From assembly GCA_041650715.1 (NCBI GenBank), contig JBAZKQ010000001.1:723913-787912 (forward strand): a stretch of DNA of 64,000 nucleotides. The letters run 5' to 3'. Of the stretch, positions 1-64,000 are shown one piece after another. How positions within the stretch are numbered: the stretch's first letter is position 1; every line of letters begins with the position of its first letter. The DNA comes from Patescibacteria group bacterium (GTDB lineage: Bacteria > Patescibacteriota > Patescibacteriia > Patescibacteriales > UBA12465). Below the pieces are notes generated by a model that ran no database searches, was not told the DNA's origin, and worked only from the letters and a program-made list of their open reading frames with translations. The translations under genes and the position numbers were made by a program.

Positions 1-446
1 CTCAAGCTTTCCCGAATTTTGGTGTCGAGCGCACAGGCGCTCCGATACAATCTTTCGCGCGCATTAGCCGCGAACCGATTATTACCCGCGAACAAATTTA
101 TGAACCCACAATCTTGATTATTCAGGACTCGACTCTGCTCGACACGGTTGATGTTTTCGCCGGTTGCTCGAAAGATACGCTCGTGATTATTAATGCCACG
201 GAAAATAAATGGCCAAAATTAACCGCTAAATTTAAAAAACTATATCTCGCCGGCGCCACCGAAATCGCCTTGGAAATTTTCGGAAAAAATATCGTTAATA
301 CGATTATTCTCGGCGCTCTGGCTAAACACAGCCAGCTCGTCAGTCTAAACTCTCTCCAAAAAGCCATCACCGAAAAATTTAAAGATAAAGGCGAAGCGCT
401 GATTGCCAAAAATATCAAAGCGATAAAAATGATTTATGAAGAATAA
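1..446 (+). CDS. porG: 2-oxoacid (pyruvate):ferredoxin oxidoreductase gamma subunit, 5' end cut by window edge
   Basis: The frame of ORF 114..446 stays open back to nt 3 (QAFPNFGVERTGAPIQSFARISREPIITREQIYEP...), which is PorG-like. It overlaps the downstream porD start by 11 nt. Confidence 0.8.
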   Translation, partial: QAFPNFGVERTGAPIQSFARISREPIITREQIYEPTILIIQDSTLLDTVDVFAGCSKDTLVIINATENKWPKLTAKFKKLYLAGATEIALEIFGKNIVNTIILGALAKHSQLVSLNSLQKAITEKFKDKGEALIAKNIKAIKMIYEE

Positions 447-711
447 AAAAATTAGTTTAATTACTGATCCCAATACAACTTTAAAGAATAAAACCGGGCC
501 TTGGCGCACCCAAAAACCGGTGACTGATTATAATACCTGCATTAGCTGCGGCTTATGCTCTAAAATCTGCCCAGACGCTTGCATCGAAATGAAAGCACAA
601 GCCGGTTTTAATAAAGAGAAGCCGGTCACGAATTATGATTATTGCAAAGGCTGCGCTTTGTGCGTGCATGAATGTCCGGTAAAAGCGATTAAAATGGTAG
701 CCGACTATTAA
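436..711 (+). CDS. porD: PFOR delta subunit, 2x[4Fe-4S] ferredoxin
   Basis: 91 aa with two CxxCxxCxxxCP motifs (CISCGLCSKICP, CKGCALCVHECP). Sits between porG and porA. Confidence 0.85.
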   Translation: MKNKKISLITDPNTTLKNKTGPWRTQKPVTDYNTCISCGLCSKICPDACIEMKAQAGFNKEKPVTNYDYCKGCALCVHECPVKAIKMVADY

Positions 712-712
712 T

Positions 713-1861
713 ATGGAAAATAAAAAACAAATCATGGAGGGTTCGCAGGCAATTGCGGCGGTTATTAATAATATTAACCCAGCCGTTATTTCTGCTTACC
801 CGATAACACCCCAAACTCATATCGTCGAAAAGCTCGCGAAGCTCAAAGCAAACGGCGAAGCCAACTATGAATATGTGCGCGCGGAAAGCGAGTTCGCGGC
901 CGCTTCGATTATCCTCGGGGCGAGCGCGACCGGTGTCCGCGTTTATAGCGCGACCAGCTCCCAGGGCTTACTCTTAATGGCCGAAGTCATTTTTAATATC
1001 GCGGGCATGCGCCTCCCGATCGTGATGACTTGCGCTAATCGTGCCCTATCCGGACCGATTAATATTTGGAACGATCAGAGCGATGTAATGTCTATCCGCG
1101 ACGCGGGCTGGATTCAATTATTTGCCAGCGATAACCAGGAAGCGGTTGACCTGCATATTTTGGCTTATAAGCTGGCCGAAAAATTAAATTTACCGGTCAT
1201 GGTCAACGTTGACGGTTTTATTTTAACGCATGCTTATGAACCGGTAGCAATTCCCGACCGTAAAACCATTAAGAAATATCTACCCGACTATAAAGCGGCG
1301 CGCGGCACTTATTTAGACCCTAATAATCCGGTAACGCTCGGCGCCTTTTTTACGCCGGCGCATTATTTCGAAACGAGAGAAGATTTGCATAATGACGGTT
1401 TAGCTGCCATAGGCACTATTAAAAAAGAATACCAAAGTTTAGTAAAAATTATCGGCCGCAAAAATAAAGATAATGGCTTAGTCGAATACTACGGACCAAA
1501 AAAGCCGGAAACGATTTTAGTTGCGCTCGGTTCGGTCGTCGGCACCTTGCGGGAAAGCGTTAAGGACAATAATAAGGTCGGGGTCTTAAAAATAAAAACT
1601 TTCCGCCCTTTCCCGGCCGCCGAAATTAATAAAATAATTTTACGCGCGAAAAATGTCGCGGTGATTGAAAAAGCCATTAGCCTCGGCCAAGCCGGCCCGC
1701 TATTTTCCGATCTTAAAGCCGCTCTCCCGAATAATAAATTAAATCTCAGTAATTATATCGTCGGGCTCGGCGGACGCGATGTCACACAAAAAATGATTAA
1801 GAGCATTATTGTGAGTGCGAAGAAAATAAATAAACAAACTAAATTTATCGGCAAAATATGA
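713..1861 (+). CDS. porA: PFOR alpha subunit
   Basis: 382 aa. The N-terminus (EGSQAIAAVINNINPAVISAYPITPQTHIVE) is typical of PorA. Starts 2 nt after the porD stop. Confidence 0.85.
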   Translation: MENKKQIMEGSQAIAAVINNINPAVISAYPITPQTHIVEKLAKLKANGEANYEYVRAESEFAAASIILGASATGVRVYSATSSQGLLLMAEVIFNIAGMRLPIVMTCANRALSGPINIWNDQSDVMSIRDAGWIQLFASDNQEAVDLHILAYKLAEKLNLPVMVNVDGFILTHAYEPVAIPDRKTIKKYLPDYKAARGTYLDPNNPVTLGAFFTPAHYFETREDLHNDGLAAIGTIKKEYQSLVKIIGRKNKDNGLVEYYGPKKPETILVALGSVVGTLRESVKDNNKVGVLKIKTFRPFPAAEINKIILRAKNVAVIEKAISLGQAGPLFSDLKAALPNNKLNLSNYIVGLGGRDVTQKMIKSIIVSAKKINKQTKFIGKI

Positions 1862-2691
1862 TTAAGTCTAAATTTAATTTTGCTAAACTTTCACTCGGCG
1901 TAATTTTCGGCCTGCAATTGGCCGCTGCCACTTTAATTTTTTCTTCCCCTCTTCCCGCAAGCGCGCAAACAAAGATTCAATCCTTAAACTTTGTGCCTCA
2001 AGTGAGCATTCCTAATTCCGAATTTAACGGCAGCGTTTCGGTGGGTAGTTACAACGATAAAACGGGAACAATCAGCAGCGATTTATTGGCTCGCTATATC
2101 AAAGCCTTTTATAATTACGGCTTAGCGGCAGCCGGAATATTGGCGGCCCTTATTTTAATGGGCGGCGGCGTACTCTGGTTAACTTCCGGCGGCGATGCCG
2201 GCAAAGTCGGCCAAGCGAAAGAATTAATTACCGGCAGTATCGTTGGTGTCGTCATTCTTGTCTGCGCTTGGGTGATACTAAATACGATCAATCCGAACCT
2301 CGTAAACTTACAACCGATTGAAACGACAGTTGTAAAAAAAATCGCTTATTGTTGCGACTCTAAACTTGGTAATGTCATGATGGATAAGGATGGAAATTGT
2401 CCGAGCGGGAAAGCTTGTGAAAACGGATTAACTTGTTTAAAAATGGACTCGACCAGCTATAGCTGCGCCGAAAATAGAATTTGTTGCCAATGCGGCGTCC
2501 ATTGCGTCGGCGGAATATGCCCGGATATTCTTTGTAAAAATGACACCACCGTCCAAGAATGTGATAATTGGTGCGAAAATGAAAAATATCTCGGAACCGG
2601 TTGGGCCTCGGCTTATTACGCCGGTGGAAGCAAATCCTATGAATGCAAAGCTATTCTCGGACTGATTGGAGTGGGCTGCGTAAAACAATAA
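1858..2691 (+). CDS. secreted T4SS-pilin-like (TrbC/VirB2-like) membrane protein with Cys-rich C-terminal domain
   Basis: Signal peptide (..PLPASA|QT). Two-TM hairpin core (AAGILAALILMGGGVLWLTSGGDAGKVGQAKELITGSIVGVVILVCAWVILNTINPNLVNL) is shared with ORFs 3591 and 4969. 16 Cys in the last ~110 aa. ATGA start/stop overlap with porA. Confidence 0.7.
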   Translation: MIKSKFNFAKLSLGVIFGLQLAAATLIFSSPLPASAQTKIQSLNFVPQVSIPNSEFNGSVSVGSYNDKTGTISSDLLARYIKAFYNYGLAAAGILAALILMGGGVLWLTSGGDAGKVGQAKELITGSIVGVVILVCAWVILNTINPNLVNLQPIETTVVKKIAYCCDSKLGNVMMDKDGNCPSGKACENGLTCLKMDSTSYSCAENRICCQCGVHCVGGICPDILCKNDTTVQECDNWCENEKYLGTGWASAYYAGGSKSYECKAILGLIGVGCVKQ

Positions 2692-2693
2692 AT

Positions 2694-3569
2694 ATGAAAA
2701 ATAATACAAAACAAAAATTTCTCTCTCCCGGTCATAATGCCTGCGCTGGCTGCGGCCAATTAAGCGCGGCTCAAGCCGTGATGCGGGGTTTAAATAAAAA
2801 TGTCATAATTGCCAATGCGACTGGTTGTTTAGAGGTAACCACAACTGCTTATCCGCAAAGCGCCTGGGGTCTTCCCTGGATTCATTCTTTATTTGAAAAC
2901 GCGGCGGCCGTTGCGTCCGGTATTCAAGCGGCTCTGAATAAAAAAGGAGATAAGACAACTAAAGTTATCGTTCAAGCGGGCGACGGCGGAACTTATGATA
3001 TCGGCCTGGGACTCATCAGTGGCATGTGGGAACGCGGCGAAAATATTTTATATATCTGCTACGATACTGAGGCTTATTCTAACACCGGTATCCAGGCCTC
3101 TGGCGCGACGCCCTATGGCGCCGACACAACGACTTCTCCTGCCGGTAGTGCTTCTATCGGCTCCAACCAGCGGAAAAAGGATATGCTGGCCCTGGCTCTT
3201 GCTCACGGCCTTAAATACGCCGCGCAAAGCACGGCCGGTTTCCCCGATGATATTACAAATAAAGTAAAAAAAGCGCTCAGTATTCCGGGCCCAAGCTATA
3301 TCCAAATTCTATCGCCCTGTATGCCCGGCTGGCGCATAAATAATGACGAAGCGGTGATGATGGGCAAACTGGCAGCTGCTACCGGACTTTTCCCTTTACT
3401 CGAGTACACTGACGGCCTTTTAAGCGCTTCGAGCGTGAACGCAAATTTCATAGCCAAGCCGGTCGCTGAATACTTATTAAAACAAGGACGCTTCAAACAT
3501 CTAAAAGAAGAAGATATTGCCGCTATCCAAAAATTAGCGGATGCCAATATAAAGAAATACAAAATTTAA
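2694..3569 (+). CDS. porB: PFOR beta subunit (TPP-binding)
   Basis: Contains GHNACAGCG and the QAGDGGTYDIG TPP motif. I prefer ATG 2694, 3 nt after the upstream stop. The track start at 2643 would overlap ORF 1858..2691 by 49 nt. Confidence 0.85.
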   Translation: MKNNTKQKFLSPGHNACAGCGQLSAAQAVMRGLNKNVIIANATGCLEVTTTAYPQSAWGLPWIHSLFENAAAVASGIQAALNKKGDKTTKVIVQAGDGGTYDIGLGLISGMWERGENILYICYDTEAYSNTGIQASGATPYGADTTTSPAGSASIGSNQRKKDMLALALAHGLKYAAQSTAGFPDDITNKVKKALSIPGPSYIQILSPCMPGWRINNDEAVMMGKLAAATGLFPLLEYTDGLLSASSVNANFIAKPVAEYLLKQGRFKHLKEEDIAAIQKLADANIKKYKI

Positions 3570-3590
3570 AAGAAGAAGCCTAAATTTATT

Positions 3591-4961
3591 ATGAAAAAAA
3601 TAAAACATTTTTATATACTGTCTATTTTATTTTTTGTTTTATTTCCATTTTTTTTAGTTTCTGCTGATATCGCTCCAATGGGAAAGGTTAATAGTGCTGC
3701 TGATTTCAATGCTTGGGGCGGAGGCAAGTGCGTCTACTATTCGGGCGGGGGCTGCAGCTCGGGCCAATGGTTAAATAGTGACAAGAGTAATTGCGCCTGG
3801 GAGCCCTGTTGCAAACAACACTTGGATGGCTATCCCGCCAACGACTTTATTTATCGATTTGCGACTCTTAATACTCCTTGTGTTAGTAAGACCGGTTTAA
3901 CTGAGACCATAGAACCTGACCAAACAAAATGTGTTAATCCAAACTTTGACTGCTGCTGTCCGGGTGCTCCAATTATTGCGCAGCAAAGTACCGTAGAAGA
4001 AAAAAAAGCCATCTATACTCCTCCCGATTTGCAGGTGAAGATACCAGGTATGGAAAAACTGTCGACTATCAGTTGTGACGAAACCGGACAATGCGAAATT
4101 CCTTGGCTCGGGCAATATGTAATCGGTATTTATAATTACGCCCTGAGCATCGTCGGTATTTTAGCGGCCATTATGCTCATGGCCGGCGGCCTACTTTGGT
4201 TAATTTCGGCCGGAGATGCTTCAAAAATAACTCAAGCGAAAGAGCTTATCACCGGCAGCGTTACCGGCCTAATTATTTTGGCCGCCTCTTTTATAATTCT
4301 TGTCCAAATTAATCCTAACTTGGTAAATTTTAATGCCCTTAGTTTATCTTCAATCAAGCGAGTAGATCTCGGTGATGCCGCTTGGACCCCAATAGTTTCC
4401 ACTAAACAATCGGTTGCGGCCTATTGCGGCTGTGTTGATTGGCATACCTTATATGCAGGTTCTAATCTAAAATCAGCCTCGGCGATAAAAGCGAAATTAG
4501 CAGGTTCACCCTTAGAAAGTTATAGCGATTTAGTTGCTTCTGCTTGTCAGCAAACCCAAATTGATCCGGCTTTAGTTTTAATTATTTGGCGCGTTGATAG
4601 TATCTACGCAACCGCCGGTCCAGGAAAAAAGAACAACAATCCCGGTAACGTCCGCTGCGGTGAGAAAAAAAGTGGCAATGGCTGGACCTGCGTCGACAAC
4701 TTCAGGCATTATGATAATCTCGCAATCGGCATTACGGATTGGTTTGTCGTTGTTGGCCAAGGCAAGCGCCTGAGCTCAAGTAAGAATATTCGTGAATTAA
4801 TTAAAACCTATGCCCCACCCAGCGATCATAATGATACTCAAGCCTATATTAATTTGGTTATGAGCGCGATAGACTCCGCTCACGGCGGCCAATTAAAAAC
4901 GACCGACGGCAGTGCCGCTTCTTTGCAGAAATGTACCGATATAAATAGTACTTGCCCATAA
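3591..4961 (+). CDS. secreted pilin-like membrane protein: Cys-rich N-domain, two-TM pilin core, lysozyme/SLT-like C-domain (tentative)
   Basis: Signal peptide (FFLVSA|DI). Core IPWLGQYVIGIYNYALSIVGILAAIMLMAGGLLWLISAGDASKITQAKELITGSVTGLIILAASFIILVQINPNLVNF. The C-domain has QIDPALVLIIWRVDS...NNNPGNVRC, which resembles the lytic transglycosylase/muramidase helix plus NNxxN motif, with D in place of the usual catalytic E. Confidence 0.65.
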   Translation: MKKIKHFYILSILFFVLFPFFLVSADIAPMGKVNSAADFNAWGGGKCVYYSGGGCSSGQWLNSDKSNCAWEPCCKQHLDGYPANDFIYRFATLNTPCVSKTGLTETIEPDQTKCVNPNFDCCCPGAPIIAQQSTVEEKKAIYTPPDLQVKIPGMEKLSTISCDETGQCEIPWLGQYVIGIYNYALSIVGILAAIMLMAGGLLWLISAGDASKITQAKELITGSVTGLIILAASFIILVQINPNLVNFNALSLSSIKRVDLGDAAWTPIVSTKQSVAAYCGCVDWHTLYAGSNLKSASAIKAKLAGSPLESYSDLVASACQQTQIDPALVLIIWRVDSIYATAGPGKKNNNPGNVRCGEKKSGNGWTCVDNFRHYDNLAIGITDWFVVVGQGKRLSSSKNIRELIKTYAPPSDHNDTQAYINLVMSAIDSAHGGQLKTTDGSAASLQKCTDINSTCP

Positions 4962-4968
4962 GACTATT

Positions 4969-5997
4969 ATGAAAAAACTAATTTTTATCATCAGTTTCAT
5001 AACTATATTTTTTATTTTTTCCGCTCCCGCTTGGGCGGCGTGCTCTTGGGAAACGGAAATTACCACTACGACCTATACCGCTCTCGGCTCAGCCCCGGTT
5101 ACGTCTGTTTCGGGAGGCTGCATCGCTAAAAGCATGCTTAAGGATAGTGATACTAAATGTTCCGGGACTAAGCCGACTTTTAGCATCAACTCCGGAAAAT
5201 CGGCCGTTTGTTGCTGTGATGGCGATCTTGGAAGCACGGATAAAATGCCGTTATTTAATATTCCTGATTTACAAGTAAAAATTCCGGGTATGCAAAATTT
5301 TAGCCAAACCACTTGTATCCCCGGAGCCAGTGGCGGTTATTTTTGCCAAATACCATGGATTGGACAATATATAATCGGTATTTATAATTATGCCATTAGC
5401 ATTGTCGGTATTTTAGCGGCGATTATGCTTATGGCCGGCGGCTTACTTTGGTTGCTTTCGTCGGGAGATGCTTCAAAAATTAGCCAAGCCAAAGAATTAA
5501 TTATCGGCAGTGTAACCGGCCTAATTATCTTGGCGGCCTCCTACATAATTCTCGGTCAAATTAATCCCAATCTCGTAAATTTTTCGCCAACCGCGATTAA
5601 TACGGTGGCCGATGTCGAACCGCTTTCCAGCGACGGCAATATAAATAACAGCACCGAATGCAATAATTGCGTTTCGCTGCAAAGCGCGATACCTTATAAA
5701 AATGGCCACCTCATAAATAGTGATTTGAATGCTAAATTGGCAACCGCTTGGGCAAACTCGGGTAGCCTGAAGTGGAGGGTAACCGAGGCTTATCCGCCCT
5801 CAAGCATGCACAACAGCCTTTGCCATAATAACGGCATGTGCGTCGATATCGCTTTGACGACCGATAAGAGTTGCACTAATGTAAATAAATTAATCTCAAT
5901 TTTAAAAAACGCCGGCGTATCAGTTTTAAATGAATACACCGGCTGCGGCGGGACCCAGACGACTTATGCCACGGGCGGGCATTTACATGTCAGATAA
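4969..5997 (+). CDS. secreted pilin-like membrane protein with LAS/peptidase-M15-like zinc hydrolase C-domain
   Basis: Signal peptide (SAPAWA|A). The pilin core is a close match to ORF 3591 at both protein and DNA level. The C-domain has H-x6-D (CHNNGMCVD) and a terminal HxH (GGHLHV), the LAS metallopeptidase signature. Confidence 0.65.
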   Translation: MKKLIFIISFITIFFIFSAPAWAACSWETEITTTTYTALGSAPVTSVSGGCIAKSMLKDSDTKCSGTKPTFSINSGKSAVCCCDGDLGSTDKMPLFNIPDLQVKIPGMQNFSQTTCIPGASGGYFCQIPWIGQYIIGIYNYAISIVGILAAIMLMAGGLLWLLSSGDASKISQAKELIIGSVTGLIILAASYIILGQINPNLVNFSPTAINTVADVEPLSSDGNINNSTECNNCVSLQSAIPYKNGHLINSDLNAKLATAWANSGSLKWRVTEAYPPSSMHNSLCHNNGMCVDIALTTDKSCTNVNKLISILKNAGVSVLNEYTGCGGTQTTYATGGHLHVR

Positions 5998-6402
5998 CTA
6001 TCTCCCCCGATCCATTGCTTCGTTAGCCAGGCGATCGGCTTCCCCATTCCGCTCCCGCGGAATATGAGTATAAGAAATTTTCTTAAAATTTAAACTTAAA
6101 TTGTGAATAGTCAAAAACAAAGGCGCCAAGTCTTTGTTTTTTACTTTATATTCATGTTTTAATTGTTTGACGACAAGTTCACTATCTAAATAGCAATCAA
6201 GCTCATTAGCCTTTAAAGAGGCGGCTTTCTGAAGGGCGGCGATAAGCGCTTTATACTCAGCTTGATTATTCGTGGCCACGCCAAGATACTCGGAAATTTC
6301 TGCCACGAGTTTTTTGTTTTCGTCATAAATTACTGCGCCGATGCCAGCCGGTCCGGGATTACCCCGCGCTCCGCCGTCGGTAAAAATAATCGCTTTATTC
6401 AT
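5998..6402 (-). CDS. rnhA: ribonuclease HI
   Basis: 134 aa: FTDGGARGNPGPAGIGAVI...NNQAEYKALIAAL...SELVVKQL...NGEADRLAN (DEDD RNase H motifs). Confidence 0.85.
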   Translation of the reverse strand: MNKAIIFTDGGARGNPGPAGIGAVIYDENKKLVAEISEYLGVATNNQAEYKALIAALQKAASLKANELDCYLDSELVVKQLKHEYKVKNKDLAPLFLTIHNLSLNFKKISYTHIPRERNGEADRLANEAMDRGR

Positions 6403-8224
6403 ATTTTTTTATATCAATCATTTTTAATTGCGGTTCACGCCGACCGTTAAAATCGTTCACTTCCAAATAATAAACCAAATCAACCCGATCGCCCACTTTA
6501 AATTCTTTATAACTGGCTGCTCCACCAAAAGCCAAGGCCCAGAAAGAGGACGCCGGGTGTGAAGCCGCCTGCGGATTAAACTGCGAGAAACGAATTTTAA
6601 TATGTTGATTATCGAAACCCATCGTTGTCACGTCATCCACGCGCAAATCATAGCTCACGAAACGGGGCTGCTGATTATTTTGGCCATAAGGTGCGAGCTT
6701 ACTGATACTATCAGCCAAATCAAGATTAATCGAAGAGAAATCCAGTTCCGCTTCGATTTTCAGTTTCGGTACCAGTTTACTTTTATCAACTGTTGTTTCG
6801 GCTAATTGCTGGATTTCCGTAACGAATTTATTTAATTTTTCTTCTGACTTTATAGAAAACCCGCAGGCCATCGGATGGCCGCCGAACTTATCAAGATTAG
6901 CGGAGCACGCTTCAATCGCGTGGATTAGGTTTAATTCTTCAACGGAACGTCCGGAACCTTTAAAGGCGACTTTCTTTGGCACGAGCTTCTTCGCAACGGG
7001 ATCAAACTCCGCCGCCTCAATTAAACGGGTAATGATTAAAGTTGGTCGATAATATTTTTCCGTAATTTTTCCGGCCACGAGTCCGATTACGCCTTCATTC
7101 CAAACCTCGTCTTCACCGGCGATACCGACAATTAAATTAGGCAGATTATTCTTATCAATCTGCTTTTCAACCGCTGCAATTATTTCCTCGGTGATTTGCT
7201 GGCGACTAATATTGCGTTGATTTAACTCGGCTGCCAGCCCTTGTGCCTCGCTCTCGTCAGTCGTCGTGAGCAGGGCGAAGGCGCTATTAGCATGGCTCAG
7301 ACGGCTTGCCGCGTTTAGGCGCGGCCCGATTTGCCAGCCAATATTCCAAGCCTCAAGCGGTCGCCCGCTATTTATTTTTGAAACTTTAATTAATTCGTTT
7401 AAGCCTAAGCGCTTACTGGTATTTAGAATTTTTAAACCGCTTTTAACGAGCAAGCGATTTTCTCCGAGTAAGCTGACCATATCGGCTACGGTTCCGACTG
7501 CCACTAAGTCCAAACTTTTATCGAGAATTAATTGTTTTTGCTTATCCGGCAAACTGGCTTTAGTTAAAAGAGCGCTAATTAATTTGAAAGCGACGCCAAC
7601 GCCGGCTAAATACGGCCAAGGATAATTATCGCTTTTATCCGCCGGATCGATATACAAACAATCAGGCGCGTCTTTCGGATCTTCCGGCAAGACGTGGTGA
7701 TCAGTCACAATAATTTCCAAGCCCTTACTTTTGGCGTAAGCAATTTCTTCATGATTGCGAATCCCGTTATCAACGGTTATGAGCAATTTAAAACCTTGGG
7801 CGACAATTTGATTAATCGCAACTTTATTCAAGCCGTAGCCCTCACTGACTCGATCCGGCAAATAGACTTCGGCGTTTGCGTGTAAAATCTTTAAAGTCTC
7901 CAGAAGGATAACGGAAGAGGTAACGCCGTCAGCGTCATAATCGCCGTACACAACTATCGGGCTGCCTTTTTTTATGTGGCTGATAATCAAATCGACTATC
8001 TGGGCCATGTGCTTAAATAAAAATGGATCGTAGAAAGCGTGTTCCGCGTTTTCCCCGATTACTAAAACTTTATCCGGCGAGAGTTCGCTATCTAAAAAAG
8101 CTTTAATATCAACTTTATTTTTCAAATCGCGATTATAAAGCAATTGCAAAAGCACCGGATTAATCTCCGGGTACTGAGCAAAAAATTCACTCGTGGCGGC
8201 AGGTGCGATTAGCCATTCCTTCAT
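6395..8224 (-). CDS. recJ: single-stranded-DNA-specific exonuclease RecJ
   Basis: 609 aa with DHH family motifs (VVYGDYDADGVTSS, ITVDNG, VTDHH) and DHHA1-like GGHPMACG. Confidence 0.9.
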   Translation of the reverse strand: MKEWLIAPAATSEFFAQYPEINPVLLQLLYNRDLKNKVDIKAFLDSELSPDKVLVIGENAEHAFYDPFLFKHMAQIVDLIISHIKKGSPIVVYGDYDADGVTSSVILLETLKILHANAEVYLPDRVSEGYGLNKVAINQIVAQGFKLLITVDNGIRNHEEIAYAKSKGLEIIVTDHHVLPEDPKDAPDCLYIDPADKSDNYPWPYLAGVGVAFKLISALLTKASLPDKQKQLILDKSLDLVAVGTVADMVSLLGENRLLVKSGLKILNTSKRLGLNELIKVSKINSGRPLEAWNIGWQIGPRLNAASRLSHANSAFALLTTTDESEAQGLAAELNQRNISRQQITEEIIAAVEKQIDKNNLPNLIVGIAGEDEVWNEGVIGLVAGKITEKYYRPTLIITRLIEAAEFDPVAKKLVPKKVAFKGSGRSVEELNLIHAIEACSANLDKFGGHPMACGFSIKSEEKLNKFVTEIQQLAETTVDKSKLVPKLKIEAELDFSSINLDLADSISKLAPYGQNNQQPRFVSYDLRVDDVTTMGFDNQHIKIRFSQFNPQAASHPASSFWALAFGGAASYKEFKVGDRVDLVYYLEVNDFNGRREPQLKMIDIKKYE

Positions 8225-8245
8225 GAGGATATGTGAAAAAAATTA

Positions 8246-8344
8246 TTAATAAAACATGGAACTAAAAGTCCAAGCGAGCATTGAGACAACCACAATCAGC
8301 GAAATTATCGTCCATAAGACTTTGGCGATTTTTTTCTTTTTCAT
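8246..8344 (-). CDS. possible 32-aa small membrane protein (below ORF-track cutoff)
   Basis: My own translation: MKKKKIAKVLWTIISLIVVVSMLAWTFSSMFY. It has a Lys-rich N-terminus plus one hydrophobic helix and fills the lepA-recJ gap. No clear SD. Confidence 0.3.
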   Translation of the reverse strand: MKKKKIAKVLWTIISLIVVVSMLAWTFSSMFY

Positions 8345-8353
8345 ATTATCTTT

Positions 8354-10180
8354 TTATCTTTTTAGTATTTTAACAAAAGTATCAGGGGGGATATCAACGC
8401 TTCCCTTGCCCGCCGCCATCATTTTTTTCTTGCCTTTTTTCTGTTTCTCGAGTAATTTGCGTTTCCGCGTTACGTCGCCGCCGTAAAGTTTAGCGGTTAC
8501 ATCTTTGCGCATCGCCGATAATTTATCGGCGGCGATAATTTTACCGTGGAGAGCCGCTTGAATTTTCACGGCAAACATTTGACGGGGTAAGTTATTTTTT
8601 AAAATATCGACGACTTCCCGCCCCTCCCGCATCGCGTCTTCGCGGTAAACGATAGTCGCCAAGGCTTCAATCGGTTCTTCGGCGACTAAAATATCCATGC
8701 GCACGACATCGGCCGGACGATACTCGAGATATTCATAGTTAATTGAGGCGTAACCCGAGGAGACACTCTTTATCTTATCATAAAAATCGGTTAAAATCGC
8801 GGCCATCGGTATTTCGTAATGCAGAATCACTCGCGCTTCATCGCTTTCCGCCGATATATATTCCGTATTTTTATAAATACCTTTCTTTTCTTGGGATAAT
8901 TTAATGATATTACCCATATAATTTTTGGGGGTAATAACATCCAAGCTCACCCAGGGTTCTTCTATGATATCAATATGTGTCGGATCGGGCAATCGCTGCG
9001 GTGTCCGAATTATCATTTCTTCGCCGCTGCTTTTAAGAACTTTATAAGCGACGCTCGGCACGGTCACGATTAAATCTAAATTATATTCTCGGCGCAGCCT
9101 TTCTTGAAAAACCTCGAGATGCAAGAGCCCTAAAAAACCACAACGAAAGCCGAAGCCGAGCGCGTCCGATCTTTCCGGCTCATATGATAAGGCGGCGTCA
9201 TTTAATTTTAATTTTTCCATGGCTTCGCGCAGTTCCTTAAAATCATTACCTTCGCGCGGGAAAATACCAGCGAAAACCATCGGCTTAACTTCTTTATAAC
9301 CAGAAAGAGCTTCAATTTTATTAAAATTAACTACTCCGGCCTTAGCCGTCATCGTATCGCCGACTCGGCAATCGCCGACGGTTTTAAAACCGGTAATAAC
9401 ATAGCCGATTTCGCCCGGTTCAAGCACGCCGGTCGATAAATAATCGGGCTTAAAAATCCCGCAGTCGAGTACTTCACTCTCCACCCGCATGGATAGCAGG
9501 CGAATTTTGTCGCCTTTCCTAATCGCCCCGTTAAAAACGCGAACATAAGCGACAACGCCCCGATAAATATCATATTTAGAATCAAAAATCAAAGCACGCG
9601 GATAATTATCCTGATCGCCGAGCGCATCTTCCTCCGGGGGTAAGCCTTTAGCAATCACTTCGTCTAAAACTGCCGCCACGCCTTCGCCCGTTTTTCCGGA
9701 ACAGCAAAATATTTCCTCTTCTTTGCAGCCCAAAAGCTTAATGATTTCCCGTTTTGTTTTTGGAACATCGGCCGCCGGCAAATCAATTTTATTAACCACC
9801 GGAATTATCGTTAAATTTTGTTCCATGGCCAAATATAAATTCGCCAGGGTTTGCGCTTGGATGCCTTGAGTACAATCGACCAAAAGAACGGCCGTCTCGA
9901 CGGCCGCGAGCGATCGGGAAACTTCGTAAGAAAAATCAACATGGCCGGGAGTATCAATCAAATCCAATTTATAACCCTTATAATCCATGGTCACCGGCTG
10001 CAATTTAATCGTTATTCCCCGCTCCCGCTCGATATCCATGCCATCCAGAATCTGATCTTTCATTTTTCGCTTATCGACTGTGCCGGTAATTTCAAGCATA
10101 CGATCGGCCAAGGTAGATTTGCCATGATCAATATGAGCGATTATGCAGAAATTTCTGATTTTTTTTATTTCTTCTATCAT
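8354..10180 (-). CDS. lepA: translation elongation factor 4 (LepA)
   Basis: 608 aa. IRNFCIIAHIDHGKSTLADRMLE G-domain and LepA-specific C-terminus. Confidence 0.95.
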   Translation of the reverse strand: MIEEIKKIRNFCIIAHIDHGKSTLADRMLEITGTVDKRKMKDQILDGMDIERERGITIKLQPVTMDYKGYKLDLIDTPGHVDFSYEVSRSLAAVETAVLLVDCTQGIQAQTLANLYLAMEQNLTIIPVVNKIDLPAADVPKTKREIIKLLGCKEEEIFCCSGKTGEGVAAVLDEVIAKGLPPEEDALGDQDNYPRALIFDSKYDIYRGVVAYVRVFNGAIRKGDKIRLLSMRVESEVLDCGIFKPDYLSTGVLEPGEIGYVITGFKTVGDCRVGDTMTAKAGVVNFNKIEALSGYKEVKPMVFAGIFPREGNDFKELREAMEKLKLNDAALSYEPERSDALGFGFRCGFLGLLHLEVFQERLRREYNLDLIVTVPSVAYKVLKSSGEEMIIRTPQRLPDPTHIDIIEEPWVSLDVITPKNYMGNIIKLSQEKKGIYKNTEYISAESDEARVILHYEIPMAAILTDFYDKIKSVSSGYASINYEYLEYRPADVVRMDILVAEEPIEALATIVYREDAMREGREVVDILKNNLPRQMFAVKIQAALHGKIIAADKLSAMRKDVTAKLYGGDVTRKRKLLEKQKKGKKKMMAAGKGSVDIPPDTFVKILKR

Positions 10181-10199
10181 TTATCAAATAATTTATAAA

Positions 10200-11846
10200 T
10201 TAAACTCCGCGGGCCTCACCCTGATCGCCAACTTTAAGCTTCCGGAAGGAAAAGCGCTTGCGCAGAGAACCGACCAGGCTAAAATATTCTTCACTTCTAA
10301 GCAAATAGCAGAAAAAGGCATAAATCAGCAGGCCGGCCGTAAAGGAGCTGAACAACTGTACAAAGACTCCGGTGAATTTTGTCATATCGATAAACGGCCA
10401 AACCACTATCTTCATTAATTGCGCCGCGGCCCCGGCGGCAATTGCGCTCGCCGTAAATTTTAGTACCGAACGTAAAATATTTTTAATATCCAAACTGCCG
10501 ACATGTAAAGACAACCAGACCCAGAGCAATAAGAAATTCAATATATTGGCAATTGAAAAAGCGAGCGCTAAACCGGCGACGCCCATGCGCGGGCCAAGAA
10601 TAAAGGAAAGGCCGATATTAAGAGCAACAGTAACAAGGCCAAGATAAAACGGCGTGGAAGAATTATGACGCGCGTAAAAAACTCGGATTAGAAGCGGGGT
10701 CGTCGCTTGGGCGAATAGACTCAAGGCAAAATAGCCGAGCGTATTCATCGTAAGAATCGTATCTTCCCAGTCGAACGCACCCGAACCCAAAACGACGCGG
10801 ATAATTTGCGCGCGCAGAGTAATTATTAAAACCGTGGCCGGCACGATAAAAAATAAAATCTGCCGAATTGTCTGCGAGAAATTTTCCGTTAATTCTTTTT
10901 TATTAAAAGCGGCCGCCGAGAGAGCCGGAAAAGCGGCGATGGCGAAAGAAATGCCGAAAATGCCGATGGGAAATGACTGTAAATTATTGGCCAAATTAAA
11001 AATCGACAAAGAACCGCTCGATAAACCCGAGGCAATAATCGTAATGACGACTAAATTAATCTGAGAAATCGCCAGACTTAAAGTGCGCGGCACCATCATG
11101 CGCCCAATCTTAATTGTATTAAGGTCCCGCCAAAAAATTATAAATTTATAGCGGAAGCCTAAATGATAAACTGAAGGGATTTGAATCGCCATATGCATAA
11201 ACGCACCCAAAACTACGCCCCAGGCCAAACCATCAAGCCCCCACCACTTCATAAAGTACAAAGCGCCGATAATGATGCCAATATTATAAAAGATTGGAGC
11301 CAGCGAATAAATCAAAAATCTTTTGAATGATTGCAAGACGCCGCCAAGCACACCGGACAAGCCAAGGAATAAGGGCGACAAAAACATAATGCGGGTTAGG
11401 GCCGCCGTTTTTAACTGCTCTTCCGGACCAAAACCAGGCGTTATTAAACGTGTTAAGAGAGGCGCAAAAATGATGCCGATAATAGATAAAGCCAATAAGC
11501 CAATAAACAAATAATTCAAAACATTATTCGCCAAGCCCCAAGCTTCTTTATTGCCATCGCTCGCAGCGCCGTCTTTTTTGGTTTCAACGGTAAAATCTTT
11601 AATCAGCCCGGTAAAAATCGGGACAAAACCGGCCGATAAAGCACCCAAAACAATAAGATTGAAAATTAAATCCGGTATACGAAAAGCGGCGTAGTATATG
11701 TCCAAAGTCGTGCTGGCACCAAATTGGCCGGCCAAAATACGGTCGCGGATAACGCCCAAAAGACGAGAGGCCAGCGAAGACAGGGCGACAAGGGCTGCGG
11801 CCACGGTAATACTATTGATTTGCTGATGGAAAAGCTTCCTAAACAT
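10200..11846 (-). CDS. murJ: lipid II flippase MurJ (MviN family)
   Basis: 548 aa polytopic membrane protein. The N-terminus (SRLLGVIRDRILAGQFGASTTLDIYYAAFRIPD) is typical of MurJ. Confidence 0.85.
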   Translation of the reverse strand: MFRKLFHQQINSITVAAALVALSSLASRLLGVIRDRILAGQFGASTTLDIYYAAFRIPDLIFNLIVLGALSAGFVPIFTGLIKDFTVETKKDGAASDGNKEAWGLANNVLNYLFIGLLALSIIGIIFAPLLTRLITPGFGPEEQLKTAALTRIMFLSPLFLGLSGVLGGVLQSFKRFLIYSLAPIFYNIGIIIGALYFMKWWGLDGLAWGVVLGAFMHMAIQIPSVYHLGFRYKFIIFWRDLNTIKIGRMMVPRTLSLAISQINLVVITIIASGLSSGSLSIFNLANNLQSFPIGIFGISFAIAAFPALSAAAFNKKELTENFSQTIRQILFFIVPATVLIITLRAQIIRVVLGSGAFDWEDTILTMNTLGYFALSLFAQATTPLLIRVFYARHNSSTPFYLGLVTVALNIGLSFILGPRMGVAGLALAFSIANILNFLLLWVWLSLHVGSLDIKNILRSVLKFTASAIAAGAAAQLMKIVVWPFIDMTKFTGVFVQLFSSFTAGLLIYAFFCYLLRSEEYFSLVGSLRKRFSFRKLKVGDQGEARGV

Positions 11847-11851
11847 ACTAT

Positions 11852-13405
11852 TTATCTTAACGGGTTTGGTAAATTAAGCAAGTGCTGGTAGGCCTGATAA
11901 TTACGTGGATTAATACGCAGCGCTTCCTGCCATAAATTCTCCGCTTCTGTCAATCTTTTTTCCGTGAAATACAAATTTCCCAGATTTACCAGGGCCGTAT
12001 CATAATTCGGATATAAGCTTAGCTCTTTCTTGTACTCTCTCTCGGCCGCGCCGTAACTCCCCTGGTCAGCATAAATTAAACCCAAATTGTTGTGGACCAT
12101 CGGTTCGTTTTCATTAATAAGGAGGGCCTGGCGATAGCTCTTCTCGGCGCCTTCAAGATTATTATCTAAATAATACATCGCTCCGAGATTGCGGTTAGCG
12201 AGCGCCGAATGAGGCGAGCTTACGGCCGCCGATTGCCAAAAAGTAATTCTATCTTTAAAGACGCCAATATGGCGCCAACTTAAAATAAAGAAAAATAGAA
12301 TTAAGAGCAGGCTACCGAATTTTATTATCTTTTTATTAAAATCTAAATTTTTAATCCACTCAACTTCAAGCAACACGATAAAAAGACCGATCATGGGCAA
12401 ATAGAGACGGTGTTCGAGAAAATCGGGCGTGTCTATCGGGTTGAGCCGGACAAGCGAGGGTAGAAGAAATAATACAAACCAAACGAAACCAAGGCCGAGG
12501 TAGGACCATCTTTTATTTTTGGAAAATAATAGGGCGGCGATTAAGAGCGGCAAAACTATTAAGCCGTAAATAATTTTTGCATCCGCCAAAATCGGCAGAA
12601 CGCTGAGATTAAACGGCAAAAACACCTTGCCCAAGCTTACTAAAAAAGCGGGTGCATTCCGGATAATTGAGCTAATAACGATGTTTCCAGTTACCGGGTC
12701 CGACCCCAGGGCAAAGTAACGGAATAAATACCAGACAAAACCGGTGGCGAGCGAACCAAAAATTAATAGCCATCTATCACGCGCCAAAATTTTATCCCTG
12801 GCTATAAACGAAAAATAATAAATCACGACCAGCGGCAGGAGCGCGGCTGTTTCTTTGGTAAAAAGGGCCAGGAGAAAAGTTAATAAATAACCAAGATAAT
12901 ATTTAAGGCGCGGCTTGTCTTTAAAGGCAAGAAAAAAATTAAAGGCGGCCAAAACAAAAACGGCAAGCAGCGAATCGTTTCGCCCGGGTATCCAGGCAAC
13001 AGCCTGAGTTAAAACCGGATGAACGACAAATAAAGCCGCGAAGAAAAAGGCGAGCTCGCGCCGATATTTTAATTTGCTAAGTAATAAATAGAGCAAGGCG
13101 GCGCCCAAAATATGGATGAGAATATTATCGAGGTGATAAATAAAGGGCAAAACGCCGCCCACTTTCATATCGGCCATGAAAGATAAATTGAGGAGCGGCC
13201 GATAATAGTATTTACTGCTGGAGAAAAAGGCATCGCTCGTAAAAACCGTGCCGATATTCTGGAAACTGCTCAGTATCGGTGCATTATTTAAAATTAAACT
13301 TTGATCATCAAAATAAGAAAAATCAAAAAACAAGCTCTGACCGTAAAGCGCAAAGCCCAAAACAAATAAAATAAAATAAGGACGCCACCCTTTAAGCATA
13401 ATCAA
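11852..13405 (-). CDS. GT-C-type membrane glycosyltransferase-like protein with C-terminal TPR repeats (PMT/TMTC-like)
   Basis: 517 aa with ~10 TM segments (YHLDNILIHILGAALLYLLL motif), then TPR repeats (NRNLGAMYYLDNNLEGAEKSYRQAL...). 4-nt overlap with the upstream GT2 gene. Confidence 0.6.
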   Translation of the reverse strand: MIMLKGWRPYFILFVLGFALYGQSLFFDFSYFDDQSLILNNAPILSSFQNIGTVFTSDAFFSSSKYYYRPLLNLSFMADMKVGGVLPFIYHLDNILIHILGAALLYLLLSKLKYRRELAFFFAALFVVHPVLTQAVAWIPGRNDSLLAVFVLAAFNFFLAFKDKPRLKYYLGYLLTFLLALFTKETAALLPLVVIYYFSFIARDKILARDRWLLIFGSLATGFVWYLFRYFALGSDPVTGNIVISSIIRNAPAFLVSLGKVFLPFNLSVLPILADAKIIYGLIVLPLLIAALLFSKNKRWSYLGLGFVWFVLFLLPSLVRLNPIDTPDFLEHRLYLPMIGLFIVLLEVEWIKNLDFNKKIIKFGSLLLILFFFILSWRHIGVFKDRITFWQSAAVSSPHSALANRNLGAMYYLDNNLEGAEKSYRQALLINENEPMVHNNLGLIYADQGSYGAAEREYKKELSLYPNYDTALVNLGNLYFTEKRLTEAENLWQEALRINPRNYQAYQHLLNLPNPLR

Positions 13406-14106
13406 GAAAATAAATATTTAAGTCCTTCCCATACCGTTCCAAAGCCATATTTTAAGCTCCGGGTAAAATTTATAGACGAGGCTTCTTTAAAATAGCGGAC
13501 CGGGACAGGGACTTCGCCAATTCGGTATTTCTCGCGCACAATCTGAAATAAGACTTGGCTATCAAACACAAAATCATCGGAATTTCCCTGCCACTTTATT
13601 TTTTCCAGCACCGACCGCTTATAAGCGCGCATGCCAGTGTGCCATTCCGAGAGATTATAGCCGGTCACTAAATTTTCAAAAATAGTCAGAGCGCGATTAG
13701 CCAAGTATTTATAACGGGGCATACCGCCGGCGAGAGTCTCGCGCCGGCTGCGGATACGCGTCCCCAGCATGACATCATAATAATCATCGACAATAAACTG
13801 AACAAAAAAATTAATTAATTTCGGATCATATTGATAATCCGGATGCACCATAACAACGATATCCGCGCCGTGTTCAAGCGCCAAGCGGTAACACGTTTTT
13901 TGGTTCGCTCCATAGCCGCCGTTTGTTTCGCGCCGAAAAACAAAAAGCCCTAAGCGTTCGGCTTCAGCCACTGTCGTATCGGCGCTGCGGTCGTCAACTA
14001 AAATAATTTCATCGACGAGCGCCGGTATATCGCGCACTGTGAGCGCTAAAGTCTCGGCCGCGTTATAGGCCGGAAGGACAACAATAATTTTCTGGCCTTT
14101 ATACAT
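13402..14106 (-). CDS. family 2 glycosyltransferase (polyprenol-phosphate sugar synthase-like)
   Basis: 234 aa. VVLPAYNAAETL...ILVDDRSADTT is the GT2 DxD region. Confidence 0.8.
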   Translation of the reverse strand: MYKGQKIIVVLPAYNAAETLALTVRDIPALVDEIILVDDRSADTTVAEAERLGLFVFRRETNGGYGANQKTCYRLALEHGADIVVMVHPDYQYDPKLINFFVQFIVDDYYDVMLGTRIRSRRETLAGGMPRYKYLANRALTIFENLVTGYNLSEWHTGMRAYKRSVLEKIKWQGNSDDFVFDSQVLFQIVREKYRIGEVPVPVRYFKEASSINFTRSLKYGFGTVWEGLKYLFS

Positions 14107-14107
14107 A

Positions 14108-16093
14108 TTAAATAATTATTCTGACGTCAGCGGCTAAACATTCTCCCGGCATTACAAATAAGGGGTTAATATCAAACTCCTTAATTTCCGGGTGTTCATT
14201 GGCGAGCCGCGCTAAATTTACCAGTGCCTTCACTAAGCCTTTTAGGTCATACTTCTTCTGACCGCGCGCCCCGTTTAAAATTGGAAATATTTTCAATTCC
14301 ATAATAGCCGCCAGCGCAGATTTAGAATCGAGATCACCGGTCGCGAGTTTAATTTCCTTAAATATTTCCGTATAAATTCCGCCGAGCCCGACCATCATAA
14401 TCGGACCAAAAGAGGCGTCGCGCTTAAAACCAAGGATGATTTCCTGAAAGTGATCCGCCTGCGTCTGAACGATAAAATAATTTTCCGGCTTCTCAAGCAC
14501 GCGTTTATTTTGCTGTTTCAATTCTTTCACTGCTGCCTTTAAGGCGCTTTCATTTTTTAAATTAGCGACCACCGCTTTTTTATCAGACTTATGCAAAAAA
14601 TCCGGACCAATTATTTTTAATACAACTGGGTATTTATAATTTGCCGCTCGCGCCTCTTCATATTTTACGGTTTTAACGGTCGGAATTTTATAATCGCGCA
14701 GTAATTTTAAAGATTGCAAATAATCCGTATTTGTTATGACCTTTCTAACTTTTACGCGAGGCGCTTTATAGGGCTTAATGGTCGCAATCGTATTCTTATA
14801 AGCGATTAATTTTTTAAAACTGCGTACGGCTTCCTCCGGGTAATTAAAACTTGGGATATTACTTTTTTCCAGCATATCCTGGGCTTTCGCCACGGCTTCC
14901 CCGCCCAAAAAACAGGCCATAATCAATTTATGCGGATATTTTTTAGCAGCCGCAATTATCGCGGCAGCCGTTTTTTCCGGTTCGGTGGAAGTTTGCGGGG
15001 TTAAGAGCACCAATAAATTATTGATTTTTTTATCGGCCAGCATTTCTTTCAAGCCCGCCGTGTAGCGCGCGGCATCGGCATCGCCGAGTAAATCCCAGCT
15101 CCTGCCGAAGGGTAATTTCTGCCGGCTAATTTCGTCGACCGTTAAAACGGCTACTCCGCCGGCATTAGTTAAAACATAAAGCTTCTGTTCTCCCGGATTA
15201 TGCCAGGCTTCTTTCCGGAATAATAATAAAAGATTGAATAATTCTTCCAGGTTCTCCAACCAAATTGCACCGGCGCGGCGTAGCCCGGTTTCAACGGCGG
15301 CGCTTGACCCGGCGAGCGATCCGGTATGGGATAGGGCTAATTGTCCACCAGCGGCGCTTTGGCCCGCTTTAAGAATCGCAACGGGCTTATGTTTAACCAG
15401 GCGAGAAACAAGGGCCATTAATTTTTCGCCATCTTTAATTTCTTCAAGATAGGCAACTACCAAATCGATTCTCTTCTCGGTCGCCAGATATTCAATAATT
15501 TGATTTTCTTCTAAAACCGCTTTGTTTCCCAAACTGATAAAATAACCAAAATTAAAATCTTTCACTTTTAACCAATCAAGGGCGGCCGAACCGATGGCGC
15601 CGGATTGCGATAAAAGAGCCGTATTACCGGTTGCTTTATCGGCGGCAGCGAAAGTTGCATTCAATTTATGCCAAGTATTAATCAGGCCCAGGCAATTCGG
15701 CCCCAGGATATGAAGATGATGGCGGGCAGCTAAAGCCACGATATCTGCCTCCTGTTTTTTACCTTCTTCCCCCGCTTCCTTAAACCCGGCGGTAATAATA
15801 ATAATATTTTTAATGCCGAGGTGCGCGCATTTCTTTATTTCTGCCAGTACAAATTGAGCCGGGATGGCGATAATTACCAAGAGCGCCTCATATTCGCGGC
15901 GAGGTAAATTCTCTAAATTCTCATAGGCGATTAGGCCGGCGATTTTCTTTTCCTTCAAATTTAGCGGATAAATTCTCCCCTGATAGCCGCCGCGGATAAT
16001 ATTATCTAAAACTTGGCGTCCAATTTTCGCCTTATCGCTTGAAGCGCCGATAACGGCTACTGACTTGGGGTTAAAAAAATACTTTAAAGACAT
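14108..16093 (-). CDS. ADP-forming acetyl-CoA synthetase (fused alpha/beta; CoA-binding plus ATP-grasp)
   Basis: 661 aa. FNPKSVAVIGASSDKAKIGRQV CoA-binding N-terminus, succinyl-CoA-synthetase-like middle, ATP-grasp C-terminal third. Confidence 0.8.
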   Translation of the reverse strand: MSLKYFFNPKSVAVIGASSDKAKIGRQVLDNIIRGGYQGRIYPLNLKEKKIAGLIAYENLENLPRREYEALLVIIAIPAQFVLAEIKKCAHLGIKNIIIITAGFKEAGEEGKKQEADIVALAARHHLHILGPNCLGLINTWHKLNATFAAADKATGNTALLSQSGAIGSAALDWLKVKDFNFGYFISLGNKAVLEENQIIEYLATEKRIDLVVAYLEEIKDGEKLMALVSRLVKHKPVAILKAGQSAAGGQLALSHTGSLAGSSAAVETGLRRAGAIWLENLEELFNLLLLFRKEAWHNPGEQKLYVLTNAGGVAVLTVDEISRQKLPFGRSWDLLGDADAARYTAGLKEMLADKKINNLLVLLTPQTSTEPEKTAAAIIAAAKKYPHKLIMACFLGGEAVAKAQDMLEKSNIPSFNYPEEAVRSFKKLIAYKNTIATIKPYKAPRVKVRKVITNTDYLQSLKLLRDYKIPTVKTVKYEEARAANYKYPVVLKIIGPDFLHKSDKKAVVANLKNESALKAAVKELKQQNKRVLEKPENYFIVQTQADHFQEIILGFKRDASFGPIMMVGLGGIYTEIFKEIKLATGDLDSKSALAAIMELKIFPILNGARGQKKYDLKGLVKALVNLARLANEHPEIKEFDINPLFVMPGECLAADVRIII

Positions 16094-16238
16094 ATATAAT
16101 TAATTTGCGTTTCAGCTAAGCTTTTTCTACGCTTAGATGATTTCTGGGGAAAAATTAATCTTTTTTCTTAATTTTTTATTACACGTGATTAATTTTTCTT
16201 AACGAAATCATATGCGCTCCGAACAACTTAGCTGAAAC

Positions 16239-16433
16239 TTATTGATAAATTTTAATATTTTTTTTTAATAAATTAATTAATCCGCTCATAAGACACAAAA
16301 CAATCAGGTAATTTATATTAAAATAGGCAAGAATAATGTTCGGCCAAACAAGTTCCAAGCCGATAAAAGCCAAGAGGAGGAAAAAGAGAAAATAAAAAAT
16401 TTCCCGACTGATTATTGCCAAATTTTTTGCCAT
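16239..16433 (-). CDS. small membrane protein (2 predicted TM helices)
   Basis: 64 aa and hydrophobic. Overlaps the end of ORF 16412..17932 by 22 nt on the same strand. Confidence 0.4.
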   Translation of the reverse strand: MAKNLAIISREIFYFLFFLLLAFIGLELVWPNIILAYFNINYLIVLCLMSGLINLLKKNIKIYQ

Positions 16434-17932
16434 AGGGTCCGGCCTTTTAATTCTATTTTAATTTGATAAATTTCTAAATTATCTTCAACTCCATCTTCCG
16501 TCTTTAGGCCCGGTACCGAAATCATAAAACTATATTTACCGTTTTCCCGATAAGTTCCCTTTAAATCGAATTCGGCCGTGGCGGTTTTAAAGCCCTCTTC
16601 TTCGCTCGGTTTATGATAATTCGCCACGATATATTTAACCGGATCGGAGACCGAAAAATACCGATCGACTTTAGGCAAAGCGGGATTAAAAAGGCTGTTG
16701 GCTGACCAGGCAAAAACGCCATTATTTTCCAAAATTAGGTTGTCTTTGCTTAATTTTATCGCCTTCTTTATTTCTCCGCCCTCAGCTTTAAAGTCATATT
16801 GCTGATAGGCCGTGCTGAGAGTAAAATTTTTCCCCCCGAAATTAATCGTCTGTAAGCTCGCCGGCGTAGGCGCCTTAACCTGTAAATAGGCTGAATCGGT
16901 ATAAAGAGTCAAAGCTCCCGGATTCGATACCGGCCAAATTTTGTTGATGAAAGACAGGCGATCAACCGAACTGACAATTTTCTTTATAACCATATCATCG
17001 GTTATTTTCACCTCAACTTTATAAACACCAGCCGGCAAGTTCCCCGGATCAAGAGTCAGCTCTTTTTCTTCGGTCTGCCCGCTACCCGGCTGCGGATTAG
17101 GGTCACTCAAATCCCGTGTCTCGATAATTTTATCACCGCGAGAAATAATTAAGCTAATTGGGGCCGGTTTCAGGTCTTGATTTAAATCGACAAAAGTAAA
17201 GGCCAGGCGCAGAGGTTCATTTTTAACGTAAACATAAAATTGATGCGCGCCGCGCAAAGGGATATTAAGCGTAAGCGGAACGGCCGCTTGATAGTTTTGG
17301 ATCTGATAATCATACTCCGGAGCGTAATTATAAACGGCCAGACAATTTTTTGAAACTTGGTCGCAGCCCTTAATATCGCCCTTGCTTAAATCCGCTTCGA
17401 GAACACTTAAACTCGTATAATTTTCTTCCTTTTGCAAAAATAATTTACCGTTCTCCTCACTCAGGTGCCAGCGCAGCATTAAATAGTCGAGAGCCTTATT
17501 ATCAAGCGGCTGCAAATTATAGCGCCAGACAATATTATCGGCTAAAACACCGGCCTCAACAACAGGAGTATCGAGCCCGAGATTATCACGATAAACAACG
17601 GTCAGTTTTGCCCGATCAAAAGTGCGCGACGTAAACACGGAAAAATAAATTGGGTCGCCAATGACGCGCGGCAATTCCCCTTTTTCAACCGCGACTCTTT
17701 CCGCCGGCGTAAACCCATAAATAAAGCCCTTGCCTGAGCGCCAAGGCGAACTATAATCGCGCGTATAAACAATCTGACCGAAGGGCACAATTTTCAAATA
17801 TAAAAAAGAAAAAATAATAATAAACAAAATAAGCCCCAAAAATAGGCGTAATTTAAATAAAAATGGCCATTTTTTCCAAATAGTTTTAAGCATATCTATC
17901 TCTATTTTACGCCATTTTGCACTCGCTGGCAA
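16412..17932 (-). CDS. hypothetical membrane-anchored protein
   Basis: 506 aa. One N-terminal TM helix (LFLGLILFIIIFSFLYL) followed by a large, probably extracytoplasmic, beta-rich domain. No motif recognised. The true start may be the internal MLKTIWKKW. Confidence 0.6.
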   Translation of the reverse strand: MPASAKWRKIEIDMLKTIWKKWPFLFKLRLFLGLILFIIIFSFLYLKIVPFGQIVYTRDYSSPWRSGKGFIYGFTPAERVAVEKGELPRVIGDPIYFSVFTSRTFDRAKLTVVYRDNLGLDTPVVEAGVLADNIVWRYNLQPLDNKALDYLMLRWHLSEENGKLFLQKEENYTSLSVLEADLSKGDIKGCDQVSKNCLAVYNYAPEYDYQIQNYQAAVPLTLNIPLRGAHQFYVYVKNEPLRLAFTFVDLNQDLKPAPISLIISRGDKIIETRDLSDPNPQPGSGQTEEKELTLDPGNLPAGVYKVEVKITDDMVIKKIVSSVDRLSFINKIWPVSNPGALTLYTDSAYLQVKAPTPASLQTINFGGKNFTLSTAYQQYDFKAEGGEIKKAIKLSKDNLILENNGVFAWSANSLFNPALPKVDRYFSVSDPVKYIVANYHKPSEEEGFKTATAEFDLKGTYRENGKYSFMISVPGLKTEDGVEDNLEIYQIKIELKGRTLWQKIWQ

Positions 17933-17956
17933 CCGAATTTAACGAGTTTCCGCCAA

Positions 17957-17991
17957 CAAAAAAAGAAGTTTAAATTTAAACTTCTTTTTTA
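17957..17991 (-). terminator. intrinsic terminator downstream of rpoC (bidirectional-looking)
   Basis: GAAGTTTA/TAAACTTC stem flanked by an A-run and a T-run, 32 nt after the rpoC stop. Confidence 0.7.
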
Positions 17992-18022
17992 TAAAATTCG
18001 AAATAATTTTTTTGCCGCTCAA

Positions 18023-21000
18023 TTATTTTCCGTAATCGACGCGTTTTTTCTTACCTTTATATCCGGTACCGGCTGGGATTAAACAACCGATAATAACGTT
18101 TTCTTTCAGACCCTCGAGATAATCGATTTTGCCGTTAACGGCGGCGTCGATAAGAACGCGAGAGGTTTCTTGAAAGGAGGCGGCGGAGAGGAAGCTGTCG
18201 GTAGTAAGAGATGCCTTGGTAATACCAAGCAATAACTTTTCGGCCTTGGCCGGATTCTTCAGCCCCTTATTCGCTTGCGCCAATACTTCGTCCTCGATTG
18301 TTTCACCCGGCAGGAGCGCGGCGTCGCCGGCTTCTTTCACCAAATAACGGGAGAACATTTGACGCGCAATAATTTCAACGTGCTTATCGTTCAAGGGTTG
18401 ACCCTGAGAACCATAAACATATTGGATTTCTTGAATAATATATTTCTGAGTTTCAAGTTGGCCTTTAAGTTTATATAACTCACGCAAATCGAGACTGCCT
18501 TCAGTCAGCTGCGTGCCCCGTTCAATAACATCACCGTCTTTAACCATTAACATCGTACCCTTCAGAATCGAGAATTCCTTAACTTTCTCCACATCTTTGG
18601 CGACGCTAATGTATTTATCGGTTACCGATGCCTGACCGGCTGATTTCGAGCGCACGACATCGCCGTTGATACTGAAAAGATCAGTGTTTTTGGCGACTTC
18701 GGCCCCATCCTTAACCAAAACCTTGGTTTCCAATTTCTTTTTATCCTTGGCAGTAATACCACTGGACAACTTAATCTCATTAATTTTTTCCGAGAAATAA
18801 TATTTATCGTGGTCCTTGCCTTTGTAGAAAATGCTAAGAATCTTGGCCTGCGGGTTATTTACGGAAATCTCTTTCCCTTCCTGATCTTTAATAATTTTCT
18901 GCGCAAACTCAATTTTAACCCGACCGGCGACATCAGAAATTAAAGCCTTTTTCTTCGGGCTGCGCGCTTCAAAGATTTCTTCAACGCGCGGTAAACCCTG
19001 GGTAATATCGTCCTGACCGGCCACACCACCGGAATGGAAGGTTCTCATAGTTAACTGTGTGCCCGGTTCACCGATAGACTGAGCGGCAATAATTCCGACG
19101 GTCGAACCCATCGCCACGGGCTTATTGTAAGCCAAATCCCAACCGTAACATTTCGCACAAATTCCTTTGTGCATCTTGCAGCTTAGAACCGAACGGACGC
19201 AAGCTTCACTAATATCTTTAGTTTTAACTAATTTAATGTTTTCTTCATTCAAAATTTCTCCAGCCGCAAGTACGAGCTTGCCTTTGACGTCGACAATATC
19301 TTTAGCGACGTAGCGACCGGTCAAACGGCGGAAGAAATCTTCACCGTTCTTCTCGATTTCCGCGCGCTTAAGAGTCATACCGACAGTATCGCCGCAGTCG
19401 TCTTCCGCGATAATAACATCTTGCGAAACATCAACCAAACGACGAGTCAAATAACCGGCGTTAGCTGTTCTTAAAGCGGTATCGGATAAACCTTTACGCA
19501 CACCATGAGTAGAAATAAAATATTCCAATACGCCGAATCCCTGTTTAAAGTTTCCTTTCACCGGTAATTCGATGATGGCGCCACTTGGTGAGGTAACTAA
19601 ACCCTTCATTCCTAAAATCTGTACCGGCTGCGCCCAAGAACCGCGGGCTCCGGAATCAATCATCGAGAAAACTGGCAAAATATCCATCAATCCTTTTTTA
19701 CAAATATCGGCAATCTTATCTTTAGTATTGGTCCATTCTTCAATAACTTTGGCGTAGCGTTCTGATTCGGTGAGTAAACCTTCGTTATATTGTTCCTGAA
19801 TGAGTTCTACTTTTTCATTGGCCAAATCGATTAATTTATCTTTCTCGGGCAGGCTCGGCAAATCGCCGAAACCCCAGGACAAACCAGACTTGGTAATAAA
19901 GGCAAAAGCGCGGTTCTTTAAGCCATCAATAAACTTAACGGTTTCGTCTTCGCCATAAATGCGTAAACATTCACGAATCAAATCTTTTAATTTACTCTTA
20001 CCGACAACATCATTAATGAATTTTAATTTTTCCGGAAGCAACGAGTTAAAAATTAGGCGACCGACAGTTGTCTTAAGCATCTCGCCTTTATATTTAACGC
20101 TAATCGCTTCATGCAAATCAATATAATTACTTTCGTAAGCAAGCAAAGCTTCGTCTTCATTATAGAAATAACGCATTTCGGTGACTGGTTTTTCCAGGAA
20201 ATCTTTTTCCACCAAAGTAATATAATAGGTACCCCAAACAATATCCTGCGCCGGGGCCACGATTGGGTCGCCGGTCGCCGGTTTAAGCAGATTGTGAGTA
20301 GAAAGCATTAAAGTTTCCGCTTCGTGGCGAGCTTCTTTAGTCAGCGGAACATGAACAGCCATTTGGTCACCGTCGAAGTCGGCATTAAAAGCCGTACAAA
20401 CGAGCGGATGAATCTGGATAGCTTTACCTTCGATTAAAATCGGGCGGAAGGCCTGAATACCTAAACGATGCAAAGTTGGTGCACGATTTAAGAGAACGAA
20501 GGCGCCGCGGACGATTTCTTCCAAAATATCCCAAACCTCGTCATGCCCGGCTTCGATATAGCGAGAAGCGCTGCGCACATTATGCACAATTTCTCTTTTA
20601 ATCAATTGGGAAATGATGAAGGGTTTAAATAACTCGAGGGCCATAATCTTCGGTAAACCGCACTGATCCAAATTTAATTTCGGATTAACAACAATAACCG
20701 AACGGCCGGAGTAGTCGACGCGCTTACCGAGTAAATTCTGACGGAAACGGCCCTGTTTACCTTTCAAAGTATCCGCTAAGGATTTCAATTGTCTCTTTTG
20801 ACCAGTTGAAGCAGTTACAGTCTTGGTGTGACGGGCGCTATTATCAATTAAAGCATCAACTGCTTCCTGTAACATTCTTTTTTCGTTGCGGCAGATAACT
20901 TCCGGCGCGTTAAGATCCATTAATTGCTTTAAGCGATTATTACGGTTAATCACGCGACGATATAAATCATTTAAATCGGACGCGGCAAAACGACCGCCGT

Positions 21001-21949
21001 CGAGCGCAACCATCGGACGTAAATCCGGCGGTACTACCGGGAGAACAGTCATAATCATCCATTCCGGACGAATATCATTATTGCGAAAACTCTTAAGCAG
21101 TTTTAAGCGCTTCACTAATTTTTCTTTTTTAGAATCAACCGCGTCCGTTAATTTGCCTTCCAAATTTTCGATGCTGGCCACCAAATCAATCTTCATGAGT
21201 AATTTGCGAATCGCTTCGGCGCCAATCGAGGCTTCAAAAATATGTCCAAATTTCAAACTTAAATTCTGATATTGTTGTTCCGATAAAATTAAGAGGGGTT
21301 TTAATTCTTTTAATTCTTTTTGGGTAACGCCGAAATCTTCGTCTAAGCGCGCCATTCTTTCGGCCTTAGCCTTGGCGGCGTCTTTAATTTCGCTTTCGCC
21401 GTTTTCACCCTTCTCTTCTTTTATTTTTTTAAGGCTATTATTATATTCATTATCAATCCCTTTGACTTTAGATTTATATTCCGCTTTAATCTGCTCAATC
21501 GTTGAGTCCTTAAGAGCGTCGTCAACATCGGTCACGATAAAACTGGCATAATAAATTACTTTTTCCAAAGACTGAATACCGAGATTTAAGAGCAAGCCGA
21601 TTTTAGAAGATAGGCCGCGTAAAAACCAGATATGGGTAGCCGGCACCTGTAAGCTAATATGGCCCATGCGTTCACGACGCACAACACTGCGCGTAACCTC
21701 AACGCCGCATTTATCGCAAACGATACCCTTATAACGGATTTTTTTATATTTACCGCAAGCGCATTCCCAATCCTTGGTCGGACCAAAAATCTTTTCGCAG
21801 AATAAACCGTCTTTCTCCGGTTTTTGCGTGCGATAATTAATCGTTTCCGGGCGCGTTACTTCGCCATGGGACCAATTAAGAATCTCATCGGGCGAAGCCA
21901 ATTTGAGGCGGATGGCGCTGAAATCGCTTGTTTTTATTGGATTTAACAT
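18023..21949 (-). CDS. rpoC: DNA-directed RNA polymerase beta' subunit
   Basis: 1308 aa with the NADFDGD catalytic motif and zinc-binding CxC..CxxC near the N-terminus. Confidence 0.97.
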   Translation of the reverse strand: MLNPIKTSDFSAIRLKLASPDEILNWSHGEVTRPETINYRTQKPEKDGLFCEKIFGPTKDWECACGKYKKIRYKGIVCDKCGVEVTRSVVRRERMGHISLQVPATHIWFLRGLSSKIGLLLNLGIQSLEKVIYYASFIVTDVDDALKDSTIEQIKAEYKSKVKGIDNEYNNSLKKIKEEKGENGESEIKDAAKAKAERMARLDEDFGVTQKELKELKPLLILSEQQYQNLSLKFGHIFEASIGAEAIRKLLMKIDLVASIENLEGKLTDAVDSKKEKLVKRLKLLKSFRNNDIRPEWMIMTVLPVVPPDLRPMVALDGGRFAASDLNDLYRRVINRNNRLKQLMDLNAPEVICRNEKRMLQEAVDALIDNSARHTKTVTASTGQKRQLKSLADTLKGKQGRFRQNLLGKRVDYSGRSVIVVNPKLNLDQCGLPKIMALELFKPFIISQLIKREIVHNVRSASRYIEAGHDEVWDILEEIVRGAFVLLNRAPTLHRLGIQAFRPILIEGKAIQIHPLVCTAFNADFDGDQMAVHVPLTKEARHEAETLMLSTHNLLKPATGDPIVAPAQDIVWGTYYITLVEKDFLEKPVTEMRYFYNEDEALLAYESNYIDLHEAISVKYKGEMLKTTVGRLIFNSLLPEKLKFINDVVGKSKLKDLIRECLRIYGEDETVKFIDGLKNRAFAFITKSGLSWGFGDLPSLPEKDKLIDLANEKVELIQEQYNEGLLTESERYAKVIEEWTNTKDKIADICKKGLMDILPVFSMIDSGARGSWAQPVQILGMKGLVTSPSGAIIELPVKGNFKQGFGVLEYFISTHGVRKGLSDTALRTANAGYLTRRLVDVSQDVIIAEDDCGDTVGMTLKRAEIEKNGEDFFRRLTGRYVAKDIVDVKGKLVLAAGEILNEENIKLVKTKDISEACVRSVLSCKMHKGICAKCYGWDLAYNKPVAMGSTVGIIAAQSIGEPGTQLTMRTFHSGGVAGQDDITQGLPRVEEIFEARSPKKKALISDVAGRVKIEFAQKIIKDQEGKEISVNNPQAKILSIFYKGKDHDKYYFSEKINEIKLSSGITAKDKKKLETKVLVKDGAEVAKNTDLFSINGDVVRSKSAGQASVTDKYISVAKDVEKVKEFSILKGTMLMVKDGDVIERGTQLTEGSLDLRELYKLKGQLETQKYIIQEIQYVYGSQGQPLNDKHVEIIARQMFSRYLVKEAGDAALLPGETIEDEVLAQANKGLKNPAKAEKLLLGITKASLTTDSFLSAASFQETSRVLIDAAVNGKIDYLEGLKENVIIGCLIPAGTGYKGKKKRVDYGK

Positions 21950-21976
21950 ATATTAATAATGGCTAATTAATTATAA

Positions 21977-24900
21977 TTATTCTTTGTCCCCGCCTTCTTC
22001 AAGTAAGGTCGCGATAATTTCCGGCTTATCATAAATAAGCTTTTCATCATTTCTGATTTCTTCATCAATTTCAGTAACTACCTCAGAGGCCGGCTGTCCG
22101 CCGTTACCACCCAAGAGTTCCACGTTTAAGCCTAAGCCCTTGAGCTCACGGATTAAAACGTTGAAGGATTCAGGAACATTTAATTTTTCAATTTCTTCGC
22201 CCTTAATAATAGATTCATAAGCTTTGGAGCGACCAGGAACGTCATCGGATTTAATCGTTAACATTTCCTGTAAAGTGTGGGCGGCGCCATAACCTTCAAG
22301 CGCCCAAACTTCCATTTCTCCGAATCTCTGGCCGCCGAATTGCGCTTTACCGCCTAAAGGCTGCTGCGTGATTAAGGAGTAAGGACCAATAGAACGTTGG
22401 TGGATCTTATCTTCAACCATGTGGTTAAGTTTCAGTACATATTTATAACCGACCGTAATCGTGTGGTCGTAAGCGCTGCCGCTTTTACCGCTATAAAGAG
22501 TTACTTTTCCGTCCTCAGGCAAACCCGCGCGGATAAGTTCTCCCCGAATCTGATCTTCATTAATACCATCAAGCGCCGGGGTCATAACGCGATAACCAAG
22601 TTTCTTCGCAGCAAAACCTAAATGAGTTTCGAGCAATTGGCCGAGGTTCATACGAGAGATAATGCCGAGCGGAGACAAGATAACATCAATCGGTGTGCCG
22701 TCGGCCATATAAGGCATATCTTCAATCGGGACAACCTGAGAAATAACACCCTTATTACCATGGCGACCGGACATTTTATCGCCGACCTGAATCTTTCTTA
22801 AATTAGCGACGGCCACCTGAATAGATTTCAAAACGCCAGCCGATAATTTATCGCCGTCTTCACGCGAGAAAATTTTAATATCAACCACTTTACCGTGTTC
22901 GCCGTGCTCCAAGTATAAAGAGGAGTCGCGCACGTCTTTAGCTTTCTCACCGAAAATCGCGCGTAATAATTTTTCTTCCGCCGATAAAGTAGTTTCACCT
23001 TTCGGCGTAATTTTACCGACTAAAATATCACCGCTCGAAACTTCAGCGCCAATACGGATAATTCCGTCTTCGTCTAAATTCTTTAATTTTTCTTCACTGA
23101 TGTTTGGAATATCATTCGTAATCACTTCCGGACCGAGTTTTGTATCGCGGACATCAATCGTATAATTTTCAATATGGATAGAAGAATAAATATCTTCTTT
23201 AACGAGGCGTTCGGAAATAATAACCGCATCTTCATAATTGAAACCTTCCCAAGTCATGAAAGCAACAAGCACGTTGCGGCCCAAGGATAATTCACCGTTG
23301 TCGATGGCCGGGCCATCCGATAAAATATCTCCCTTCTTTACTTTCTGACCAACATCAACTACCGGGTGCTGGTTAATACAGGTGGAAGAATTAGAACGTA
23401 AAAATTTATTTAAAGGATAACGGTCGAGCGCGCCTTTCTTATTCTGAACTTCAACCGTCGCCGCTTCAACCTTAGTCACAACACCGTCTTCAAGCGCAAT
23501 CGCGACATGGCCGCTATCGCGGGCCGCTCTTTCCTCAACGCCCGTACCAACAATCGGTGCTTCGCTCTTCACGAGCGGCACAGCCTGACGTTGCATGTTC
23601 GTTCCCATGAGGGATCTCTGTCCATCGTTATGTTCCATGAAAGGAATAAGCGAAGTCGCGATAGAAATAATCTGATTAGCGGCCACACCGACGAAGTCGA
23701 TTTTACCAACTTCTTCCATGCCCGGTTGGCCGTGTTTGCGCACTTCAAATTTGCTGACAATAAAATAACCGTCCTTATCAAAAGGCACGGTGGCATCCAC
23801 CGTAATAAATTTTTCTTCTTCAAAAGCATCAAGATAAACAATCTCGTCGGTGACGCGGCTGCCTTTCTTATCGCGCACCACTTTTCGGTAAGGAGTTTCC
23901 AAGAAGCCGTAACTATTTAAGCGGGCATAGCTCGCTAAATGGCCGACTAAACCGATATTCGGACCTTCCGGAGTCGCAATCGGGCAGATACGTCCATAGT
24001 GAGTAGCGTGCACATCGCGGACATCAAAGCCGGCGCGTTCCCGGGTTAAACCACCCGGACCCATCGCTGATAAGCGACGCTTATGTTCGAGTTCAGCTAA
24101 AGGATTAGTTTGATCCATGAATTGGGATAACTGCGAAGACATAAAGAATTCGCGCACCACACCGATAACCGGACGGGCGTTAACTAATTTTGATGGCGTT
24201 AAGGAAACGATATCAGTTGTCGACATACGATCCTTAATAATGCGCTCCATTCTCGCCAAACCGACGCGGAAACGATTTTGAATCAAACCGCCAATCGCGC
24301 GGATACGGCGATTGCCTAAATGATCGATATCATCCTCCAGCTCTTTAGTAATATTTAATCGTATTACTTCTTTAACAATTAAAACTAAATCTTCTTTGCG
24401 TAAAATTCGGTTTTCTTTTTTATTGGCCGGCAAGTTCAATTCGAAACGGCGGTTCAATTTATAACGGCCAACGCGTCCGAAATCGTAACGGTCAAAGCGG
24501 AAAAACATCGAGTAGATTAATTGGCGCGCGTTTTCGACGGAAGCTAAATCTCCCGGACGAATGCGGCGATAAACTTCCTGTAAACCTTCCGCTTCAGTTT
24601 TAGCGGCATCTTTTTCAATAGTCGCTTCGATAAAAGATTTTTCATCCTTATTCTTAACGAGATCGACGTCGGCAAAAAGCTTAATCAGCTCTTCGTCTTT
24701 TTCATAACCAAAAGCCCGGAGCAATGAAGTCACCGCGACTTTTCTTTTACGATCGATGCGCACCCAGAGAACTTTATTTGAATCGGTTTCAATTTCGAGC
24801 CAAGCGCCGCGATTCGGAATAATTTTCGCGCCATAGCATTTCTTCCCTTTAACAAATTCAGCGGTAAACATAACACCGGCGCTACGGATGAGCTGAGAAA

Positions 24901-25276
24901 CAACCACACGTTCAATGCCGTTAACGATAAAAGTTCCCTTCTCGGTCATGAGCGGAAAATCACCCAAGAAAACTTCTTGGTTAATCGCTTTATTCGTTTT
25001 TTTATTAAGCAAGCGCGTCTTAACGCGGAGAGGCGCTTCATAAGTAATATTTTTCTCGCGGCTTTCAATTTCCGAGAATTTCGGTTCGTCTAAATAGTAA
25101 TCTTCGAAATATAATTCTAAATCGCGTCCGATAAAATCGGTGACCGGATTTATCTCATCAAATAATTCGGCTAATCCTTCTTTCAGAAACCAATCATAAG
25201 AATCTTTCTGAATCTCGATTAGGTCAGGCATCGGCATGATAACCTGGAGCTCAGAAAATGATTTTCTTTTAGACAT
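21977..25276 (-). CDS. rpoB: DNA-directed RNA polymerase beta subunit
   Basis: 1099 aa. Conserved RpoB blocks (GRHGNKGVIS, FGEMEVWALE). Immediately upstream of rpoC. Confidence 0.97.
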   Translation of the reverse strand: MSKRKSFSELQVIMPMPDLIEIQKDSYDWFLKEGLAELFDEINPVTDFIGRDLELYFEDYYLDEPKFSEIESREKNITYEAPLRVKTRLLNKKTNKAINQEVFLGDFPLMTEKGTFIVNGIERVVVSQLIRSAGVMFTAEFVKGKKCYGAKIIPNRGAWLEIETDSNKVLWVRIDRKRKVAVTSLLRAFGYEKDEELIKLFADVDLVKNKDEKSFIEATIEKDAAKTEAEGLQEVYRRIRPGDLASVENARQLIYSMFFRFDRYDFGRVGRYKLNRRFELNLPANKKENRILRKEDLVLIVKEVIRLNITKELEDDIDHLGNRRIRAIGGLIQNRFRVGLARMERIIKDRMSTTDIVSLTPSKLVNARPVIGVVREFFMSSQLSQFMDQTNPLAELEHKRRLSAMGPGGLTRERAGFDVRDVHATHYGRICPIATPEGPNIGLVGHLASYARLNSYGFLETPYRKVVRDKKGSRVTDEIVYLDAFEEEKFITVDATVPFDKDGYFIVSKFEVRKHGQPGMEEVGKIDFVGVAANQIISIATSLIPFMEHNDGQRSLMGTNMQRQAVPLVKSEAPIVGTGVEERAARDSGHVAIALEDGVVTKVEAATVEVQNKKGALDRYPLNKFLRSNSSTCINQHPVVDVGQKVKKGDILSDGPAIDNGELSLGRNVLVAFMTWEGFNYEDAVIISERLVKEDIYSSIHIENYTIDVRDTKLGPEVITNDIPNISEEKLKNLDEDGIIRIGAEVSSGDILVGKITPKGETTLSAEEKLLRAIFGEKAKDVRDSSLYLEHGEHGKVVDIKIFSREDGDKLSAGVLKSIQVAVANLRKIQVGDKMSGRHGNKGVISQVVPIEDMPYMADGTPIDVILSPLGIISRMNLGQLLETHLGFAAKKLGYRVMTPALDGINEDQIRGELIRAGLPEDGKVTLYSGKSGSAYDHTITVGYKYVLKLNHMVEDKIHQRSIGPYSLITQQPLGGKAQFGGQRFGEMEVWALEGYGAAHTLQEMLTIKSDDVPGRSKAYESIIKGEEIEKLNVPESFNVLIRELKGLGLNVELLGGNGGQPASEVVTEIDEEIRNDEKLIYDKPEIIATLLEEGGDKE

Positions 25277-25446
25277 AGGACGTATATTTTATAAAATATT
25301 TATGTAAAACAAAAGAAAAAATAAAGGGCTCGATGATTTTTTAACAAAAAAATCCCAATCCCAAATTGGCTTGAGTTCAAGTCTATTTAATTAATTATTT
25401 TTTCGATAAATCACTTTTTTTAGATAAAAAAGTGTTAATGCCTTTA

Positions 25447-26904
25447 TTATATATCCTTAATGGCTGCCTTGTCAATATCAATTCTCGCCATAATTTCCGC
25501 GTGGACAACTAATCTTTCATCCCAGGGGAGTTTCGTGCCATTTGGCCCGCAAATTGCCTGCTCGGCGCCCTTACCCGTGAAGAGCAATAAATCGCCCTCT
25601 TTGGCTAATTCAAGCGCTTTTTTAACCGCCTCCCGCCTATCAAGAATTTTAAATAAGTCGACATTAAGGGTTTTACCCGCCTCTTCGGCACCGGCCGCCA
25701 CCTGATTTATAATTTGAGCCGGGTCCTCGTCATAAGGATCTTCATTGGTGACAATAACAATATCTGCGTTGTCGGCGGCAATTTTGCCCAAAATCGGTCG
25801 CCGCGCAGCATCTCGTCCACCCCCGGTCGAGCCTAATAGATGAATTACCTTTTCGCGCGGCACGAGGGCAAGCGCCTGATAAAGTTTAGCGAGGGCCATC
25901 GGCTCGAATGAGTAATCAACAATGGCCGTATAATTTTGCCCGGCCGCAATAAGTTCAATCTTCCCTGCCAAGCCGCGAACGCTTTCTAAGCCGAGCCGCA
26001 GTTTTTCTGAATTAATATTTTGGTTAATACCAACCGCATAGGCGGCCAGCGCGTTAAACGCATTAAATTCTCCCAGGAGATTTAATTTAATTAGGTCCTG
26101 CTCTCCCCCCTCGATACGGAAAGAAATACCCTCAACTCCGGAACTAATATCCGCCCCCTTAACCAAAGAAAAATCTTTAACTGCCGCTTCACTCGGTAAT
26201 TGCCTGAGTAGTTCATCTAAGGAAAACCCGGCACGGAAAGAGCACACAATTTTTGCTTCAGCCCAAAAACCCAGGAAATACGGGGCATTTTCGTCATCGC
26301 CATTAGCAATAATCGTTTTCACAACACGTGTTAATTCCAGTTTTTTTAGATTACTCATCGGTTTAACCACCTGTCTTTTCTCGTTAACATATTTAACGGA
26401 GCAATCTTTTAAATGGGCAAAAAGTTTTCCCTTGGCCTCTTTATACTTTTCAAAATTACCATGAGCCTCAATATGCTCGGGATATAAATTTGTAAAAACA
26501 ATCGTATCGTAATTAATAAAGCGATGACGGAATTGCTTAATGCCCTCAGAGGTCGTTTCGACGATTGCATAGCGGCAATTATTTTTTAGCATCAGCTTTA
26601 AAGTTTTCTGAATAAAAAAGCGACCCGGCATGGTCATCTTTTTATCATTCAACCATTCCTCGTCGCCATCCGAAAAAACCGCAGTCGAGGTGAAGCCCGT
26701 TTTATAACCGGCCGCTGAGAGCATTTTTGCCAAAAGGTAGACAGTCGAAGTCTTGCCGGCCGTTCCAGTCACGCCGATAACAATCATCTTCCGGCTTGGA
26801 AAACCATAGCTAATAGCTGCCGCCAGGGCAACCATAAAATGATAAACCGGTTGAAAAAAATGAAACAGTTTTAAGGGAATTAGTTTTTTGATTTTATTAA
26901 GCAT
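25447..26904 (-). CDS. murE: Mur ligase family protein, MurE-like
   Basis: GVTGTAGKTST P-loop and a DRREAVKKALELAKEGDLLLFTGKGAEQ C-terminus. I chose the start at internal ATG 26904 (MLNKIKK). The track's 20 extra codons overlap the ftsK terminator U-tract, and a TATAAT box lies 7 nt upstream of 26904. Confidence 0.75.
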   Translation of the reverse strand: MLNKIKKLIPLKLFHFFQPVYHFMVALAAAISYGFPSRKMIVIGVTGTAGKTSTVYLLAKMLSAAGYKTGFTSTAVFSDGDEEWLNDKKMTMPGRFFIQKTLKLMLKNNCRYAIVETTSEGIKQFRHRFINYDTIVFTNLYPEHIEAHGNFEKYKEAKGKLFAHLKDCSVKYVNEKRQVVKPMSNLKKLELTRVVKTIIANGDDENAPYFLGFWAEAKIVCSFRAGFSLDELLRQLPSEAAVKDFSLVKGADISSGVEGISFRIEGGEQDLIKLNLLGEFNAFNALAAYAVGINQNINSEKLRLGLESVRGLAGKIELIAAGQNYTAIVDYSFEPMALAKLYQALALVPREKVIHLLGSTGGGRDAARRPILGKIAADNADIVIVTNEDPYDEDPAQIINQVAAGAEEAGKTLNVDLFKILDRREAVKKALELAKEGDLLLFTGKGAEQAICGPNGTKLPWDERLVVHAEIMARIDIDKAAIKDI

Positions 26905-26945
26905 ATAGACCATTATAACAGGAAATGGCGTAAAGTAAAAAGCAC

Positions 26946-26985
26946 CCCAAAAAACAAAAACCACCCCGATTCCGAGGGGTGGCTT
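26946..26985 (-). terminator. intrinsic terminator downstream of ftsK
   Basis: Minus strand reads CCACCCC-UCGGAAUC-GGGGUGG followed by UUUUUGUUUUUU. Confidence 0.7.
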
Positions 26986-27132
26986 TGTTTAATTTATTCT
27001 ATTTATTTCAAGCACCAAACGAGCTTAATATTTTATCACTTTCTCGTTTGATAATCTTAAATAATAATACGGATGATTAGTTAAATTGTTACAAAATCTT
27101 GACAAAATCTTGTATTTTAATTAATCACGCCC

Positions 27133-29682
27133 TTACTTGGCAAAAAACATTTCATCATCATCCTCGTAAGGCTTTGCCGCCGGCTTATCGCCCTCAACTT
27201 TCGGCAAGGGATGATCCTGATGAATCTCCTCTAATATTTCATCCTCATCGTCAATTGTAGCGTCTTCTTCTTCCGGCGTCAAACTTAATTCTTCTTTAAT
27301 TTCTTCTTCATTTTCTGGGGCTTCGTCCTCCGCTTCTTCTTCCTCATTTTCATCCGGAGCGGGCTTGTCATTCTTAAAAACCAAAACATCATCCGCCTCC
27401 TCTTCATCTTCATCCGCCTCATCTTCTTCGCCTAAATAACTGGCTGGCGCCACGGCTGTCGCCCGATCATGAACCGGAATTCCGCTAATAACTTCCGTAT
27501 TCGATGCTTCATATTGTTCCTGGCTAATCATCACTTCGCGCGGCTTCGCGCCATTTGAGGGTCCAATAATACCTGACTCTTCGAGCATATCTAATATCTT
27601 AGCCGCCCGGCCATAACCGATAGAAAGACGGCGCTGCAGCATTGAGGTTGAAGCCTTTCCGGCTTTAACAATTATTTCTTTAGCTGCTTCGAATAATTCA
27701 TCTTCATCACCGTGATTACCGTCTAACCCGACTCCGGCGTTTCCGCCCACTTTCTGACGGTCGGTTACCCCCTCTAAATATTCAGCTGGTCCGCACTTAT
27801 CTTTAATATAATTTACGACATCGTTTATTTCATTATCGCTTAAGTATGCCCCCTGGATTCTTTTTGGTTTGGAAAACTCAGCGGTCATAAATAACATATC
27901 GCCTTGGCCCAATAATTTTTCTGCGCCCGACGAATCAAGAATTGTTTTCGAGTCGACGAGCGAAGCCACGGAAAACGCGATACGCGTCGGTACGTTCGCT
28001 TTGATTAACCCGGTAATAACATCAACGCTCGGCCGCTGTGTCGCAAGTATCAAATGGATACCGATGGCGCGCGACATCTGGGCAAGACGGATAATAGCCG
28101 CTTCCATTTCCTTACCGCTCGTCATCATAAAATCGGCGAGCTCATCAATAATGAAAACGATATAGGGTAATTTTTCTTTAGCTGTTTGATTATATGATTG
28201 GATATTGCGCTTCCCCGCTTTATTTAAAACATCATAGCGGCGCTCCATTTCATTCAAGCACCACTTAAGCGCGTTGATCGTTTTATTAACATCGGTAATG
28301 ACCGGGGTTAGTAAATGAGGAATGCCGTTATAAGTCGGGAGTTCAACCCGCTTCGGATCAACCATGATAAAGCGTAGTTCATCCGGATTATTTTGGTAAA
28401 GCAAAGAAACAATAATTGAATTTAAACAGACTGATTTCCCGGAATTAGTCGCGCCCGCCACAAGGAGGTGCGGCATGCGCGTTAAATCATAAAGCCAGGC
28501 CGTACCGGCGACATCTTTACCAAGAGCAATAAATAAATTATTTTTTCGATCTTTAAAAGTTTGATCTTCTAAAATTTCTCTTAGACCAACGATTGCTTTC
28601 GCGCGGTTAGGCACCTCGACACCGACTAATGACTTACCCGGAATCGGTGCTTCAATTCTAATCGGATGCGCGGCGAGCGACAACGAGAGATCATTACTTA
28701 AAGTTGTAATCCGAGAAAGTTTAACGCCTTCCGCCGGACGAAAAGTATATTGAGTCACAGTCGGGCCAACCTTAGTATCTCCCATCTCGACATCAATGCC
28801 GAATTTATTTAAAGTTTTTTGAATCTTAAGTGCATTGGCGTCGGTATCGCCGCCGATTGCTTTGGTAAATTTATTATTTAAAAGTTCGAACGGCAAATCA
28901 ATTTTAATTAAGCGTTTCGGCCAAACAATTTTTTCCTGTACCTTCGGCTTATCTTTAAGTGCCTTAGCCGGTGAAACTATTTCATCTTCCTCTTCTTCAA
29001 TTTCTTCCGGTTTCACTTCTTTCTTCTGCCAGGCACTTAAAATTTCTTCTTTCGCTTCGGCCACAAATTTCTGACCCTGATTATCCTCCACTTCCGAACT
29101 GGAAAATAAATTCTTGAAGAAAAGAGCAAAGGGCCGGAAAATCTTAGCGAGCATACTTTCCTGACCGATAATGCGCGCGAGCGAAGTATTGAAGACGAGC
29201 ACGAGCGATATTAATAAGAGGGCAATTAAAACGAGCACACCGCCCCAGAAACCGAAGATATAATTAAATAACTCACTCAAATACAAGCCGATATAGCCAC
29301 CGCCAACCCCTGTTTCCACCGTCGTCTCCCAATTAATCTGGTCGATAAAAAAGTGAAATAGAGTTTGATAAGAAATAAAAAGCGTAGTCAATCCCAAATA
29401 GTCCGTAAATTTTAAAGGTTTCTTGGTCTTACGGATTAAAATAAGCGCCCAATAAAGAAAAATGAGCGGGACAAGCCATTTACCGAAGCCGAAAATAAGG
29501 GTCAACCACTTCGAAAGGAAAATGCCAAAATGGCCGGAAAGATTAAACAGGCCGAGCAGGCTAACAAGACCGAGCACAATGAGAAACACGATAATAATAC
29601 TGCGCTTAGCGCGATCATCAAGGTCGAACTCTGGCAAGGAGATGTAATCAAGGGGATTAGAATTTTTCTTTTTACGAGACAT
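27133..29682 (-). CDS. ftsK: DNA translocase FtsK/SpoIIIE with acidic C-terminal tail
   Basis: 849 aa. N-terminal TM segments, Walker A (VAGATNSGKSV), a gamma-like winged-helix region (LQRRLSIGYGRAAKILDMLEE), then a ~100-aa Glu/Asp-rich tail. Confidence 0.9.
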   Translation of the reverse strand: MSRKKKNSNPLDYISLPEFDLDDRAKRSIIIVFLIVLGLVSLLGLFNLSGHFGIFLSKWLTLIFGFGKWLVPLIFLYWALILIRKTKKPLKFTDYLGLTTLFISYQTLFHFFIDQINWETTVETGVGGGYIGLYLSELFNYIFGFWGGVLVLIALLLISLVLVFNTSLARIIGQESMLAKIFRPFALFFKNLFSSSEVEDNQGQKFVAEAKEEILSAWQKKEVKPEEIEEEEDEIVSPAKALKDKPKVQEKIVWPKRLIKIDLPFELLNNKFTKAIGGDTDANALKIQKTLNKFGIDVEMGDTKVGPTVTQYTFRPAEGVKLSRITTLSNDLSLSLAAHPIRIEAPIPGKSLVGVEVPNRAKAIVGLREILEDQTFKDRKNNLFIALGKDVAGTAWLYDLTRMPHLLVAGATNSGKSVCLNSIIVSLLYQNNPDELRFIMVDPKRVELPTYNGIPHLLTPVITDVNKTINALKWCLNEMERRYDVLNKAGKRNIQSYNQTAKEKLPYIVFIIDELADFMMTSGKEMEAAIIRLAQMSRAIGIHLILATQRPSVDVITGLIKANVPTRIAFSVASLVDSKTILDSSGAEKLLGQGDMLFMTAEFSKPKRIQGAYLSDNEINDVVNYIKDKCGPAEYLEGVTDRQKVGGNAGVGLDGNHGDEDELFEAAKEIIVKAGKASTSMLQRRLSIGYGRAAKILDMLEESGIIGPSNGAKPREVMISQEQYEASNTEVISGIPVHDRATAVAPASYLGEEDEADEDEEEADDVLVFKNDKPAPDENEEEEAEDEAPENEEEIKEELSLTPEEEDATIDDEDEILEEIHQDHPLPKVEGDKPAAKPYEDDDEMFFAK

Positions 29683-29754
29683 AGTTAAAAATTAAGAAAA
29701 TAAAGGATAAATACATTATATCATAAGCGGGGATAAATAAAATACGGAAAAATA

Positions 29755-29893
29755 AAAAACCGTCAATAATCTGTAGAGCGTTATTTACCGGCCCGAAGGC
29801 TAATAAACGACGAAAAGTAAAAACATATTTAAGGAGAGAGATTGATTAAATGCGTTTTAGACTTCTCCGCTCTACAAGTTATTGGCGGTTTTT
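29755..29893. repeat. 26-nt imperfect inverted repeat (23/26) enclosing ~87 nt; terminator-like or structured RNA at the distal end of the GC-rich block
   Basis: 29755-29780 (AAAAACCGTCAATAATCTGTAGAGCG) pairs with 29868-29893 (CGCTCTACAAGTTATTGGCGGTTTTT). The inside holds a GCC-UUCG-GGC hairpin (minus-strand reading). A/T runs on both outer sides give a U-tract on either strand. Confidence 0.6.
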
Positions 29894-29898
29894 AGCTT

Positions 29899-29985
29899 AT
29901 TCTCTTCTGAAGATACCATAATTATATGATATTTTCGGGAAAGAAGCGAACAGGTGAACTGCCTGTTCGCGCTTTTTTTGAACTT
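29899..29985 (-). ncRNA. conserved intergenic element, copy A (hairpin plus second hairpin; no hammerhead core)
   Basis: Shares GUUCAA, a GCGAACAG(G)/(C)CUGUUCGC stem, CUUCUUUCCCGAAA, a covarying second hairpin and UUCAGAAGAGAA with 33568-33658. Starts 8 nt after the helicase stop. Confidence 0.55.
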
Positions 29986-29992
29986 AAAAGAA

Positions 29993-32900
29993 CTATTTGA
30001 TTAACCCAGCGCGACGCAAGGCTTCAGCCATAGCGTCATTCGAAGTTCCGACTTTATCTTGCCAATTTTCTTGGCGCAACTGTTTCGGTTCTTCGTACGA
30101 AGTGTCATTTCCGAAATGATATTCCGATACATAGTATTTGACATCATTCGGATCGGCGCCACAAAAAAAATCTGAAGTTTCGCCAATAGACGACCAAACG
30201 TCGCTTAAATTGCGGCTAACTCGGGCGCGCCCGCAGGAAATTTCATGAGCATCAATTTTACGGGTCGGCAATTTAGACACATTATCCATAAATTGAAGCG
30301 CACGGTCAACGTCGTTTGCGAAAGCATTAAGCAAGTAAGCCGGAATATTATTGGCCCTTACTAAAGCGTCACGGTCGGCTTGGCGTGTTTTTAGAAGATC
30401 AACGAGTCCGGCGATAAAATTATTGGCCTCGTTAATCTTTACTTTAGCTTCCAAAAAATTAGCTTCATTACTCAGGCTACGTGCTTCGGAAACTAAATAA
30501 CGGAAACGGCTCGATTCTTCAGAAATTAATTCTAAGGATTGATTAGAAAAATGATTGCTAAAGTTATTTTCTGCTTCTTCAATCAATTCTCCCACTTCGC
30601 TGTTTTCCGAAAGCAAATTTGCCTTCAGCGTACGTAAGCCCTGTCTGCTTTCGCTTAGGAGCTCAGAAAAATTTTCCGCGTTTGCCCGTTCGACAACCTG
30701 AGAAATAATTCTTGTACTTTCAGTTTGGAATCTTTCAGTCATGGCAGTCCAGCCCCAGCTATACCAGGGTCTATCGGATTCCAAGAAAAATTCACCGCTC
30801 AGTAGCGCCCGCATCATACTTATTATCGCGGAGCGATTAGCAAGCTTTGCATCTTTAGAATCCTTATGAATGGCGAGGCGGAAACTATTACCACTCAGTG
30901 AGATATACGGAAAAGCATAAACTTTTTCTCCGTTATCTTTCTGGGCATATTCTAACGGCTGAAGCTCTTTCAGCAAAGCAACAAAACTTTCTCCGCTCTC
31001 TAACCAAGGAGCATTCCTCAGCTCGCTTTCCTTAATCCGCCACGCTTCTTCGAGGCGTCTATTTTCAAAATAAACGTTTACCTCGTCAAAGCTATCAAAA
31101 CTTGTATAAGAATCGACATACAGTCTCAGCTGACGACCACCGGCAAGACTTAAGGTGCCAATTTGGTTCTTAGCCTGCTCGGCATTGATACGAATTGCAG
31201 CCTGATTATTGTTATAGTTAACAGAAATTTCTTCACCATTAACTAAAATAGAGTCAGGATTATCAGCCAGCACTTTTGCTTCGAGCTCGGCGTCGATATT
31301 AGTAAGAAGAAAATCTTCTACCTTTATCTCAGCCAAACACTTTGCCGAAACAAGTTTCAATGAAACAAACTCTTGCCACTCCGATCGTTCGAACGGATAA
31401 ACAAAAATTTTCTCACCGGCACGACGATTTAATTCTTTGGCCCGCTTTATTATTTCGTTATCAGCGGCGGCGAATTCATAATTGTCTATGCTGTAACCAT
31501 AAGACAATTTATTCACCAGCCAATTACCAAAAATTTTAGCGGCCTCAGGATGATCCGGCGTTTCCAGAACTTCTTCTTTAACAAGCATGTCATTAAAGAA
31601 TGTCTGACGCGTCGAAACACAAACGTCTTTTTCCGAGTCAAATTTAGGACTTACTCCTTCTTCGACTTTAGCCAGTTGCGGAGCAACCTCGACTAACCAT
31701 GAAGTGTCCACGTTTGTGGCCATTGTGACAAGACGAAATATTCCGCGTCGGGTCGCGAGATCGAAGGGTTGTCCGACAATCCAATTTTTTCCGTTAACAA
31801 TGGATTCATTGGAAAGCCGACGAGAATAACCGTCGCCGTTTCTGTAATCCGACCATGAGCCCTGATATAAGTGCTCAACCATGCCGGCACAAAGTGCTTT
31901 TAGGATATCCTCCCTCTTTCCAGAACTCTGAAAAGAAGAAATTTTTCCTTTGAGCGCATTTGCCAGAAGCTGACGGCGATCACGTGCCTGATGATAGGCT
32001 TTCACGAAGACACCTTTTAAACGGCGTTCTTCGTTAGACATATTCCTGGCACCGCGGAAAACCGCGAGTTGCGCCATCGGGTCCGAATCTTCTTCCTTCG
32101 GACAGAAAGCCGGACGCCAAAGATCGACTGCATCCATTACATCGTCGCCGATTGTAACTTTACGAGCAGTTACTCCACCTTGTTCAAGAATAGCGGCGAT
32201 ATCAATAATATCGTCGACTACCCCGTACTTTTCCGCAGCGATAACCATGCGGCCATACTGAACAGAAATAGGCAGGCGAGAAACCTGACGCCCGATTGCA
32301 GTTACCAAACCGCTTTCGTCCATGCAACCAAGAGCTCTGAGAGCTTGCTTAGCCTCATGAATTTGATCTTGAGGCGGCTGATGGAAAAAATTTAATTCTT
32401 CGGCATCAATCTTAGCTTCGGCCAAACGTAAGACGGTTTGGTCGAGACGAACGCGTAGAATTTCGGCTTCCGGGAAGGCTAAACGATTTTCGTCGTCCGT
32501 TGGACAACAATCGATATAGACTCCCTCGCGGCAACGACCGGCCCGGCCTTTGCGTTGGGCGCGATCAGCTAGTGAAATCGCTTTCAGGAATAATCCTTCG
32601 ACGCCTTCATTAAGCTCGATACGACGCTCAGTCCCACCATCAACAACGGCATCAATATCCTCAATCGTAATCGAGGTCTGAGCGACGTTAGTGGCAATGA
32701 CACACTTGGGGCGACTATAGGAACGGAATACCCGATCCTGTTCGTCAGCTTCAAGTTCACCGTGCAGCGGCAGGATTTCGGCGTTGAGGCCATAGCTTTC
32801 CAGCTGGCTCCATAATTCACCGATTTCTTTTTTTCCCGGCTGAAAGGCTAAAACATTGCGACCCTCTTTAAGAAGACTGCTAATGTCCTGGCCCATGTTT

Positions 32901-33457
32901 CCGGAACTAACTTGCTCCTCAACCGGGTAACAACGACCGGGAATACTAATCACCGGTGCGTTGTTGAAATAAAGCGATAATTTTTCCGCTTCAAGTGTAG
33001 CGGACATAATTACCAATTTAAATTCGACGCCGCTTTCGATTTGGCGTTTCGACCAAGCAACGAGAACCTCCATATTGAGATTCCATTCGTGGACTTCGTC
33101 GAGCACCAGAATCTGGTGACGATGAGTGCCCATTAACTCTCTCACGAGAGCGAGGCCGTCCGTTACGAATAAGCAGCGCGTATTCGGTCCGTCCTGTTTT
33201 TCATAAGCAGTCCGGAATCCGATTTCGCTACCAAGTTCGCAATTACGTTCTTGGGCAACACGTTTCGCTACCGAGCGAGCGGCGAGACGACGCGGTTGAG
33301 TTACAACGAGAGAATATCCCTCGTCGAGCAAAAATTGCGGCACGCGGGTTGATTTCCCGGCGCCAGTTTCAGCGGTGATGATAACAACTGAATTGTTAAT
33401 CACTGAATTAATAATCTGGGCCCGGTAAGAATCCACGGGCAATTTCTGGTTTTTCAT
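29993..33457 (-). CDS. DEAH-box (HrpA/HrpB-like) ATP-dependent helicase with ~500-aa extra C-terminal region
   Basis: 1154 aa. TGAGKST Walker A, DEVHE motif II, SAT, QRKGRAGR motif VI, then an HA2/OB-like region to about aa 600. I could not assign the rest. Confidence 0.8.
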   Translation of the reverse strand: MKNQKLPVDSYRAQIINSVINNSVVIITAETGAGKSTRVPQFLLDEGYSLVVTQPRRLAARSVAKRVAQERNCELGSEIGFRTAYEKQDGPNTRCLFVTDGLALVRELMGTHRHQILVLDEVHEWNLNMEVLVAWSKRQIESGVEFKLVIMSATLEAEKLSLYFNNAPVISIPGRCYPVEEQVSSGNMGQDISSLLKEGRNVLAFQPGKKEIGELWSQLESYGLNAEILPLHGELEADEQDRVFRSYSRPKCVIATNVAQTSITIEDIDAVVDGGTERRIELNEGVEGLFLKAISLADRAQRKGRAGRCREGVYIDCCPTDDENRLAFPEAEILRVRLDQTVLRLAEAKIDAEELNFFHQPPQDQIHEAKQALRALGCMDESGLVTAIGRQVSRLPISVQYGRMVIAAEKYGVVDDIIDIAAILEQGGVTARKVTIGDDVMDAVDLWRPAFCPKEEDSDPMAQLAVFRGARNMSNEERRLKGVFVKAYHQARDRRQLLANALKGKISSFQSSGKREDILKALCAGMVEHLYQGSWSDYRNGDGYSRRLSNESIVNGKNWIVGQPFDLATRRGIFRLVTMATNVDTSWLVEVAPQLAKVEEGVSPKFDSEKDVCVSTRQTFFNDMLVKEEVLETPDHPEAAKIFGNWLVNKLSYGYSIDNYEFAAADNEIIKRAKELNRRAGEKIFVYPFERSEWQEFVSLKLVSAKCLAEIKVEDFLLTNIDAELEAKVLADNPDSILVNGEEISVNYNNNQAAIRINAEQAKNQIGTLSLAGGRQLRLYVDSYTSFDSFDEVNVYFENRRLEEAWRIKESELRNAPWLESGESFVALLKELQPLEYAQKDNGEKVYAFPYISLSGNSFRLAIHKDSKDAKLANRSAIISMMRALLSGEFFLESDRPWYSWGWTAMTERFQTESTRIISQVVERANAENFSELLSESRQGLRTLKANLLSENSEVGELIEEAENNFSNHFSNQSLELISEESSRFRYLVSEARSLSNEANFLEAKVKINEANNFIAGLVDLLKTRQADRDALVRANNIPAYLLNAFANDVDRALQFMDNVSKLPTRKIDAHEISCGRARVSRNLSDVWSSIGETSDFFCGADPNDVKYYVSEYHFGNDTSYEEPKQLRQENWQDKVGTSNDAMAEALRRAGLIK

Positions 33458-33567
33458 TTTTATAAGTTTTGGTTTTGAGGATGGTCAAACAAATTTAGCC
33501 AGCCTAAAAACCAAAACTAAAGGATAAATAATAACCTTATTACTATTAAGTTTTAAACGTACACTTT

Positions 33568-33658
33568 TTTCTCTTCTGAAAGCACCATTGGTAAATTTCA
33601 CTAATGATGATTTCGGGAAAGAAGCGAACAGTTTGAAAGTCTGTTCGCTCTTGAACTT
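33568..33658 (-). ncRNA. conserved intergenic element, copy B
   Basis: Paralog of 29899-29985. Lies between the DHH-motif gene stop (33727) and the helicase leader. Confidence 0.55.
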
Positions 33659-33726
33659 TTTTCTCATCCGATTTCGCTCTTAGAGATTAAAGCGCTCAAT
33701 TTAATGTCGAGAGATGACGAAAGGAT

Positions 33727-34575
33727 TTATGCCTGGGGTTTGTCGTAAGCCCCGGCAAAACCACGGCCAGCATCACCATAGGCCTGATAAAGACCGTTAG
33801 CAGCTGCCCAGCCGTTGGGATAAGTTGGCCGGCCTTCGGCCATTACGGCCTCACCGAGAAATTCGGCGACAACCGGTTTGGTACCGGACAGGTTCACCTT
33901 GTCCGGGAAACGTTTGTCTCCCTTTGCGAGATAAGGTGTGGCTGTCATGACTCCGGCCTCTACCAAAAATGGTATCGGACCCGAGTCGCGAACATCTGCT
34001 ACCTGGACACCGCCGAGCGTGACAGTTTTGGTCGGATTTTTCAGCTGCTGAACAGCGGCTTCGATTCCGGCCATAGCTTCGGCCTCCGAAGAAACGTTTT
34101 CACGTTTCATAATTTCGGGAAGACGCATGGCGAGAACTTCTTCAGCCGTAACACCAGGACACTGTCCCTGGTAGGCGGCGCCAAGACAGTGGTCTGCGGC
34201 AGCTATCACCCGGTCCTCCTGAGTTGGCTCAACTTCGAGATATTTCAGGAGTTGCCCCAATGAGGAAGCCTCGAGATACTGGCTTGGCGGTAAGCCGAAG
34301 CCAAAATTTCCTGGGTTATGATGGTCGCATTGCCCAACCATGACCAGCGAGCCGGCGGCTTTCGGAGAGCATTCAAAAATAATGCATTCCAAAGCCTCGG
34401 CGGCAGATTCGGTTGAATCCAGAACGAAGCCGTCGGCACGGTAGGCTGTCATTGGGTTGCACTTTTCGCCTGCAATTGTTGCCGTGGCTAAAAGTAAACC
34501 GTGCTGAGCGGCAATTTTGCGTGCTCTCTGCTCCTCGATGTCGGGAGCGCCGAAAATAATCACAATTTTATTCAT
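33727..34575 (-). CDS. DHH-motif protein (putative phosphoesterase), paralog 1
   Basis: 282 aa from MNKIVIIFGAPD. Contains QCDHHNPGN and AAADHC. It aligns by eye with ORF 34862..35632 (KIVIIFGAPD/KIFFIVPAND; CDHH/IDHH; SSLGQLLKYLEVE/SSIEQVAALLGVE; IAAADH/IAANDK). The track's upstream 17 codons fall inside the conserved leader hairpin, so I trimmed them. Confidence 0.6.
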   Translation of the reverse strand: MNKIVIIFGAPDIEEQRARKIAAQHGLLLATATIAGEKCNPMTAYRADGFVLDSTESAAEALECIIFECSPKAAGSLVMVGQCDHHNPGNFGFGLPPSQYLEASSLGQLLKYLEVEPTQEDRVIAAADHCLGAAYQGQCPGVTAEEVLAMRLPEIMKRENVSSEAEAMAGIEAAVQQLKNPTKTVTLGGVQVADVRDSGPIPFLVEAGVMTATPYLAKGDKRFPDKVNLSGTKPVVAEFLGEAVMAEGRPTYPNGWAAANGLYQAYGDAGRGFAGAYDKPQA

Positions 34576-34601
34576 TTTTTTCTTTTTTTCTCCGCGCACC
34601 A

Positions 34602-34656
34602 TTGCTCGGATTATTCTGTAACTCATAAATTATGAAATCCAAAATAATCCGGACAA
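34602..34656 (-). promoter_or_regulatory. conserved 5'-leader long hairpin, copy 1
   Basis: Arms 34602-34615 and 34643-34656 (minus strand UUGUCCGGAUUAUU / AAUAAUCCGAGCAA) enclose a 27-nt loop containing CAUAAUUUAUG. About 100 nt of leader is near-identical to 36580-36690. Confidence 0.6.
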
Positions 34657-34723
34657 TATGCTCCTTAAAAATGAAACAAATTTTTAGGTCTTTCTATTTC
34701 TATATTTTTCTATCAAAGAACAT

Positions 34724-34776
34724 TTCCATTTCGTCGTTTCCGACTCATCAGCACTGATACACATCAGTGGATGGAA
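34724..34776 (-). ncRNA. type III hammerhead ribozyme (HHR-1)
   Basis: Minus strand: UUCCAUC|CACUGAU-GUGU-AUCAGUG-CUGAUGA-GUCG-GAAA-CGAC-GAAA-UGGAA. All core invariants are present (C3-A9, G12-A14, A15.1:U16.1, C17, G10.1:C11.1). Stems I, II and III are 7, 4 and 6 bp. Confidence 0.9.
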
Positions 34777-34861
34777 GAGCAAGTTTAAACGGCTTGCTCT
34801 TTTGAACTTTTTTTTGCTGGCCAACGCCAATTACTCCGCAAAAGAGAGTATGATTTTGAAA

Positions 34862-35632
34862 TTATTTTTGCCAGAAAAATTCCAAAATCTTGACCTGGGT
34901 TTCTGGAGTGGGTTTTTCCACTCCCGAGAATCCATTCTTCGGATCACCACCGGCCCAGCGAGCGAATGTCGTTCCATCCTCAGTGAGAGCATAAAACTGC
35001 ATGTGCCGTGGACCGAAATAAATCCATTTTCCATTGAGGCCGTCAACGGTCAGAAGTTCAGCGTACTGACCAAAAATGCGGTCGGTAATTGCCGAAGTGG
35101 AGCCCTTTGGGCAACGGACAAACCATTTTTCGCCCCGGATTTCAGCCGACCGGATATCAGCTACTGCTTGGGCCTCTTGATCAGGAGTGACGCCCTGCGA
35201 CAAGCGGTCTTGGGCACGAACAATTTTAATTTCGTTTTCAGTTGCGCCCATCGCCCTTAATGCCGGAATGTATCCTTTATCATTGGCGGCGATAAGGAGT
35301 TGATGGTGAGTAAGTTCTACTCCCAAAAGAGCGGCCACCTGCTCGATTGAGGATTTTTCGTTGAAACGATTTTCATCACGGTAAATGTGATGATCAATAT
35401 TAATTGCGTTCCAACGAGCGAGCCCGCCCAGTTCAACCCCGTAAATCACGGCCGAAGGATTAGCGGATAAAACTCCCTCAACTTTTTCAACCACGGTTTG
35501 TTCTAACCTGGCCCAGGTTGCTCCCCAGGCTTGACGGGTAACTACGTGACTGATTTTAGCGGCCTGAAGAATTTTACGGATTTCTACCGCTTCGCCATCA
35601 TTAGCTGGCACTATGAAAAAAATTTTTTCCAT
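34862..35632 (-). CDS. DHH-motif protein (putative phosphoesterase), paralog 2
   Basis: 256 aa. Contains NIDHH and AANDKGY. Start is coupled to the upstream stop (UAAUG). Confidence 0.6.
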   Translation of the reverse strand: MEKIFFIVPANDGEAVEIRKILQAAKISHVVTRQAWGATWARLEQTVVEKVEGVLSANPSAVIYGVELGGLARWNAINIDHHIYRDENRFNEKSSIEQVAALLGVELTHHQLLIAANDKGYIPALRAMGATENEIKIVRAQDRLSQGVTPDQEAQAVADIRSAEIRGEKWFVRCPKGSTSAITDRIFGQYAELLTVDGLNGKWIYFGPRHMQFYALTEDGTTFARWAGGDPKNGFSGVEKPTPETQVKILEFFWQK

Positions 35633-36063
35633 TACACAAAGTTTAATTGGCCACCAAGCTCATAAGCAACGGCGTCCTGGTTGGTTAAAACTTTTATCTC
35701 TTCGGCGAGCGAAGCTAAGTTCTTCCGAACTTTACTGGCTATGCCTATACCCCAGAGAATCCAAATATATTCAATTTGAACCACTCCGTTTTCGGATAGT
35801 ACCCACATACCGCTAGCCGGGGTTTCATTGCTGAACCCCAAACTCTTAGCATGTTCACGTAGCTTCTGGACGTGCTCGGTTGCCACCGGCTCACCAGTTT
35901 TTTGTAGAGTTGGGATATATAGGGCATCCCGTCCCCCTTTAAATTCTTCTCCGAGTTCCGAAAGTTCTTCAGTGGAATATGTCCACCAACCGATTTCCGG
36001 TTCAAGAGTACACCCACCAGCTCTAAGAGCCGCCTCAAGAGGCGACTTTGCTAAATATTTCAT
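35632..36063 (-). CDS. hypothetical protein (143 aa)
   Basis: The ORF starts 24 nt after HHR-2 and its stop overlaps the next start. No motif recognised. Confidence 0.55.
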   Translation of the reverse strand: MKYLAKSPLEAALRAGGCTLEPEIGWWTYSTEELSELGEEFKGGRDALYIPTLQKTGEPVATEHVQKLREHAKSLGFSNETPASGMWVLSENGVVQIEYIWILWGIGIASKVRKNLASLAEEIKVLTNQDAVAYELGGQLNFV

Positions 36064-36087
36064 CTACCGCGTTGTTTTAATGAACAT

Positions 36088-36140
36088 TTCCGTTTCGTCG
36101 TTTCCGACTCATCAGCACCGACATACATCGGTTGACGGAA
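36088..36140 (-). ncRNA. type III hammerhead ribozyme (HHR-2)
   Basis: Minus strand: UUCCGUC|AACCGAU-GUAU-GUCGGUG-CUGAUGA-GUCG-GAAA-CGAC-GAAA-CGGAA. Core and stem II are identical to HHR-1. Stems I and III carry compensatory changes. Confidence 0.9.
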
Positions 36141-36180
36141 GAGCAAGTTTGAACGACTTGCTCTTTTTTGAACGCCCTTG

Positions 36181-36579
36181 CTATTTAGCCTTGGGCCGAA
36201 AATCCAAGTACTCGAACTCCACTTCCAAAAAAGTGAGTTGAGTTGTTGACTGGCCCAATTTTTTCGCGGTCCTTTTCAGAACCTTGAGAGTCGCGGCTTT
36301 GTAGGCCGCTAATTCGGTGTATTCCGGATTACATTCGCCAGTGATGGCGACTGTAATTTCACCTCCGACAGGGCAGCCCCAGTCTTTGTGATAAACCGTG
36401 CGCGCCGACGTAATCACGGCTCCAACATAGGTGCCGTATTTTTTCATAACTGCGGCCGCTGATTGCTGCCATGCTTTTGCAGCGATTTCCACTGCATTGT
36501 CGGCAGTAATCACTGCATTGTCGTGGCCATAGCCTGCAACAACTCCCAGGCTGGCAAAAAATTTACTGGTTTTTTTCAT
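36181..36579 (-). CDS. hypothetical protein (132 aa)
   Basis: ORF preceded by the conserved leader hairpin and an A-rich tract. No motif recognised. Confidence 0.55.
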   Translation of the reverse strand: MKKTSKFFASLGVVAGYGHDNAVITADNAVEIAAKAWQQSAAAVMKKYGTYVGAVITSARTVYHKDWGCPVGGEITVAITGECNPEYTELAAYKAATLKVLKRTAKKLGQSTTQLTFLEVEFEYLDFRPKAK

Positions 36580-36606
36580 TTTTTTCTTTTTTCGTCCGCG
36601 ACACCA

Positions 36607-36661
36607 TTGTCCGGATTATTCTGTAGTCCATAAATTATGAAATTCAAAATAATCCGGACAA
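36607..36661 (-). promoter_or_regulatory. conserved 5'-leader long hairpin, copy 2
   Basis: Perfect 14-bp arms at 36607-36620 and 36648-36661 (UUGUCCGGAUUAUU / AAUAAUCCGGACAA). Confidence 0.6.
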
Positions 36662-36719
36662 TATGATCCACAAAAAATGAAAAATCTTTTTCGACTATTC
36701 AATTTCAAAGAACTTTTTT

Positions 36720-37668
36720 TCCTCTACCTAATCTAATTAATCTATTCTGAGGAAGTTCCCGAGTCCCAAGCTTGTTCAAGGCTTAATGGCTCGGCCGATC
36801 TCCTCATAAGAGACGGTCACGATTGTCGCTTTTCTCCGAGCCTTTTCTCCTTTCGGAAATACGGCCACAAGATACTTGGATCGCCTGCGCCCTTGATTAT
36901 AGTTTGCGACATAATCTCGGGATCAGCTCGACTAACCGTTTATTCTTTCCGGTCCGTAGGCCACGAAAGAAGCAAACGAATGAGCGCTTGCTGGTCTTAG
37001 GAAATGAACTCTCTCCCTGACTCGCAATTTTTGCGAGCAGATGTTAATTCATCTTAATCTCCTAAAATCGACACTAATCGCTCGATAATTTTTTTATTAT
37101 TTATGTACGATAGATTATTCCTTAATCTAATTAGGAGAACGGTTTAACCGCCGTTCTTTCGGCTCTCCGCTAAGCGGATAGTGATGAAGGGGAGAAACGA
37201 ATACATTATTTTGTGGCGCGCATGGGGCTGCACCGCTCTCTCTCCTCTCCATTACTATTCACTCAACAAAAAACTCTCTATTATGGAGAGAGCAAAGTTC
37301 CTATATATGCGGGCGCGCCTTAGCTTAATCAAGCCTCTGCGCTCACGTATATATCTTGGTTTTAAATAATGGCTCTCTCCTTCCATTACTTTTCTATTTG
37401 TAAATGTTCGTCTCGACTTCTCGCCCGGCTCTTGGCCTGGGCATTAGCGGAGACTGGGTCTCTCTTATCTTATTGATAAGGGATGGCCACTCGCCGTTAA
37501 GGCTTTCCCTGTTCTTACCCTTCGGATTGGACTACCACCATGCTCTCTCCTTCATAATGGTCGTCACTCTAACCCAGCTAAGTATAGAATCGGGGAGTGA
37601 TATCTCTTTATTAATGAATGTACTGGGATGTGTCCGAATGTCTCTTTGCCTTTTCTCACTTTCGATAC
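36720..37668 (-). ncRNA. candidate large structured non-coding RNA or long leader (no ORF of 60 aa or more on this strand)
   Basis: Lies downstream of the minus-strand promoter at 37701-37673. Dense local hairpins. Three GGAGAGAG-containing repeats (plus coordinates 37538-37560, 37367-37390, 37233-37256) and a complementary GCUCUCUCC (37285-37293). Class unknown. Confidence 0.45.
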
Positions 37669-37672
37669 TAAC

Positions 37673-37701
37673 AGTTTAGCATAGATATTTAATCTTGTCA
37701 A
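37673..37701 (-). promoter_or_regulatory. sigma70-like promoter facing the GC-rich block
   Basis: Minus strand TTGACA (37701-37696), 17-nt spacer, TAAACT (37678-37673). Confidence 0.55.
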
Positions 37702-37797
37702 TACTAAATCTTACATTTTATTGCTATTGTTAGCAAAACAGCGGACAGTATTGAGTAAAATAGGCATATTTATTTACTAAAAGTGTCATTATTTGAG

Positions 37798-37826
37798 TTG
37801 ACACCTATATTTAAATTTGCTATAAT
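37798..37826 (+). promoter_or_regulatory. consensus sigma70 promoter of the TrmB-like gene
   Basis: TTGACA (37798-37803), 17 nt, TATAAT (37821-37826). The -10 is embedded in palindromes GCTATAATATAGC and TATAGCTATA. Confidence 0.7.
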
Positions 37827-37911
37827 ATAGCTATAAACTACTATTTCGCTTGACGCCTAATAAGCGCAAACGAAATAAAAATCATTATTTGTAAAGTTAT
37901 CCCCAACCCAT

Positions 37912-38700
37912 ATGAACGAAAAAATCTTAATTAGTCTCGGTTTAAGCGGTGTACAAGCAGAGGTTTTTAGTTGCCTGCTCCAAAACGGACCGCAAAAAGC
38001 CAGTGATATCGCCAAATTAACCAAGCGCCCCCGCGGTGTCGCCTACAAAGGCTTAGAGGAATTGATTAGCTTGGGTCTGGCCAATAAAAAAGAAGCAAAG
38101 GCCGGTATAGCTGTCTTCGCGGCTGAGCACCCCTCGAATCTCGAGAAGGTCATAGAACAAAAAGAAAAAGACCTGGCTAAAACCAAGTCTGCTTTTGCGA
38201 GCTCCCTGCCCGATCTGATATCGACTTTCAATCTTGTCAGCAATAAGCCAGGAGTTAGATTTTATGAGGGGGAGGAAGGAATTAAAAAATCCCTGGAAGA
38301 TACCTTAAATTGCCAAGACATAATTTATACTTTTGCTGACATCGAGGCCGTTGAAAAAAACGTCAAAGAAATTAATGACGCTTACGCTAAAAAGAGGGAG
38401 AAGGCACAAATTAAAAAAAGAGTTATCGTCGCCGATACTCCTTTTAATCGCTCTTATTTAAAAAATTATAATGGCACTATTACCGAGTTTCGTTTTCTCC
38501 CCAAAGATTTTTACAGTTTTAACAGCGGCGTGCAAATTTATGAAAATAAAGTTTCTTATCAAGTAATTTCGGCGGAGAATAAGATGGCTATTATTATTGA
38601 AGACAAAAATATATACCAAATGAATAAGCTTTTATTTGAGTTTATCTGGGAAAAATTGGCAACTAAAATTAATGATTCTTCTCAAACGCCAAATACCTAA
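37912..38700 (+). CDS. TrmB-family HTH transcriptional regulator (paralog 1)
   Basis: 262 aa. N-terminal wHTH (LGLSGVQAEVFSCLLQNGPQKASDIAKLTKRPRGVAYKGLEELISLGL). The shared block PGVRFYEGEEGIKKSLEDTL matches ORF 52657..53430. Confidence 0.75.
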   Translation: MNEKILISLGLSGVQAEVFSCLLQNGPQKASDIAKLTKRPRGVAYKGLEELISLGLANKKEAKAGIAVFAAEHPSNLEKVIEQKEKDLAKTKSAFASSLPDLISTFNLVSNKPGVRFYEGEEGIKKSLEDTLNCQDIIYTFADIEAVEKNVKEINDAYAKKREKAQIKKRVIVADTPFNRSYLKNYNGTITEFRFLPKDFYSFNSGVQIYENKVSYQVISAENKMAIIIEDKNIYQMNKLLFEFIWEKLATKINDSSQTPNT

Positions 38701-41182
38701 TATTTCCCTGGGGTTCTTCATCCTTATCATAAAAATAACGCGTTAAAGTATATTTCCCCTTCTTCGCTTCCAGCTCCCGTCCCTCATCATCAACCTTGGG
38801 TAATAATTCACTCAAGGTTTTTTGATAGTCGGCCATCTCGGAATTTAAATCAAAACGCAAAACAAAAGTTTCGCGGCCAATTAAATCTTTTAACTCCACG
38901 CAGCTTTGCGCCGCCATTTTTAACTCACTAATCGTCAACGGACCGTCCTTCCCTTCCGGTCTAAGAGTATAATTTGAGTTGTTCTCTTTATCCAATTTTA
39001 TATTATATAAGCTTTCGCCGGTCTGATGATAATTCTCAATGATCCCGTTAGCCACAAAACCAATTTTTTCGACATAAGAACAACCCGCCGGAATTTTTAT
39101 GGAAGCAGTTGCCTCTAAAACATTATCGTCCCCTTCTCTCATTAAGGCTTTTTCCATCAGGTCATTGCCAATTGCTAAACCACGCAAATCTTTAGAAACA
39201 TTAAACGACCCGGCATAAACAGTGCTCCGGTCAGTTTTTTCAAAACGAACGAAACCGATTGCCTCATCTTTAAACTTTAAAATATAAGCCCGTTGGTTTT
39301 TATCATTTTCCAAAGCTTCCTCCAATCCGGACAGAGCCACCTTGGCCATTTTATCGTTGCCAAAATTATTCCAATTAGCTTCAGCCATTTCCAAAACCTC
39401 TTTCTTGTCTTTTTCGTTTATACCTTCACCGTAATCATTGACCTGTAAACTTAAATCTCGGGCCGATTCAATATTGAACTCTTTTTGATATTTCTTAATT
39501 GACTCTAAAAGGCCCGCTAAAATAGTTATTTCCGATTTATTATTGTTAAGATTATGCAGGAGCGCATCAAAATTTTTATTTTTGTTGTCCGCCAATTCTT
39601 CAATAATTTTCGCCGACTTCTGGAGTAAAACCTGACGCAAACCATTAACGGTATCGTCTTCAACACTTGTACCGCTCTTAAAAAACAGCGGAATTAGATC
39701 ATTAATCTTCTGTGTGGTAAGTTCATTTATCTTACTGATTGCCGAGAAAACCGCGCTTGCCTTTTCCGGAGCTATCCTATTGCCCAGACCCAACTCGATT
39801 ATCTTTTCACCGAGATTATTGCCCCGCTCCATGGCTAAAAACGTTTTTAGGCCATCAATGCCATAGCGTCCGACAAATTCTTTTAATTTCTGTTCATCTT
39901 TTATTTCCGATGTATAATTAGCGATTAAAATTTGTTCCGACCAAGACAATTCCCTAATTGGAGTTTTTGTTTCTAAAAATAAAGACCGAAAACGATTATG
40001 GACAAAATTTACATCATTGAGGTTAGACAAACGATCGGCATATTCTTCGACGGATTCTTGCGGCCGTTTCGGAAAATGGTCTGAAACATGATAAGGTTTA
40101 ATCCGCTCCTTCATATGTTCGGCTGGAATAGTCCGAAAAACATCCCGTTTGTCGGCAAAAGAAAAGTCTTTATATTCCGGCTCGGATAATTTATTAAAAG
40201 TGTATAAGATTTTTTCTCGGCCATGGCTTGTCTCCGTAATACCCATTAAATCTTTGGCTAGTTCCACTGCCTTAATGTCGGGCGTTATCTCCTTGTCTGT
40301 TCCGGTTATCTTATTACGGCCAATATAATATCTAACTAATTTATTATTTTCTCCAGAAATATTAACATAGGGGTTGGATCCGCCAAATTTGCGGTCATGC
40401 GAAAAAGACACGGCGGCCGACTCGGAATCAGTGGGTCGAGTTTTTAAATCTTCATTTTTAAATAGATTTAACGAGTCAATCGTCGGTAAGAATTTTTTAA
40501 TAAAAATCGTGGGGGTTCCCTCAAATGAATATTTCTTTCCATCCGCGACAAAAGTTATTCTGCGATTAAACAACTCTCGTGATTTTTTGAACGCAAAATC
40601 ATTAGTCTGCCCGTTTTTGGGATCAGTATATTCTAAATTTCCTTTTTCATTACGACGCAAATCAATTTCTTTAAACTTCTGTAAATAATATAATTCAGCT
40701 AATGATATATTGTTACCATCATCCAATTTAAGTTGGCTAGAAAATTCCGGCCGCTGACCAATTTCCCACGGCTTAATTATACCTTTAGAGAAATCGCCCC
40801 TCTTAGCATCTTCAATGTTGTTAGGGAGCGAAAGGAGCGGCTTTCCCGCCTGGGCGGCTGCACCATTATCGTCGCTCGCATCTTTCGCTAATCCCTTTTT
40901 ATCCCTTAAATAGTCTAAAATATCCTGATAATTTAAATAGTGTCTTCCCCCGTTTTGATTAATTGATTTGTTTATAAAACGATCGGACATTTTAAAGCCT
41001 CCGAGTGCATCGAGGTCAAACCGCTCTGCGCCATCCTCTCCGGAAATAATACCTAATTGTCTAAACTTTTTATCGACATCAGAAAAAATCAAGTCGCGAT
41101 CAAACCCGTCTGGTTGGTTCCCTGACTCGGCTTTTGAAATATCTGGCGCAATTACCTCATTTTTCAACATATATTGAATCAA
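38669..41182 (-). CDS. large hypothetical protein with GNAT-like acetyltransferase domain near the C-terminus
   Basis: 837 aa with no signal peptide or TM helix. AYILKFKDEAIGFVRFEK...VSKDLRGLAIGNDLMEKAL...GFVANG resembles the GNAT motif A region. The first ~620 aa are unassigned. Confidence 0.55.
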   Translation of the reverse strand: MIQYMLKNEVIAPDISKAESGNQPDGFDRDLIFSDVDKKFRQLGIISGEDGAERFDLDALGGFKMSDRFINKSINQNGGRHYLNYQDILDYLRDKKGLAKDASDDNGAAAQAGKPLLSLPNNIEDAKRGDFSKGIIKPWEIGQRPEFSSQLKLDDGNNISLAELYYLQKFKEIDLRRNEKGNLEYTDPKNGQTNDFAFKKSRELFNRRITFVADGKKYSFEGTPTIFIKKFLPTIDSLNLFKNEDLKTRPTDSESAAVSFSHDRKFGGSNPYVNISGENNKLVRYYIGRNKITGTDKEITPDIKAVELAKDLMGITETSHGREKILYTFNKLSEPEYKDFSFADKRDVFRTIPAEHMKERIKPYHVSDHFPKRPQESVEEYADRLSNLNDVNFVHNRFRSLFLETKTPIRELSWSEQILIANYTSEIKDEQKLKEFVGRYGIDGLKTFLAMERGNNLGEKIIELGLGNRIAPEKASAVFSAISKINELTTQKINDLIPLFFKSGTSVEDDTVNGLRQVLLQKSAKIIEELADNKNKNFDALLHNLNNNKSEITILAGLLESIKKYQKEFNIESARDLSLQVNDYGEGINEKDKKEVLEMAEANWNNFGNDKMAKVALSGLEEALENDKNQRAYILKFKDEAIGFVRFEKTDRSTVYAGSFNVSKDLRGLAIGNDLMEKALMREGDDNVLEATASIKIPAGCSYVEKIGFVANGIIENYHQTGESLYNIKLDKENNSNYTLRPEGKDGPLTISELKMAAQSCVELKDLIGRETFVLRFDLNSEMADYQKTLSELLPKVDDEGRELEAKKGKYTLTRYFYDKDEEPQGNIRYLAFEKNH

Positions 41183-41271
41183 TTAAAGCTTAAGCTTCGT
41201 GCCTTACCTATATTAATACTAACATATTTTGCTACTTTTGTAAATAGGCACCACTTTGCCCATGACGGCAT

Positions 41272-42327
41272 TTAATTTATCTCAATATCAATAAATACCG
41301 CCTGCGGAACCTCAGCGCGAATCTTTTTCTCAATATCGTCTATCTTCTTCCCGACTAAACGCGGGACGCGATCCAGATATTCAACCGAAAACTTCATAAA
41401 ATTCTCAAAGCTTAATTTTGCATCATCGTATTCGTTTTCAAAAAAATGATGCTGCGACATTTCCTTCAAAAGAATAGAAGCGTTAAACTCCACATCGAAT
41501 TTAATCAAATATTTATTAACGTCTAAAATCGCCGATTTAAAATCAAGAATTTTTTCAATCGTCGGATCGGCATTTAATATGTCCCTGATTGTTTCTTCCA
41601 CTTCCGGTGGAATCGATTTCGTAATCAAATAGTTTCGATTTTTCGCGATTAGAACAATGGCCATCACACCGAGAAGCAAGCCAATCAAAATTGAACCGAT
41701 CGCGTCCCAATAAGTCTGCCCCGTTAAATAAACTAAACCGATACTAATTAAAGCGATAATAATCCCGATAACGGCCAAGCCATCCTCATATAAAACTGCA
41801 AGAACCGATGGGTCGGCATCGGCCAAAGCCTTTTTTAGTTTTATCTTCGGTGAAGTCAAAAGATGCTTTCGGATTTCTCGAACTGCAATTAAGAAAGTCG
41901 AGAATTCAATAACAAAGGAAACGCCTAAAATAATTATCGCCCAAATATTAAAATGAATTTCCGGTCCGTGCATGAGTGCGCTCACGCCGTGATAAACGGT
42001 AACGCCGCAACCGATGAAGAAAATGCCGCAGGCGGAGATGAGCGCCCAAATAAATCTTTCTTTACCATAACCATAATTAAATTCTTTGTCCGGCTTTTTC
42101 GCCGATGAGCGTACGCCGATAACGAGTAAAAACTGATTCGCCGTGTCGGCGAAACTATGAATCGCTTCAGAAAAAAGGGCGCCTGACCCCGTAAAAAAGA
42201 ACCCGACAAATTTAGCGGCACAGACGATAGCATTACCGATTAGGGCCGCTAAAACCGGCAAGAGACCGGAAACTTTGGGTGCTTTGGCTAATGACGCCGT
42301 CACTGGCATCTTCGCTTTAGGAAGCAT
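41272..42327 (-). CDS. cation diffusion facilitator family transporter
   Basis: 351 aa. GNAIVCAAKFVGFFFTGSGALFSEAIHSFADTANQ is the CDF signature. 5-6 TM helices plus a cytoplasmic domain. Confidence 0.8.
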   Translation of the reverse strand: MLPKAKMPVTASLAKAPKVSGLLPVLAALIGNAIVCAAKFVGFFFTGSGALFSEAIHSFADTANQFLLVIGVRSSAKKPDKEFNYGYGKERFIWALISACGIFFIGCGVTVYHGVSALMHGPEIHFNIWAIIILGVSFVIEFSTFLIAVREIRKHLLTSPKIKLKKALADADPSVLAVLYEDGLAVIGIIIALISIGLVYLTGQTYWDAIGSILIGLLLGVMAIVLIAKNRNYLITKSIPPEVEETIRDILNADPTIEKILDFKSAILDVNKYLIKFDVEFNASILLKEMSQHHFFENEYDDAKLSFENFMKFSVEYLDRVPRLVGKKIDDIEKKIRAEVPQAVFIDIEIN

Positions 42328-42394
42328 AAATTTTTTTTATTTAATATCTTTAATTTACTTTAAGAATTTAACTTGTTTTGCCGCGATCTCAATT

Positions 42395-42982
42395 TTAAGT
42401 TTTTTCAAAAATCATTAAATTATTCACCAGCCACCAGACTACTCCCTGGGCCCCCATTATCTTCTTCATTTCTTCTGTCCGCGCTTCCAAATAACGGAAT
42501 CCCTTCTCGCGAAATTTCTCAATCCAATAACTATGCGGTTGCTCATTAATATGCCCGATACTACGCGGCCCTTGACCGAGAACCGCCGCCGTAAAAATAA
42601 TATTGTCCGCGGCGTTAATTATCGTTTCCACAAGCGTGTCGGCATCCGCTTCCGGCAGATGCTCGGCTACCTCCAAGCAAAGACTAAGATCATACTTCTT
42701 GGCAAACTTATATTTTTTTGCCAAATCAAAAATTATTAGTTTGTCTTTTTCTAATAAAAATTCGGCGGCTGCCGCCGGTGAGCCGTCAAGGCCTAAGATA
42801 TCTTTAATTCCCCGACGCTGAAATTCCTGAAGATACAGGCCTGCGCCGCAACCGATGTCAACCACGCTGGCTGGCGAATAATATTTCAAAATAATATCCA
42901 CAAACTGAGCCGCCGACTTGGCTTCCAGCTTGATGGTATTTTGAAAGAATTTCCGGTCATAAATATGTGTTTCAACTGCCAT
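42395..42982 (-). CDS. class I SAM-dependent methyltransferase
   Basis: 195 aa. VVDIGCGAGLY motif I. Confidence 0.8.
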   Translation of the reverse strand: MAVETHIYDRKFFQNTIKLEAKSAAQFVDIILKYYSPASVVDIGCGAGLYLQEFQRRGIKDILGLDGSPAAAAEFLLEKDKLIIFDLAKKYKFAKKYDLSLCLEVAEHLPEADADTLVETIINAADNIIFTAAVLGQGPRSIGHINEQPHSYWIEKFREKGFRYLEARTEEMKKIMGAQGVVWWLVNNLMIFEKT

Positions 42983-43062
42983 ATATAAAATTATAAATTC
43001 GGGACACCGAGCGACTTTGGCTGTCTAATTTAAGCTTTTCGAAAATAATATGGCTTGTCATA

Positions 43063-44085
43063 TTATATTTTTAAATTATTTTTAACCATATTTAACAAAG
43101 CTTCGCCACGCTCCTCATTGTGGCCCGCCTTGAGAAACCAATAAGTCGAGGTGCGAATCGCTGTCCAATTATAATACAAATCAATTCTGGCGCGCAGACT
43201 GGCATCAAGTTCTAAGCCGGCCGCGTCTAAATATGTTTCTAAAAAAATATTTTTAATTTTATCCGCAAATAAAGAATCGCTAACTTTCATATTTATTTTA
43301 TACTCGACTTGCTGAATAAATGCTCCCAAGTCGCGGGCGAAATCGCTTAAGCATAAATCCGTAAAATCGATTAGGCCGATCCTATCCTCTCCCGTTTTAA
43401 TGATATTTTCCGGATGAGCGTCACCATGGATTAATTTTAGCGGTGCGCCGGACGCGAAGAAAACGGCCTCGCGCTTGGCCAAAATATCATAAATCGCCTC
43501 AAGCGTCGGCGTATACTTGCCATGATAGCGCGCTCTCATTTCGGAAAAAATCATGGCTGTCCCCGGAATAACGGTTTGAATACGAGCATTTAAGGGGTTA
43601 AAATTAGCTTCCGGCCCGACAGATAGCGCATGCAGTCGCGCAAACAGTTCAGCCGATTCACGGGTAATTTTCTCGATACTCGCCCTATCTTTATTAATAA
43701 TATAATGGAGCAAATTTTCGCCGTTCAAGGCGCGATAAAAAGTGCCATTAAAATGGTGCGAAAAAAATAAAGGGCGCGGTAAATCGATTCCCGACCGGTT
43801 AATTTTTTTCTCCCAAAGATAATTAAGGCCAATAAAGACATTCTCCCGCGCCTCGTCGCTGTGCGCGGAACAAATAATCGGAATCTTTATTTCTTTTTTT
43901 CCCTTCGCTAAAAAATAAACATTAAAACCGATCACGACGTGATAGGTTGTCTCCCAGATTAATTTTTTGTACGGTTTTATTTCAACGCGCTTTATCTCCT
44001 TAAAGGCCGGATAAAGCGGTAATAATTTACGGCGGAAATAATCAAGTACAAACGCCTCGTCAAATAATTGCCAGATTTTATTCAT
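43063..44085 (-). CDS. phosphotransferase (APH/choline-kinase fold), possibly maltokinase-like given the neighbours
   Basis: 340 aa. LIHGDAHPENII...GLIDFTD is the Brenner/catalytic loop. 8-nt overlap with the GH57 gene. Confidence 0.6.
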   Translation of the reverse strand: MNKIWQLFDEAFVLDYFRRKLLPLYPAFKEIKRVEIKPYKKLIWETTYHVVIGFNVYFLAKGKKEIKIPIICSAHSDEARENVFIGLNYLWEKKINRSGIDLPRPLFFSHHFNGTFYRALNGENLLHYIINKDRASIEKITRESAELFARLHALSVGPEANFNPLNARIQTVIPGTAMIFSEMRARYHGKYTPTLEAIYDILAKREAVFFASGAPLKLIHGDAHPENIIKTGEDRIGLIDFTDLCLSDFARDLGAFIQQVEYKINMKVSDSLFADKIKNIFLETYLDAAGLELDASLRARIDLYYNWTAIRTSTYWFLKAGHNEERGEALLNMVKNNLKI

Positions 44086-45262
44086 ATTGTTTCTTCCAGT
44101 GTTTTTTCCAATGCTCTTCCCAAATTAATTTTTTAATCTTTAAATAATATTTTTCCGCTTCGATTTTTGCTTTTTTTGTTTTCTGATCATTAAGCGAGCG
44201 AATACTTCGAACTAAATCTTCCAAACCGCGTTCAATATCGTCCGGGCTCCAGGCGTAGGGACCAAAAATTTTCGAAAAATCGCGGGCGCTCGCCCACCAG
44301 AAAGTGCAACTGGCGAGTCCGCGCGCCAAATGCCAGCGATACCAATAATAATTTTTATCTTTTTTATATTTTTTCTCCAAATCTAAAGCGAGTTTCGCTA
44401 AGCGCCAAAGCAGAACCTGAATCTTATTGTTTTTATTCTGCCAGAGGCTATAGGCTTCGCCGGCCTTAACTTCCTTGGCCGTGCTTTCCCAGGAAGAGGG
44501 CCAAATCTTAACTTTTTGCGTGCCCGTCTTCGGCATTCTTTTTAAATAAGCCGATAAGGTCATGGTTGTTATCTCCCGGCTTTTCACAATTTTTTCCATT
44601 TCTCCGGTCGGGTCCTCATGGCGCAAACCATAAAGCTCGGCGTCAGTCGCGGTCAATAACTGCGCCGGCATCTTTTTCTCCTTCAAGAAAGATAGAATTT
44701 TATCGGGGGGATAAGCGCTCGAGATTTCCCGGTCGCGGAATAAAACTTTTAGGCCGCTTGCCTCATCGATATATAAATGATTAATATCCGGTCTTATTTT
44801 CTCGCCCCCGCTAAAAGCAATCTCATCTAAAATCAACCACTGATAACCTAAGCGCTTAATAATTTTAGCGACCGCCGGCGCATAGGCCATTTCCGGCAAG
44901 AAAAAGCCGCTCGCCTTAAAGCTTTTCCCAAATACCTTACGGAGCATTTTTTCGTTTTCTTTAATTTGCCGAATAACTTCCTCTTCCGGTAAGAGCGGCA
45001 AGAAACCGTGATAATAAGCGGAGCCGGTTAATTCAATCCTTCCCTTTTTCACCAAAAATTTTAAGCGCTCGAGGAAAGCTTTTTCTTTAGCCTCAAGCAA
45101 GCGCTCAAGCAGGCAGCCACTAATATTAAAAGTCATTTTTATTTCCGGGTGTTCTTCAAGCAAACGCAAAAGACGCCAATAGCTTTTATCAAGCGCTTTG
45201 CGGATATTATAAAATTCGGCGTTGGCGGGCTGATAAAAATGTAGAAAATTAAGCCACAGCAT
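44078..45262 (-). CDS. glycoside hydrolase family 57 protein
   Basis: 394 aa. FLHFYQP, GRIELTGSAYYHGFLPL, FFLPEMAY and WLILDE match the GH57 conserved regions. Confidence 0.7.
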   Translation of the reverse strand: MLWLNFLHFYQPANAEFYNIRKALDKSYWRLLRLLEEHPEIKMTFNISGCLLERLLEAKEKAFLERLKFLVKKGRIELTGSAYYHGFLPLLPEEEVIRQIKENEKMLRKVFGKSFKASGFFLPEMAYAPAVAKIIKRLGYQWLILDEIAFSGGEKIRPDINHLYIDEASGLKVLFRDREISSAYPPDKILSFLKEKKMPAQLLTATDAELYGLRHEDPTGEMEKIVKSREITTMTLSAYLKRMPKTGTQKVKIWPSSWESTAKEVKAGEAYSLWQNKNNKIQVLLWRLAKLALDLEKKYKKDKNYYWYRWHLARGLASCTFWWASARDFSKIFGPYAWSPDDIERGLEDLVRSIRSLNDQKTKKAKIEAEKYYLKIKKLIWEEHWKKHWKKQYE

Positions 45263-45265
45263 AAA

Positions 45266-46732
45266 TTATTTTTTTAAGGCCTTTTTATATAGCTCTAAAT
45301 ATTTTTGCGCCGGTATCTCCCAGCTGCTTGATTGCTTCATGGCCCGCTTCACTAATTTTTCCCAAGCCTTCTTATGTTTAAAATTTTCCAGAGCTCGAAT
45401 AATCGTCATATAGAACATCGACTCGTCGTCATCTTGAAAATTAAAACCATTCCCCGTGTCTTTAATCGGATCATAATTTTCGACTGTATCGTAAAGACCG
45501 CCGATAGCGCGCACCACCGGAATACAGCCGTAGCGCATCGCAATTAATTGATTGAGGCCGCAGGGTTCGTGCACCGACGGCAGCAAAAATAAATCACTCC
45601 CCGCATAAACTAAAGTTTCATACTTCTGATTGGCGGCGTGCGAAGGAATAACAATAATTTTACTGGGATTTTTCGTCGCAATTTGCTGTAATTTTTTTAA
45701 ATAAGTTTTATCACCCGTACCAATAATAATAAATTGGGCATCAAGCTTTAAAAGTTGAGGCAATAATTTAATAATAAGTTCAAAACCTTTCTGGAAAGTC
45801 ACTCGGGAGGTCGTACATAAAATCGGCATGTTTTTATCAATCGGTAATAAAAACTTTTTCTGCAGCGCCACTTTATTATCCATTTTAGCGGCCGGGTTCG
45901 CGGCCGTGTAGTTTTTAGAGAGCCCCGCGTCACGCGCCGGGTTATAAGCGTTATAATCAATGCCGTTAACAATGCCGAATAAATGGTCCGCGCGATTTTT
46001 TAGGGTTCGCTGCAAATCCTGACCGAATTTCTTGGTCATAATTTCTTCGCGATATTGTTCACTCACGGTATTTATAATATCGGCCGAGCGAATCGCACGC
46101 TTGGCAAAATTAATATCTTCTAAGCGCGGGTCGCTTAAATGCGGCAGTTTGCCGCGTCCGTAATCCTTGCGGTCGAGCGGAATTTCCCACCAATTATGGC
46201 CGAGCTGAAAAATTAAATTATGAATCGTAAAAATAGTTTTTGCCTTCTTCAAAGTTTTAGAATAACGGAAATCCGTTTTTAAATAATAGGGGATAAGACC
46301 GGTCTGCCAATCGTGGCAATGGATAATATCAGCCGAGAACTTTAAGAGCGATAATAATTTAAGGGCGGCCACGCTAAAAACTAAGAAGCGGGCGTTTTCA
46401 TGGATCGAACCATAAATCCGTTTATGCTTGGAAAAAAAGCTTTTATTCTCGACGAAATATACGGGCAGATCATTCATTAAATAACCCCGCCAATAATTAA
46501 CCTTTACCGTCTCGAGTGAATTAAGACGGAGTTCGATATTTTCAAATATTAACTCTAAGTTAAATTCTTTTTTATCGATTGTTCTCCCGTAAAGAGGCGT
46601 AATCAAAATGACCTCCTGTCCTAAACGCTTAAGCGCTTTCGGCAGACTACGAGCCACATCACCTAAGCCACCGGTTTTAGAAAAGGGTGCGACCTCGGAA
46701 GCGATATGAACAATTTTTAATTTTTTGGACAT
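45266..46732 (-). CDS. glgA: glycogen synthase
   Basis: 488 aa. IVHIASEVAPFSKTGGLGDV N-terminus, GT5 family. Confidence 0.9.
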   Translation of the reverse strand: MSKKLKIVHIASEVAPFSKTGGLGDVARSLPKALKRLGQEVILITPLYGRTIDKKEFNLELIFENIELRLNSLETVKVNYWRGYLMNDLPVYFVENKSFFSKHKRIYGSIHENARFLVFSVAALKLLSLLKFSADIIHCHDWQTGLIPYYLKTDFRYSKTLKKAKTIFTIHNLIFQLGHNWWEIPLDRKDYGRGKLPHLSDPRLEDINFAKRAIRSADIINTVSEQYREEIMTKKFGQDLQRTLKNRADHLFGIVNGIDYNAYNPARDAGLSKNYTAANPAAKMDNKVALQKKFLLPIDKNMPILCTTSRVTFQKGFELIIKLLPQLLKLDAQFIIIGTGDKTYLKKLQQIATKNPSKIIVIPSHAANQKYETLVYAGSDLFLLPSVHEPCGLNQLIAMRYGCIPVVRAIGGLYDTVENYDPIKDTGNGFNFQDDDESMFYMTIIRALENFKHKKAWEKLVKRAMKQSSSWEIPAQKYLELYKKALKK

Positions 46733-47211
46733 AGCTTAGAATTTAAACCGCAAATGGCAACGGCGAGAGCGTCGGCCGCATCATCGGGTTGAGGTAATTC
46801 TTTTAAATTAAGAATTAATTTAACCATTTTTTGTACCTGCAATTTCGAAGCCTGGCCGTAAGCCGAGACCGCCGACTTAACTTGCGAGGGCGTATAGTCA
46901 AAAGTAGCCAATTTATTTTGTTTAAGCGTTAAGAGTACGACGCCGCGGGCCTGGCCGACAATGAGCGCCGTCCGCACGTTCTTATTAAAAAATAATTGCT
47001 CAATGCTGGCGTAATCCGGTCTATACTGCTTAATTATTTTATCGAGTTCCGTGTGCAAAATTTCCAGACGGGAAATTAAATCAAGTTTCGCACTCGTTTT
47101 TATCGAGCCGTAACACAAGCAGTCAAGCCGGCTGCCTTCGGATTTAATAACCCCATAGCCGGTGTCGGCTATTCCCGGGTCGATGCCTAAAATTATTTTT
47201 ACGCTCGCCAT
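46717..47211 (-). CDS. ruvC: crossover junction endodeoxyribonuclease RuvC
   Basis: 164 aa. ILGIDPGIADTGYGVI ... DAADALAVAIC. Confidence 0.9.
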   Translation of the reverse strand: MASVKIILGIDPGIADTGYGVIKSEGSRLDCLCYGSIKTSAKLDLISRLEILHTELDKIIKQYRPDYASIEQLFFNKNVRTALIVGQARGVVLLTLKQNKLATFDYTPSQVKSAVSAYGQASKLQVQKMVKLILNLKELPQPDDAADALAVAICGLNSKLCPKN

Positions 47212-47222
47212 AATTTCCGGCT

Positions 47223-47942
47223 TTAAGCCAAATTAGTGTAATAGTCACTCACATCTTCGTTTTCATCGAGTGCTTCAATAAATTTTTCCATCTTTTCCTT
47301 ACTGTCAGCGGGTAATTCCAATTTTTCTTTGGCGACATACTCAATATCGGCCGACTCGGTTTTCAGGTCCTTAGCTTCTAAAAACTCTTTGATGCTTTGC
47401 AGGTCCTTAATTTCCGTATAAACCGTAATACCCTCTTCTTCCTTTTGGAAGTCACTAATATTTAAATCGATTAATTCAAGTTCTAATTCTTCATTGCTTA
47501 ATTTTTTCGCTTTAATTTCCTCGCTCGCAATCCGAATTACTCCCAATTGCGAAAAATTCCACATGACCGCGCCGAAAGCCCCGCCATTTTTGGTAAATAA
47601 ATGACGGACGGTCGAACCGCTGCGATTTTTATTATCTGTTACGCACTTAACGACTACCTGAATTCCCGGCGGCATGATGCCTTCATAGAATAATTCTTCG
47701 AGAATCGCTCCCCCAAGTTCACCGGTGCCCTTTTTTATCGCCCGTTCAATATTGTCCTTCGGCATACTCGCGTCGCGCGCCCGATCAACTGCCGCGCGCA
47801 GCGAAGGGTTGCCATTCGGGTCACCGCCTTTACGGGCAGCAATCGTAATTATATTGGCCAGTTTTGTAAAAACGGCGCCGCGCTTAGCGTCCACCAATTC
47901 TTTTTGGCGATGCGTTGTCGCCCACTTTGAGTGTCCAGACAT
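47223..47942 (-). CDS. yebC: YebC/PmpR family DNA-binding regulator
   Basis: 239 aa. MSGHSKWATTHRQKELVDAKRGAVFTKL. Confidence 0.9.
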   Translation of the reverse strand: MSGHSKWATTHRQKELVDAKRGAVFTKLANIITIAARKGGDPNGNPSLRAAVDRARDASMPKDNIERAIKKGTGELGGAILEELFYEGIMPPGIQVVVKCVTDNKNRSGSTVRHLFTKNGGAFGAVMWNFSQLGVIRIASEEIKAKKLSNEELELELIDLNISDFQKEEEGITVYTEIKDLQSIKEFLEAKDLKTESADIEYVAKEKLELPADSKEKMEKFIEALDENEDVSDYYTNLA

Positions 47943-47982
47943 AAATTAAATTCGTTAATAATCACTTTTATCCTACCCCAAA

Positions 47983-48011
47983 TTGAAATTAAAATCAAGA
48001 TGAATTATAAT
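47983..48011 (+). promoter_or_regulatory. sigma70-like promoter
   Basis: TTGAAA, 17 nt, TATAAT. The -10 ends 28 nt upstream of ATG 48040. Confidence 0.55.
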
Positions 48012-48039
48012 AAAAACATAAGTAAAATAAAGCAAAAAT

Positions 48040-48957
48040 ATGAATTACAATAAATTGCCTAGTCTTGACGAAAGTGTTATCGCCGCCCTCGACTTCTTTG
48101 TAAAAAATAATCCGCCCCATTTAAATCTTAAACCCTATTCCCTGCCTATCGTTGTCGGGAGCGGCAATGCCTATAATACCGCCCAAATTATTTTTGCCGG
48201 GCGTCCGGCGATTATCGCCAATGAAAGTAACTTCAAGACAATCTTAACCGGTTACAGGAAATTAATTAGTAGTAAGACTATCAGCCAGGCAATTATTATT
48301 TCTGCTTCCGGCGAAAAAGATTCGATTTGGGAAATTAAATTAGCCAAGAAAAGTAAATTAAAAACCGTTCTCATTACTTGTAATTCGGACTCGAGCGCAG
48401 CCAAATTAGCGGATCAAGTCGTCGCCTATAAAAAGCTCCCCGAACCTTATACTTATAATGTCTCTACGTATTTGGGTATGATTTTATCGGCCGGCCAAGA
48501 AGAGTCTCGCGGAATCAAAGAATTTATCAGTAAAATTAAGTTACCGGCTAATTTCAAAAAATATAATGCCTTCTCCTTTATTCTGCCTGACGAATTTGGC
48601 GCTATTTCTCCCATGCTTGAGATTAAACGCAATGAATTATTCGGTCCCTATATTTCCCTACGCGCTTTTAGCTTCGGCGAGGCGCGCCATGCTAAATTCG
48701 TGAATAATTCAGACAAGGAACTGGTGATTAGTTTCGGCGACAATAAATATTTCGGCCTAAAAGGAAATCGCTGGGAAATTAAAATACCACGTAACGCCGG
48801 CAATAGCTTTATTATGGCTTTAAGCTATTATCTAATCGGTAAAATCCAAGAGTCGAAAACACCCTATTTTAAGAAAAACATCGCTGATTTCTGTAAAGAA
48901 GGACCTTTAGCCTATGGCAGTAAGCGGCCGTTTGATATTATTGTCCCAGGAAATTAG
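48040..48957 (+). CDS. hypothetical protein (weak SIS/sugar-phosphate-binding-like pattern)
   Basis: 305 aa. VVGSGNAYNTAQ...IIISASGEK...LITCNSDS resembles SIS-domain segments. Low certainty. Confidence 0.5.
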   Translation: MNYNKLPSLDESVIAALDFFVKNNPPHLNLKPYSLPIVVGSGNAYNTAQIIFAGRPAIIANESNFKTILTGYRKLISSKTISQAIIISASGEKDSIWEIKLAKKSKLKTVLITCNSDSSAAKLADQVVAYKKLPEPYTYNVSTYLGMILSAGQEESRGIKEFISKIKLPANFKKYNAFSFILPDEFGAISPMLEIKRNELFGPYISLRAFSFGEARHAKFVNNSDKELVISFGDNKYFGLKGNRWEIKIPRNAGNSFIMALSYYLIGKIQESKTPYFKKNIADFCKEGPLAYGSKRPFDIIVPGN

Positions 48958-49014
48958 ATTAATATTAGCTTAATTATTAGCAAGTCATAAAAGCCCCAAA
49001 TCAAGGGGCTTTTA

Positions 49015-49044
49015 TTGACAAAAATAGCAATATCGTGCTATAGT
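49015..49044 (+). promoter_or_regulatory. sigma70-like promoter after a terminator hairpin
   Basis: TTGACA, 18 nt, TATAGT. Preceded by the AAAAGCCCC..GGGGCTTTTATT hairpin (48989-49014). Confidence 0.55.
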
Positions 49045-49125
49045 GACACCTGTTAGATACAGAAGAATTGTAATTAAATCAAAAACCCCTACTCGGTAAT
49101 GAGTAGATCTTTAAAAACTTAGAAA

Positions 49126-49683
49126 ATGGAAAAAAAAATTAGACCGGCGAGCATTTTTATTGCTCTGAGTTTTCTGGCAATCGGCGGCACAGCACTTTTT
49201 ATGGGTATTAAAATAATAATTCCCCACTGGCCCACCATTGTTCAAGCTTCAAGCAGCGCAGCAATCTATACCGCAATTATTTCGGTAGCTGCCTGCTGCG
49301 GTACATTTTATGCGCTTGGTAAGGATTTTAAATTTTTATCAGTAAAAGTAGGCAAAAAAATCATTCTTTCAAGCATTGTCATTTTTACTATAAACACATT
49401 CGCTCTATTCAATAAATTCGGTCTCTTAAACTTGTGGCTAATTATTCTTGGCGGACTCTTCCTTCTGAGTTTGCTCTACCTGACCTACCGGTATTTAGAA
49501 AATGACAAGGATAGTAATTTGCCCATGGTTCTCGCCATTTTCCTGCTTATCGGTTTCATGTACTATTTAGACGCGATTATTTTTTCTTGGAACCAACCCT
49601 ATTTAAGCGGTCTAAGCGCTCTTTTAATAACCGTTAAATTTATTAATTCCTTGTTTCCAAACAGACTTAAAAAAAGAATTTAA
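49126..49683 (+). CDS. hypothetical polytopic membrane protein
   Basis: 185 aa with ~5 hydrophobic helices. Confidence 0.6.
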   Translation: MEKKIRPASIFIALSFLAIGGTALFMGIKIIIPHWPTIVQASSSAAIYTAIISVAACCGTFYALGKDFKFLSVKVGKKIILSSIVIFTINTFALFNKFGLLNLWLIILGGLFLLSLLYLTYRYLENDKDSNLPMVLAIFLLIGFMYYLDAIIFSWNQPYLSGLSALLITVKFINSLFPNRLKKRI

Positions 49684-49776
49684 CGATTAATATTTCGGTG
49701 CCTTAAAGCGCCGGAAACAATAAAGCCTCGCAAGCAATGCGAGGCTCTTTTATTTTAAAATCTAAAACACAAATAC

Positions 49777-50523
49777 TTATTTTTTCTTTTCCGTTTTTCC
49801 CTGATTTTCAATTTTCGCAATCGCCGCTTTCAGTTCTTTCGGGCTTGCCAAAAAATAATGTCGAATCGGTTTCAACTTAGCGTCGAGTTCATAAACCAAG
49901 GGAATCCCCGTCGGGATATTAAGGTTCGTGATTTCTCCGGCCGGAACTTTATCTAAATATTTAATAAGCGCCCGCAGACTATTGCCGCTTGCCGCAATAA
50001 TTATTTTCTTGCCCGCTTTAATCTGCGGCGCAATTTCATTTTGCCAGAGAGGTGTCACGCGCAGGACAACATCTTTTAAACTTTCTGCTTCCGGCACTTT
50101 AATGCCTTTATATTTCGGATCATTTTTCTGATTATACTGATTAGCCTTAGCAATCTTCGGTGGGCGAACCGAATAGCTCCGGCGCCAAATTAAAACCTGC
50201 TTTTCGCCGAATTTCGCAGCCATCTCTTTTTTATTTAAACCCTGCAAATTGCCATAATGGCGCTCGTTAAGGCGCCAATCAATGACAACGGGAATTTTTG
50301 TTAATTTTAGGAAATGTAAAACTATATTTAAAGTGCGCGACGCGCGTACTAAAAGTGAGGAATAGGCTAAATCAAAAGTGTAGCCCTTTTTTTTAAATTC
50401 ACGCGCAGCCTTTTCCGCTTCTTTAACTCCGGCGGCCGTTAAATTAACGTCGGTCCACCCGGTAAATAAACCCTTTTTATTCCAAACACTTTCACCATGA
50501 CGCAGTAAAACAATTTTATACAT
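49777..50523 (-). CDS. gpmA: 2,3-bisphosphoglycerate-dependent phosphoglycerate mutase
   Basis: 248 aa. LLRHGESVWNKKGLFTGWTDVNLT. Confidence 0.9.
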   Translation of the reverse strand: MYKIVLLRHGESVWNKKGLFTGWTDVNLTAAGVKEAEKAAREFKKKGYTFDLAYSSLLVRASRTLNIVLHFLKLTKIPVVIDWRLNERHYGNLQGLNKKEMAAKFGEKQVLIWRRSYSVRPPKIAKANQYNQKNDPKYKGIKVPEAESLKDVVLRVTPLWQNEIAPQIKAGKKIIIAASGNSLRALIKYLDKVPAGEITNLNIPTGIPLVYELDAKLKPIRHYFLASPKELKAAIAKIENQGKTEKKK

Positions 50524-50603
50524 AATTGAACCTATTAAAATTATTAATTTTATTATATCATAAATTGACTATAAAAGTTCAAAAATGATAGTATAGTTAT
50601 GAG

Positions 50604-52001
50604 TTGAATAAATATATAAATACACAGCCACCAAGACAATTCAAGAAAATAGCCGTAGAAATCGGTCTGATTACGATAAAAGGCACTGTTTTACTGAAAA
50701 AACTACTGGCTTTCCCTTTCCGGCTAATCGCCGGTTTTTTTCGTTGGGTCTTCAAGCTGCTTTTTTATAAAATATTAGTCAAAATATACTATCAATTATT
50801 CCGCCTCCGCAAGCTCGGTTTTATTAAACACTCGCCGCTCGAGTTATTTCGCCGCCAATCGGTTTATTTCTTTATTTTTGGTTTGCTGGTTATTGTTTTG
50901 ACAATAAATTTTAGCGCTACAAAACGCGCCAGCGCTATGGACACTAAGATACCCAAAACCGTTATGTTTCAATTAGTAGCGACCGACTTTAGTGTAACGG
51001 CGGCAGACGACTTAATCGAGGAAATTGCCTCGCCCAATAGCGTTCTCACGGCCGGCAAAGACAAATATATCGACGACTCCTGCAGTTTGCCAAAACAAAC
51101 AATTATCAATTCGACTGATGAGAGCGATCAATTCAACTCTTTTTCTTTTGACGAAAACAGCGACTTAGTTTTCAAACCCGAACTGATTACTCCCGGCTCC
51201 AGTGCAGATAACGGCAGTTCGGCCACAGCCCGCACGGAAATTGTTGAATACACTGTTCAGAACGGCGATACAGTTTCTTCAATTGCGCATCGCTTTGGTA
51301 TAACCATCAACACAATTCTGTGGGCCAATAACTTGACCGCCTATAGTTTAATTCGCCCGGGTGACTCCTTGAGTATTTTACCCTATAGCGGCGTTTTGTA
51401 TGTCGTAAAGAAAGGAGATACCCTGGCCAGAATTGCTCAGCTATATGATGTCGAGTTAGATAAAATATTAAGCTGTAATAATTTAGGCAACAGCATTGCG
51501 GTTGGCGAAAAAATTGTCGTGCCGGGTGCCCAAAAAATTAACACCGCCGTCGCTGTCAAAAAACCAAGCGCCAGTTATACCGGTATTTCCGTAATTAAAG
51601 ATTTAATTTCCAGTCCGGGCGTTAAAGCGAGCGGCAATAAAATGGTTTGGCCGACAGTTGGCGCGAGGATCACTCAATATTATGGTGCCGTTCATACTGG
51701 AGTTGATATTGCCAATAAGGTCGGGACGGCAATTTATGCGGCTGATGACGGTGTTGTTCTTATTTCCCAAGGCGGTTATAATGGCGGCTATGGTAACACG
51801 ATTGTTATTGATCATGGCGGCGGCGTAAAAACACGTTACGGTCATGCTTCGAAGCTTTATGTTAAGGCCGGGCAAACTGTCACCAAGGGACAAGTGATTG
51901 CCGCGATGGGCTCAACCGGACGTTCAACCGGATCGCACCTGCATTTCGAAGTACTTGTTAACGGAGCGCGGCGCAATCCTTTAAACTATATTAAATACTA
52001 A
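50604..52001 (+). CDS. LysM-domain M23 family metallopeptidase
   Basis: 465 aa. TM anchor, two LysM repeats (YTVQNGDTVSSIAHRFG.., YVVKKGDTLARIAQLY..), and M23 motifs HTGVDI and GSTGRSTGSHLHFE. The TTG start is uncertain. Confidence 0.8.
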   Translation: MNKYINTQPPRQFKKIAVEIGLITIKGTVLLKKLLAFPFRLIAGFFRWVFKLLFYKILVKIYYQLFRLRKLGFIKHSPLELFRRQSVYFFIFGLLVIVLTINFSATKRASAMDTKIPKTVMFQLVATDFSVTAADDLIEEIASPNSVLTAGKDKYIDDSCSLPKQTIINSTDESDQFNSFSFDENSDLVFKPELITPGSSADNGSSATARTEIVEYTVQNGDTVSSIAHRFGITINTILWANNLTAYSLIRPGDSLSILPYSGVLYVVKKGDTLARIAQLYDVELDKILSCNNLGNSIAVGEKIVVPGAQKINTAVAVKKPSASYTGISVIKDLISSPGVKASGNKMVWPTVGARITQYYGAVHTGVDIANKVGTAIYAADDGVVLISQGGYNGGYGNTIVIDHGGGVKTRYGHASKLYVKAGQTVTKGQVIAAMGSTGRSTGSHLHFEVLVNGARRNPLNYIKY

Positions 52002-52012
52002 AATAAACAAGT

Positions 52013-52282
52013 ATGGGACAAGTAATCCTCGGCATTATTATTACCCTCGCCAGCGTTTTTATGATTATAAAGACGGAATGGCTGGTTAATAATTTTGGCC
52101 GCATCGCCTGGTTCGAAGACAAGCTCGGTTCCGAGGGCGGTACAAGGCTTGGTTATAAATTAATCGGCATTATCGCACTATTTATCGGTATCGTTGTTAT
52201 GACCGGTAGCGGGCAAGATTTAATGAATTGGCTGCTCAGTCCACTCATCAAATCTGGTCAGCCCTCTTCACAAATTAAATAA
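52013..52282 (+). CDS. small membrane protein
   Basis: 89 aa with two hydrophobic helices. Confidence 0.5.
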   Translation: MGQVILGIIITLASVFMIIKTEWLVNNFGRIAWFEDKLGSEGGTRLGYKLIGIIALFIGIVVMTGSGQDLMNWLLSPLIKSGQPSSQIK

Positions 52283-52326
52283 TCCTGTTTATAATCATAA
52301 AGTCATCTTTCGAAGGTGACTTGATT

Positions 52327-52399
52327 GGGCCCTTAGCTCATCTGGTAGAGCACCTGCTTTGCAAGCAGGGGGTGGCAGGTTCGAGTCCTGTAGGGTCCA
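52327..52399 (+). tRNA. tRNA-Ala(UGC)
   Basis: Cloverleaf folds by hand. Anticodon loop CUUUGCAAG, G3:U70 identity pair, T-loop GGTTCGAGTCC. CCA is not encoded. Confidence 0.9.
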
Positions 52400-52410
52400 C
52401 TAAACAAAGA

Positions 52411-52440
52411 AAATTCCTAACTACGTTAGGAATTTTTTTG
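52411..52440 (+). terminator. intrinsic terminator after tRNA-Ala
   Basis: ATTCCTAAC-TAC-GTTAGGAAT followed by T7. Confidence 0.75.
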
Positions 52441-52454
52441 TTTATGGTTCGCAA

Positions 52455-52612
52455 CTACAGGACGAGAACAGGCGGCGAGCGAGATATTAGGGCGAGTGAA
52501 ACGAGCCATAATAATCGAGCGACGATAAACGCGAGTTGGCGAGCGTTTAGCGGGTCCGCCACGGCAAGGAGCAGGCGCCGCTAAGGCGCTTGCGACGCGA
52601 AAGTCCTGTAAT
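52455..52612. ncRNA. GC-rich structured element of unknown class
   Basis: Closing inverted repeat ACAGGAC (52457-52463) / GTCCTGT (52603-52609). Internal hairpins (AAACGC..GCGTTT; AGGCGCC-GCTAA-GGCGCTT). Repeated CGAG(C/T)G words. Composition stands out from the flanks. Confidence 0.35.
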
Positions 52613-52656
52613 TAATTACGACCGTGACCGAGTCCTGAACGTAATAACTCTTACAT

Positions 52657-53430
52657 TTAATTTTTACCCATTCTCTTTGCTTCTATCCAAGCCAACTCAA
52701 ACATTTTTTTCATAACATCGGCGATTTCATCTGACTCAATAATAATTCCTAATTTCTCTCGCCAAGAGGCAATCATAATTTTATTATCATAAATATCAAT
52801 TTCAGGAGAGAAGCCGTATTTATCAATCGGAACTAAGGCAACTTCACGAGCTTCATCATTCCCCAATCTCATTCGTTCGCGCGCCAAAGGTGTATCCGGA
52901 ACAATCCCCCTAATAGAAATGCCTTTTTCAGCACGACGTTTATAATATTCCGGAAAATAATTTGGCAAAGTTTTATGCATATCCTCAAAAGCAGCATAAG
53001 CTACAATTGGCTCAGTGGCTGTTAGTGTATCTTCGTAAACCTGCTTTAAGCCATCTATGCCTTCATAAAAACGGACCTTAGGACGGTCGCCCACATTATA
53101 AAGCGAGGCGAGATCCGGAATCATTTTATTAATTTCATTAACAATAGATTTTTGTTTTTCAACTTGTCCATTTAAATATTTAGACAAATTTTCCGGAGAT
53201 TCAGCCATATACTCCTGCTTAGGCTCTTTTCCAGAAATGCTTGCCAGACCTTTGCTGGCCAAGCTATCAAGAATAACATAACCAGTTGTGCGATTTATCT
53301 TTGCTTTACGAGAAATTTCAGAGACTGTCCCCCGCCCCATTTCCAGTAGTGTCAAAAAAACAGAGACTTCTTTATCTAAAAATCCCGCCTTTCTTAATAG
53401 ATCTTCTATTTTAATTAGCTGTTCTTTCAT
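52657..53430 (-). CDS. TrmB-family HTH transcriptional regulator (paralog 2)
   Basis: 257 aa. wHTH region (VSVFLTLLEMGRGTVSEISRKAKINRTTGYVILDSLASKGL). RPKVRFYEGIDGLKQVYEDTL block shared with ORF 37912. Confidence 0.75.
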   Translation of the reverse strand: MKEQLIKIEDLLRKAGFLDKEVSVFLTLLEMGRGTVSEISRKAKINRTTGYVILDSLASKGLASISGKEPKQEYMAESPENLSKYLNGQVEKQKSIVNEINKMIPDLASLYNVGDRPKVRFYEGIDGLKQVYEDTLTATEPIVAYAAFEDMHKTLPNYFPEYYKRRAEKGISIRGIVPDTPLARERMRLGNDEAREVALVPIDKYGFSPEIDIYDNKIMIASWREKLGIIIESDEIADVMKKMFELAWIEAKRMGKN

Positions 53431-53438
53431 ATAAAATA

Positions 53439-53467
53439 ATTATACACCAAAACCAATTTTGTGTCAA
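53439..53467 (-). promoter_or_regulatory. consensus sigma70 promoter giving a (near-)leaderless trmB-like mRNA
   Basis: Minus strand TTGACA (53467-53462), 17 nt, TATAAT (53444-53439). Only 8 nt separate the -10 from ATG 53430. Confidence 0.65.
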
Positions 53468-53556
53468 TAATATATAACAAAATATTTTACTACTAAAAAT
53501 AGCTATATTATTTGGCTATTTTATAATATATTTATGATAATTTTAATTGACATCTA

Positions 53557-53585
53557 TTGACAAGCTCATTTTAATATGCTATAAT
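53557..53585 (+). promoter_or_regulatory. consensus sigma70 promoter for ORF 53640
   Basis: TTGACA (53557-53562), 17 nt, TATAAT (53580-53585). A second TTGACA lies 10 nt upstream. GGAG SD at 53627-53630. Confidence 0.7.
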
Positions 53586-53639
53586 TTTCTATTGATAATA
53601 AAACCAGTAAATTAACAATCTAATATAGGAGAACAAACA

Positions 53640-54317
53640 ATGTACATAGATCTTAGCTCTATTAAAGCAAAAATTTTGGAGGAAACAGAAGATGAAAGGA
53701 ACAAAATCCAAGACATCATTCGATTACGCAACGAGATAGATAAAAGGCGTACGCGAATAACATATTATGTATTCGTATGCGCATTGGCTTATGTTTTAAT
53801 CGCCACTCAAGGCTGGATTAATTGGTATCTGATCCCAATTATGATAGCCGTACTACTAGCGGGGTTTTTATTCGCTGATTCTAAATTTATCCAATACTGC
53901 TCCGAGGGGGTTCAAAAAAAGGGAGAAGACCTTTTTTCACTGAAGGAGGTTGCCTCGAAAAAAAAAGATATGATTCTTCAGGAGAGCGATAATGTATCAA
54001 AGTATTTAAGCTACCTGCAACAAGAAACAATGAAGGCTGTGCTAAATGATTTCGACTATTATTCTGTATGTATGAAGAATAAAGGCGAGGTTGATCAAGA
54101 AAGAAAAAGAATAATCAATGAAATTAGATCAGCATTCTCGAAACGCGGGTTGTTTCTATCATTTACTTCTTCATACCAGGATCTAAAATTCGAGTTCTCT
54201 CGCAAATTTAATTATAAATGGGGGGACGGTCTTGAACATACAAAAATTTGTCAAATAAGTGCACACGGTGACAAAATCTCTTTTTACTCCTATTCTTATT
54301 ACCCAAGTTACTTTTAA
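53640..54317 (+). CDS. hypothetical membrane protein (AT-rich accessory gene)
   Basis: 225 aa. Charged N-terminus, two TM helices (YYVFVCALAYVLIA.., LIPIMIAVLLAGFLF), soluble C-domain. Good SD and promoter. Confidence 0.65.
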   Translation: MYIDLSSIKAKILEETEDERNKIQDIIRLRNEIDKRRTRITYYVFVCALAYVLIATQGWINWYLIPIMIAVLLAGFLFADSKFIQYCSEGVQKKGEDLFSLKEVASKKKDMILQESDNVSKYLSYLQQETMKAVLNDFDYYSVCMKNKGEVDQERKRIINEIRSAFSKRGLFLSFTSSYQDLKFEFSRKFNYKWGDGLEHTKICQISAHGDKISFYSYSYYPSYF

Positions 54318-54420
54318 CAATGCTTTTTCAATCCAAGTACAAATTGTCTCCAAATTGACAAAATTGAAGCTCTAACCAAAAAAAATTGACATCCTTTCTG
54401 TAATTTTATAAAATAAATAA

Positions 54421-54720
54421 AGAAGAGGTTGTTTGTTTTCATTTTCATTACTCGTCGACTTTGATCGGCTCGTAAACAAATTACTCGTATTCACTCTTTA
54501 AGTGCTTGGTTAATCGCTTGATGGTTTGTTGATGGTTGGTTGGTTTTCCTTCCCAGATACGGAGTGCCAATAAGCTCTCCCACATCTACGCAAAATGTAC
54601 GTTCTTTAAATCTTCTCGGATCCGAGCCAAAAAATTGGCTCGCATATCCACGCAGCACCCCACCTCTGTTCTGTTTTCCTGTGTTCAAAGCTTCGGTATT
54701 TAAAAACCGAAGCTTTTTTC
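54421..54720 (+). ncRNA. candidate ~300-nt small RNA bounded by a promoter and an intrinsic terminator
   Basis: Promoter TTGACA (54386-54391), 17 nt, TAAAAT (54409-54414). Terminator AAGCTTCGGT..ACCGAAGCTT plus T-run (54688-54720). No convincing ORF. Internal CGAGCCAA-AAAA-TTGGCTCG hairpin and a G/U-rich repeat tract. Confidence 0.4.
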
Positions 54721-54779
54721 TTTTCCAAGGCTTTATTTTTGCTTTTGCCCCTTTATCCTAAAGATGATAAAATTAAGCC

Positions 54780-57542
54780 ATGTCCAAAACAAAACCCAAA
54801 TTAATAATCATTGACGGGAATGCCCTAATTCACCGCAGTTTCCACGCCCTCCCTCCTACCCTACGCACCAAAAAAGGCGTTTTAGTAAACGCGGTTTATG
54901 GCTTCTCCTCCTTCCTCCTCAAGGCTCTGAACGAATTCCACCCGGAATACGTAGTTTTAACTTTGGATAAAAAGGGCCCGACTTTTCGACATGAGGCTTA
55001 TGCTGAATATAAAGGGACGCGCGTTAAAGCACCCGATGAGTTATATGAGCAAATTCCTTTAGTTAAAAAGGTGGCCGAAGCTTTTAATATTCCAATCTTT
55101 GAGCTCAGCGGCTTTGAGGCGGACGACCTCATCGGTACGCTTTGCGAAAAAACAAAAACCGAGAAGAACTTAGAAAAAATAATTATTACCGGCGACCTTG
55201 ATACTCTCCAACTTATTGACGATAAAACTAAAGTCTATACGATGAGCCGCGGCCTGTCCGATAGCGTCCTCTATGGTGCAGACGAGGTCAGAGCGCGTTA
55301 TAATCTCAACCCGGATCAAATTATCGACTATAAGGCGCTACGGGGCGATGTGAGTGATAATATTCCCGGCGTTAAAGGCATTGGCGAAAAGACGGCCAGC
55401 GAATTACTGGTTGATTTTAAAACTTTAGACGGCGTTTACACGGCGGCAAACAAAAATGATAAAAAAATTAAGCCGCGGATTATTGATTTGCTCAAAGAAC
55501 ATAAGTCCGACGCCTATCTTAGCCAAGACTTGGCGACAATTCATTTAAACGCGCCCATTAAATTCTCCCTGGCTGATGTTAGTTTTCGCTCCTTCGAATT
55601 AGAGAATGTCCTCTCTATTTTCAGTGAATTTGAATTCCGTTCCCTGCTGCCGAAAGTAAAAGAATTGCGCGATAAAATCAATAAAGAAAATGATAACCAA
55701 AAAAATTCCCTTCTTCCGGAAAACAAGAACTCGGGCGACATAAAATTCGCCCGTAACGCCAAGCAATTTAAATATGAATTAATCGATAATGATAAAAAAT
55801 TCACCAGCTTCTTAAAAAAAATAAAAGCTCAGAAAGAATTTGCGCTCGACGCGGAAACTTCCGGCCTCGATCCGATTACTTCCGATTTGCTCGGCCTGTC
55901 TTTCTCCTGGAAAACGGGCGAGGCTTACTTTGTTTTAATTAATAAAAAGAGACTTGCCGAATTAAAGCCCTTGCTCATAAATCCAAAAATAAAAAAATAC
56001 GGCCATAACCTTAAATTCGATTGGCGCGTTTTAAAAAACCAAGGAGTTGAGCTTCAGGGGCTCGCCTTTGATACGATGATCGCCTCCTATTTATTAAACC
56101 CCGGCAATCGGCAACATAATTTAGACGCCGTCGTTTTTTCCGAACTGGGCTTTGAAAAAATCAGTAAAATAAATTTGGCCGATACTCAACCGGGCCAACT
56201 CAGTCTCGATTTTACCGCGCTCGACCCGGAAAAATTAAGCCTTTACTCCTGCGAGGACGCGGACTTTACTAATCGCCTGGTTAAAGTTTTGGGCTCGCGT
56301 TTAAAAAGCGAGAAATTAACTGATTTATTTAATAATTTAGAGATGCCGCTTGTAGCGATTCTGGGCGAGATCGAAGATAATGGCATTAAGCTTGATTTAA
56401 CGCCTTTAAAAATTTTAGATAAAGAAGTGGGCGGTAAATTAAAAAAGTTGGAAAAAAATATTCACACTCTGGCTAAGGAAAAATTCAATATCAATTCTAC
56501 TAAACAACTGAAGGAAATCCTCTTTGAAAAATTGGCGATTCCGACCGATAATCTTAAAAAAACCAAAACCGGTTTCTCTACGGCTGAAGATACTTTAGAA
56601 AAATTAAATGATTTGCATCCAATAATTCCCTTACTGCGTGACTACCGTGAACTTAATAAACTTCAAACGACTTATTTAAATGCCCTGCCGGAAATGATAA
56701 ATTCGAAGACTGGGCGTATCCACACTAATTTTAATCAAACCGTAGCCGCCACCGGCCGTTTATCTTCAAACGATCCTAATCTGCAAAATATTCCTACCCG
56801 AACCGAAGAAGGCCGGAAGGTGCGCACTGCCTTTGTCGCTGCGCCCGGCTATTCGCTTCTCAGTTTCGACTATTCCCAAATCGAGCTTCGCCTGGCCGCT
56901 CATATTTCCGGCGACAAGAAAATGATTGCCGCCTTTAAAAATAATGAGGACATCCATACGGCGACGGCTGCCGAAATTAACGGACTGAAATTAGACGGGG
57001 TCACGAAAAATATGCGCCGCGAAGCCAAGGCGATAAATTTTGGTATTCTCTACGGTCAAGGTCCGCACGGCCTAAGCCAAAGCGCGGGGATTCCTTATTA
57101 CCAAGCCACCGAATTCATAAAAAAATATTGGGAAGCCTACCCAAGCATAAAAAAAATGATTGATAACTCAATTAAGACGGCCCAAAAAAATTCCTATGCC
57201 ATTACTTTATTTGGCCGCCGCCGCCCTTTGCCGGAAATAAATTCGACTATCCCGATGGTCCGAAAAAGCGCCGAGCGCATGGCGATAAATACGCCTCTCC
57301 AGGGAACGGCTGCTGATTTAATTAAAATGGCGATGATTAAAGTCGAGGAGTTAATTAAGGGACATGAGACAGATATTCGTATGCTCCTGCAAATTCACGA
57401 TGAGTTGATTTTTGAAGTAAAAAAAGATAAGCTTGATTTCTACTCACCGAAAATTAAAAATATCATGCAAGACGTGCTTGCTTTGCGCGTCCCGATTATC
57501 GTTGACGAGGGCCGGGGTAATAATTGGGGCGAATTAAAATAA
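54780..57542 (+). CDS. polA: DNA polymerase I
   Basis: 920 aa. 5'-nuclease N-terminus (IIIDGNALIHRSFHAL), a 3'-5' exo-like middle, and pol A motifs (DYSQIELRLAAH, QIHDELIFE). Confidence 0.95.
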   Translation: MSKTKPKLIIIDGNALIHRSFHALPPTLRTKKGVLVNAVYGFSSFLLKALNEFHPEYVVLTLDKKGPTFRHEAYAEYKGTRVKAPDELYEQIPLVKKVAEAFNIPIFELSGFEADDLIGTLCEKTKTEKNLEKIIITGDLDTLQLIDDKTKVYTMSRGLSDSVLYGADEVRARYNLNPDQIIDYKALRGDVSDNIPGVKGIGEKTASELLVDFKTLDGVYTAANKNDKKIKPRIIDLLKEHKSDAYLSQDLATIHLNAPIKFSLADVSFRSFELENVLSIFSEFEFRSLLPKVKELRDKINKENDNQKNSLLPENKNSGDIKFARNAKQFKYELIDNDKKFTSFLKKIKAQKEFALDAETSGLDPITSDLLGLSFSWKTGEAYFVLINKKRLAELKPLLINPKIKKYGHNLKFDWRVLKNQGVELQGLAFDTMIASYLLNPGNRQHNLDAVVFSELGFEKISKINLADTQPGQLSLDFTALDPEKLSLYSCEDADFTNRLVKVLGSRLKSEKLTDLFNNLEMPLVAILGEIEDNGIKLDLTPLKILDKEVGGKLKKLEKNIHTLAKEKFNINSTKQLKEILFEKLAIPTDNLKKTKTGFSTAEDTLEKLNDLHPIIPLLRDYRELNKLQTTYLNALPEMINSKTGRIHTNFNQTVAATGRLSSNDPNLQNIPTRTEEGRKVRTAFVAAPGYSLLSFDYSQIELRLAAHISGDKKMIAAFKNNEDIHTATAAEINGLKLDGVTKNMRREAKAINFGILYGQGPHGLSQSAGIPYYQATEFIKKYWEAYPSIKKMIDNSIKTAQKNSYAITLFGRRRPLPEINSTIPMVRKSAERMAINTPLQGTAADLIKMAMIKVEELIKGHETDIRMLLQIHDELIFEVKKDKLDFYSPKIKNIMQDVLALRVPIIVDEGRGNNWGELK

Positions 57543-57592
57543 AAAACCGCCTCCGAAGAAAGAGACGGTATAAAAGAGAACATTTTTGGAAA

Positions 57593-57841
57593 CTATCCGG
57601 CTTCGAGAGTGGGATCTTCTTCAACCGGTTGCAAAAGAATTGCAAAGGCCAGCGAAAGGATTCCTCCGATAAGAATGAGATAGGCCACCCATTGATGATT
57701 AGCCGGCTCAAACCAGGCGAGGGTAGAAAAAGTAAAAACGACAAAATCGATTTTGAAGCCAACCAGCAAGATAACGTTGGCTACAAAAACCGCGAAAACC
57801 AAATAAAAGAAAATTGAAAGGAACTTCCGAAACTTTTTCAT
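57593..57841 (-). CDS. small membrane protein
   Basis: 82 aa with two or three hydrophobic helices. Convergent with polA. Confidence 0.45.
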   Translation of the reverse strand: MKKFRKFLSIFFYLVFAVFVANVILLVGFKIDFVVFTFSTLAWFEPANHQWVAYLILIGGILSLAFAILLQPVEEDPTLEAG

Positions 57842-57941
57842 AAAACCAAGATTTAGTAGGCAGTTAAGAGATCTAATGAACTATTCAAACCTTATAATAT
57901 TTCGTGCCGATAGTCAATAATACAGGCAGTGCATAAAAAAA

Positions 57942-60545
57942 ATGAAACCAGACAGCAAAAAACCAAATATATTTACTTTTGAATCATATTCGATTAATGA
58001 AAAAACGGATACGATTAATTTTTGTTATTCTTTCGACAATGGCCTTAAATTTACGGAAACAATTTCTCTCGGCGGGGGTAAAATCGATTGGCATCGCGTC
58101 AATCGCCCATTAATTACCAGGATAATTTTTAATCTCCAGCTCGCTCTCGGGATTGGTTATTATAAAGCTTATTGCCCGAAAAAAATACTTATTAAAAGCG
58201 GCGCGCTTTCCCGCGGAGAAGCCGAATTTTGGAATAAACTTTATACTAAAGGCCTCGGCGAATTTTTTTATCGCAATAAAATTGATTACCGCGGTTTAAT
58301 TAATTTCCCTTACCAAAAAAATAAAAGTACTCAGGCCGTCACTATTAAATTAAGTGAGCGCGTTCTTCTCCCTTGGGGTGGCGGTAAAGATTCATGCGTC
58401 TCTGCTGAACTCTTAAAAGAGTTGGGGCACGATTTTACTCTTATTACTTTACGCGATAGCGATATCCAAAGAGCCACGGCGAAAATAAGCGGTAAAGCGC
58501 GCATTATTAATGATCGTATTATCGACCCGGCTCTTATTGAATTAAATAAGTCCGGTGTTTATAATGGCCATATTCCAATTTCCGCAATTTACGCCTGGAT
58601 GACGGTTTTGGGTGCGGTTCTTTATGACTATAGCCACATTATTTATTCTAATGAAGCCAGCGCCAATTTTGGGAACATCAATTATCTGGGCTCAGAAATA
58701 AATCATCAATATAGTAAGTCGCTTGAATTCGAAAATGATTTTCGGGATTATTTAAAAAATTTCGTTTCTCCCGACATTAATCATTTTAGTTCCCTGCGCC
58801 AATTTTCTGACTTAAAAATCAGCCGCCTTTTTTCCAAATATCCAAAATATTTTCCCGTATTTTCCAGTTGTAACCGCAATTTTTCAATTACGAAGAAAGC
58901 GGCTTCGCGCTGGTGCGGCGAGTGCCCGAAATGTTTATTTACTTTTTCCCAACTGGCCGCATATATTGAACGCCCGAAGTTAATCGCCACCTTCGGCCAA
59001 AATTTATTCGCGCGCAAAGAGCTTCTACCTTTATTCCAGGAGCTGTGGGGCGAAAAAAAATTTAAACCCTTTGACTGCGTCGGCACACCCGGCGAAGTTC
59101 GGGCCGCCCTGCTTTTAAGCGCGGCCAAAAAAGATTGGAATCAAGACTTTATCGTAAAATATTTTAATAAACAGATCGCTCCGAAAATAAGCAATCCGGG
59201 AAAGTTGATTAATGATGCCTTAAAAAATAAAACGGAACATAATATCCCGGCCAATTTCCGCTCAACTTTGATTCTCGGTTTTGGCATCGAAGGTAAATTT
59301 GCCGCCGACTACTTACAAAAAAAATATCCCGGTTTTAAATTTGCGATTGCCGACCAAAAAGATGGACCGGACTATTTATCTGCGGTAAAGGACTATGATG
59401 TAATTATAAAATCACCCGGCATTAGCCTCCGAGAACCGGAACTCGTCGCTGCCCAAAACTCCGGCCGAGAAATAACTTCGATTACTAATATATTCTTGGA
59501 AAAATATGGCGCGCAAACTATCGGCGTTACCGGCACCAAGGGAAAAAGTACGACCGCTTCGCTTATCTATGAAATACTTAAGGCCGCCGGAAAGAACGTC
59601 TATCTGGTAGGCAATATCGGCTTCGACCCGCTATCGCACCTCCTCTGTGCACCCGACAAAAATAAAATATTTGTCTACGAATTATCGAGCTATCAATTAG
59701 AAAGCGCTAAACACAGCCCCCATATTTCCGTGTTTATCAATATCTTCCCCGATCATCTGCCTTATCACCGCGGCTTTAATAATTATTTTAAAGCCAAAAC
59801 CAATATCACTAATTTCCAGACGCCCGCCGACCTTTTTATTTACAACGATAAATATCCGGCCATAAAAAAACTAGCGGCCCGCACGCCGGCGCAAACCCTG
59901 GCCTACCCAAAAGAATGCTCCGTCCGTGGCACCAATATTTATTATTTTTCAGAAAAAATAATTGCCTTGTCTGACATTAAACTTTTGGGTGAACATAATA
60001 TTAAAAATATTATGGCGGCCATCTGCGTGGCTAAAAATTATAAAATCTCCACGGCCGCGATTAAGCGCGCCTTAAGTAAATTCACCAATCTCAATCACCG
60101 TTTAGAATTTGTCGGCCGGTTTAAAAATATCGCTTTTTACGACGACGCAATTTCCACCACCCCGGAATCAACGCTGGCGGCTATTGAAGTATTCAAAGAA
60201 AAAATTGGCACCCTTATTTTAGGCGGCGAAGACCGCGGCTATAAATTCGGCGCCTTAGCCAAACGCTTGGCTGAACTTAAAATCAGAAATTATGTTTTCT
60301 TTCCGAATAGCGGGCGAGCAATTGCGTCCGCGATTCAAAAAGCGTACCAGAAAAAAGGACTAAAGGCTCCAGACATCCTATTCACCAAAAGTATGGCTGA
60401 AGCCGTAAAATTTGCCTATAAAAATACCGCGGCCGATCAGATTTGTCTCCTTTCCACCGCCTCGCCAAGCTATTCAATCTTTAGAGACTTTAAAGAGAAG
60501 GGAGATTTATTCCAAGCCGCCGTAAAAAAGACCGCTAAATTATGA
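57942..60545 (+). CDS. murD: fusion protein: N-terminal PP-loop (adenine-nucleotide alpha-hydrolase-like) domain plus C-terminal UDP-N-acetylmuramoylalanine--glutamate ligase (MurD)
   Basis: 867 aa. The N-half has PWGGGKDS (SGGxDS-like PP-loop) and WCGECPKCLF. The C-half has a MurD Rossmann N-domain (ILGFGIEGKFAADYL) and a GVTGTKGKSTT P-loop. Confidence 0.75.
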   Translation: MKPDSKKPNIFTFESYSINEKTDTINFCYSFDNGLKFTETISLGGGKIDWHRVNRPLITRIIFNLQLALGIGYYKAYCPKKILIKSGALSRGEAEFWNKLYTKGLGEFFYRNKIDYRGLINFPYQKNKSTQAVTIKLSERVLLPWGGGKDSCVSAELLKELGHDFTLITLRDSDIQRATAKISGKARIINDRIIDPALIELNKSGVYNGHIPISAIYAWMTVLGAVLYDYSHIIYSNEASANFGNINYLGSEINHQYSKSLEFENDFRDYLKNFVSPDINHFSSLRQFSDLKISRLFSKYPKYFPVFSSCNRNFSITKKAASRWCGECPKCLFTFSQLAAYIERPKLIATFGQNLFARKELLPLFQELWGEKKFKPFDCVGTPGEVRAALLLSAAKKDWNQDFIVKYFNKQIAPKISNPGKLINDALKNKTEHNIPANFRSTLILGFGIEGKFAADYLQKKYPGFKFAIADQKDGPDYLSAVKDYDVIIKSPGISLREPELVAAQNSGREITSITNIFLEKYGAQTIGVTGTKGKSTTASLIYEILKAAGKNVYLVGNIGFDPLSHLLCAPDKNKIFVYELSSYQLESAKHSPHISVFINIFPDHLPYHRGFNNYFKAKTNITNFQTPADLFIYNDKYPAIKKLAARTPAQTLAYPKECSVRGTNIYYFSEKIIALSDIKLLGEHNIKNIMAAICVAKNYKISTAAIKRALSKFTNLNHRLEFVGRFKNIAFYDDAISTTPESTLAAIEVFKEKIGTLILGGEDRGYKFGALAKRLAELKIRNYVFFPNSGRAIASAIQKAYQKKGLKAPDILFTKSMAEAVKFAYKNTAADQICLLSTASPSYSIFRDFKEKGDLFQAAVKKTAKL

Positions 60546-61510
60546 TTATATTTTTACATGGAGCCGACACTTTTCGTAGCCACCGCATGCTCCAAGACAT
60601 GAAAAAAAAATTTATTAATGACGTCGATCCAAACGCCAACAGTTTAAACGTGCTCGACGGGCAAAATACCAGCCTAAAAGAAATCGGCGAAAAAATTAAT
60701 ACCGGTTCCCTCTTTGTAAAAAAACGCCTGATTATAATTGAAAATATTTTTAAAAATAAAAAAACTAAAATATTTTCCGAGCTCGCCGAGTATTTAAAAA
60801 AATTTGTGAGCGATGGTGATAATATTATTATTTTTAGCGATGAAGAGGTGAGCGGCAAAAATAAAGTTTTGAAAGCGGATGCCAAAAAACTTTTTACTTT
60901 TTTAAATAAGCAAAAATTTGCCCAAGAATTTGCGCCTCTAAGCAATCTCCAGCTGCTTGCTTTCATAAAAAAAGAAAGCGCCGCTTACGACAAAGAAATC
61001 GGCGCGAGTGCCGCCTCCCGTCTGATAAATTTGAGCGGCGGCGATCTCTGGATAATCGCCGGTGAAATAAAAAAACTGGCTTTTTATACATCCGCTAAAA
61101 TTATTAATGAGGCTGACGTGAGCACGCTTTCGACTGGCACAGTAAACGACGATATCTTTGCCCTGACCGATGCGCTGAGCGCAAAAAATAAGAATCTGGC
61201 TCTAAAATTAATTGAAGAGCAATATGCCGCCGGCCTCAGCGATGAATATTTAATCGCCATGTTAATCCGCCAGTTTAAAATACTTTTGCAAATTCGGGCC
61301 GCGCTTGATAGCCGACTAAGCCAAACAGAAATGGCCAGCCAATTAAAACTTCATCCTTATGTTATTAAAAAGGGTATGTTCCAAGCGAAAAATTTTTCGC
61401 TCTCCGATTTAAAAAACTATCTAAACCAATTGATTCATTTAGATTTTTCGCTCAAAAACGGCCTCAGTCAGATTAAAACCGAATTAATGCTTCTTATTTC
61501 CACCCTTTAG
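60542..61510 (+). CDS. holA: DNA polymerase III delta subunit
   Basis: 322 aa. MIIFLHGADTFRS... and C-terminal helical domain typical of HolA. 4-nt overlap with the upstream gene. Confidence 0.7.
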   Translation: MIIFLHGADTFRSHRMLQDMKKKFINDVDPNANSLNVLDGQNTSLKEIGEKINTGSLFVKKRLIIIENIFKNKKTKIFSELAEYLKKFVSDGDNIIIFSDEEVSGKNKVLKADAKKLFTFLNKQKFAQEFAPLSNLQLLAFIKKESAAYDKEIGASAASRLINLSGGDLWIIAGEIKKLAFYTSAKIINEADVSTLSTGTVNDDIFALTDALSAKNKNLALKLIEEQYAAGLSDEYLIAMLIRQFKILLQIRAALDSRLSQTEMASQLKLHPYVIKKGMFQAKNFSLSDLKNYLNQLIHLDFSLKNGLSQIKTELMLLISTL

Positions 61511-61582
61511 CCGCCCCCACCCGAGATTAAAAAGCTTGCGTTTTTATTTATTATTTGATATATTCTTACTCGTAAATTCAAA

Positions 61583-61656
61583 GGGCAATTAGCTCAGTTG
61601 GTTAGAGCGCAACACTGATAATGTTGAGGTCGGAGGTTCGAATCCTCCATTGCCCA
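61583..61656 (+). tRNA. tRNA-Ile(GAU)
   Basis: GGGCAAT/ATTGCCC acceptor stem, anticodon loop CTGATAA, T-loop GGTTCGAATCC. Confidence 0.9.
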
Positions 61657-61680
61657 CTCTAAAGTATAGTTGATAATTAT

Positions 61681-61753
61681 AGCGGGATAGAGCAGTTGGC
61701 AGCTCGCTAGGCCCATAACCTAGAGGTCGTCGGTTCGAGTCCGACTCCCGCAA
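61681..61753 (+). tRNA. tRNA-Met(CAU), initiator-type
   Basis: Anticodon loop CCCATAA. An A1/A72 mismatch at the top of the acceptor stem and A73. The body is close to what I recall of E. coli tRNA-fMet (GAGCAG..GCTCG...AGGTCGTCGGTTCGA.TCCG.C.CCCGCAAC). Confidence 0.8.
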
Positions 61754-61777
61754 CAAGTTTAACAATAGTATTTTCAT

Positions 61778-62092
61778 GCCTCGGTAGCTCAGTGGTAGAG
61801 CAAAGGACTGGTTTTCGGTCCGCTCAATGGAAACATTGAGATGAAAATCGGGTGAATTCGGGGAAGCCTTAATTTAGAAATAAAAAAGGTAATCCCGAGC
61901 CAAGCTTTAATTGGGTAAATAATTAAAGAAGGTGTAGAGACTAGCGGGTGAGCCCAACAATAACCCCGCCGCGAGCGCCCGACTCCGTCCTTAAAAATTA
62001 AGCGGAGATGATATAGTCCGATCCTTAAGGAAACTTAAGTTGTAGCAAGGAAAATCCTTGTGTCGTCAGTTCGATTCTGACCCGGGGCACCA
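61778..62092 (+). tRNA. tRNA-Phe(GAA) interrupted by a group I intron; CCA encoded
   Basis: Exons 61778-61809 and 62050-62092 join to GCCUCGGUAGCUCAGUGGUAGAGCAAAGGACU|GAAAAUCCUUGUGUCGUCAGUUCGAUUCUGACCCGGGGCACCA. This makes a normal cloverleaf with anticodon GAA. Confidence 0.85.
61810..62049 (+). ncRNA. group I intron (IC3-like) in the tRNA-Phe anticodon loop
   Basis: P1 pairs exon GGACU with the intron guide GGUCC (61817-61821), with a U.G wobble at the 5' splice site. The intron ends in G. Core strings AAUUCGGGGAAGCCUUAA, AAUCCCGAGCCAAGCU and GAAGGUGUAGAGACUAG match tRNA-borne IC3 introns (Azoarcus tRNA-Ile, cyanobacterial tRNA-Leu) as I recall them. Confidence 0.85.
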
Positions 62093-62103
62093 ATCAGTAG
62101 ATA

Positions 62104-62153
62104 AAAAAGTGAACCCATGATATAATTATACTGTTACCGTGGGTTCACTTTTT
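62104..62153 (+). terminator. long hairpin plus T-run after the tRNA cluster
   Basis: AAAAAGTGAACCCA ... TGGGTTCACTTTTTT. The loop contains TGATATAAT, an extended -10-like sequence. Confidence 0.6.
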
Positions 62154-62158
62154 TATTT

Positions 62159-62842
62159 ATGCGTTTAGATAAACTAGAAGTCATAGAATTAAGAAAATCC
62201 GGCCAGTCTTATGGTCAAATAAGTGCTTCTTTGCATATTCCGAAAAGCACCCTTAGTGTTTGGCTAAAAGATATTAAACTTTCACAAATCGCGCAAAAAA
62301 AGATAAGGTCTCGGACAAATTTAACTGCTATAAGCAAATTAATTGAGAGAAATAAAAACCAAACCATCCTTGCGGCCGACAGGCAGGAGAAAATTCGGTC
62401 CTTAGCTAAGGCCGAGTCAAAAAAATTACTTTTAGATCCTCTATTTCTGGCCGGCGTTTCCTTATATTGGGCCGAAGGCTATAAACAAGGGGCGCTCGGC
62501 AGCAAATGGAAAAGCATTGACTTTGCCAACTCCGATCCGGAAATGATCAGATTGATGGTTAATTTTTTCACAAAATTCTTTGAATTTAAAAAAACAGAAA
62601 TTAAAGTCCAAATAATGCTGCACAATCCAAAAGACTCCACCGCGGCTATTAATTTTTGGCAACATCTTACGGGCATACCAAAAACCAATTTTTTTAAAGT
62701 TTCCACAGCTATTAGCCGGGCCAGTTTACAAAAGAGAAATAAAAAACTACAATATGGAACGATACACCTGAGAGTCAATAAGGTCGAATCTTTTTTTCGT
62801 CTGATTGGGTGGATTGATGGTTTAAAAGAAAAATTATTATAA
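62159..62842 (+). CDS. LAGLIDADG-like homing-endonuclease-family protein with N-terminal HTH (tentative)
   Basis: 227 aa. N-terminal HTH (SGQSYGQISASLHIPKSTLSVWLKD). Single LAGLIDADG-like helix (DPLFLAGVSLYWAEGYK). Wedged between two tRNA genes; its stop abuts tRNA-Pro. Confidence 0.45.
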   Translation: MRLDKLEVIELRKSGQSYGQISASLHIPKSTLSVWLKDIKLSQIAQKKIRSRTNLTAISKLIERNKNQTILAADRQEKIRSLAKAESKKLLLDPLFLAGVSLYWAEGYKQGALGSKWKSIDFANSDPEMIRLMVNFFTKFFEFKKTEIKVQIMLHNPKDSTAAINFWQHLTGIPKTNFFKVSTAISRASLQKRNKKLQYGTIHLRVNKVESFFRLIGWIDGLKEKLL

Positions 62843-62913
62843 CGGGGCGTCGTATACCGGTAGTACGCATGCTTTGGGAGCATGTTGACTGGGTTCAATT
62901 CCCAGCGCCCCGA
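62843..62913 (+). tRNA. tRNA-Pro(UGG)
   Basis: CGGGGCG/CGCCCCG acceptor stem, anticodon loop TTTGGGA, T-loop GGTTCAATTCC. 71 nt with a short D-loop and variable loop. Followed by the GAAGGC-TTAG-GCCTTC plus T-run terminator (62919-62948). Confidence 0.85.
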
Positions 62914-62976
62914 CATTAAAAAAGAAGGCTTAGGCCTTCTTTTTTTTGTTCTCTCATTAATTTAACTCTCGGCTTA

Positions 62977-64000
62977 TCAATTACCCGCCTGCTTAACGCT
63001 TATCTTATTTGCCGCCCGCGGCTTAGTAATAAGATCCGTGACTTTAGAAGCCGCCCAGCCAAGCGCGACAAAGAATGCTATATATAGAATAGTCGCGAGC
63101 CAAGCCGGCAGAAAACGATAGATAAAATCATAATGGTACATGATCGGCCAATGCCAAAGATAAATTTCGTAAGAGTAAATGCCAATCCAATAAAAAATTC
63201 TAAACTCAATCTTCTTTAGAATAAATACTCCCGAAATCGCCAAGACCGCGACGATACTCATCCATTGTTCTTTATTCGGGCTGACGCCGATACCAGAATT
63301 ATAATTCGCATAAACGAAGAGCGCGAAGAGAGCGAGCAAAACAACATAATATCCGACGGCGCGCCAACCGCGCGCTAACTTTTCCAATATTTCCGGATTT
63401 TTTAATTTACTGACACCCCAAGCTGCTAAAACACCCAGAGGGAAAGCGATGAAATGGACTTTATACAAATACAAAACATAATCCAGGGGCGCGGGCTGGA
63501 AATAAATTATCAAATAACCGAGCGCATATAAAATAAGTGCGGATAACCAGGGCCACTTTTTAATATACACGAGCGGATACAGCAAATAATAACCGAGAAT
63601 AAAAGTAAAATACCATAAAGGAGAATTTATATCTTGGTATAAATCGGCGTGCGTAAAAATACCGACCAGCGCTTTGGCCATGTAACTTAGAGAATAGCTA
63701 TGATGCAGCCCAAAAAAGTCCAAGGCGAAAAATACAATTAGTGCCAACCAGAAAGGCACAAATAATTTCAATAGTCTTTTCTTATAAAATTGGCCGACGC
63801 TCAAATTCTTTTGCATCTGGCTGGCAGTAAGCCCAAAGCCGGATAAAAACAAAAATAAATTGACGCCGACGCCCGCCATAATCGAAAGCGGCCACAAAAA
63901 ACGCGTATCGGTCACTAAGAAATAACCGATGTGCGATAAAACAATCACGAAAATAGCCAGACCTTTGAGCTCCGTCGTAAGCGATGAGGGAAACCAGGCT
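62977..64000 (-). CDS. acyltransferase family 3 membrane protein, 5' end beyond window
   Basis: Polytopic membrane protein. The frame stays open upstream of the track's GTG (..ELKGLAIFVIVLSHIGYF..) to the window edge. Confidence 0.7.
   Translation of the reverse strand, partial: AWFPSSLTTELKGLAIFVIVLSHIGYFLVTDTRFLWPLSIMAGVGVNLFLFLSGFGLTASQMQKNLSVGQFYKKRLLKLFVPFWLALIVFFALDFFGLHHSYSLSYMAKALVGIFTHADLYQDINSPLWYFTFILGYYLLYPLVYIKKWPWLSALILYALGYLIIYFQPAPLDYVLYLYKVHFIAFPLGVLAAWGVSKLKNPEILEKLARGWRAVGYYVVLLALFALFVYANYNSGIGVSPNKEQWMSIVAVLAISGVFILKKIEFRIFYWIGIYSYEIYLWHWPIMYHYDFIYRFLPAWLATILYIAFFVALGWAASKVTDLITKPRAANKISVKQAGN

Follow-up and report, generated by a model that had tools for sequence, protein, structure and literature searches.

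What is the 53-base element that lies between two genes of this bacterial DNA, and what could it do for the messenger RNA that carries them? The element occupies positions 36088-36140 on the minus strand of the window, i.e. the whole stretch of 64,000 nucleotides that was analyzed. It had been read, from the letters and their open reading frames, as a hammerhead (HHR-2) that accompanies a second copy (HHR-1) on the same strand. The window is part of a Patescibacteria chromosome and not of a phage. It contains the housekeeping genes rpoB, rpoC, lepA, murJ, recJ, ftsK, polA and glgA, and among the loci that were compared it is most closely related to Patescibacteria/Parcubacteria MAGs (L174, L194/L168 and L114). 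A megablast of 12 kb against deposited phages gave no match, a PHROGs search of the flanking genes gave no meaningful matches, and no relatives of the 143-aa protein were found in viral contigs. All genes between 29993 and 36579 are located on the minus strand, and those that surround the element are the following:

36181..36579, minus strand: 132-aa gene upstream of HHR-2, SAM-AMP lyase homolog (PII-like), from PDB and PADLOC matches
34862..36063, minus strand: gene pair bracketed by HHR-2 and HHR-1, from open reading frames, with the same pair in locus L209
35632-36063, minus strand: 143-aa protein gene, from its open reading frame
34862-35632, minus strand: 256-aa NrN-like DHH phosphodiesterase gene (PDB NrN 9lq9, E = 1.5e-19; PADLOC DHH_CorA, 1e-32)
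33727..34575, minus strand: gene downstream of HHR-1 with a CDHHNPG motif, from its open reading frame

The 132-aa protein can be aligned over its full length to PDB entries 9gad/9lqd (E ~ 1e-19) with the WGCPxxGE region kept, and PADLOC places it in Mvol_0529-fam (2.5e-25). The stop codon of the 143-aa gene and the start codon of the 256-aa gene overlap by 1 nt. The likely start of the gene downstream of HHR-1 is the ATG at 34575, which gives 282 aa; the 132-aa gene with its duplicated leader served as the analog. The SAM-AMP lyase and NrN families degrade SAM-AMP, a messenger of type III CRISPR systems (PMC12255297); no cas or CorA gene was recognized near the locus. The spacer between the 132-aa and 143-aa genes measures 117 nt, and neither a sigma-70-like promoter nor a terminator was flagged in it.

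Judged by its sequence, the element in this spacer is a complete type III hammerhead. From 36140 to 36088 the minus strand reads UUCCG-U-C|AACCGAU-GUAU-GUCGGUG-CUGAUGA-GUCG-GAAA-CGAC-GAAA-CGGAA (53 nt), which agrees letter for letter with the original prediction. Its parts are:

36088..36140, minus strand: HHR-2, type III hammerhead (sequence; exact core match; covariance model R1, 71.6 bits; covariation in the class and in orthologs)
36140-36136, minus strand: 5' strand of stem III
36135, minus strand: U16.1
36134, minus strand: C17
36133..36134, minus strand: predicted scissile bond, 3' of C17 (36134) and 5' of A1.1 (36133), from hammerhead numbering
36133-36127, minus strand: 5' strand of stem I
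36126-36123, minus strand: loop 1 (GUAU)
36122-36116, minus strand: 3' strand of stem I
36115-36109, minus strand: CUGAUGA
36108-36097, minus strand: stem II with its GAAA loop
36096-36093, minus strand: GAAA (G12 to A15.1)
36092-36088, minus strand: 3' strand of stem III

The conserved core C3-U4-G5-A6-N7-G8-A9 and G12-A13-A14 is present as CUGAUGA (36115-36109) and GAA (36096-36094). A15.1 (36093) pairs with U16.1 (36135), the H17 position is taken by a C (36134, non-G), and stem II is closed by a G:C pair at 10.1:11.1. The loops GUAU and GAAA cap stems I and II, while stem III is open to the flanks, which is the topology of type III. The last ribozyme base (36088) precedes the ATG of the 143-aa gene (36063-36061) by 24 nt, the distance that had been given before.

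The best-known counterpart is the sTRSV hammerhead, GUC|ACCGGA-UGUGCUU-UCCGGU-CUGAUGA-GUCC-GUGA-GGAC-GAAAC (PMC9519601), in which contacts between the two loops enable fast and efficient cleavage at physiological Mg2+ (PMC6155905). As in sTRSV (RF00008), stems I and II are capped and stem III is open, the core is the same and the cleavage triplet is GUC. Stem I likewise has 6 bp and a loop that starts with UGUG, and the 4-bp stem II carries a GNRA tetraloop. The stem II sequence GUCC/GGAC is shared by sTRSV and most members of the class to which HHR-2 belongs; in HHR-2 it is GUCG/CGAC. In contrast to sTRSV, loop 1 counts 6 nt (UGUGUR; UGUAUG in HHR-2) instead of 7 nt (UGUGCUU), and loop 2 is GAAA instead of GUGA. 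By analogy, the tertiary contact between loops 1 and 2 is probably kept in HHR-2. The settings also differ: sTRSV is a circular satellite RNA with rolling-circle replication, whereas HHR-2 is found in a bacterial chromosome between protein genes, with a hairpin that abuts its stem III.

HHR-2 is a member of a large class. A scan of viral contigs for CTGATGAGNNNGAAANNNCGAAA returned 93 matches, including the two in the window, and 47 of these are complete type III hammerheads that share one design. In this design, a stem III of 3-8 bp is followed by U16.1 and H17 (mostly C), stem I (6-7 bp) ends in a nearly invariant U-GUGU-R loop, and stem II (4 bp) has a GAAA cap. Species-representative genomes were scanned with loop 1, the core and loop 2 as the only fixed parts of the pattern. 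The full structure was present in 131 of the 134 matches listed (at least 119 loci), with the stems unconstrained.

The stems of this class covary. Among 29 sequences, 95.3% of the cells are paired and 14 of the 17 pairs show double changes, with a covariation score of 0.845 versus at most 0.11 for slid partners. For 124 distinct sequences, in an alignment that was fitted to the model and thus favors the structure, 95.9% of the cells are paired and the score is 0.896 (slid partners: at most 0.144). In these 124 relatives, 14 of the 17 pairs have changed on both sides, amounting to 740 double-change cells. The large effect size and the result with unconstrained stems make the conclusion safe despite the model-fitted alignment: on this comparative evidence, the fold of HHR-2 is under selection. 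In hundreds of copies, the 11 core nucleotides required for catalysis alone show no or almost no variation, while the stems vary freely, and the U16.1:A15.1 pair is found in 124/124 relatives. At 1.7:2.7, a U.G pair occurs in 51 of the 124 relatives. These pairs are strand-specific, which points to a structure at the level of RNA and not of DNA.

The second copy in the window, HHR-1, is situated 1364 nt downstream of HHR-2 and has its own C17 at 34770 (predicted cleavage 34770|34769). The two ribozymes and their immediate surroundings comprise, in addition to the parts listed above:

34724..34776, minus strand: HHR-1, paralogous type III hammerhead (core match; model R1, 74.5 bits; Rfam Hammerhead_3, 41.4 bits in the correct register)
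34777..34799, minus strand: hairpin GAGCAAG-CCGUUUAAA-CUUGCUC adjoining HHR-1 (sequence, fold)
36141..36163, minus strand: hairpin GAGCAAGU-CGUUCAA-ACUUGCUC adjoining stem III of HHR-2 (sequence; 96-nt fold z = -3.1)
36075..36087, minus strand: conserved motif AUGUUCAUUAAAA directly 3' of stem III of HHR-2 (module comparison)

The core and stem II had been described as identical in the two copies. Indeed, the window has exactly two copies of the 23-nt sequence CTGATGAGTCGGAAACGACGAAA, one at 36093-36115 and one at 34729-34751, each on the minus strand (0 expected from shuffles). The differences are also as described, affecting 7 of the 53 positions. From HHR-1 to HHR-2, two changes are double-compensatory: 16.2 A>G with 15.2 U>C in stem III (A:U to G:C), and 1.4 U>C with 2.4 A>G in stem I (U:A to C:G). 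The change 2.7 A>G preserves pairing by turning the U:A pair at 1.7:2.7 into U.G, one G>A change is located in loop 1, and 1.1 C>A is a breaking change that leaves an A/G mismatch at 1.1:2.1. From these paralogs, selection on the fold had been argued. That conclusion holds, on the strength of the covariation in orthologs and in the class; the paralogs alone make an argument of moderate strength, as at least two double-compensatory changes among 7 random substitutions have P ~ 0.01 in simulation. The repeat itself is a module of 96 nt with 86% identity between the copies, composed of a hairpin, the hammerhead and an AUGUUC(A/U)UU motif; the flanks are otherwise unrelated. This extent beyond the ribozyme had been missed before.

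A comparison of homologous loci had been proposed as a check. For this, 14 metagenomic loci encoding the 132-aa protein were collected, and six of them (L209, L210, L213, L214, L216 and L217) carry a hammerhead within ~100 nt after the 132-aa gene. The position of HHR-2 relative to the genes is thus conserved. In several loci a hammerhead is found also, or instead, before the 132-aa gene, and the presence or absence of modules varies. Across the 7 positional orthologs, 95.8% of the cells are paired (score 0.599 versus at most 0.15 for slid partners). Stems that drift without compensation had been named as an outcome that would speak against the fold; the fold is kept in the 124 class members and, through compensatory changes, in the orthologs. 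L209 has the gene order: divergent TrmB-like regulator, ~1.2-kb ORF-poor stretch, 132-aa gene, hammerhead, 143-aa homolog, 256-aa homolog, second hammerhead, and then a different gene. L209 is thus fully syntenic, and two hammerheads enclose the 143/256-aa pair there as well, an arrangement that is hence conserved.

The reading that accounts best for these observations is that HHR-2 is a cis-acting, sTRSV-like hammerhead that cleaves itself within a polycistronic mRNA ('operon punctuation'). We hold this to be probable, and self-cleavage that punctuates the polycistronic mRNA is its most likely role. A polycistronic RNA would be made, in which the 53-nt element would fold into three helices around the CUGAUGA/GAAA core. 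HHR-2 would then cut itself 3' of C17 (36134|36133) by internal transesterification. Hammerhead products carry 2',3'-cyclic phosphate and 5'-OH ends (PMC6155905). The upstream mRNA, with the 132-aa gene, would therefore end in a 2',3'-cyclic phosphate 7 nt past a stable hairpin. At the head of the downstream mRNA would be a 5'-OH, followed by the folded ribozyme, which ends 24 nt ahead of the 143-aa start codon. Together, the cuts by HHR-2 and HHR-1 would free the 143-aa/NrN-like pair as a separate bicistronic RNA. The effect on expression that we infer from this, and with it any physiological benefit, is that the stability and translation of neighboring cistrons would be uncoupled. A role in shaping RNA ends is supported by the hairpins that abut the ribozymes, by the nearest upstream same-strand ORF, whose end is at a median distance of 76 nt from the ribozyme, and by the precedent of clustered bacterial hammerheads (PMC3088659).

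The foremost alternative starts from the A1.1/G2.1 mismatch. This mismatch had been noticed in the sequence; it is indeed present, and it proved to be private to HHR-2. A standard pair is found at 1.1:2.1 in 123 of the 124 relatives (the exception being HHR-2), in HHR-1, and in the closest ortholog L209, which reads UUCCGUC|CAUCGAU... and has a C1.1:G2.1 pair. HHR-2 could accordingly be a recently duplicated module copy in decay, which has its fold by descent, is crippled by C1.1>A and plays little role. In folding calculations A1.1 costs ~2 kcal/mol compared to C1.1 and strengthens an inactive alternative pairing with U4 (P ~ 0.39). Also counting against the self-cleavage reading, an alternative fold in which part of the core is sequestered does as well as or better than the hammerhead by secondary-structure MFE. 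Imperfect copies do exist, as some related hammerheads (L210, L209_b and, before the 132-aa gene, L174) have the core change U4>C (CCGAUGA), and the modules around this gene come and go among relatives. On the other hand, the rest of HHR-2 is intact, and from the two double-compensatory changes that separate it from HHR-1 one can conclude that purifying selection has acted since the module was duplicated. The six other loci also have a hammerhead in this place after the 132-aa gene, and the complete hammerhead fold is predicted to be as populated in HHR-2 as in HHR-1 (0.195 vs 0.137). The single A.G apposition at a helix end may be tolerated, and A1.1 could be a strain or assembly variant. The 1.1:2.1 pair is not core-defining for hammerheads. 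Mismatches at the innermost helix position can reportedly lower the chemical step considerably (Werner and Uhlenbeck, 1995). From the private mismatch it follows that HHR-2 is possibly somewhat impaired and slower than its relatives; its cleavage activity may be reduced, by an amount whose estimate rests on this literature and on folding. Taken together, a decaying copy of little function is unlikely.

The conserved bracketing raises another alternative, namely that the hammerhead pair excises, circularizes (by ribozyme or RtcB-type ligation) or mobilizes the ~1.36-kb segment, as a retrozyme- or viroid-like RNA or a cassette. Two same-strand hammerheads enclose a discrete gene block both here and in L209, their predicted 5'-OH and 2',3'-cyclic phosphate ends would be substrates for ligation, and gene content varies between conserved anchors among the relatives. 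The possibility was also raised by Perreault et al. for clustered bacterial hammerheads, although spliced or circular products were not detected in that study (PMC3088659). Circularization would require a chimeric stem III made of the 5' strand of HHR-1 and the 3' strand of HHR-2. In the window this stem is A/C-mismatched at 16.2:15.2, and in L209 it pairs poorly (CUCCC vs CGGAA). The compensatory change at 16.2:15.2 thus makes each ribozyme specific for itself, and circularization via a chimeric hammerhead is disfavored. Unlike a retrozyme or viroid-like RNA, moreover, the 1.36-kb segment is protein-coding, and no reverse transcriptase, integrase or transposase was found near HHR-2 or HHR-1. 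This explanation is very improbable.

About equally improbable is a mainly non-catalytic module, which would serve as terminator or attenuator, as a protein-binding site (through GUUCA-like pentamers) or as a recombination site at the DNA level. It draws on the strong hairpin directly upstream of HHR-2, which lies 16 nt after the 132-aa gene and can be extended by AA/UU pairs to 36139-36165. It would further account for conserved GUUCA-like motifs at three fixed places, which catalysis leaves unexplained, for the variable gene content around the modules, and for the HHR-1 hairpin, which resembles a terminator on the plus strand. A stable hairpin soon after a stop codon is indeed what intrinsic terminators have, and the outcome, an mRNA 3' end protected by a hairpin, would be the same. 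However, there is no U-tract after the HHR-2 hairpin (36163-36141) on the coding strand, where the next letters are UUCCGUCAAC, and a terminator scan flagged nothing on the minus strand there. Here the 3' end would arise from the predicted self-cleavage, while transcription presumably continues. The near-invariance of the catalysis-only core nucleotides amid changing stems and the strand-specific G.U pairs also speak against a non-catalytic element. So do the hairpins, which differ in sequence and loop between lineages (ordinary tetraloops in others) around a constant ribozyme.

A hairpin next to the ribozyme is frequent in the class. Of 144 class modules, 52 have one of at least 7 bp directly beside stem III, compared to 10 of 144 in a shifted control, and such hairpins occur in viral as well as bacterial copies. 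Among the orthologs of HHR-2, the hairpin stem changes with compensation while the GUUCAA loop is kept. On the downstream side, G[AT]TC[TA]TT is found within 25 nt of the ribozyme in 32 of 144 modules versus 3 of 144 controls. Two more small conserved hairpins lie upstream of HHR-1 (~34805-34850). Three further ideas on these elements were rejected. If the hairpin loop GUUCAA paired with the downstream GUUCUUUGAA in a pseudoknot, a C/A mismatch would result in 4 of 7 orthologs, which have ...CAUUAAAA, and covariation is absent. If the downstream motif were a -35 promoter element (TTGAAA/TTGATA), a -10 element should follow at 16-18 nt, and none does so consistently. A T-arm or tRNA-like mimic is at odds with the loop register, which is unlike that of a canonical T-arm, and with the ordinary tetraloops of other lineages.

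How well the element can be detected depends on the model. A generic type III descriptor, which permits any stem II, any N7 and any stems, found only HHR-1 and HHR-2 in 128 kb (both strands) and nothing in 50 shuffles. The covariance model R1 was built from 29 distinct class sequences (27 from viral contigs and the 2 window copies). It scores HHR-2 at 71.6 bits (E ~ 5e-19) and HHR-1 at 74.5 bits, with the next window match at 10.4; both copies are in the training set, and the independent support comes from the 27 others of one design and the further copies retrieved, well over a hundred elsewhere. The Rfam model Hammerhead_3 (RF00008) gives HHR-2 24.5 bits in the wrong register and HHR-1 41.4 in the correct one, both under the gathering score of 48.5, so that no hammerhead is reported in the window at Rfam gathering thresholds. 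Likewise, none of ~40 class members in 10 hammerhead-rich loci reaches any Rfam hammerhead gathering score. These misses are a limit of the model's seed and not of the biology. A chance resemblance to the hammerhead consensus, for which the sub-threshold Rfam scores might be quoted, has practically no probability left in view of the empty shuffles, the E-value with the class model and the covariation in class and orthologs.

On its own, HHR-2 is one more bacterial hammerhead of a kind known since 2011 (PMC3088659). In that year, Perreault et al. described clustered hammerheads that flank genes in bacterial prophage regions, e.g. the ardA cluster of Agrobacterium tumefaciens; such clustered hammerheads are active in cleavage both in vitro and in vivo, and the processing of long transcripts was put forward as their role (PMC3088659). 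As in those clusters, several same-strand hammerheads flank single genes or short blocks of variable identity. In contrast, no prophage hallmarks or integrase are present here, the neighbors are housekeeping genes (rpoB/C, ftsK, polA), and the host belongs to the Patescibacteria (CPR). The ribozymes here are type III, sTRSV-like and hairpin-coupled, whereas Perreault et al. found type II to be very common among bacterial hammerheads (PMC3088659). The arrays in related CPR loci are also much denser, with 10 same-strand copies in 4.1 kb in L108, 6 in L094 and 5 in L133.

Beyond the single locus, more than 100 Patescibacteria genomes contain the sTRSV-like type III design, often in dense arrays and often fused to a 5' hairpin. 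Names of the Patescibacteria lineage are found on 106 of the 119 genome loci among the matches listed (89%), a share that is indicative and not a measured enrichment. The open-access literature yielded no paper that links hammerheads with Patescibacteria, Saccharibacteria or the candidate phyla radiation. The Patescibacteria link of the hairpin-coupled design, the dense arrays and the invisibility at Rfam thresholds appear to be under-described. If cleavage is confirmed, the synthetic 'ribozyme insulator' would have a natural counterpart in Patescibacteria, and the purpose of bacterial hammerheads, a question of long standing, could be addressed there in a tractable system. RiboJ is such a synthetic insulator, derived from sTRSV.

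Tentatively, the hairpin-plus-hammerhead modules might be a lineage-wide, protein-independent form of mRNA punctuation in Patescibacteria (CPR), i.e. a 'ribozyme terminator/insulator', though we regard this broader proposal as doubtful. Each module would leave one RNA with a 3' end protected by a hairpin and the next RNA with a 5'-OH and a ribozyme cap at its 5' end, and some gene clusters of these reduced genomes have such modules by the dozen. At this locus, the modules would divide the RNA in such a way that a ~1-kb conserved structured RNA and several genes for CRISPR-signal-degrading enzymes end up in transcripts with independent control. Across loci of the class, by a crude, weakly informative ORF proxy, the upstream neighbor is on the same strand in 64 cases and on the opposite strand in 32, and the downstream neighbor in 47 versus 41. 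With the downstream neighbor co-oriented in only about half of the cases, members of the class do not universally lie between co-transcribed genes. Moreover, 22 of 135 class copies fall within an ORF of at least 120 aa. The flanked genes echo those of the earlier clusters: there it is the anti-restriction gene ardA, here homologs of enzymes that degrade CRISPR signals. The SAM-AMP lyase/NrN context thereby suggests a tie of hammerheads to genes of defense and counter-defense.

Upstream of the 132-aa gene, a long ORF-poor stretch is conserved in metagenomic loci that encode a homologue of this gene. The relevant features are as follows.

36700–37900, minus strand: ORF-poor stretch (~1.1–1.3 kb), flanked by the 132-aa gene and the divergent TrmB-like gene
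37701–37673, minus strand: strong promoter-like site TTGACA-17-TAAACT, 5′ of the ORF-poor stretch
1766–3001 of the fully syntenic locus L209: counterpart of the ORF-poor stretch, also found in L210, L211, L213, L215 and L218

The stretch shares 74–82% nucleotide identity with the syntenic loci over up to 1352 nt. For its core (window 36741–37094), RNAalifold predicts 94 pairs, 19 of which show compensatory changes, together with invariant single-stranded blocks. A search of the stretch against Rfam returned zero matches at E ≤ 1. The ORF-poor stretch is a candidate for a large, structured non-coding RNA; some relatives have a hammerhead between this stretch and the 132-aa gene.

The 132-aa and 282-aa genes have duplicated 5′ leaders, 83–90% identical to each other.

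36570–36690, minus strand: leader of the 132-aa gene, ~120-nt duplicate
34566–34685, minus strand: leader of the 282-aa gene, ~120-nt duplicate

The duplication implies that the ORF called at 34626 probably begins at 34575. Both leaders include a palindrome whose arms are 28 nt long (ATTGTCCGGATTATT...AATAATCCGGACAAT, 36606–36662 in the leader of the 132-aa gene), inside which a promoter-like TTGTCC-16-CATAAT is found; an A-rich tract and then the ATG follow downstream. The palindrome may act as an operator/promoter or as an RNA hairpin.

The 132-aa gene itself (36181–36579, minus strand) encodes a homologue of SAM-AMP lyase (PDB 9gad/9lqd, E about 1e-19), and the 256-aa gene (34862–35632, minus strand) an NrN-like DHH phosphodiesterase (PDB 9lq9, E = 1.5e-19; PADLOC DHH_CorA). 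A further protein encoded in the hammerhead operon (33727–34575, minus strand) carries a CDHHNPG motif. Neither cas genes nor a CorA effector were recognised near the operon. Its enzymes could serve in stand-alone signal degradation or in counter-defence by an episymbiont.

In a Parcubacteria subgroup (the window and loci L114, L209, L210, L213, L214, L216 and L217), the module of hairpin, hammerhead and 3′ motif contains a GUUCA-like pentamer at three fixed positions.

Site 1: RUGUUCA, directly 5′ of the module hairpin
Site 2: GUUCAA, in the loop of the module hairpin
Site 3: AUGUUCWUU, directly 3′ of stem III
36141–36175 and 36075–36087: pentamer-bearing segments of the HHR-2 module
34777–34812 and 34713–34723: pentamer-bearing segments of the HHR-1 module

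The GUUCUUUGAAA motif recurs at 36704–36714, there without an upstream hammerhead. A pseudoknot between the hairpin loop and the downstream pentamer motif was considered and rejected.

Hammerheads of the class (sTRSV-like type III design) form dense same-strand arrays in Patescibacteria MAGs (L108, L094, L133, L204, L171, L111 and L189), with 10 copies within 4.1 kb in L108. Some of these L108 copies are spaced by as little as 130–300 nt, with no credible ORF in between; these short segments may represent small RNAs or tiny ORFs. In some class members, intact in other respects, U4 of the core is replaced by C (CCGAUGA for CUGAUGA); these natural variants may have reduced activity or none.

Array spans: L108 2474–6529; L094 3338–6412; L133 5022–7304; L204 1647–3537
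CCGAUGA variants: L210 1661–1715; L209 4954–5008; L174 272–326

Several neighbours of class hammerheads were also recorded. By raw count, ~18 of the 119 listed genome loci, many of them from Patescibacteria (for example L091, L098, L107, L130, L170, L189 and L194), have a homologue of the window's TrmB-like regulator (37912–38700, plus strand) no more than 8 kb from a class hammerhead. A tmRNA-like Rfam match of 65 nt (L133 6449–6513, minus strand, 65 bits) is flanked by two hammerheads. Further Rfam matches are a DUF805b RNA (L114 5474–5508, minus strand), followed ~260 nt downstream by the L114 hammerhead, and a DUF3800-IX RNA near class hammerheads (L204 4909–4977, plus strand). The viral contigs L001 (8700–8760, minus strand), L002 and L003 share a conserved, apparently structured segment (GGCGAAUCGAACACUCUCUAUUAUUGGAUCCCUUUAUCCAAUCCUAGCGAGGGC...) 5′ of the class hammerhead, with an RBS and ATG 3′ of it; elsewhere, L001 contains a type I hammerhead (Rfam; 2233–2282, minus strand).

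The window also holds a group I intron (61801–62040, plus strand; 93.3 bits, Rfam) within a tRNA cluster, adjoined by tRNAs at 61583–61656 and 61681–61753. Such introns were recently described in Patescibacteria tRNA genes (PMC13011429), with which the window's intron agrees.

Follow-up and report, generated by a model that had tools for sequence, protein, structure and literature searches.

A conserved hairpin leader at start codons lacking a Shine-Dalgarno sequence, adjoining predicted hammerhead ribozymes in a Patescibacteria operon

Helices that sequester the translation start from within the 5′ UTR are found in translational riboswitches, in fourU and ROSE elements, and in translational operators. 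Classical RNase III substrates in leaders or between cistrons include those of the T7 early mRNAs, the lambda N leader, and the rnc and pnp leaders of E. coli. In the synthetic RiboJ insulator, the elements reportedly follow each other in the order hammerhead, spacer, hairpin and start site. Natural hammerhead ribozymes have been described as clusters flanking single genes in prophage-like regions, where a role in mRNA processing was proposed (Perreault et al. 2011, PMC3088659). RAGATH motifs are RNAs near genes associated with twister and hammerhead ribozymes. A large part of bacterial diversity falls within the CPR/Patescibacteria, in which the control of gene expression is almost unstudied; Shine-Dalgarno (SD) sequences are missing from many of these bacteria, including the one considered here.

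The window (the whole stretch of DNA analysed, 64,000 nt) carries two copies of a leader of about 110 nt that resembles these systems in part. As in start-sequestering helices, a 5′ segment can close a helix over the AUG, a stable neighbouring helix holds the strands together, and alternative pairings are predicted; unlike them, the leader would mask an A-tract together with the AUG, since an SD-less genome offers no SD for masking, and it has no aptamer-like pocket, predicted temperature response or Rfam match. It shares with RNase III hairpins a long, near-perfect hairpin with a small internal loop, placed in a 5′ UTR at the cistron boundaries of a processed polycistronic RNA, but primary processing here would be by predicted hammerheads, the hairpin lies 3′ of the ribozyme, and cleavage by RNase III is hypothetical. 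The order of hammerhead, hairpin and translation start is also that of RiboJ, from which the leader differs in being natural, in having a spacer with an A-box and a U-box, in its much longer hairpin, and in flanks that are complementary to the start codon, something an insulator would avoid. The clusters of PMC3088659 concern ribozymes without an associated leader hairpin, whereas the host here is a member of the CPR/Patescibacteria and its hammerheads score below the Rfam gathering threshold and are each preceded by a 3′ hairpin. RAGATH motifs are likewise structured RNAs beside hammerhead-associated genes, but no RAGATH family matches the leader. Against the curated families of Rfam (including SAM-I to SAM-VI, SAH, thermometers, RAGATH and leaders) no match reached the gathering threshold, and at E ≤ 5 only spurious miRNA-precursor look-alikes were returned (23 bits, against gathering thresholds of 80–96). 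A literature search found no paper connecting hammerheads or such leaders with Patescibacteria. The leader is a previously undescribed RNA motif with a familiar type of mechanism, that of a 5′-UTR control or processing element.

The original prediction placed similar leaders upstream of two different genes, and both are present, at 36715-36580 and 34715-34576 on the minus strand (Table 1). They had been called near-identical; with 96/112 matching positions from the U-box to the ATG in a global alignment (85.7%), and 77% identity in an alignment across about 150 nt, "highly similar" is the more fitting description. A repeat scan recovers the pair as families D3 (89 nt, 83%) and D8 (31 nt, 90%), and the arm motif TTGTCCGGATTATTTTG has five matches in the window against 0.6 expected, a count reached by 0/100 shuffles. 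Only these two copies occur in the 64 kb, each at a fixed distance from a start codon, and they are more alike than the orthologous leaders of other genomes are to them. The genes that follow are unrelated, as had been stated: p132 has a SAM-AMP-lyase-like PII fold (model pLDDT 92; TM 0.86–0.91 to 9GAB) and p282 gave no family hit, and support for the suggested kinship of p282 and p256 as DHH paralogs is weak (BLASTP E = 0.07). The protein p143 is also PII/SAM-lyase-like. The operon carries SAM-AMP-lyase-like, NrN-like DHH and HrpA-like helicase proteins, with type III hammerheads and 3′ hairpins as punctuation, and in many genomes the cluster is accompanied in synteny by a gene for a TrmB-like regulator. 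Autoregulation by a downstream protein was rejected, since p132 and p143 have PII-like folds, despite the PADLOC label "DNA binding C-ter" for the p132 family, and neither is likely to bind RNA; among the cluster proteins, the helicase is the sole plausible RNA binder.

Table 1. Coordinates of the leaders and neighbouring RNA elements in the window.
Feature	Position	Strand	Remarks
Leader copy 2, whole	36577..36715	−	5′ UTR of the SAM-AMP-lyase-like gene (132 aa); spans the post-hammerhead-like box to the AUG; CM 108.9 bits
GUUCUUUGA box	36705..36713	−	begins the A-rich segment predicted to compete for the U-box (P0)
U-box UUUUUCAUUUUUU, copy 2	36672..36684	−	reverse complement of the start region; 5′ strand of putative P1
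P2, copy 2	36606..36662	−	18-bp stem 36662-36645 / 36623-36606; 3 × 3 internal loop; apical stem
P2 apical stem, copy 2	36641-36636 / 36632-36627	−	6 bp
Single-stranded junction GGUGUCGCGGACG, copy 2	36593..36605	−	conserved; family consensus GUUGCGAGGAG
A-tract, AUG (36579-36577) and first codons, copy 2	36570..36592	−	3′ strand of putative P1
Leader copy 1, whole	34573..34715	−	5′ UTR of the 282-aa DHH-motif gene; CM 101.6 bits
U-box UUUGUUUCAUUUUU, copy 1	34667..34680	−	
P2, copy 1	34601..34657	−	arms 34657-34640 / 34618-34601; one C-A mismatch and one U-G
Type III hammerhead B	34723..34777	−	predicted cleavage after C34770; 51 nt upstream of leader 1
3′ hairpin AGAGCAAG...CUUGCUCU	34775..34800	−	ends the preceding cistron, immediately ahead of where hammerhead B is predicted to cleave
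Type III hammerhead A	36087..36141	−	predicted cleavage after C36134; between the 132-aa and 143-aa genes
Equivalent 3′ hairpins	36141-36165, 33604-33652, 29926-29974		with the hairpin at 34775..34800, in repeat families D2 and D4
Analogous leader of the HrpA-like helicase gene	33458..33530	−	long hairpin 33518-33507 / 33476-33465, of unrelated sequence; A-rich start follows
ORF-free, conserved, structured region of about 1 kb	36716..37700	−	between the divergent TrmB-like gene and leader 2

The central hairpin of the leader (P2) had been given a 14-bp stem, and here the hairpin stands but not its length: the stem is 18 bp (AUUGUCCGGAUUAUUUUG / CAGAAUAAUCCGGACAAU), followed by a 3 × 3 internal loop and then a further 6 bp, the latter being the CAUAA-U-UUAUG palindrome correctly recognised in the loop. 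The arms of copy 1 do not contain two mismatches, as proposed, but one mismatch and one wobble pair. P2 of copy 2 folds with −29.4 kcal/mol (z = −8.3). RNAalifold finds 22 pairs in P2, 12 of them with double compensatory changes, and the apical stem is among the parts that covary. Paired cells make up 90.6% of the P2 alignment against 81.4% in shuffles, a level reached by 0/500 of them, and slid controls give 36–50%. The sense strand is the more stable in all of the 17 instances compared (−25.7 vs −17.8 kcal/mol, p = 3e-4), G-U pairs outnumber A-C oppositions by 54 to 11, and the covariance model (CM) of the leader scores about 100 bits on the sense strand and about 45 on the antisense; the 17 instances are related sequences, so that these counts do not represent independent events. 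Compensatory substitutions across homologs, on the transcribed strand, are the mark of a structured cis-regulatory RNA, and with the selection of the hairpin on the gene strand they bear out the suggestion that the element acts at the RNA level.

The motif occurs on the gene strand of at least 15 other CPR contigs, the presence in other genomes that the original prediction called for; without exception, the instances have this orientation and a constant spacing from a start codon. It sits at cassette junctions, where gene order varies among genomes. Two instances (L037 and L041) have P2 without a U-box, and in these P2 directly abuts a hammerhead. A phage origin was rejected: in 35 viral loci encoding p132 homologs, neither the exact pattern nor the HMM nor the search for strict hammerhead cores gave a match, apart from one core-like strict-pattern match on the gene strand of L094.

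The core CUGAUGA...GAAA of the hammerheads is present in two exact copies (A and B), and the alignment to RF00008 takes in the whole core and every stem; hammerhead B scores 41.4 bits (E 8.7e-7), below the gathering threshold of 48.5. With the core, three stems, an NUH site and an open stem III, these are type III hammerheads by sequence, and they are predicted to be catalytic. Stems I and III covary between the two copies, of which A belongs to repeat family D2, and across loci 72 hammerhead cores lie on the gene strand and 9 on the opposite strand. What precedes the leader is either a hammerhead or its 3′-flank box. Copy 1 directly follows hammerhead B inside the operon, and the GUUCUUUGA box of copy 2 is also found after the 3′ end of hammerheads elsewhere. 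The region of about 1 kb upstream of leader 2 probably belongs to the transcript that carries the leader, as its 5′ portion; the only RAGATH match, to RAGATH-22, falls in this upstream region outside the leader and is at chance level (16.4 bits, against a gathering threshold of 120.3). The adjoining hammerheads had not figured in the original prediction, and neither had the complementarity of U-box and start codon or the genome-wide absence of SD sequences.

The U-box UUUUCAUUUUUU, reverse complement of the A-rich sequence at the start, can pair with it in a helix (P1) that covers the AUG. Folded in minimal context, 12/19 instances join the AUG to the CAU of the U-box in their minimum free energy structure, and the A-tract pairs in four more; the probability of AUG:U-box pairing exceeds 0.5 in 13/16. 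The duplex between U-box and start covers the AUG in 15/16 instances and is more stable than composition-matched shuffles (mean z = −2.6). The two leaders of the window fold with −40.5 and −35.6 kcal/mol (z = −6.0 and −5.1). When at least 130 nt of upstream sequence are included, the predicted probability of CAU:AUG pairing in the window copies drops to 0.07–0.15 (0.01–0.24 in the 16-instance run) and their start regions are predicted to be about 0.8 unpaired; 7/16 instances keep a probability above 0.5, and mean occupancy falls from 0.77 to 0.50. In the extended context the U-box is predicted to be taken by the upstream A-rich box (P0), or, in copy 1, by the pairing of GUUCUUUGA with UUAAGGAGC. 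Two near-isoenergetic states are predicted. In these models P1 is thermodynamically marginal and depends on the amount of flanking sequence folded. The P0 pairing shows no clear conservation, as in the L002 type. Pairing in P1 amounts to 88.0%, against 85.6% in shuffles and 67–76% in slid controls, and four pairs show double changes, a count matched by 10/500 shuffles; covariation is weak here because a U-run and an A-run can pair in many registers. The layout itself (a U-run with CAU, a hairpin of 20–25 bp, and an A-run with the AUG) is seen again independently upstream of the helicase gene and further genes of the cluster, where the hairpin sequences are unrelated, and also in L086 and L088, whose p282 leaders have diverged; a complementary U-box containing CAU is found in most instances and in independent leader types. 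The lack of an SD, noted in the original prediction, is true of both leaders but is not special to them, as 1/42 genes in the window has an SD at canonical spacing.

The reading preferred here, with a probability of roughly 0.4, is that the leader is a cis-acting 5′-UTR module that gates or processes the start of ribozyme-released cistrons in an SD-less genome. Hammerheads would cut the polycistronic transcript, leaving the leader at the head of the freed cistrons. P2, an interrupted hairpin of about 25 bp that forms the invariant core of the module, would bring the U-box with its CAU beside the A-rich start, and this juxtaposition would allow an A-U helix of about 13 bp (P1) to close over the AUG. 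We infer that P1 forms in vivo and that, when closed, it blocks initiation, which would depend on an unstructured A/U-rich start site; the open form, in which the U-box is held by the upstream A-rich box, would permit it. The module may in this way gate translation, and possibly also the processing or stability of the downstream gene. Candidate opening agents are the HrpA-like RNA helicase of the operon, double-strand-specific cleavage of P2, or alternative pairing. Neither hammerhead cleavage nor temperature shifted the balance in silico: cleaved and uncleaved RNAs are predicted to behave alike, which discounts cleavage as the trigger between P0 and P1, and a role as RNA thermometer was rejected because the predicted probability of AUG:U-box pairing is 0.40 at 10 °C and 0.52 at 45 °C and the unpaired fraction of the start is flat at 0.40–0.45.

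That P2 is instead a processing or stability hairpin, either an RNase III-type substrate or a 5′ stabiliser that sets the mature 5′ end or the half-life, is unlikely on balance though far from negligible. P1 would then be secondary or irrelevant, and a cut in P2 would also separate the U-box from the start. P2 is the sole invariant element, being kept without the U-box in L037 and L041, and its size (18–19 bp, a 3 × 3 loop and 6 bp; 20–25 bp in variant leaders) resembles that of classical RNase III substrates and reaches the stem length of about two helical turns expected of them. RNA processing, moreover, appears to be the organising principle of the operon, whose cistrons end in hammerheads and 3′ hairpins, and hairpins of unrelated sequence hold the same position, which fits recognition by shape rather than by sequence. 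This leaves unexplained why an exact CAU:AUG complementarity recurs in independent leader types, and the sequence of P2 and the junction is more conserved than a substrate recognised by shape alone would require. A passive insulator, a natural and constitutive counterpart of RiboJ in which P2 and the pairing of A-box and U-box lock away the ribozyme scar and the spacer and leave the start open, is unlikely. It would account for the open start and the upstream capture of the U-box predicted for both window leaders in extended context, for the RiboJ-like order of elements, and for the position at cassette junctions with variable gene order between genomes; it has no need, however, of a box that pairs exactly with the start codon it serves, P1 is still dominant in 7/16 instances in extended context, and P0, on which it would rely, is not clearly conserved (L002 type again).

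Binding of a ligand (SAM, SAM-AMP or MTA) or of a genome-specific protein to the P2 internal loop or the junction, selecting between the P1-closed and the open state, is improbable. The junction consensus GUUGCGAGGAG is conserved, two near-isoenergetic states are predicted, and the greater likeness of the two window copies to each other than to orthologous leaders could mean co-evolution with a trans-acting factor; the downstream SAM-AMP-lyase-like and DHH phosphodiesterase-like genes would make regulatory sense of ligand sensing. Yet P2 is an almost perfect duplex with variable internal-loop bases, a conserved pocket and a multi-helix junction are both lacking, leaders built alike carry unrelated P2 sequences, no known riboswitch family matches, and p132 and p143 are PII-like-fold enzymes rather than RNA binders, leaving only the helicase as a plausible one; no ligand pocket or binding protein for the leader was identified. 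The least probable reading places the element at the DNA level, as the long-spaced palindromic operator raised originally or as a promoter, serving for instance the TrmB-like regulator, or else as a selfish palindrome of the MITE/REP or attC-like kind. Both copies of the hairpin are overlapped by a sigma-70-like TTGTCC-16-CATAAT, the TrmB-like gene is syntenic with the cluster, and two copies occur in one genome whose cassettes are shuffled relative to others. These points are outweighed by the strand asymmetry of the G-U and A-C counts and of stability, which argues for an RNA structure and not a DNA operator, and by the covariation of the apical stem; the −35/−10-like hexamers are not conserved in L002, L004, L037 and L041, where pairing persists. 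Furthermore, neither the strand (that of the gene) nor the distance to the start codon varies among the instances, and leader 1 is about 3.2 kb from the TrmB gene, directly after a hammerhead within the operon. An integron attC or MITE was rejected as well, there being no RYYYAAC / GTTRRRY core sites (the R′/R″ motifs) in the sequence, no integrase among the called neighbours, and two copies in 64 kb.

If the preferred reading of a gated start is right, a leader able to bury an SD-less start and tied to hammerheads and 3′ hairpins would show how such bacteria assemble and regulate operons by punctuation at the RNA level, and would be a natural counterpart of the synthetic ribozyme-plus-hairpin insulators. 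Elsewhere, SAM-AMP-lyase-like and NrN-like genes have been described in CorA-type type III CRISPR signalling and in the counter-defence of phages, and this cargo links the RNA architecture to defence and anti-defence biology in episymbiotic bacteria. The ORF-free region upstream of leader 2 may be a new large non-coding RNA. A bolder and improbable extension is that the leader is a signal-set two-state switch, clamped by P2 between an open form (A-box:U-box) and a closed one (U-box:AUG), that serves as the output module of ribozyme-insulated cassettes. Candidate signals are SAM-AMP or SAM, acting directly or via the upstream RNA of about 1 kb, and remodelling by the HrpA-like helicase. Such a switch would couple translation of SAM-AMP-degrading enzymes to that signal and would represent a new riboswitch-like class tied to hammerhead processing.

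Several other explanations of the sequence were considered and rejected. An intrinsic terminator or attenuator does not fit, as P2 is followed by GGUGUCGCGGACGAAAAAA with no U-run and is missing from the list of the terminator scan. A helix between the junction and a 3′ arm (CGGAG with CUCCG/AUCCG) showed apparent covariation by eye in L005 and L035a, but it is 4 bp long, its register differs from one leader type to another, and it is unproven. Mini-ORFs on the opposite strand that start at the U-box complement are not kept between both copies. A coding leader was also dismissed: an in-frame upstream ATG is present in copy 1 only, that of copy 2 being out of frame, and the substitutions are helix-like. 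The upstream ATG of copy 1 misleads gene callers, giving a 299-aa ORF here, and the homologs have been called at 291–360 aa.

The two leaders, which bear out with corrections the original prediction of similar leaders at two sites, correspond to repeat families D3 and D8 of the window repeat search and are 85.7% identical (96/112) from the U-rich box to the ATG. Their arm motif has five matches in the window against 0.6 expected, and five were reached by 0/100 shuffles. The predicted stem is present but longer than the 14 bp first described: the hairpin (P2) has 18 bp, then a 3 × 3 internal loop and a 6-bp apical stem, and copy 1 carries one C-A mismatch and one U-G pair rather than two mismatches. 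The genes of this stretch all lie on the minus strand, in the series tabulated here.

Features of the leader and hammerhead cluster, with related elements
Feature	Position	Strand	Remarks
ORF-free region	36716–~37700	minus	homologs in L001–L006, L034, L036, L083
Leader copy 2	36715–36580	minus	first in series
132-aa gene	36579–36181	minus	directly after leader copy 2
Hairpin and type III hammerhead (A)	36165–36087	minus	after 132-aa gene
143-aa gene	35632–36063	minus	after hammerhead A
256-aa gene	34862–35632	minus	after 143-aa gene
Hairpin and second hammerhead (B)	34800–34723	minus	after 256-aa gene
Leader copy 1	34715–34576	minus	after hammerhead B
282-aa gene	34575–33727	minus	after leader copy 1; then a hairpin
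HrpA/HrpB-like DEAH helicase gene	33457–29993	minus	last in series, after hairpin
8–10-bp hairpins, AAGAGCAAG...CUUGCUCUU and relatives	36141–36165, 34775–34800, 33604–33652, 29926–29974	minus	repeat families D2/D4
P1-type design, front of helicase gene	33518–33465 (weaker)		also L088, L001
P1-type design, other sites			after hammerhead in L003; before 132-aa homolog in L008

Loci for comparison were gathered through protein homologs of the 132-aa gene product, 32 in species-representative genomes and 50 in metagenomes, so that the sample is unbiased for leader sequence, and contigs with relatives of the 282-aa protein were added. Searching with an iterated nucleotide HMM gave 20 matches, reduced by duplicate removal to 17 distinct leader instances, which confirms that the leader occurs in other genomes; these instances are confined to CPR-type contigs and to the gene strand, each just 5′ of a start codon. 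The following gene is mostly a 132-aa homolog; the others are a 282-aa homolog (L083, an additional instance), a gene of about 105 aa (L005) and a 14-codon mini-ORF (L035a). Two 282-aa loci (L086 and L088) carry a diverged leader which shares the U-box, the outer stem UUGYC...GGCAA and the A-rich start, but whose inner hairpin differs and is U-G-rich. Many distant 132-aa homologs are found on viral contigs. Those loci showed no leader, and no hammerheads except one core-like match (L094), so the RNA punctuation is a feature of the CPR clusters. In L035 (9500–10010) the leaders are in tandem, in the order hammerhead, leader, mini-ORF, 3′ hairpin, leader, gene. The first unit, with only the 14-codon ORF (MENIFMLIYFLLRR) and a 3′ hairpin, may be a cassette minus its gene, or may encode a small peptide, and both L035 leaders have an extra hairpin of ~45 nt between junction and start.

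P2 is an RNA structure, as the RNA-level reading in the original prediction held. Of the 22 pairs that RNAalifold recovered from an alignment of 17 sequences, 12 show double compensatory changes, such as pair 99–151 (G-C in nine sequences, U-A in seven), and covariation is present in the apical stem too. Under a fixed structure, pairing held in 90.6% of cells; column-preserving shuffles gave 81.4% (0/500 reached the observed value), and sliding the 3′ partner by 1–3 columns left only 36–50% paired. The cells hold 54 G-U/U-G against 11 A-C/C-A, counts taken from related sequences and hence not independent events, and all tests agree in direction. In 17/17 leaders the sense strand gives a more stable fold than the antisense (means of −25.7 and −17.8 kcal/mol; Wilcoxon p = 3e-4). 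A junction motif, CGGAG/AGGAG, is complementary to the P2 3′ arm (AUCCG/CUCC), for example window 36600–36594 with 36615–36611, and seems to vary with it (CGAAG with UUCG in L005, UGGAG with UCCA in L035a); the two could form a short alternative helix, of just ~4 bp and in an inconsistent register.

A double-stranded DNA palindrome is expected to be strand-symmetric. Sigma-70-like hexamers (TTGTCC-16-CATAAT) overlap the hairpin in the window, but they are lost in L002, L004, L037 and L041, where the pairing is retained, and together with the strand asymmetry this led us to reject the palindromic operator also proposed in the original prediction. Readings at the DNA level, or as a selfish repeat, are considered highly improbable. 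The proposed Rfam search returned no family for the leader at the gathering threshold, and at E ≤ 5 only miRNA-precursor look-alikes, which reflect the presence of a long hairpin and nothing more. A DUF805b cis-regulatory RNA (RF02914, 47.3 bits, above gathering) lies at 18995–19029 of L037, a related CPR locus, and overlaps a weak match to the leader covariance model.

On the 5′ side of P2 lies a conserved U-rich box, UUUUCAUUUUUU, whose reverse complement is the start region AAAAAAAUGAAAA. In the MFE folds of both window copies, a helix between the two (P1) closes around P2 (−40.5 and −35.6 kcal/mol, z = −6.0 and −5.1), the antisense folds reaching only −30.9 and −24.4 kcal/mol. The AUG is predicted to pair with the CAU of the U-box in the MFE folds of 12/19 instances, and the adjacent A-tract is paired in four more; the box:start duplex spans the AUG in 15/16 and beats composition-matched shuffles (mean z = −2.6). 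Covariation in P1 is weak (88.0% paired, 85.6% in shuffles, 67–76% in slid controls; four pairs with double changes, as many being seen in 10/500 shuffles), since U-runs pair with A-runs in many registers. We regard P1 as likely to be real mainly because the same design, a U-run with CAU, a 20–25-bp hairpin and an A-run with AUG, recurs with unrelated hairpin sequences.

When ~20 nt more of upstream context are included, the U-box is predicted to pair with a conserved upstream A-rich segment starting GUUCUUUGA, and the A-tract to pair with the U-run of codons 6–8, which would leave the AUG open. The predicted probability of CAU:AUG pairing falls in the window copies from 0.73–0.97 to 0.07–0.15 (0.01–0.24 in a second run), and it exceeds 0.5 in 13/16 instances with minimal context and in 7/16 with extended context (mean 0.77 and 0.50). 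By predicted start-site accessibility (−130 to +30), the two leader genes are no more occluded than other genes, and in L037 and L041 P2 directly follows the hammerhead, without a U-box. These limits on P1 suggest a leader modelled as two near-isoenergetic states, not as a fixed lock. No trigger was found: the pairing prediction changed neither on in-silico cleavage of the upstream hammerhead nor with temperature between 10 and 45 °C.

Only one of 42 window genes has an SD motif at canonical spacing, and start sites are A/U-rich, which marks the genome as essentially SD-less. That the two leader genes have no SD sequence, as was correctly noted, is therefore a property of the genome and not peculiar to them, and any structure over a start site becomes more consequential. 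The 282-aa gene and its homologs have been called too long upstream, into the leader, at 291–360 aa (window 34576–34626; P0001, P0003, P0007, P0008, P0011–P0013), because the reading frame stays open through leader copy 1; the actual start codon is the ATG at 34575.

The two copies of repeat D2 are hammerhead ribozymes of type III, placed at 36087–36141 and 34723–34777, and in each the CUGAUGAG...CGAAA core is complete; stems I and III show compensatory differences between the copies (UUCCA/UGGAA and UUCCG/CGGAA, by reading). For one of them the alignment to RF00008 spans the full length, at 41.4 bits (E = 8.7e-7) against a gathering score of 48.5, and no hammerhead core of these loci reaches the Rfam gathering threshold, so that standard annotation would miss them. 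Homologous CPR loci have one to four cores each, and a looser core pattern gave 72 gene-strand matches against 9 on the opposite strand (89 loci including the window). Hammerheads lie between genes in L001–L006, L010, L033, L035, L037, L041 and L047. About one third of leaders have a core ≤51 nt upstream, including a truncated remnant in L005; the others follow the box GGAAA(N)GUUCUUU(N)AAAUAAAAUA, which at other sites forms the 3′ flank of a hammerhead. The 3′ hairpins come right after stop codons, one of 8–9 bp preceding each hammerhead and others of this type following the 282-aa and helicase genes. Two end immediately before the predicted cleavage site, which would leave a hairpin at the 3′ end of the freed upstream mRNA. 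For prophage-like regions, Perreault et al. 2011 (PMC3088659) described clusters of hammerheads that flank single genes and proposed processing to gene-length mRNAs, and the ribozyme arrangement is thus of a known kind. No paper found in the literature ties the leader motif or hammerheads to Patescibacteria; the undescribed part is the coupled leader, which is distinctive in its systematic coupling to hammerheads and 3′ hairpins in an SD-less CPR genome, before SAM-AMP-lyase-like genes.

The confident model (pLDDT 92.3) of the 132-aa protein, a PII-like fold, matches in structure a SAM-AMP lyase from Clostridium botulinum, part of a CorA-associated type III CRISPR system (9GAB/9GAD), and a SAM lyase (9LQD/9LQE), with TM 0.81–0.91 (0.86–0.91 to 9GAB) and 32–34% identity. 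The 143-aa protein is likewise PII-like, with phage SAM lyase 6ZM9 as best match (prob 1.0, TM ~0.5). Matches to PADLOC 'DHH_CorA' and 'C3a116' (E = 1e-33 to 1e-36) identify the 256-aa protein as a putative NrN-like DHH phosphodiesterase, a type that degrades SAM-AMP (PMC12255297). This enzyme set is known in other settings from CorA-type type III CRISPR signalling and phage counter-defence, but no CRISPR array was seen among the window repeats, and no CorA by Pfam in the cluster and adjacent proteins. The helicase is the only plausible RNA-remodelling protein of the cluster. Escherichia coli HrpA is needed for processing a polycistronic fimbrial mRNA, making such a role conceivable here.

The structure of P2, its strand and position, and the complementarity of its flanks are established; function is inferred throughout. 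The leader may be a cis-acting 5′-UTR module of ribozyme-released cistrons that gates translation, a tentative reading with a probability of about 0.4. P2 would clamp the start-codon-complementary U-box beside the SD-less start site, which would be either closed by P1 or open, with the U-box held by the upstream A-box. This choice would gate translation of the downstream gene, and opening could come about through the helicase, P2 cleavage or alternative pairing.

The motif, absent from Rfam, belongs mechanistically among start-site-occluding leaders and processing hairpins, and P2 as an RNase III-like processing or stability hairpin is the nearest competitor, though rather unlikely. A constitutive insulator resembling RiboJ is less probable again, and a switch responding to a ligand or protein appears improbable. 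Binding of the 132-aa protein to its own leader was discarded once that protein was assigned as SAM-AMP-lyase-like.

Leader copy 2 is probably the 3′ end of a long structured 5′ region. The ~1–1.2 kb that separate it from a divergent TrmB-like regulator contain no Rfam match and, on both strands, no ORF >91 aa, yet show 69–79% nucleotide identity in six other genomes. The last 250 nt fold into 59 consensus pairs, including many invariant G-U pairs on the gene strand and a few compensatory ones, and divergent sigma-70-like promoters are predicted at 37701–37673 (minus) and 37798–37826 (plus). The region may be a large structured RNA or a giant 5′ UTR, transcribed divergently from the regulator. 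A recurrent synteny of large GNAT-domain protein, divergent TrmB-like regulator, 0.8–1.1-kb gene-free gap and variable cargo is seen in L083 (three modules), L084, L086 and the window (37912–41182), and several paralogous modules are possible per genome.

Elsewhere in the window, a group I intron (RF00028, 93 bits, 61801–62040) lies inside a tRNA gene cluster (61583–62913; genes at 61583–61656, 61681–61753 and 62843–62913), adjoined by a 227-aa ORF (62159–62842). A 240-nt direct repeat in three copies of 60–83% identity (2071–2310, 4092–4331 and 5344–5583) sits within three consecutive plus-strand genes, and its copies are probably paralogous gene segments.

What the first reader, a model, noticed from the sequence alone, without database searches (positions are those of the whole stretch)
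36720..37668. About 1 kb of ORF-free, hairpin-dense sequence downstream of a promoter: candidate large structured RNA
A TTGACA-17-TAAACT promoter on the minus strand points into roughly 1.07 kb that has no minus-strand ORF of 60 aa or more and ends at the conserved leader of the 132-aa gene. The region has many GC-rich local hairpins, for example:
- GCCCAGGC-CAAGA-GCCGGGC;
- CUUAUC-AAUAA-GAUAAG;
- GAGAC-CCA-GUCUC;
- AUAUAUAC...GCUU-GAUU-AAGC...GCAUAUAUAG.
It also has three dispersed repeats of (AGU)AAUGGA(A)GGAGAGAG (plus coordinates 37538-37560, 37367-37390, 37233-37256) and one complementary GCUCUCUCC (37285-37293) that could pair with them. I found none of the hallmark strings of RNase P RNA, tmRNA, SRP RNA or group II intron domain V. 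Large ncRNAs such as GOLLD and ROOL are known from mobile or prophage contexts, which makes this location suggestive, but the class here is unknown.
Basis: partly seen in the sequence, partly recalled or inferred. Interest (0 to 1): 0.78.

Follow-up and report, generated by a model that had tools for sequence, protein, structure and literature searches.

The report
New large modular RNA in Patescibacteria
A roughly 1-kb stretch without genes in an ultra-small (Patescibacteria) bacterium is a real, conserved, intricately folded RNA that matches no catalogued family; it heads a variable gene island cut up by hammerhead ribozymes and probably controls that island.

Summary
Window 37668→~36695 (minus strand) lies behind a conserved TTGACA-17-TAAACT promoter. 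It has no conserved ORF and no Pfam hit.

About 20 distinct homologues exist, all from Patescibacteria MAGs or metagenomes. In the 330-nt 3' core, 94% of cells pair (35-52% in slid controls) and 32 of 65 pairs show compensatory changes. G·U outnumbers A·C 169:29, which fixes the strand. No Rfam 15 family, phage record, plasmid record or paper matches it.

The RNA is modular (0.25-1.15 kb). It carries 1-4 paralogous GGAGAGAG modules, each pairing with a pyrimidine tract. One module combines this pairing with a hairpin plus U-run, so it looks like a conditional terminator. At the 3' end, one strand has two alternative partners, supported by a three-way compensatory change.

It always lies divergent from a TrmB-like gene. 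Downstream is a co-oriented, hypervariable island (SAM-AMP lyase, NrN, Crn2-like and Csx3-like genes) punctuated by type III hammerheads.

Best reading (about 0.5): a new class of giant cis-acting leader gating that operon. Function is inferred, not shown.

The parts
37673..37701 (-). Promoter TTGACA-17-TAAACT with an extended -10 TG. The inferred transcription start is near 37668-37665.
   Evidence: 10 of 12 matches. Conserved in homologues. The start site is inferred from spacing, not measured.
37565..37668 (-). 5' leader. It begins with the conserved GUAUCGAAAGUGAGA; the rest is present only in some homologues.
   Evidence: Alignment A2. The 5' motif was used to find RNA starts in 12 loci.
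37395..37561 (-). Module A. It has a 9-bp hairpin ACCAUUAUG/CAUGGUGGU with the loop AAGGAGAGAG (37561-37534). Local hairpins follow at 37480-37464, 37462-37450 and 37442-37423. The whole module is absent from many homologues.
37267..37390 (-). Module B. Its parts, in order:
- hairpin AAUGG/CCAUU with the loop AAGGAGAGAG (37390-37365);
- a variable hairpin (37355-37301);
- GCUCUCUCC (37293-37285), which can pair either with the loop (antiterminator/pseudoknot) or with AGAGAG to form a hairpin followed by U6 (37293-37267).
   Evidence: The terminator-like site was found by the scan. The alternative pairing is the minimum-free-energy structure in 6 homologues, and a hairpin plus U4-U7 is kept in all B-containing homologues with unrelated stems. 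A stand-alone copy occurs in phage locus L073.
37111..37260 (-). Module C. A long irregular helix joins GAAUAGUAAUGGAGAGGAGAGAG (37260-37238) to CUCCCCUUCAUCACUAUCC (37194-37176) and encloses a hairpin. Three conserved hairpins follow, at 37177-37167, 37168-37134 and 37129-37111.
   Evidence: Two size classes exist, about 85 and about 178 nt.
36806..37083 (-). Conserved 3' core.
- Helix P1 (37083-37047 with 37008-36982) carries GGGAGAGAG (37017-37009) in an internal loop.
- Helices 3-8 follow.
- GUUUGC (36977-36972) and GCAAAC (36907-36902) are invariant and complementary.
   Evidence: Alignment A4 and its consensus fold. Pair counts with controls. The GUUUGC/GCAAAC pairing is inferred from invariance and complementarity, and both are kept in the divergent L061.
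36805..36815 (-). Pyrimidine tract CGUCUCUUAUG. UCUCUU (36813-36808) is the proposed pseudoknot partner of GAGAGA (37015-37010).
   Evidence: 98% of cells pair; A-U changes to G-C together in 4 sequences. Support is modest because both tracts are repetitive.
36749..36805 (-). 3' terminal domain. Helix P9 pairs GAGGAG with CUUCCUC. The P10 hairpin has the invariant loop CCUUGAACAAG (36781-36771).
   Evidence: Helices 9 and 10 (100% and 92.5% of cells paired; 6 compensatory pairs in helix 10). P9 covaries as GAAGAG/CUUCUUC in L056. This is the only core part kept in the short L056 variant.
36695..36758 (-). Tail. GAACUUCCUC...GAGGAAAAAAAGUUC forms an alternative helix that re-uses the 3' strand of P9. 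The junction GUUCUUUGAAAUUGAAUAG (36713-36695) follows. The same junction follows each hammerhead in the island.
   Evidence: the helix is predicted in most homologues. The L056 tail changes to GAAGAG in step with P9. The junction is compared with the hammerhead units.
36606..36662 (-). Context: a 57-nt near-perfect palindrome between the RNA and the first gene, repeated at 34601-34657 upstream of the 299-aa gene. It is either an RNA hairpin (a possible processing site) or a DNA operator; this is undecided.
   Evidence: repeats D2, I1, I2. It is conserved, with a change in both arms, in homologues.
36075..36173 (-). Context: hammerhead unit 1, after the 132-aa SAM-AMP lyase gene (36181-36579). 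The order is GUUCA, a hairpin with loop CGUUCAA, the type III hammerhead, then the junction.
34710..34807 (-). Context: hammerhead unit 2, after the 256-aa NrN-like gene (34862-35632).
   Evidence: Rfam RF00008 gives 41.4 bits, E = 1.8e-6, below the gathering score of 48.5.
37912..38700 (+). Context: a divergent TrmB-family regulator gene with a perfect consensus promoter (37798-37826). It is next to the RNA in every locus that holds the upstream flank.

Best explanation
**What is shown.** Window about 37668 to 36749 (or 36695), minus strand, encodes a previously uncatalogued, conserved, multi-pseudoknotted RNA found in a clade of Patescibacteria.
- It has its own strong promoter.
- It is modular. 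Homologues carry 1-4 paralogous units in which an exposed purine strand (A/G)GGAGAGAG is presented by an AUG(R).../...(Y)CAU helix and matched by a pyrimidine tract. Most also carry a roughly 330-nt conserved core and a 3' terminal domain.

**What is inferred.** It acts in cis as the giant promoter-proximal leader of a long, co-oriented, hammerhead-punctuated operon. That operon consists of a hypervariable island of genes for enzymes that degrade second messengers, followed by an Hrp-type RNA helicase gene. The leader would gate read-through or processing by alternative pairings at two places.
1. In module B, the GGAGAGAG loop pairs with GCUCUCUCC as the nascent RNA emerges. This prevents the hairpin-plus-U6 terminator from forming. 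Anything that occupies the loop (a protein, another RNA or a ligand-dependent fold) would restore termination.
2. At the 3' end, the strand CUUCCUC pairs either with GAGGAG, which closes the folded terminal domain, or with the downstream GAGGAA, which forms the tail helix at the cassette junction.

The effector is unknown.
For: **Structure is real and on this strand.**
- 17 sequences: 94.1% of cells pair against 35-52% when partners are slid.
- 32 of 65 pairs show compensatory change against 8-14 in the slid controls; 0 of 500 shuffles reach any measure.
- 169 G·U cells against 29 A·C cells.

**Non-coding.**

**No known family.**

**Leader position.**
- The next gene downstream is co-oriented in all 14 loci examined, 24-360 nt after the core.
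- Between 37701 and the bidirectional terminator at about 29946-29970, the scans find no minus-strand promoter better than 9 of 12 outside coding sequence, and no minus-strand terminator above chance.
- The RNA's tail ends in the same GGAA-GUUCUUUGAAA junction that follows each hammerhead of the island.

**Switch 1.**
- A terminator-like hairpin plus U-run lies inside the RNA.
- A hairpin plus U4-U7 is kept in all B-containing homologues despite unrelated stems.
- In each, a pyrimidine tract in or at that hairpin is complementary to the invariant loop (CUCUCUCC, CUCUUUCC, GCUUUCUC). The long-range pairing is the minimum-free-energy structure in six of them.
- The same two-part element occurs alone, just upstream of replication genes, in a bona fide phage.

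**Switch 2.** Most homologues can form the tail helix. In L056, P9 and the tail change together: GAAGAG/CUUCUUC/GAAGAG instead of GAGGAG/CUUCCUC/GAGGAA.
Against: - No transcript data exist. Co-transcription, the 3' end and conditional termination are all inferred.
- The roughly 330-nt core, with its invariant loops and probable pseudoknots, is far more elaborate than any known attenuator needs. It has no assigned role in this model.
- The tail helix is not followed by a proper U-run, so it is not a canonical terminator.
- In phage L073 the complement lies in the terminator loop, not the stem. Pairing would therefore not necessarily prevent termination.
- The 57-nt palindrome between the RNA and the first gene could be an RNase III-type site that releases the RNA as a free molecule.
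- Variants lacking the core (L068) or most modules (L056) show that no single part is indispensable.
- The sequences come from related genomes in conserved synteny, so the 14 of 14 co-orientation is not 14 independent observations.
Confidence: 0.5

Rival explanations
1. It is a stand-alone, trans-acting RNA released from the primary transcript. Its repeated, exposed AAGGAGAGAG loops bind several copies of one partner, acting as a sponge or scaffold. The partner could be a protein, or the pyrimidine-rich 3' end of 16S rRNA, since AAGGAG is a canonical Shine-Dalgarno sequence. Its invariant UUGAAC loop might also dock onto the GUUCA loops of the hairpins that end each hammerhead-processed mRNA.
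For: - Each RNA has 1-4 copies of the motif, and extra copies have been gained inside other hairpins (L039, L042).
- The same decaloop on covarying stems occurs in 13 unrelated phage contigs that have no complementary tract nearby, which suggests a trans partner.
- None of 42 genes in the window has a Shine-Dalgarno sequence, so four perfect ones in one RNA stand out.
- The terminal loop CCUUGAACAAG is invariant. It is the reverse complement of the GUUCA(A) found in the loop of 30 of 32 hairpins that precede hammerheads, whose stems covary.
- A 57-nt palindromic hairpin that could be a processing site separates the RNA from the first gene.
Against: - In the Patescibacteria RNAs, each purine strand has an intramolecular partner.
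- The invariant AGAG after AAGGAG would not pair with a standard anti-Shine-Dalgarno sequence. This rests on established knowledge; no 16S sequence is in the window to check.
- L068 has GUUCA loops but no UUGAAC loop in its RNA.
- No partner protein has been identified.
Confidence: 0.25
2. It is a riboswitch-like sensor of a nucleotide second messenger (SAM-AMP or a cyclic oligoadenylate). The ligand would stabilise the purine/pyrimidine pseudoknots and switch on the downstream enzymes that degrade it. This is a special case of the leader model.
For: - The downstream genes are a SAM-AMP lyase (profile against PDB 9lqd/9gad, E = 3e-38) and NrN (PDB 9lq9, E = 1.5e-19).
- Other loci carry STIV_B116-like/Crn2-type and Csx3-like genes.
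- The modules have H-type pseudoknot geometry. Several small riboswitch classes use this geometry (established knowledge).
Against: - Island content varies, and several loci with the RNA have no recognisable messenger-degrading gene next to it (L050, L054, L045).
- No known aptamer matches.
- The RNA is far larger than any known riboswitch.
- Ligand binding is wholly untested.
Confidence: 0.1
3. It is a self-assembling 'ornate' RNA in the manner of ROOL, GOLLD or OLE. It would form homo-oligomers through its invariant, self-complementary loop (CUUG-AA-CAAG), independently of the neighbouring genes.
For: - Its size, many helices and probable pseudoknots fit.
- The 3' half is conserved and the 5' half is variable, as recalled for GOLLD.
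- The invariant loop CUUGAACAAG is a palindrome, and the single change in L056 (CAGG) keeps pairing through G·U.
- It is adjacent to a variable, conflict-type island.
Against: - It matches no Rfam model.
- Short variants lack most of the RNA.
- Its position at the head of an operon is strictly conserved.
- Oligomerisation rests on one loop only.
Confidence: 0.08
4. It is a decayed protein gene or a small-peptide locus, or a DNA-level element (recombination or attachment site, operator array) rather than an RNA.
For: - It lies at the edge of a hypervariable island.
- AUG precedes three of the GGAGAGAG repeats.
- Short ORFs of 41-45 aa exist.
Against: - No reading frame is conserved, indels are not in threes, and there is no Pfam hit.
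- The compensatory changes keep base pairs, with a strong G·U over A·C asymmetry. A DNA-level or coding constraint would not produce that.
- No integrase lies nearby.
Confidence: 0.03

Closest known systems
Large 'ornate' bacterial RNAs of unknown function (GOLLD, ROOL, OLE)
   Same: - Hundreds of nucleotides to about 1 kb long.
- Many helices, with probable pseudoknots.
- Strong covariation.
- The 3' part is conserved and the 5' part variable, as recalled for GOLLD.
- It neighbours variable or mobile-type gene content.
   Different: - It matches none of their covariance models.
- It is found only in Patescibacteria so far.
- It is built from repeated GGAGAGAG modules.
- It has a fixed position at the head of a co-oriented operon.
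- Short natural variants of 0.25-0.3 kb exist.
Transcription-attenuating leaders (riboswitches, PyrR- or TRAP-type protein-dependent attenuators, T-box)
   Same: - It is promoter-proximal, upstream of co-oriented genes.
- It has an internal hairpin plus U-run with a mutually exclusive upstream partner (module B).
- It has a second pair of alternative helices at the 3' end.
   Different: - It is three to ten times larger.
- It has no known aptamer or binding-site consensus.
- The effector is unknown.
- The antiterminator strand sits in a hairpin loop, giving pseudoknot geometry.
- The core has no counterpart.
Processive antitermination signals (lambda nut boxB before tR1, HK022 put, Bacillus EAR)
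   Same: - A hairpin with a defined purine-rich loop lies shortly after a promoter and just before a terminator, at the head of a long operon.
- The stand-alone phage copy (L073) sits before the replication genes, like nutR-tR1 in lambda. The lambda comparison is from memory.
   Different: - The loop sequence and size differ.
- The loop is complementary to the terminator region, which nut sites are not.
- No N-like protein was identified.
- It does not match the EAR family in Rfam.
CsrB/RsmZ-type protein-sequestering RNAs
   Same: It has several stem-loops presenting a GGA-containing purine motif.
   Different: - Each motif has an internal pairing partner.
- There is a large, highly conserved core.
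- It matches none of those families.
- No CsrA gene was looked for or found.
Hammerhead-rich gene neighbourhoods (the 'RAGATH' setting used by the Breaker and Weinberg groups to find new RNAs)
   Same: It sits in an array of type III hammerheads between small genes. The weak chance-level hits to RAGATH-22 and RAGATH-25 are not evidence.
   Different: The RNA itself has no self-cleaving ribozyme signature and matches no RAGATH family.

Membership tests
Any Rfam 15 family (including GOLLD, ROOL, OLE, HEARO, raiA, RNase P RNA, tmRNA, SRP RNA, group I/II introns, riboswitches, EAR, CsrB/Rsm) | Scores at or near the family's gathering threshold against its covariance model. | tested here: not met
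   Nothing in the region reaches gathering thresholds. At E up to 10 there are only microRNA-type and other chance hits of 29 bits or less. No hit lies on the RNA in six homologous loci at E up to 1.
tRNA / tmRNA | ARAGORN detects a cloverleaf or tRNA-like domain. | tested here: not met
   No gene was found in 33000-38500.
Protein-coding gene or pseudogene | A reading frame or protein similarity is conserved among homologues. | tested here: not met
Conserved structured RNA (generic) | Base pairs are maintained by compensatory substitutions beyond what controls give. | tested here: met
   94.1% paired against 35-52% in slid controls; 32 against 8-14 compensatory pairs; 0 of 500 shuffles reach the observed values. 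One search gives the G·U strand asymmetry.
Terminator-based attenuator leader | It lies between a promoter and co-oriented genes, with no strong intervening promoter. | tested here: met
   These are consensus scans only.
Terminator-based attenuator leader | A G+C-containing hairpin is followed by a U-run inside the leader. | tested here: met
   Window 37293-37267. A hairpin plus U4-U7 occurs in all B-containing homologues and in phage L073.
Terminator-based attenuator leader | An alternative pairing excludes the terminator. | tested here: inconclusive
   GGAGAGAGC pairing with GCUCUCUCC competes with the terminator stem in the window-type sequences. In L007-type sequences the complement is in the apical stem. 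In L073 it is in the loop, where pairing need not prevent the stem.
Terminator-based attenuator leader | An identified effector makes termination conditional. | not testable with these tools
   This needs in vitro transcription or in vivo reporters. No candidate effector was identified.
Processive antitermination RNA (nut / put / EAR) | A partner protein or a direct RNA polymerase modification allows read-through of several downstream terminators. | not testable with these tools
   Only positional resemblance was seen.
Self-assembling ornate RNA (ROOL / GOLLD type) | It forms homo-oligomers. | not testable with these tools
   The only hint is the palindromic invariant loop CUUGAACAAG.
Hammerhead ribozyme type III (the neighbouring elements, not the RNA itself) | It has the CUGAUGA and GAAA cores, three helices with helix III open, and a cleavage site NUH. 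| tested here: met
   Two copies in the window have exact cores. The Rfam alignment shows all helices. There are 32 distinct units in related loci. The scores (35-41 bits for five of the six; the L045 5971-6019 copy scores 29.3) are below the gathering score of 48.5, and cleavage is untested.

The most novel reading that the evidence does not exclude
The RNA is the organising component of a new RNA-centred system. A large modular RNA uses its invariant UUGAAC loop to dock onto the GUUCA-loop hairpins that cap every hammerhead-processed messenger of the adjacent island. It uses its repeated AAGGAGAGAG loops to recruit a common cellular partner. In this way it couples processing, stability or translation of a swappable set of genes for messenger-degrading (anti-signalling) enzymes in ultra-small bacteria. 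The same decaloop hairpin in unrelated phages would then be a widespread, still unnamed recognition signal.
Probability: 0.15. Interest if true: 0.92.

Novelty: categorically new. Interest (0 to 1): 0.8.

Why it matters
- **Rarity.** Large, highly structured bacterial RNAs are rare, and each class found so far (RNase P, group I/II introns, OLE, GOLLD, ROOL, HEARO/omega RNA) has opened new biology. This one occupies about 1 kb in a genome of well under 1 Mb, behind a near-consensus promoter. That implies strong selection.
- **Setting.** It is tied to three other little-understood things:
  - an array of hammerhead ribozymes acting as gene punctuation;
  - an island of SAM-AMP lyase, NrN and ring-nuclease-like genes with no cas genes in sight;
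  - a decaloop hairpin shared with phages.
- **Testability.**
  - The sequence set and secondary-structure model given here are enough to build a covariance model.
  - They are also enough to search all Patescibacteria genomes.
  - They allow direct experiments on termination, processing, binding and cryo-EM.
- **If it is a leader.** It would be by far the largest attenuator-type leader known.
- **If it is free-standing.** It would be a new ornate RNA class from the candidate phyla radiation.

Tried and rejected
- **Rfam searches.** Run at gathering thresholds on the window, at E up to 10 on the region, on six homologous loci, on the phage copies and on distant loci of the 132-aa family. No family covers the RNA.
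- **Nucleotide similarity.** blastn against INPHARED phages and PLSDB plasmids gave no match. The core pattern gave 0 hits in IMG/VR.
- **Pseudogene or peptide reading.** Rejected.
- **tRNA-like, tmRNA, CRISPR array or tandem repeat.** Rejected.
- **Distant relatives of the flanking gene.** An nhmmer profile of the core was run against all loci of more distant 132-aa homologues (Clostridium, Bacillus, Peribacillus, Alphaproteobacteria MAGs, other Parcubacteria). There was no copy, so the RNA is not a general companion of that gene.
- **A helix closing the whole RNA.** A 5'-end/3'-end helix (GUGAGA with UCUUAY) was considered and dropped, because the changes in L007 and L008 are not compensatory (reading).
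- **All-against-all covariation scan.** Run on a 15-sequence full-length alignment. Only helices of 5 or more columns are credible; the short long-range candidates are noise from two-clade structure.
- **Terminal loop pairing with the downstream GUUC junction.** Rejected, because the junction is GAAC or GUAC in many homologues.
- **The tail as a canonical terminator.** Rejected for lack of a U-run.
- **Literature.** Searches for a described Patescibacteria large RNA, or for hammerheads in Parcubacteria, found nothing.
- **16-mer search in IMG/VR.** It returned 67 hits. Of the 67, 27 have only the minimal 3-bp stem and several are ordinary ribosome-binding sites or otherwise look like chance hits. 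Only L073 and a 13-contig phage family have long covarying stems.
Full report
**1. What is in the sequence**

Read on the minus strand, the window has a near-consensus promoter: TTGACA at 37701-37696, a 17-nt spacer with TG, and TAAACT at 37678-37673 (10 of 12 matches). About 1 kb follows in which no minus-strand ORF exceeds 45 aa. The region ends at a 57-nt palindrome (36662-36606) just before a 132-aa gene (36579-36181).

So are the three GGAGAGAG repeats and the complementary GCUCUCUCC at 37293-37285. A fourth repeat, GGGAGAGAG at 37017-37009, was missed. Four of the six RGGAGAGRG matches in the 64-kb window lie in this RNA, against 0.69 expected; 0 of 100 shuffles reach six.

The predicted folding energy is 9.4 standard deviations below dinucleotide shuffles, but equally so on both strands. 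That statistic shows dense self-complementarity and does not pick a strand.

Rfam 15 gives nothing in the region at gathering thresholds and only chance-level hits at E up to 10. ARAGORN and Tandem Repeats Finder give nothing relevant.

**2. Where it comes from and who else has it**

The 132-aa protein is found, with exactly the same sequence, on a 758-kb metagenome contig. NCBI labels it as from a Patescibacteria group bacterium. Homologous DNA was collected in three ways:
- anchoring on that protein in one genome per species;
- scanning metagenome contigs with an invariant string of the RNA itself, GAGGAGATCG-N12-14-CCTTGAACAAG;
- looking up contigs of further protein homologues.

This yielded about 20 distinct copies, all from Parcubacteria/Patescibacteria MAGs or freshwater/groundwater-type metagenomes.

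A profile of the core finds exactly one copy per locus. It finds none in loci of more distant homologues of the 132-aa protein, including Clostridium, Bacillus, Peribacillus, Alphaproteobacteria MAGs and other Parcubacteria. There is no similar DNA in the phage and plasmid collections. The core pattern is absent from IMG/VR. Literature searches found no description.

**3. It is a structured RNA, on this strand, and not a gene**

The 3' third (window 37083-36745) aligns across 17 sequences; 14 are 68-79% identical to the window by blastn, and the most divergent (L007, L008) align only in pieces. The RNAalifold consensus has 65 pairs in 10 helices. Counted on that alignment:

| Measure | Observed | Partners slid 1-3 columns | Column shuffles |
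|---|---|---|---|
| Cells forming a standard pair | 94.1% | 35-52% | mean 85.8% |
| Pairs with a change on both sides | 32 of 65 | 8-14 | mean 16.4 |
| Covariation score | 0.365 | 0.07-0.13 | mean 0.209 |

None of 500 shuffles reaches any observed measure.

The pairs contain 169 G·U cells but only 29 A·C cells. The same structure on the opposite strand would drop to 81% paired. Together with the promoter, this fixes the minus strand.

No reading frame is conserved. The longest stop-free runs are 40-98 codons on the RNA strand and 46-122 on the other, at different places in different homologues. Whole hairpins come and go. The ORFs have no Pfam match. The pseudogene reading is rejected.

**4. 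Architecture**

Lengths from the -10 box to the end of the tail range from about 325 nt (L056, L068) through 530-960 nt to 1150 nt (L039); the window copy is about 975 nt. The promoter and the first 15 nt (GUAUCGAAAGUGAGA) are conserved. After that the RNA is a chain of modules that are present or absent as blocks.

- **Modules A and B.** These are hairpins (ACCAUUAUG/CAUGGUGGU and AAUAAUGG/CCAUUAUU) with the identical 10-nt loop AAGGAGAGAG. The closing pair covaries (G-C to A-U).
- **Module C.** This is a long irregular helix in which GGAGAGGAGAGAG pairs with CUCCCCUUC. It has a short and a long form.
- **Module D.** This opens the conserved core. An AUGAAU/GUUCAU helix covaries to AUGGAC/GUCCAU. 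GGGAGAGAG sits in its internal loop next to an inserted hairpin, and in L039 and L042 that hairpin has itself acquired another AAGGAGAGAG loop.

All four modules share the pattern AUG(R)...GGAGAGAG...(Y)CAU, so they look like paralogues.

In D, the purine strand (37015-37010) can pair with UCUCUU (36813-36808) just before the terminal domain. On the alignment, 98% of cells pair, and A-U changes to G-C together in four sequences. This is modest evidence because both tracts are repetitive.

GUUUGC (36977-36972) and the hairpin loop GCAAAC (36907-36902) are both invariant and complementary. Both survive in the otherwise very divergent L061. I infer a second pseudoknot. It conflicts with alifold helix 2, which has no compensatory support.

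The 3' terminal domain (36805-36749) is the most conserved part and the only core part kept in L056. Helix P9 pairs GAGGAG with CUUCCUC. An internal loop follows, then a hairpin with the invariant loop CCUUGAACAAG.

**5. Two places where one strand has two partners**

*(a) Module B.*
- The scan independently flags 37293-37273 as a terminator-like hairpin (GCUCUCUCC-AUAAU-AGAGAG) followed by UUUUUUG.
- The 5' strand of that hairpin is the exact complement of the upstream loop (GGAGAGAGC). In the window and five homologues the long-range pairing is the minimum-free-energy structure.
- Every homologue that has module B keeps a hairpin followed by U4-U7, although the stems belong to at least two unrelated types: a short CUCUCUCC/AGAGAG type and a long GGGUGUUGGGUGG...CCGCCUAACACCC type.
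- Every one also keeps a pyrimidine tract able to pair with the invariant loop (CUCUCUCC, CUCUUUCC, GCUUUCUC) in or at that hairpin.
- By my estimate such a tract would occur by chance within 150 nt in roughly one sequence in eight. Its presence in three structurally different contexts is therefore unlikely to be accidental.

*(b) The 3' end.*
- The strand (A/U)(C/U)UUCCUC closes P9. It can instead pair with a downstream GAGG(A/G)AA across a variable hairpin, and most homologues are predicted to form this tail helix.
- In L056 all three strands differ together: GAAGAG, CUUCUUC and GAAGAG.
- The tail is followed by GUUCUUUGAAAUUGAAUAG, not by a U-run, so it is not a canonical terminator.

**6. 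Surroundings**

Upstream and divergent, in every locus that holds that flank, is a TrmB-family regulator gene with a perfect consensus promoter. Beyond it lies a large GNAT-domain protein gene.

Downstream, always co-oriented, is a gene set that differs from genome to genome. It ends at an HrpA/HrpB-like DEAH helicase and FtsK.

In the window the first genes are as follows.

| Gene | Identification | Evidence |
|---|---|---|
| 132 aa | SAM-AMP lyase | Family profile against PDB 9lqd/9gad, E = 3e-38; PADLOC Mvol_0529 family |
| 143 aa | Unknown | - |
| 256 aa | NrN phosphodiesterase | PDB 9lq9, E = 1.5e-19; PADLOC DHH_CorA |
| 299 aa | Unknown | - |

Other loci add STIV_B116-like (DUF1874, the Crn2/AcrIII-1 fold), P-loop proteins with a weak Csx3 match, MoxR/VWA pairs, DHH proteins and a radical-SAM enzyme. 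SAM-AMP lyase and NrN are the enzymes that degrade the type III CRISPR messenger SAM-AMP, and a phage copy has been proposed as an anti-CRISPR (PMC12255297). No cas gene is called in any of the loci examined. In Clostridium the same family does sit next to CRISPR arrays.

Between the island genes lie type III hammerheads on the same strand as the RNA. Two are in the window, with exact CUGAUGAG...CGAAA cores. One is found by Rfam at 41.4 bits, E = 1.8e-6, below the gathering score of 48.5. Related loci hold 32 distinct units.

Each hammerhead is preceded by a 9-11-bp hairpin whose stem sequence varies freely. In 30 of 32 cases its loop contains (G/A)UU(C/U)A. Each is followed by GGAA-(N)-GUUCWUUGAAA, the same junction that follows the big RNA. 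The RNA therefore occupies the first slot of a repeated cassette grammar.

Consensus scans find no better minus-strand promoter and no above-chance minus-strand terminator between 37701 and the bidirectional terminator at about 29946-29970. None of 42 genes in the window has a Shine-Dalgarno sequence.

**7. The decaloop outside Patescibacteria**

A 20-mer for the module B hairpin hits one IMG/VR contig. There the element stands alone:
- hairpin UCUUAAUGG/CCAUUAAGA with loop AAGGAGAGAG;
- a small hairpin;
- a 10-bp G+C-rich hairpin plus U5 whose 10-nt loop contains the exact complement CUCUCUCC.

The contig is a real phage, with Erf, Gam, primase-helicase, terminase and portal genes. The element lies just upstream of the replication genes.

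A looser 16-mer gives 67 hits, about what chance and ordinary ribosome-binding sites would give. However, 13 GC-rich phage contigs carry the same loop on a long covarying stem (CCCAGGACUGG/CCAGUCCUGGG, CCCCGUACCUGG/CCAGGUACGGGG and others). In these the hairpin is followed by ACUACUAUCA-hairpin-UGAUAGUAG-GGACGGG, directly after a conserved gene, and has no complementary tract nearby. Rfam has no family for either. The loop is thus a recognition element with a wider distribution than this RNA.

**8. Interpretation**

*Shown:* a new, conserved, strand-specific, multi-domain structured RNA with its own promoter, restricted so far to one Patescibacteria clade, in fixed synteny.

*Inferred, in decreasing order of support:*
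1. It is the promoter-proximal, non-coding first unit of the island's transcript.
2. Module B is a conditional terminator in which the nascent loop captures the pyrimidine strand before the terminator can form. An agent that occupies the loop would restore termination.
3. The folding state of the core and terminal domain decides between P9 and the tail helix at the cassette junction.

I put about 0.5 on this cis-acting leader model.

*Main rival (0.25):* a released, trans-acting RNA whose loops bind a common partner. Its UUGAAC loop might kiss the GUUCA loops that cap the hammerhead-processed messengers. The complementarity is striking, but L068 has the GUUCA loops without a UUGAAC loop.

*Other rivals:* a second-messenger riboswitch (0.1) and a ROOL/GOLLD-like self-assembling particle (0.08) remain open. 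A coding or DNA-level reading is essentially excluded. The role of the 330-nt core is unexplained by any of these.

**9. Novelty and verdict**

The RNA fails the membership test for every catalogued family, and nothing like it was found in the literature searched. Parts of it work like known attenuators. As an entity, a modular roughly 1-kb RNA built of GGAGAGAG pseudoknot units at the head of a hammerhead-punctuated operon in the candidate phyla radiation, it is new. The finding is real and worth experimental follow-up. Interest is 0.8.

Noticed in passing
window 36173-36075 and 34807-34710 (minus strand); also L039, L007, L045, L054, L056, L068 and others: Type III hammerhead ribozymes punctuate the gene island: 2 in the window and 32 distinct units in related loci. 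Each is preceded by a covarying 9-11-bp hairpin with a conserved (G/A)UU(C/U)A loop. Each is followed by a GGAA-GUUCWUUGAAA junction. Rfam scores are below the gathering threshold: 35-41 bits for five of the six hits and 29.3 bits for the L045 5971-6019 copy, against 48.5.
   Followed up: partly
window 36579-36181 (132 aa) and 35632-34862 (256 aa): These genes are close sequence relatives of the solved SAM-AMP lyase (PDB 9lqd/9gad, E = 3e-38) and NrN (PDB 9lq9, E = 1.5e-19). They lie in a Patescibacteria chromosome with no cas gene called within 10 kb in any locus. Neighbouring loci swap in STIV_B116-like (Crn2/AcrIII-1 fold), Csx3-like P-loop, DHH, MoxR/VWA and radical-SAM genes. This looks like a hypervariable island of messenger-degrading, anti-signalling genes.
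   Followed up: partly
L073 about 9440-9560 (minus); L131, L134, L128, L095, L104, L076, L091, L137, L116, L093, L112, L102, L139: A hairpin with the 10-nt loop AAGGAGAGAG recurs in phages. One copy stands alone with a terminator whose loop is the exact complement CUCUCUCC, upstream of replication genes. Thirteen GC-rich phage contigs carry the loop on a long covarying stem followed by ACUACUAUCA...UGAUAGUAG...GGACGGG. No Rfam family covers either.
   Followed up: partly
window 36662-36606 and 34657-34601: A 57-nt near-perfect palindrome (AUUGUCCGGAUUAUU...AAUAAUCCGGACAAU) lies just upstream of the 132-aa and 299-aa genes. Both arms change together in homologues. In L061 it is replaced by two copies of a different 12-bp palindrome (ACCGATATTGGT). 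It could be an RNA processing hairpin or a DNA operator; this is undecided.
   Followed up: no
window, upstream 30 nt of 42 genes: Essentially no gene in the window has a Shine-Dalgarno sequence; the leaders are A/U-rich. The four AAGGAG/GAGGAG/GGGAG motifs inside the RNA are the strongest Shine-Dalgarno-like strings in the region.
   Followed up: partly
window 61778-62092 (plus strand): A tRNA gene is split by a group I intron (Rfam RF00028, 93 bits, 61801-62040) and is missed by ARAGORN. The exon halves are readable by eye: GCCTCGGTAGCTCAGTGGTAGAGCAAAGGACTG...intron...AATCCTTGTGTCGTCAGTTCGATTCTGACCCGGGGCACCA. This fits the recently reported group I introns in Patescibacteria tRNA genes (PMC13011429).
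   Followed up: partly
window 37780-37830 and homologues (alignment A2): The intergenic region shared with the divergent TrmB-like gene holds inverted repeats over both -35 boxes: GTGTCA-N10-TGACAC in the window and TTGACA-N4-TGTCAA in most homologues. These are likely operators of the TrmB-like regulator, which may therefore control the RNA promoter.
   Followed up: no
L006 5493-5750, L042 8387-8641, L008 2657-2908, L050 6011-6289 (coordinates in the RNA-sense orientation): A small conserved ORF of about 85 aa (...SAMQ(I/V)ALL.AGLG... / ...MSDIQ..L.NAGL...) lies directly after the RNA in several loci but is absent from the window.
   Followed up: no
L072 10001-10384: A distant SAM-AMP-lyase-family homologue (46% identity) sits inside a TerD/TerC, PRTase, nucleoside deoxyribosyltransferase-like and vWA-TerF cluster. 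This is a quite different nucleotide-centred conflict context.
   Followed up: no
window 29832-29840 (plus strand): One of the only two AGGAGAGAG-type matches outside the RNA lies in the gap between the FtsK and Hrp-helicase genes, near the bidirectional terminator at 29946-29970.
   Followed up: no
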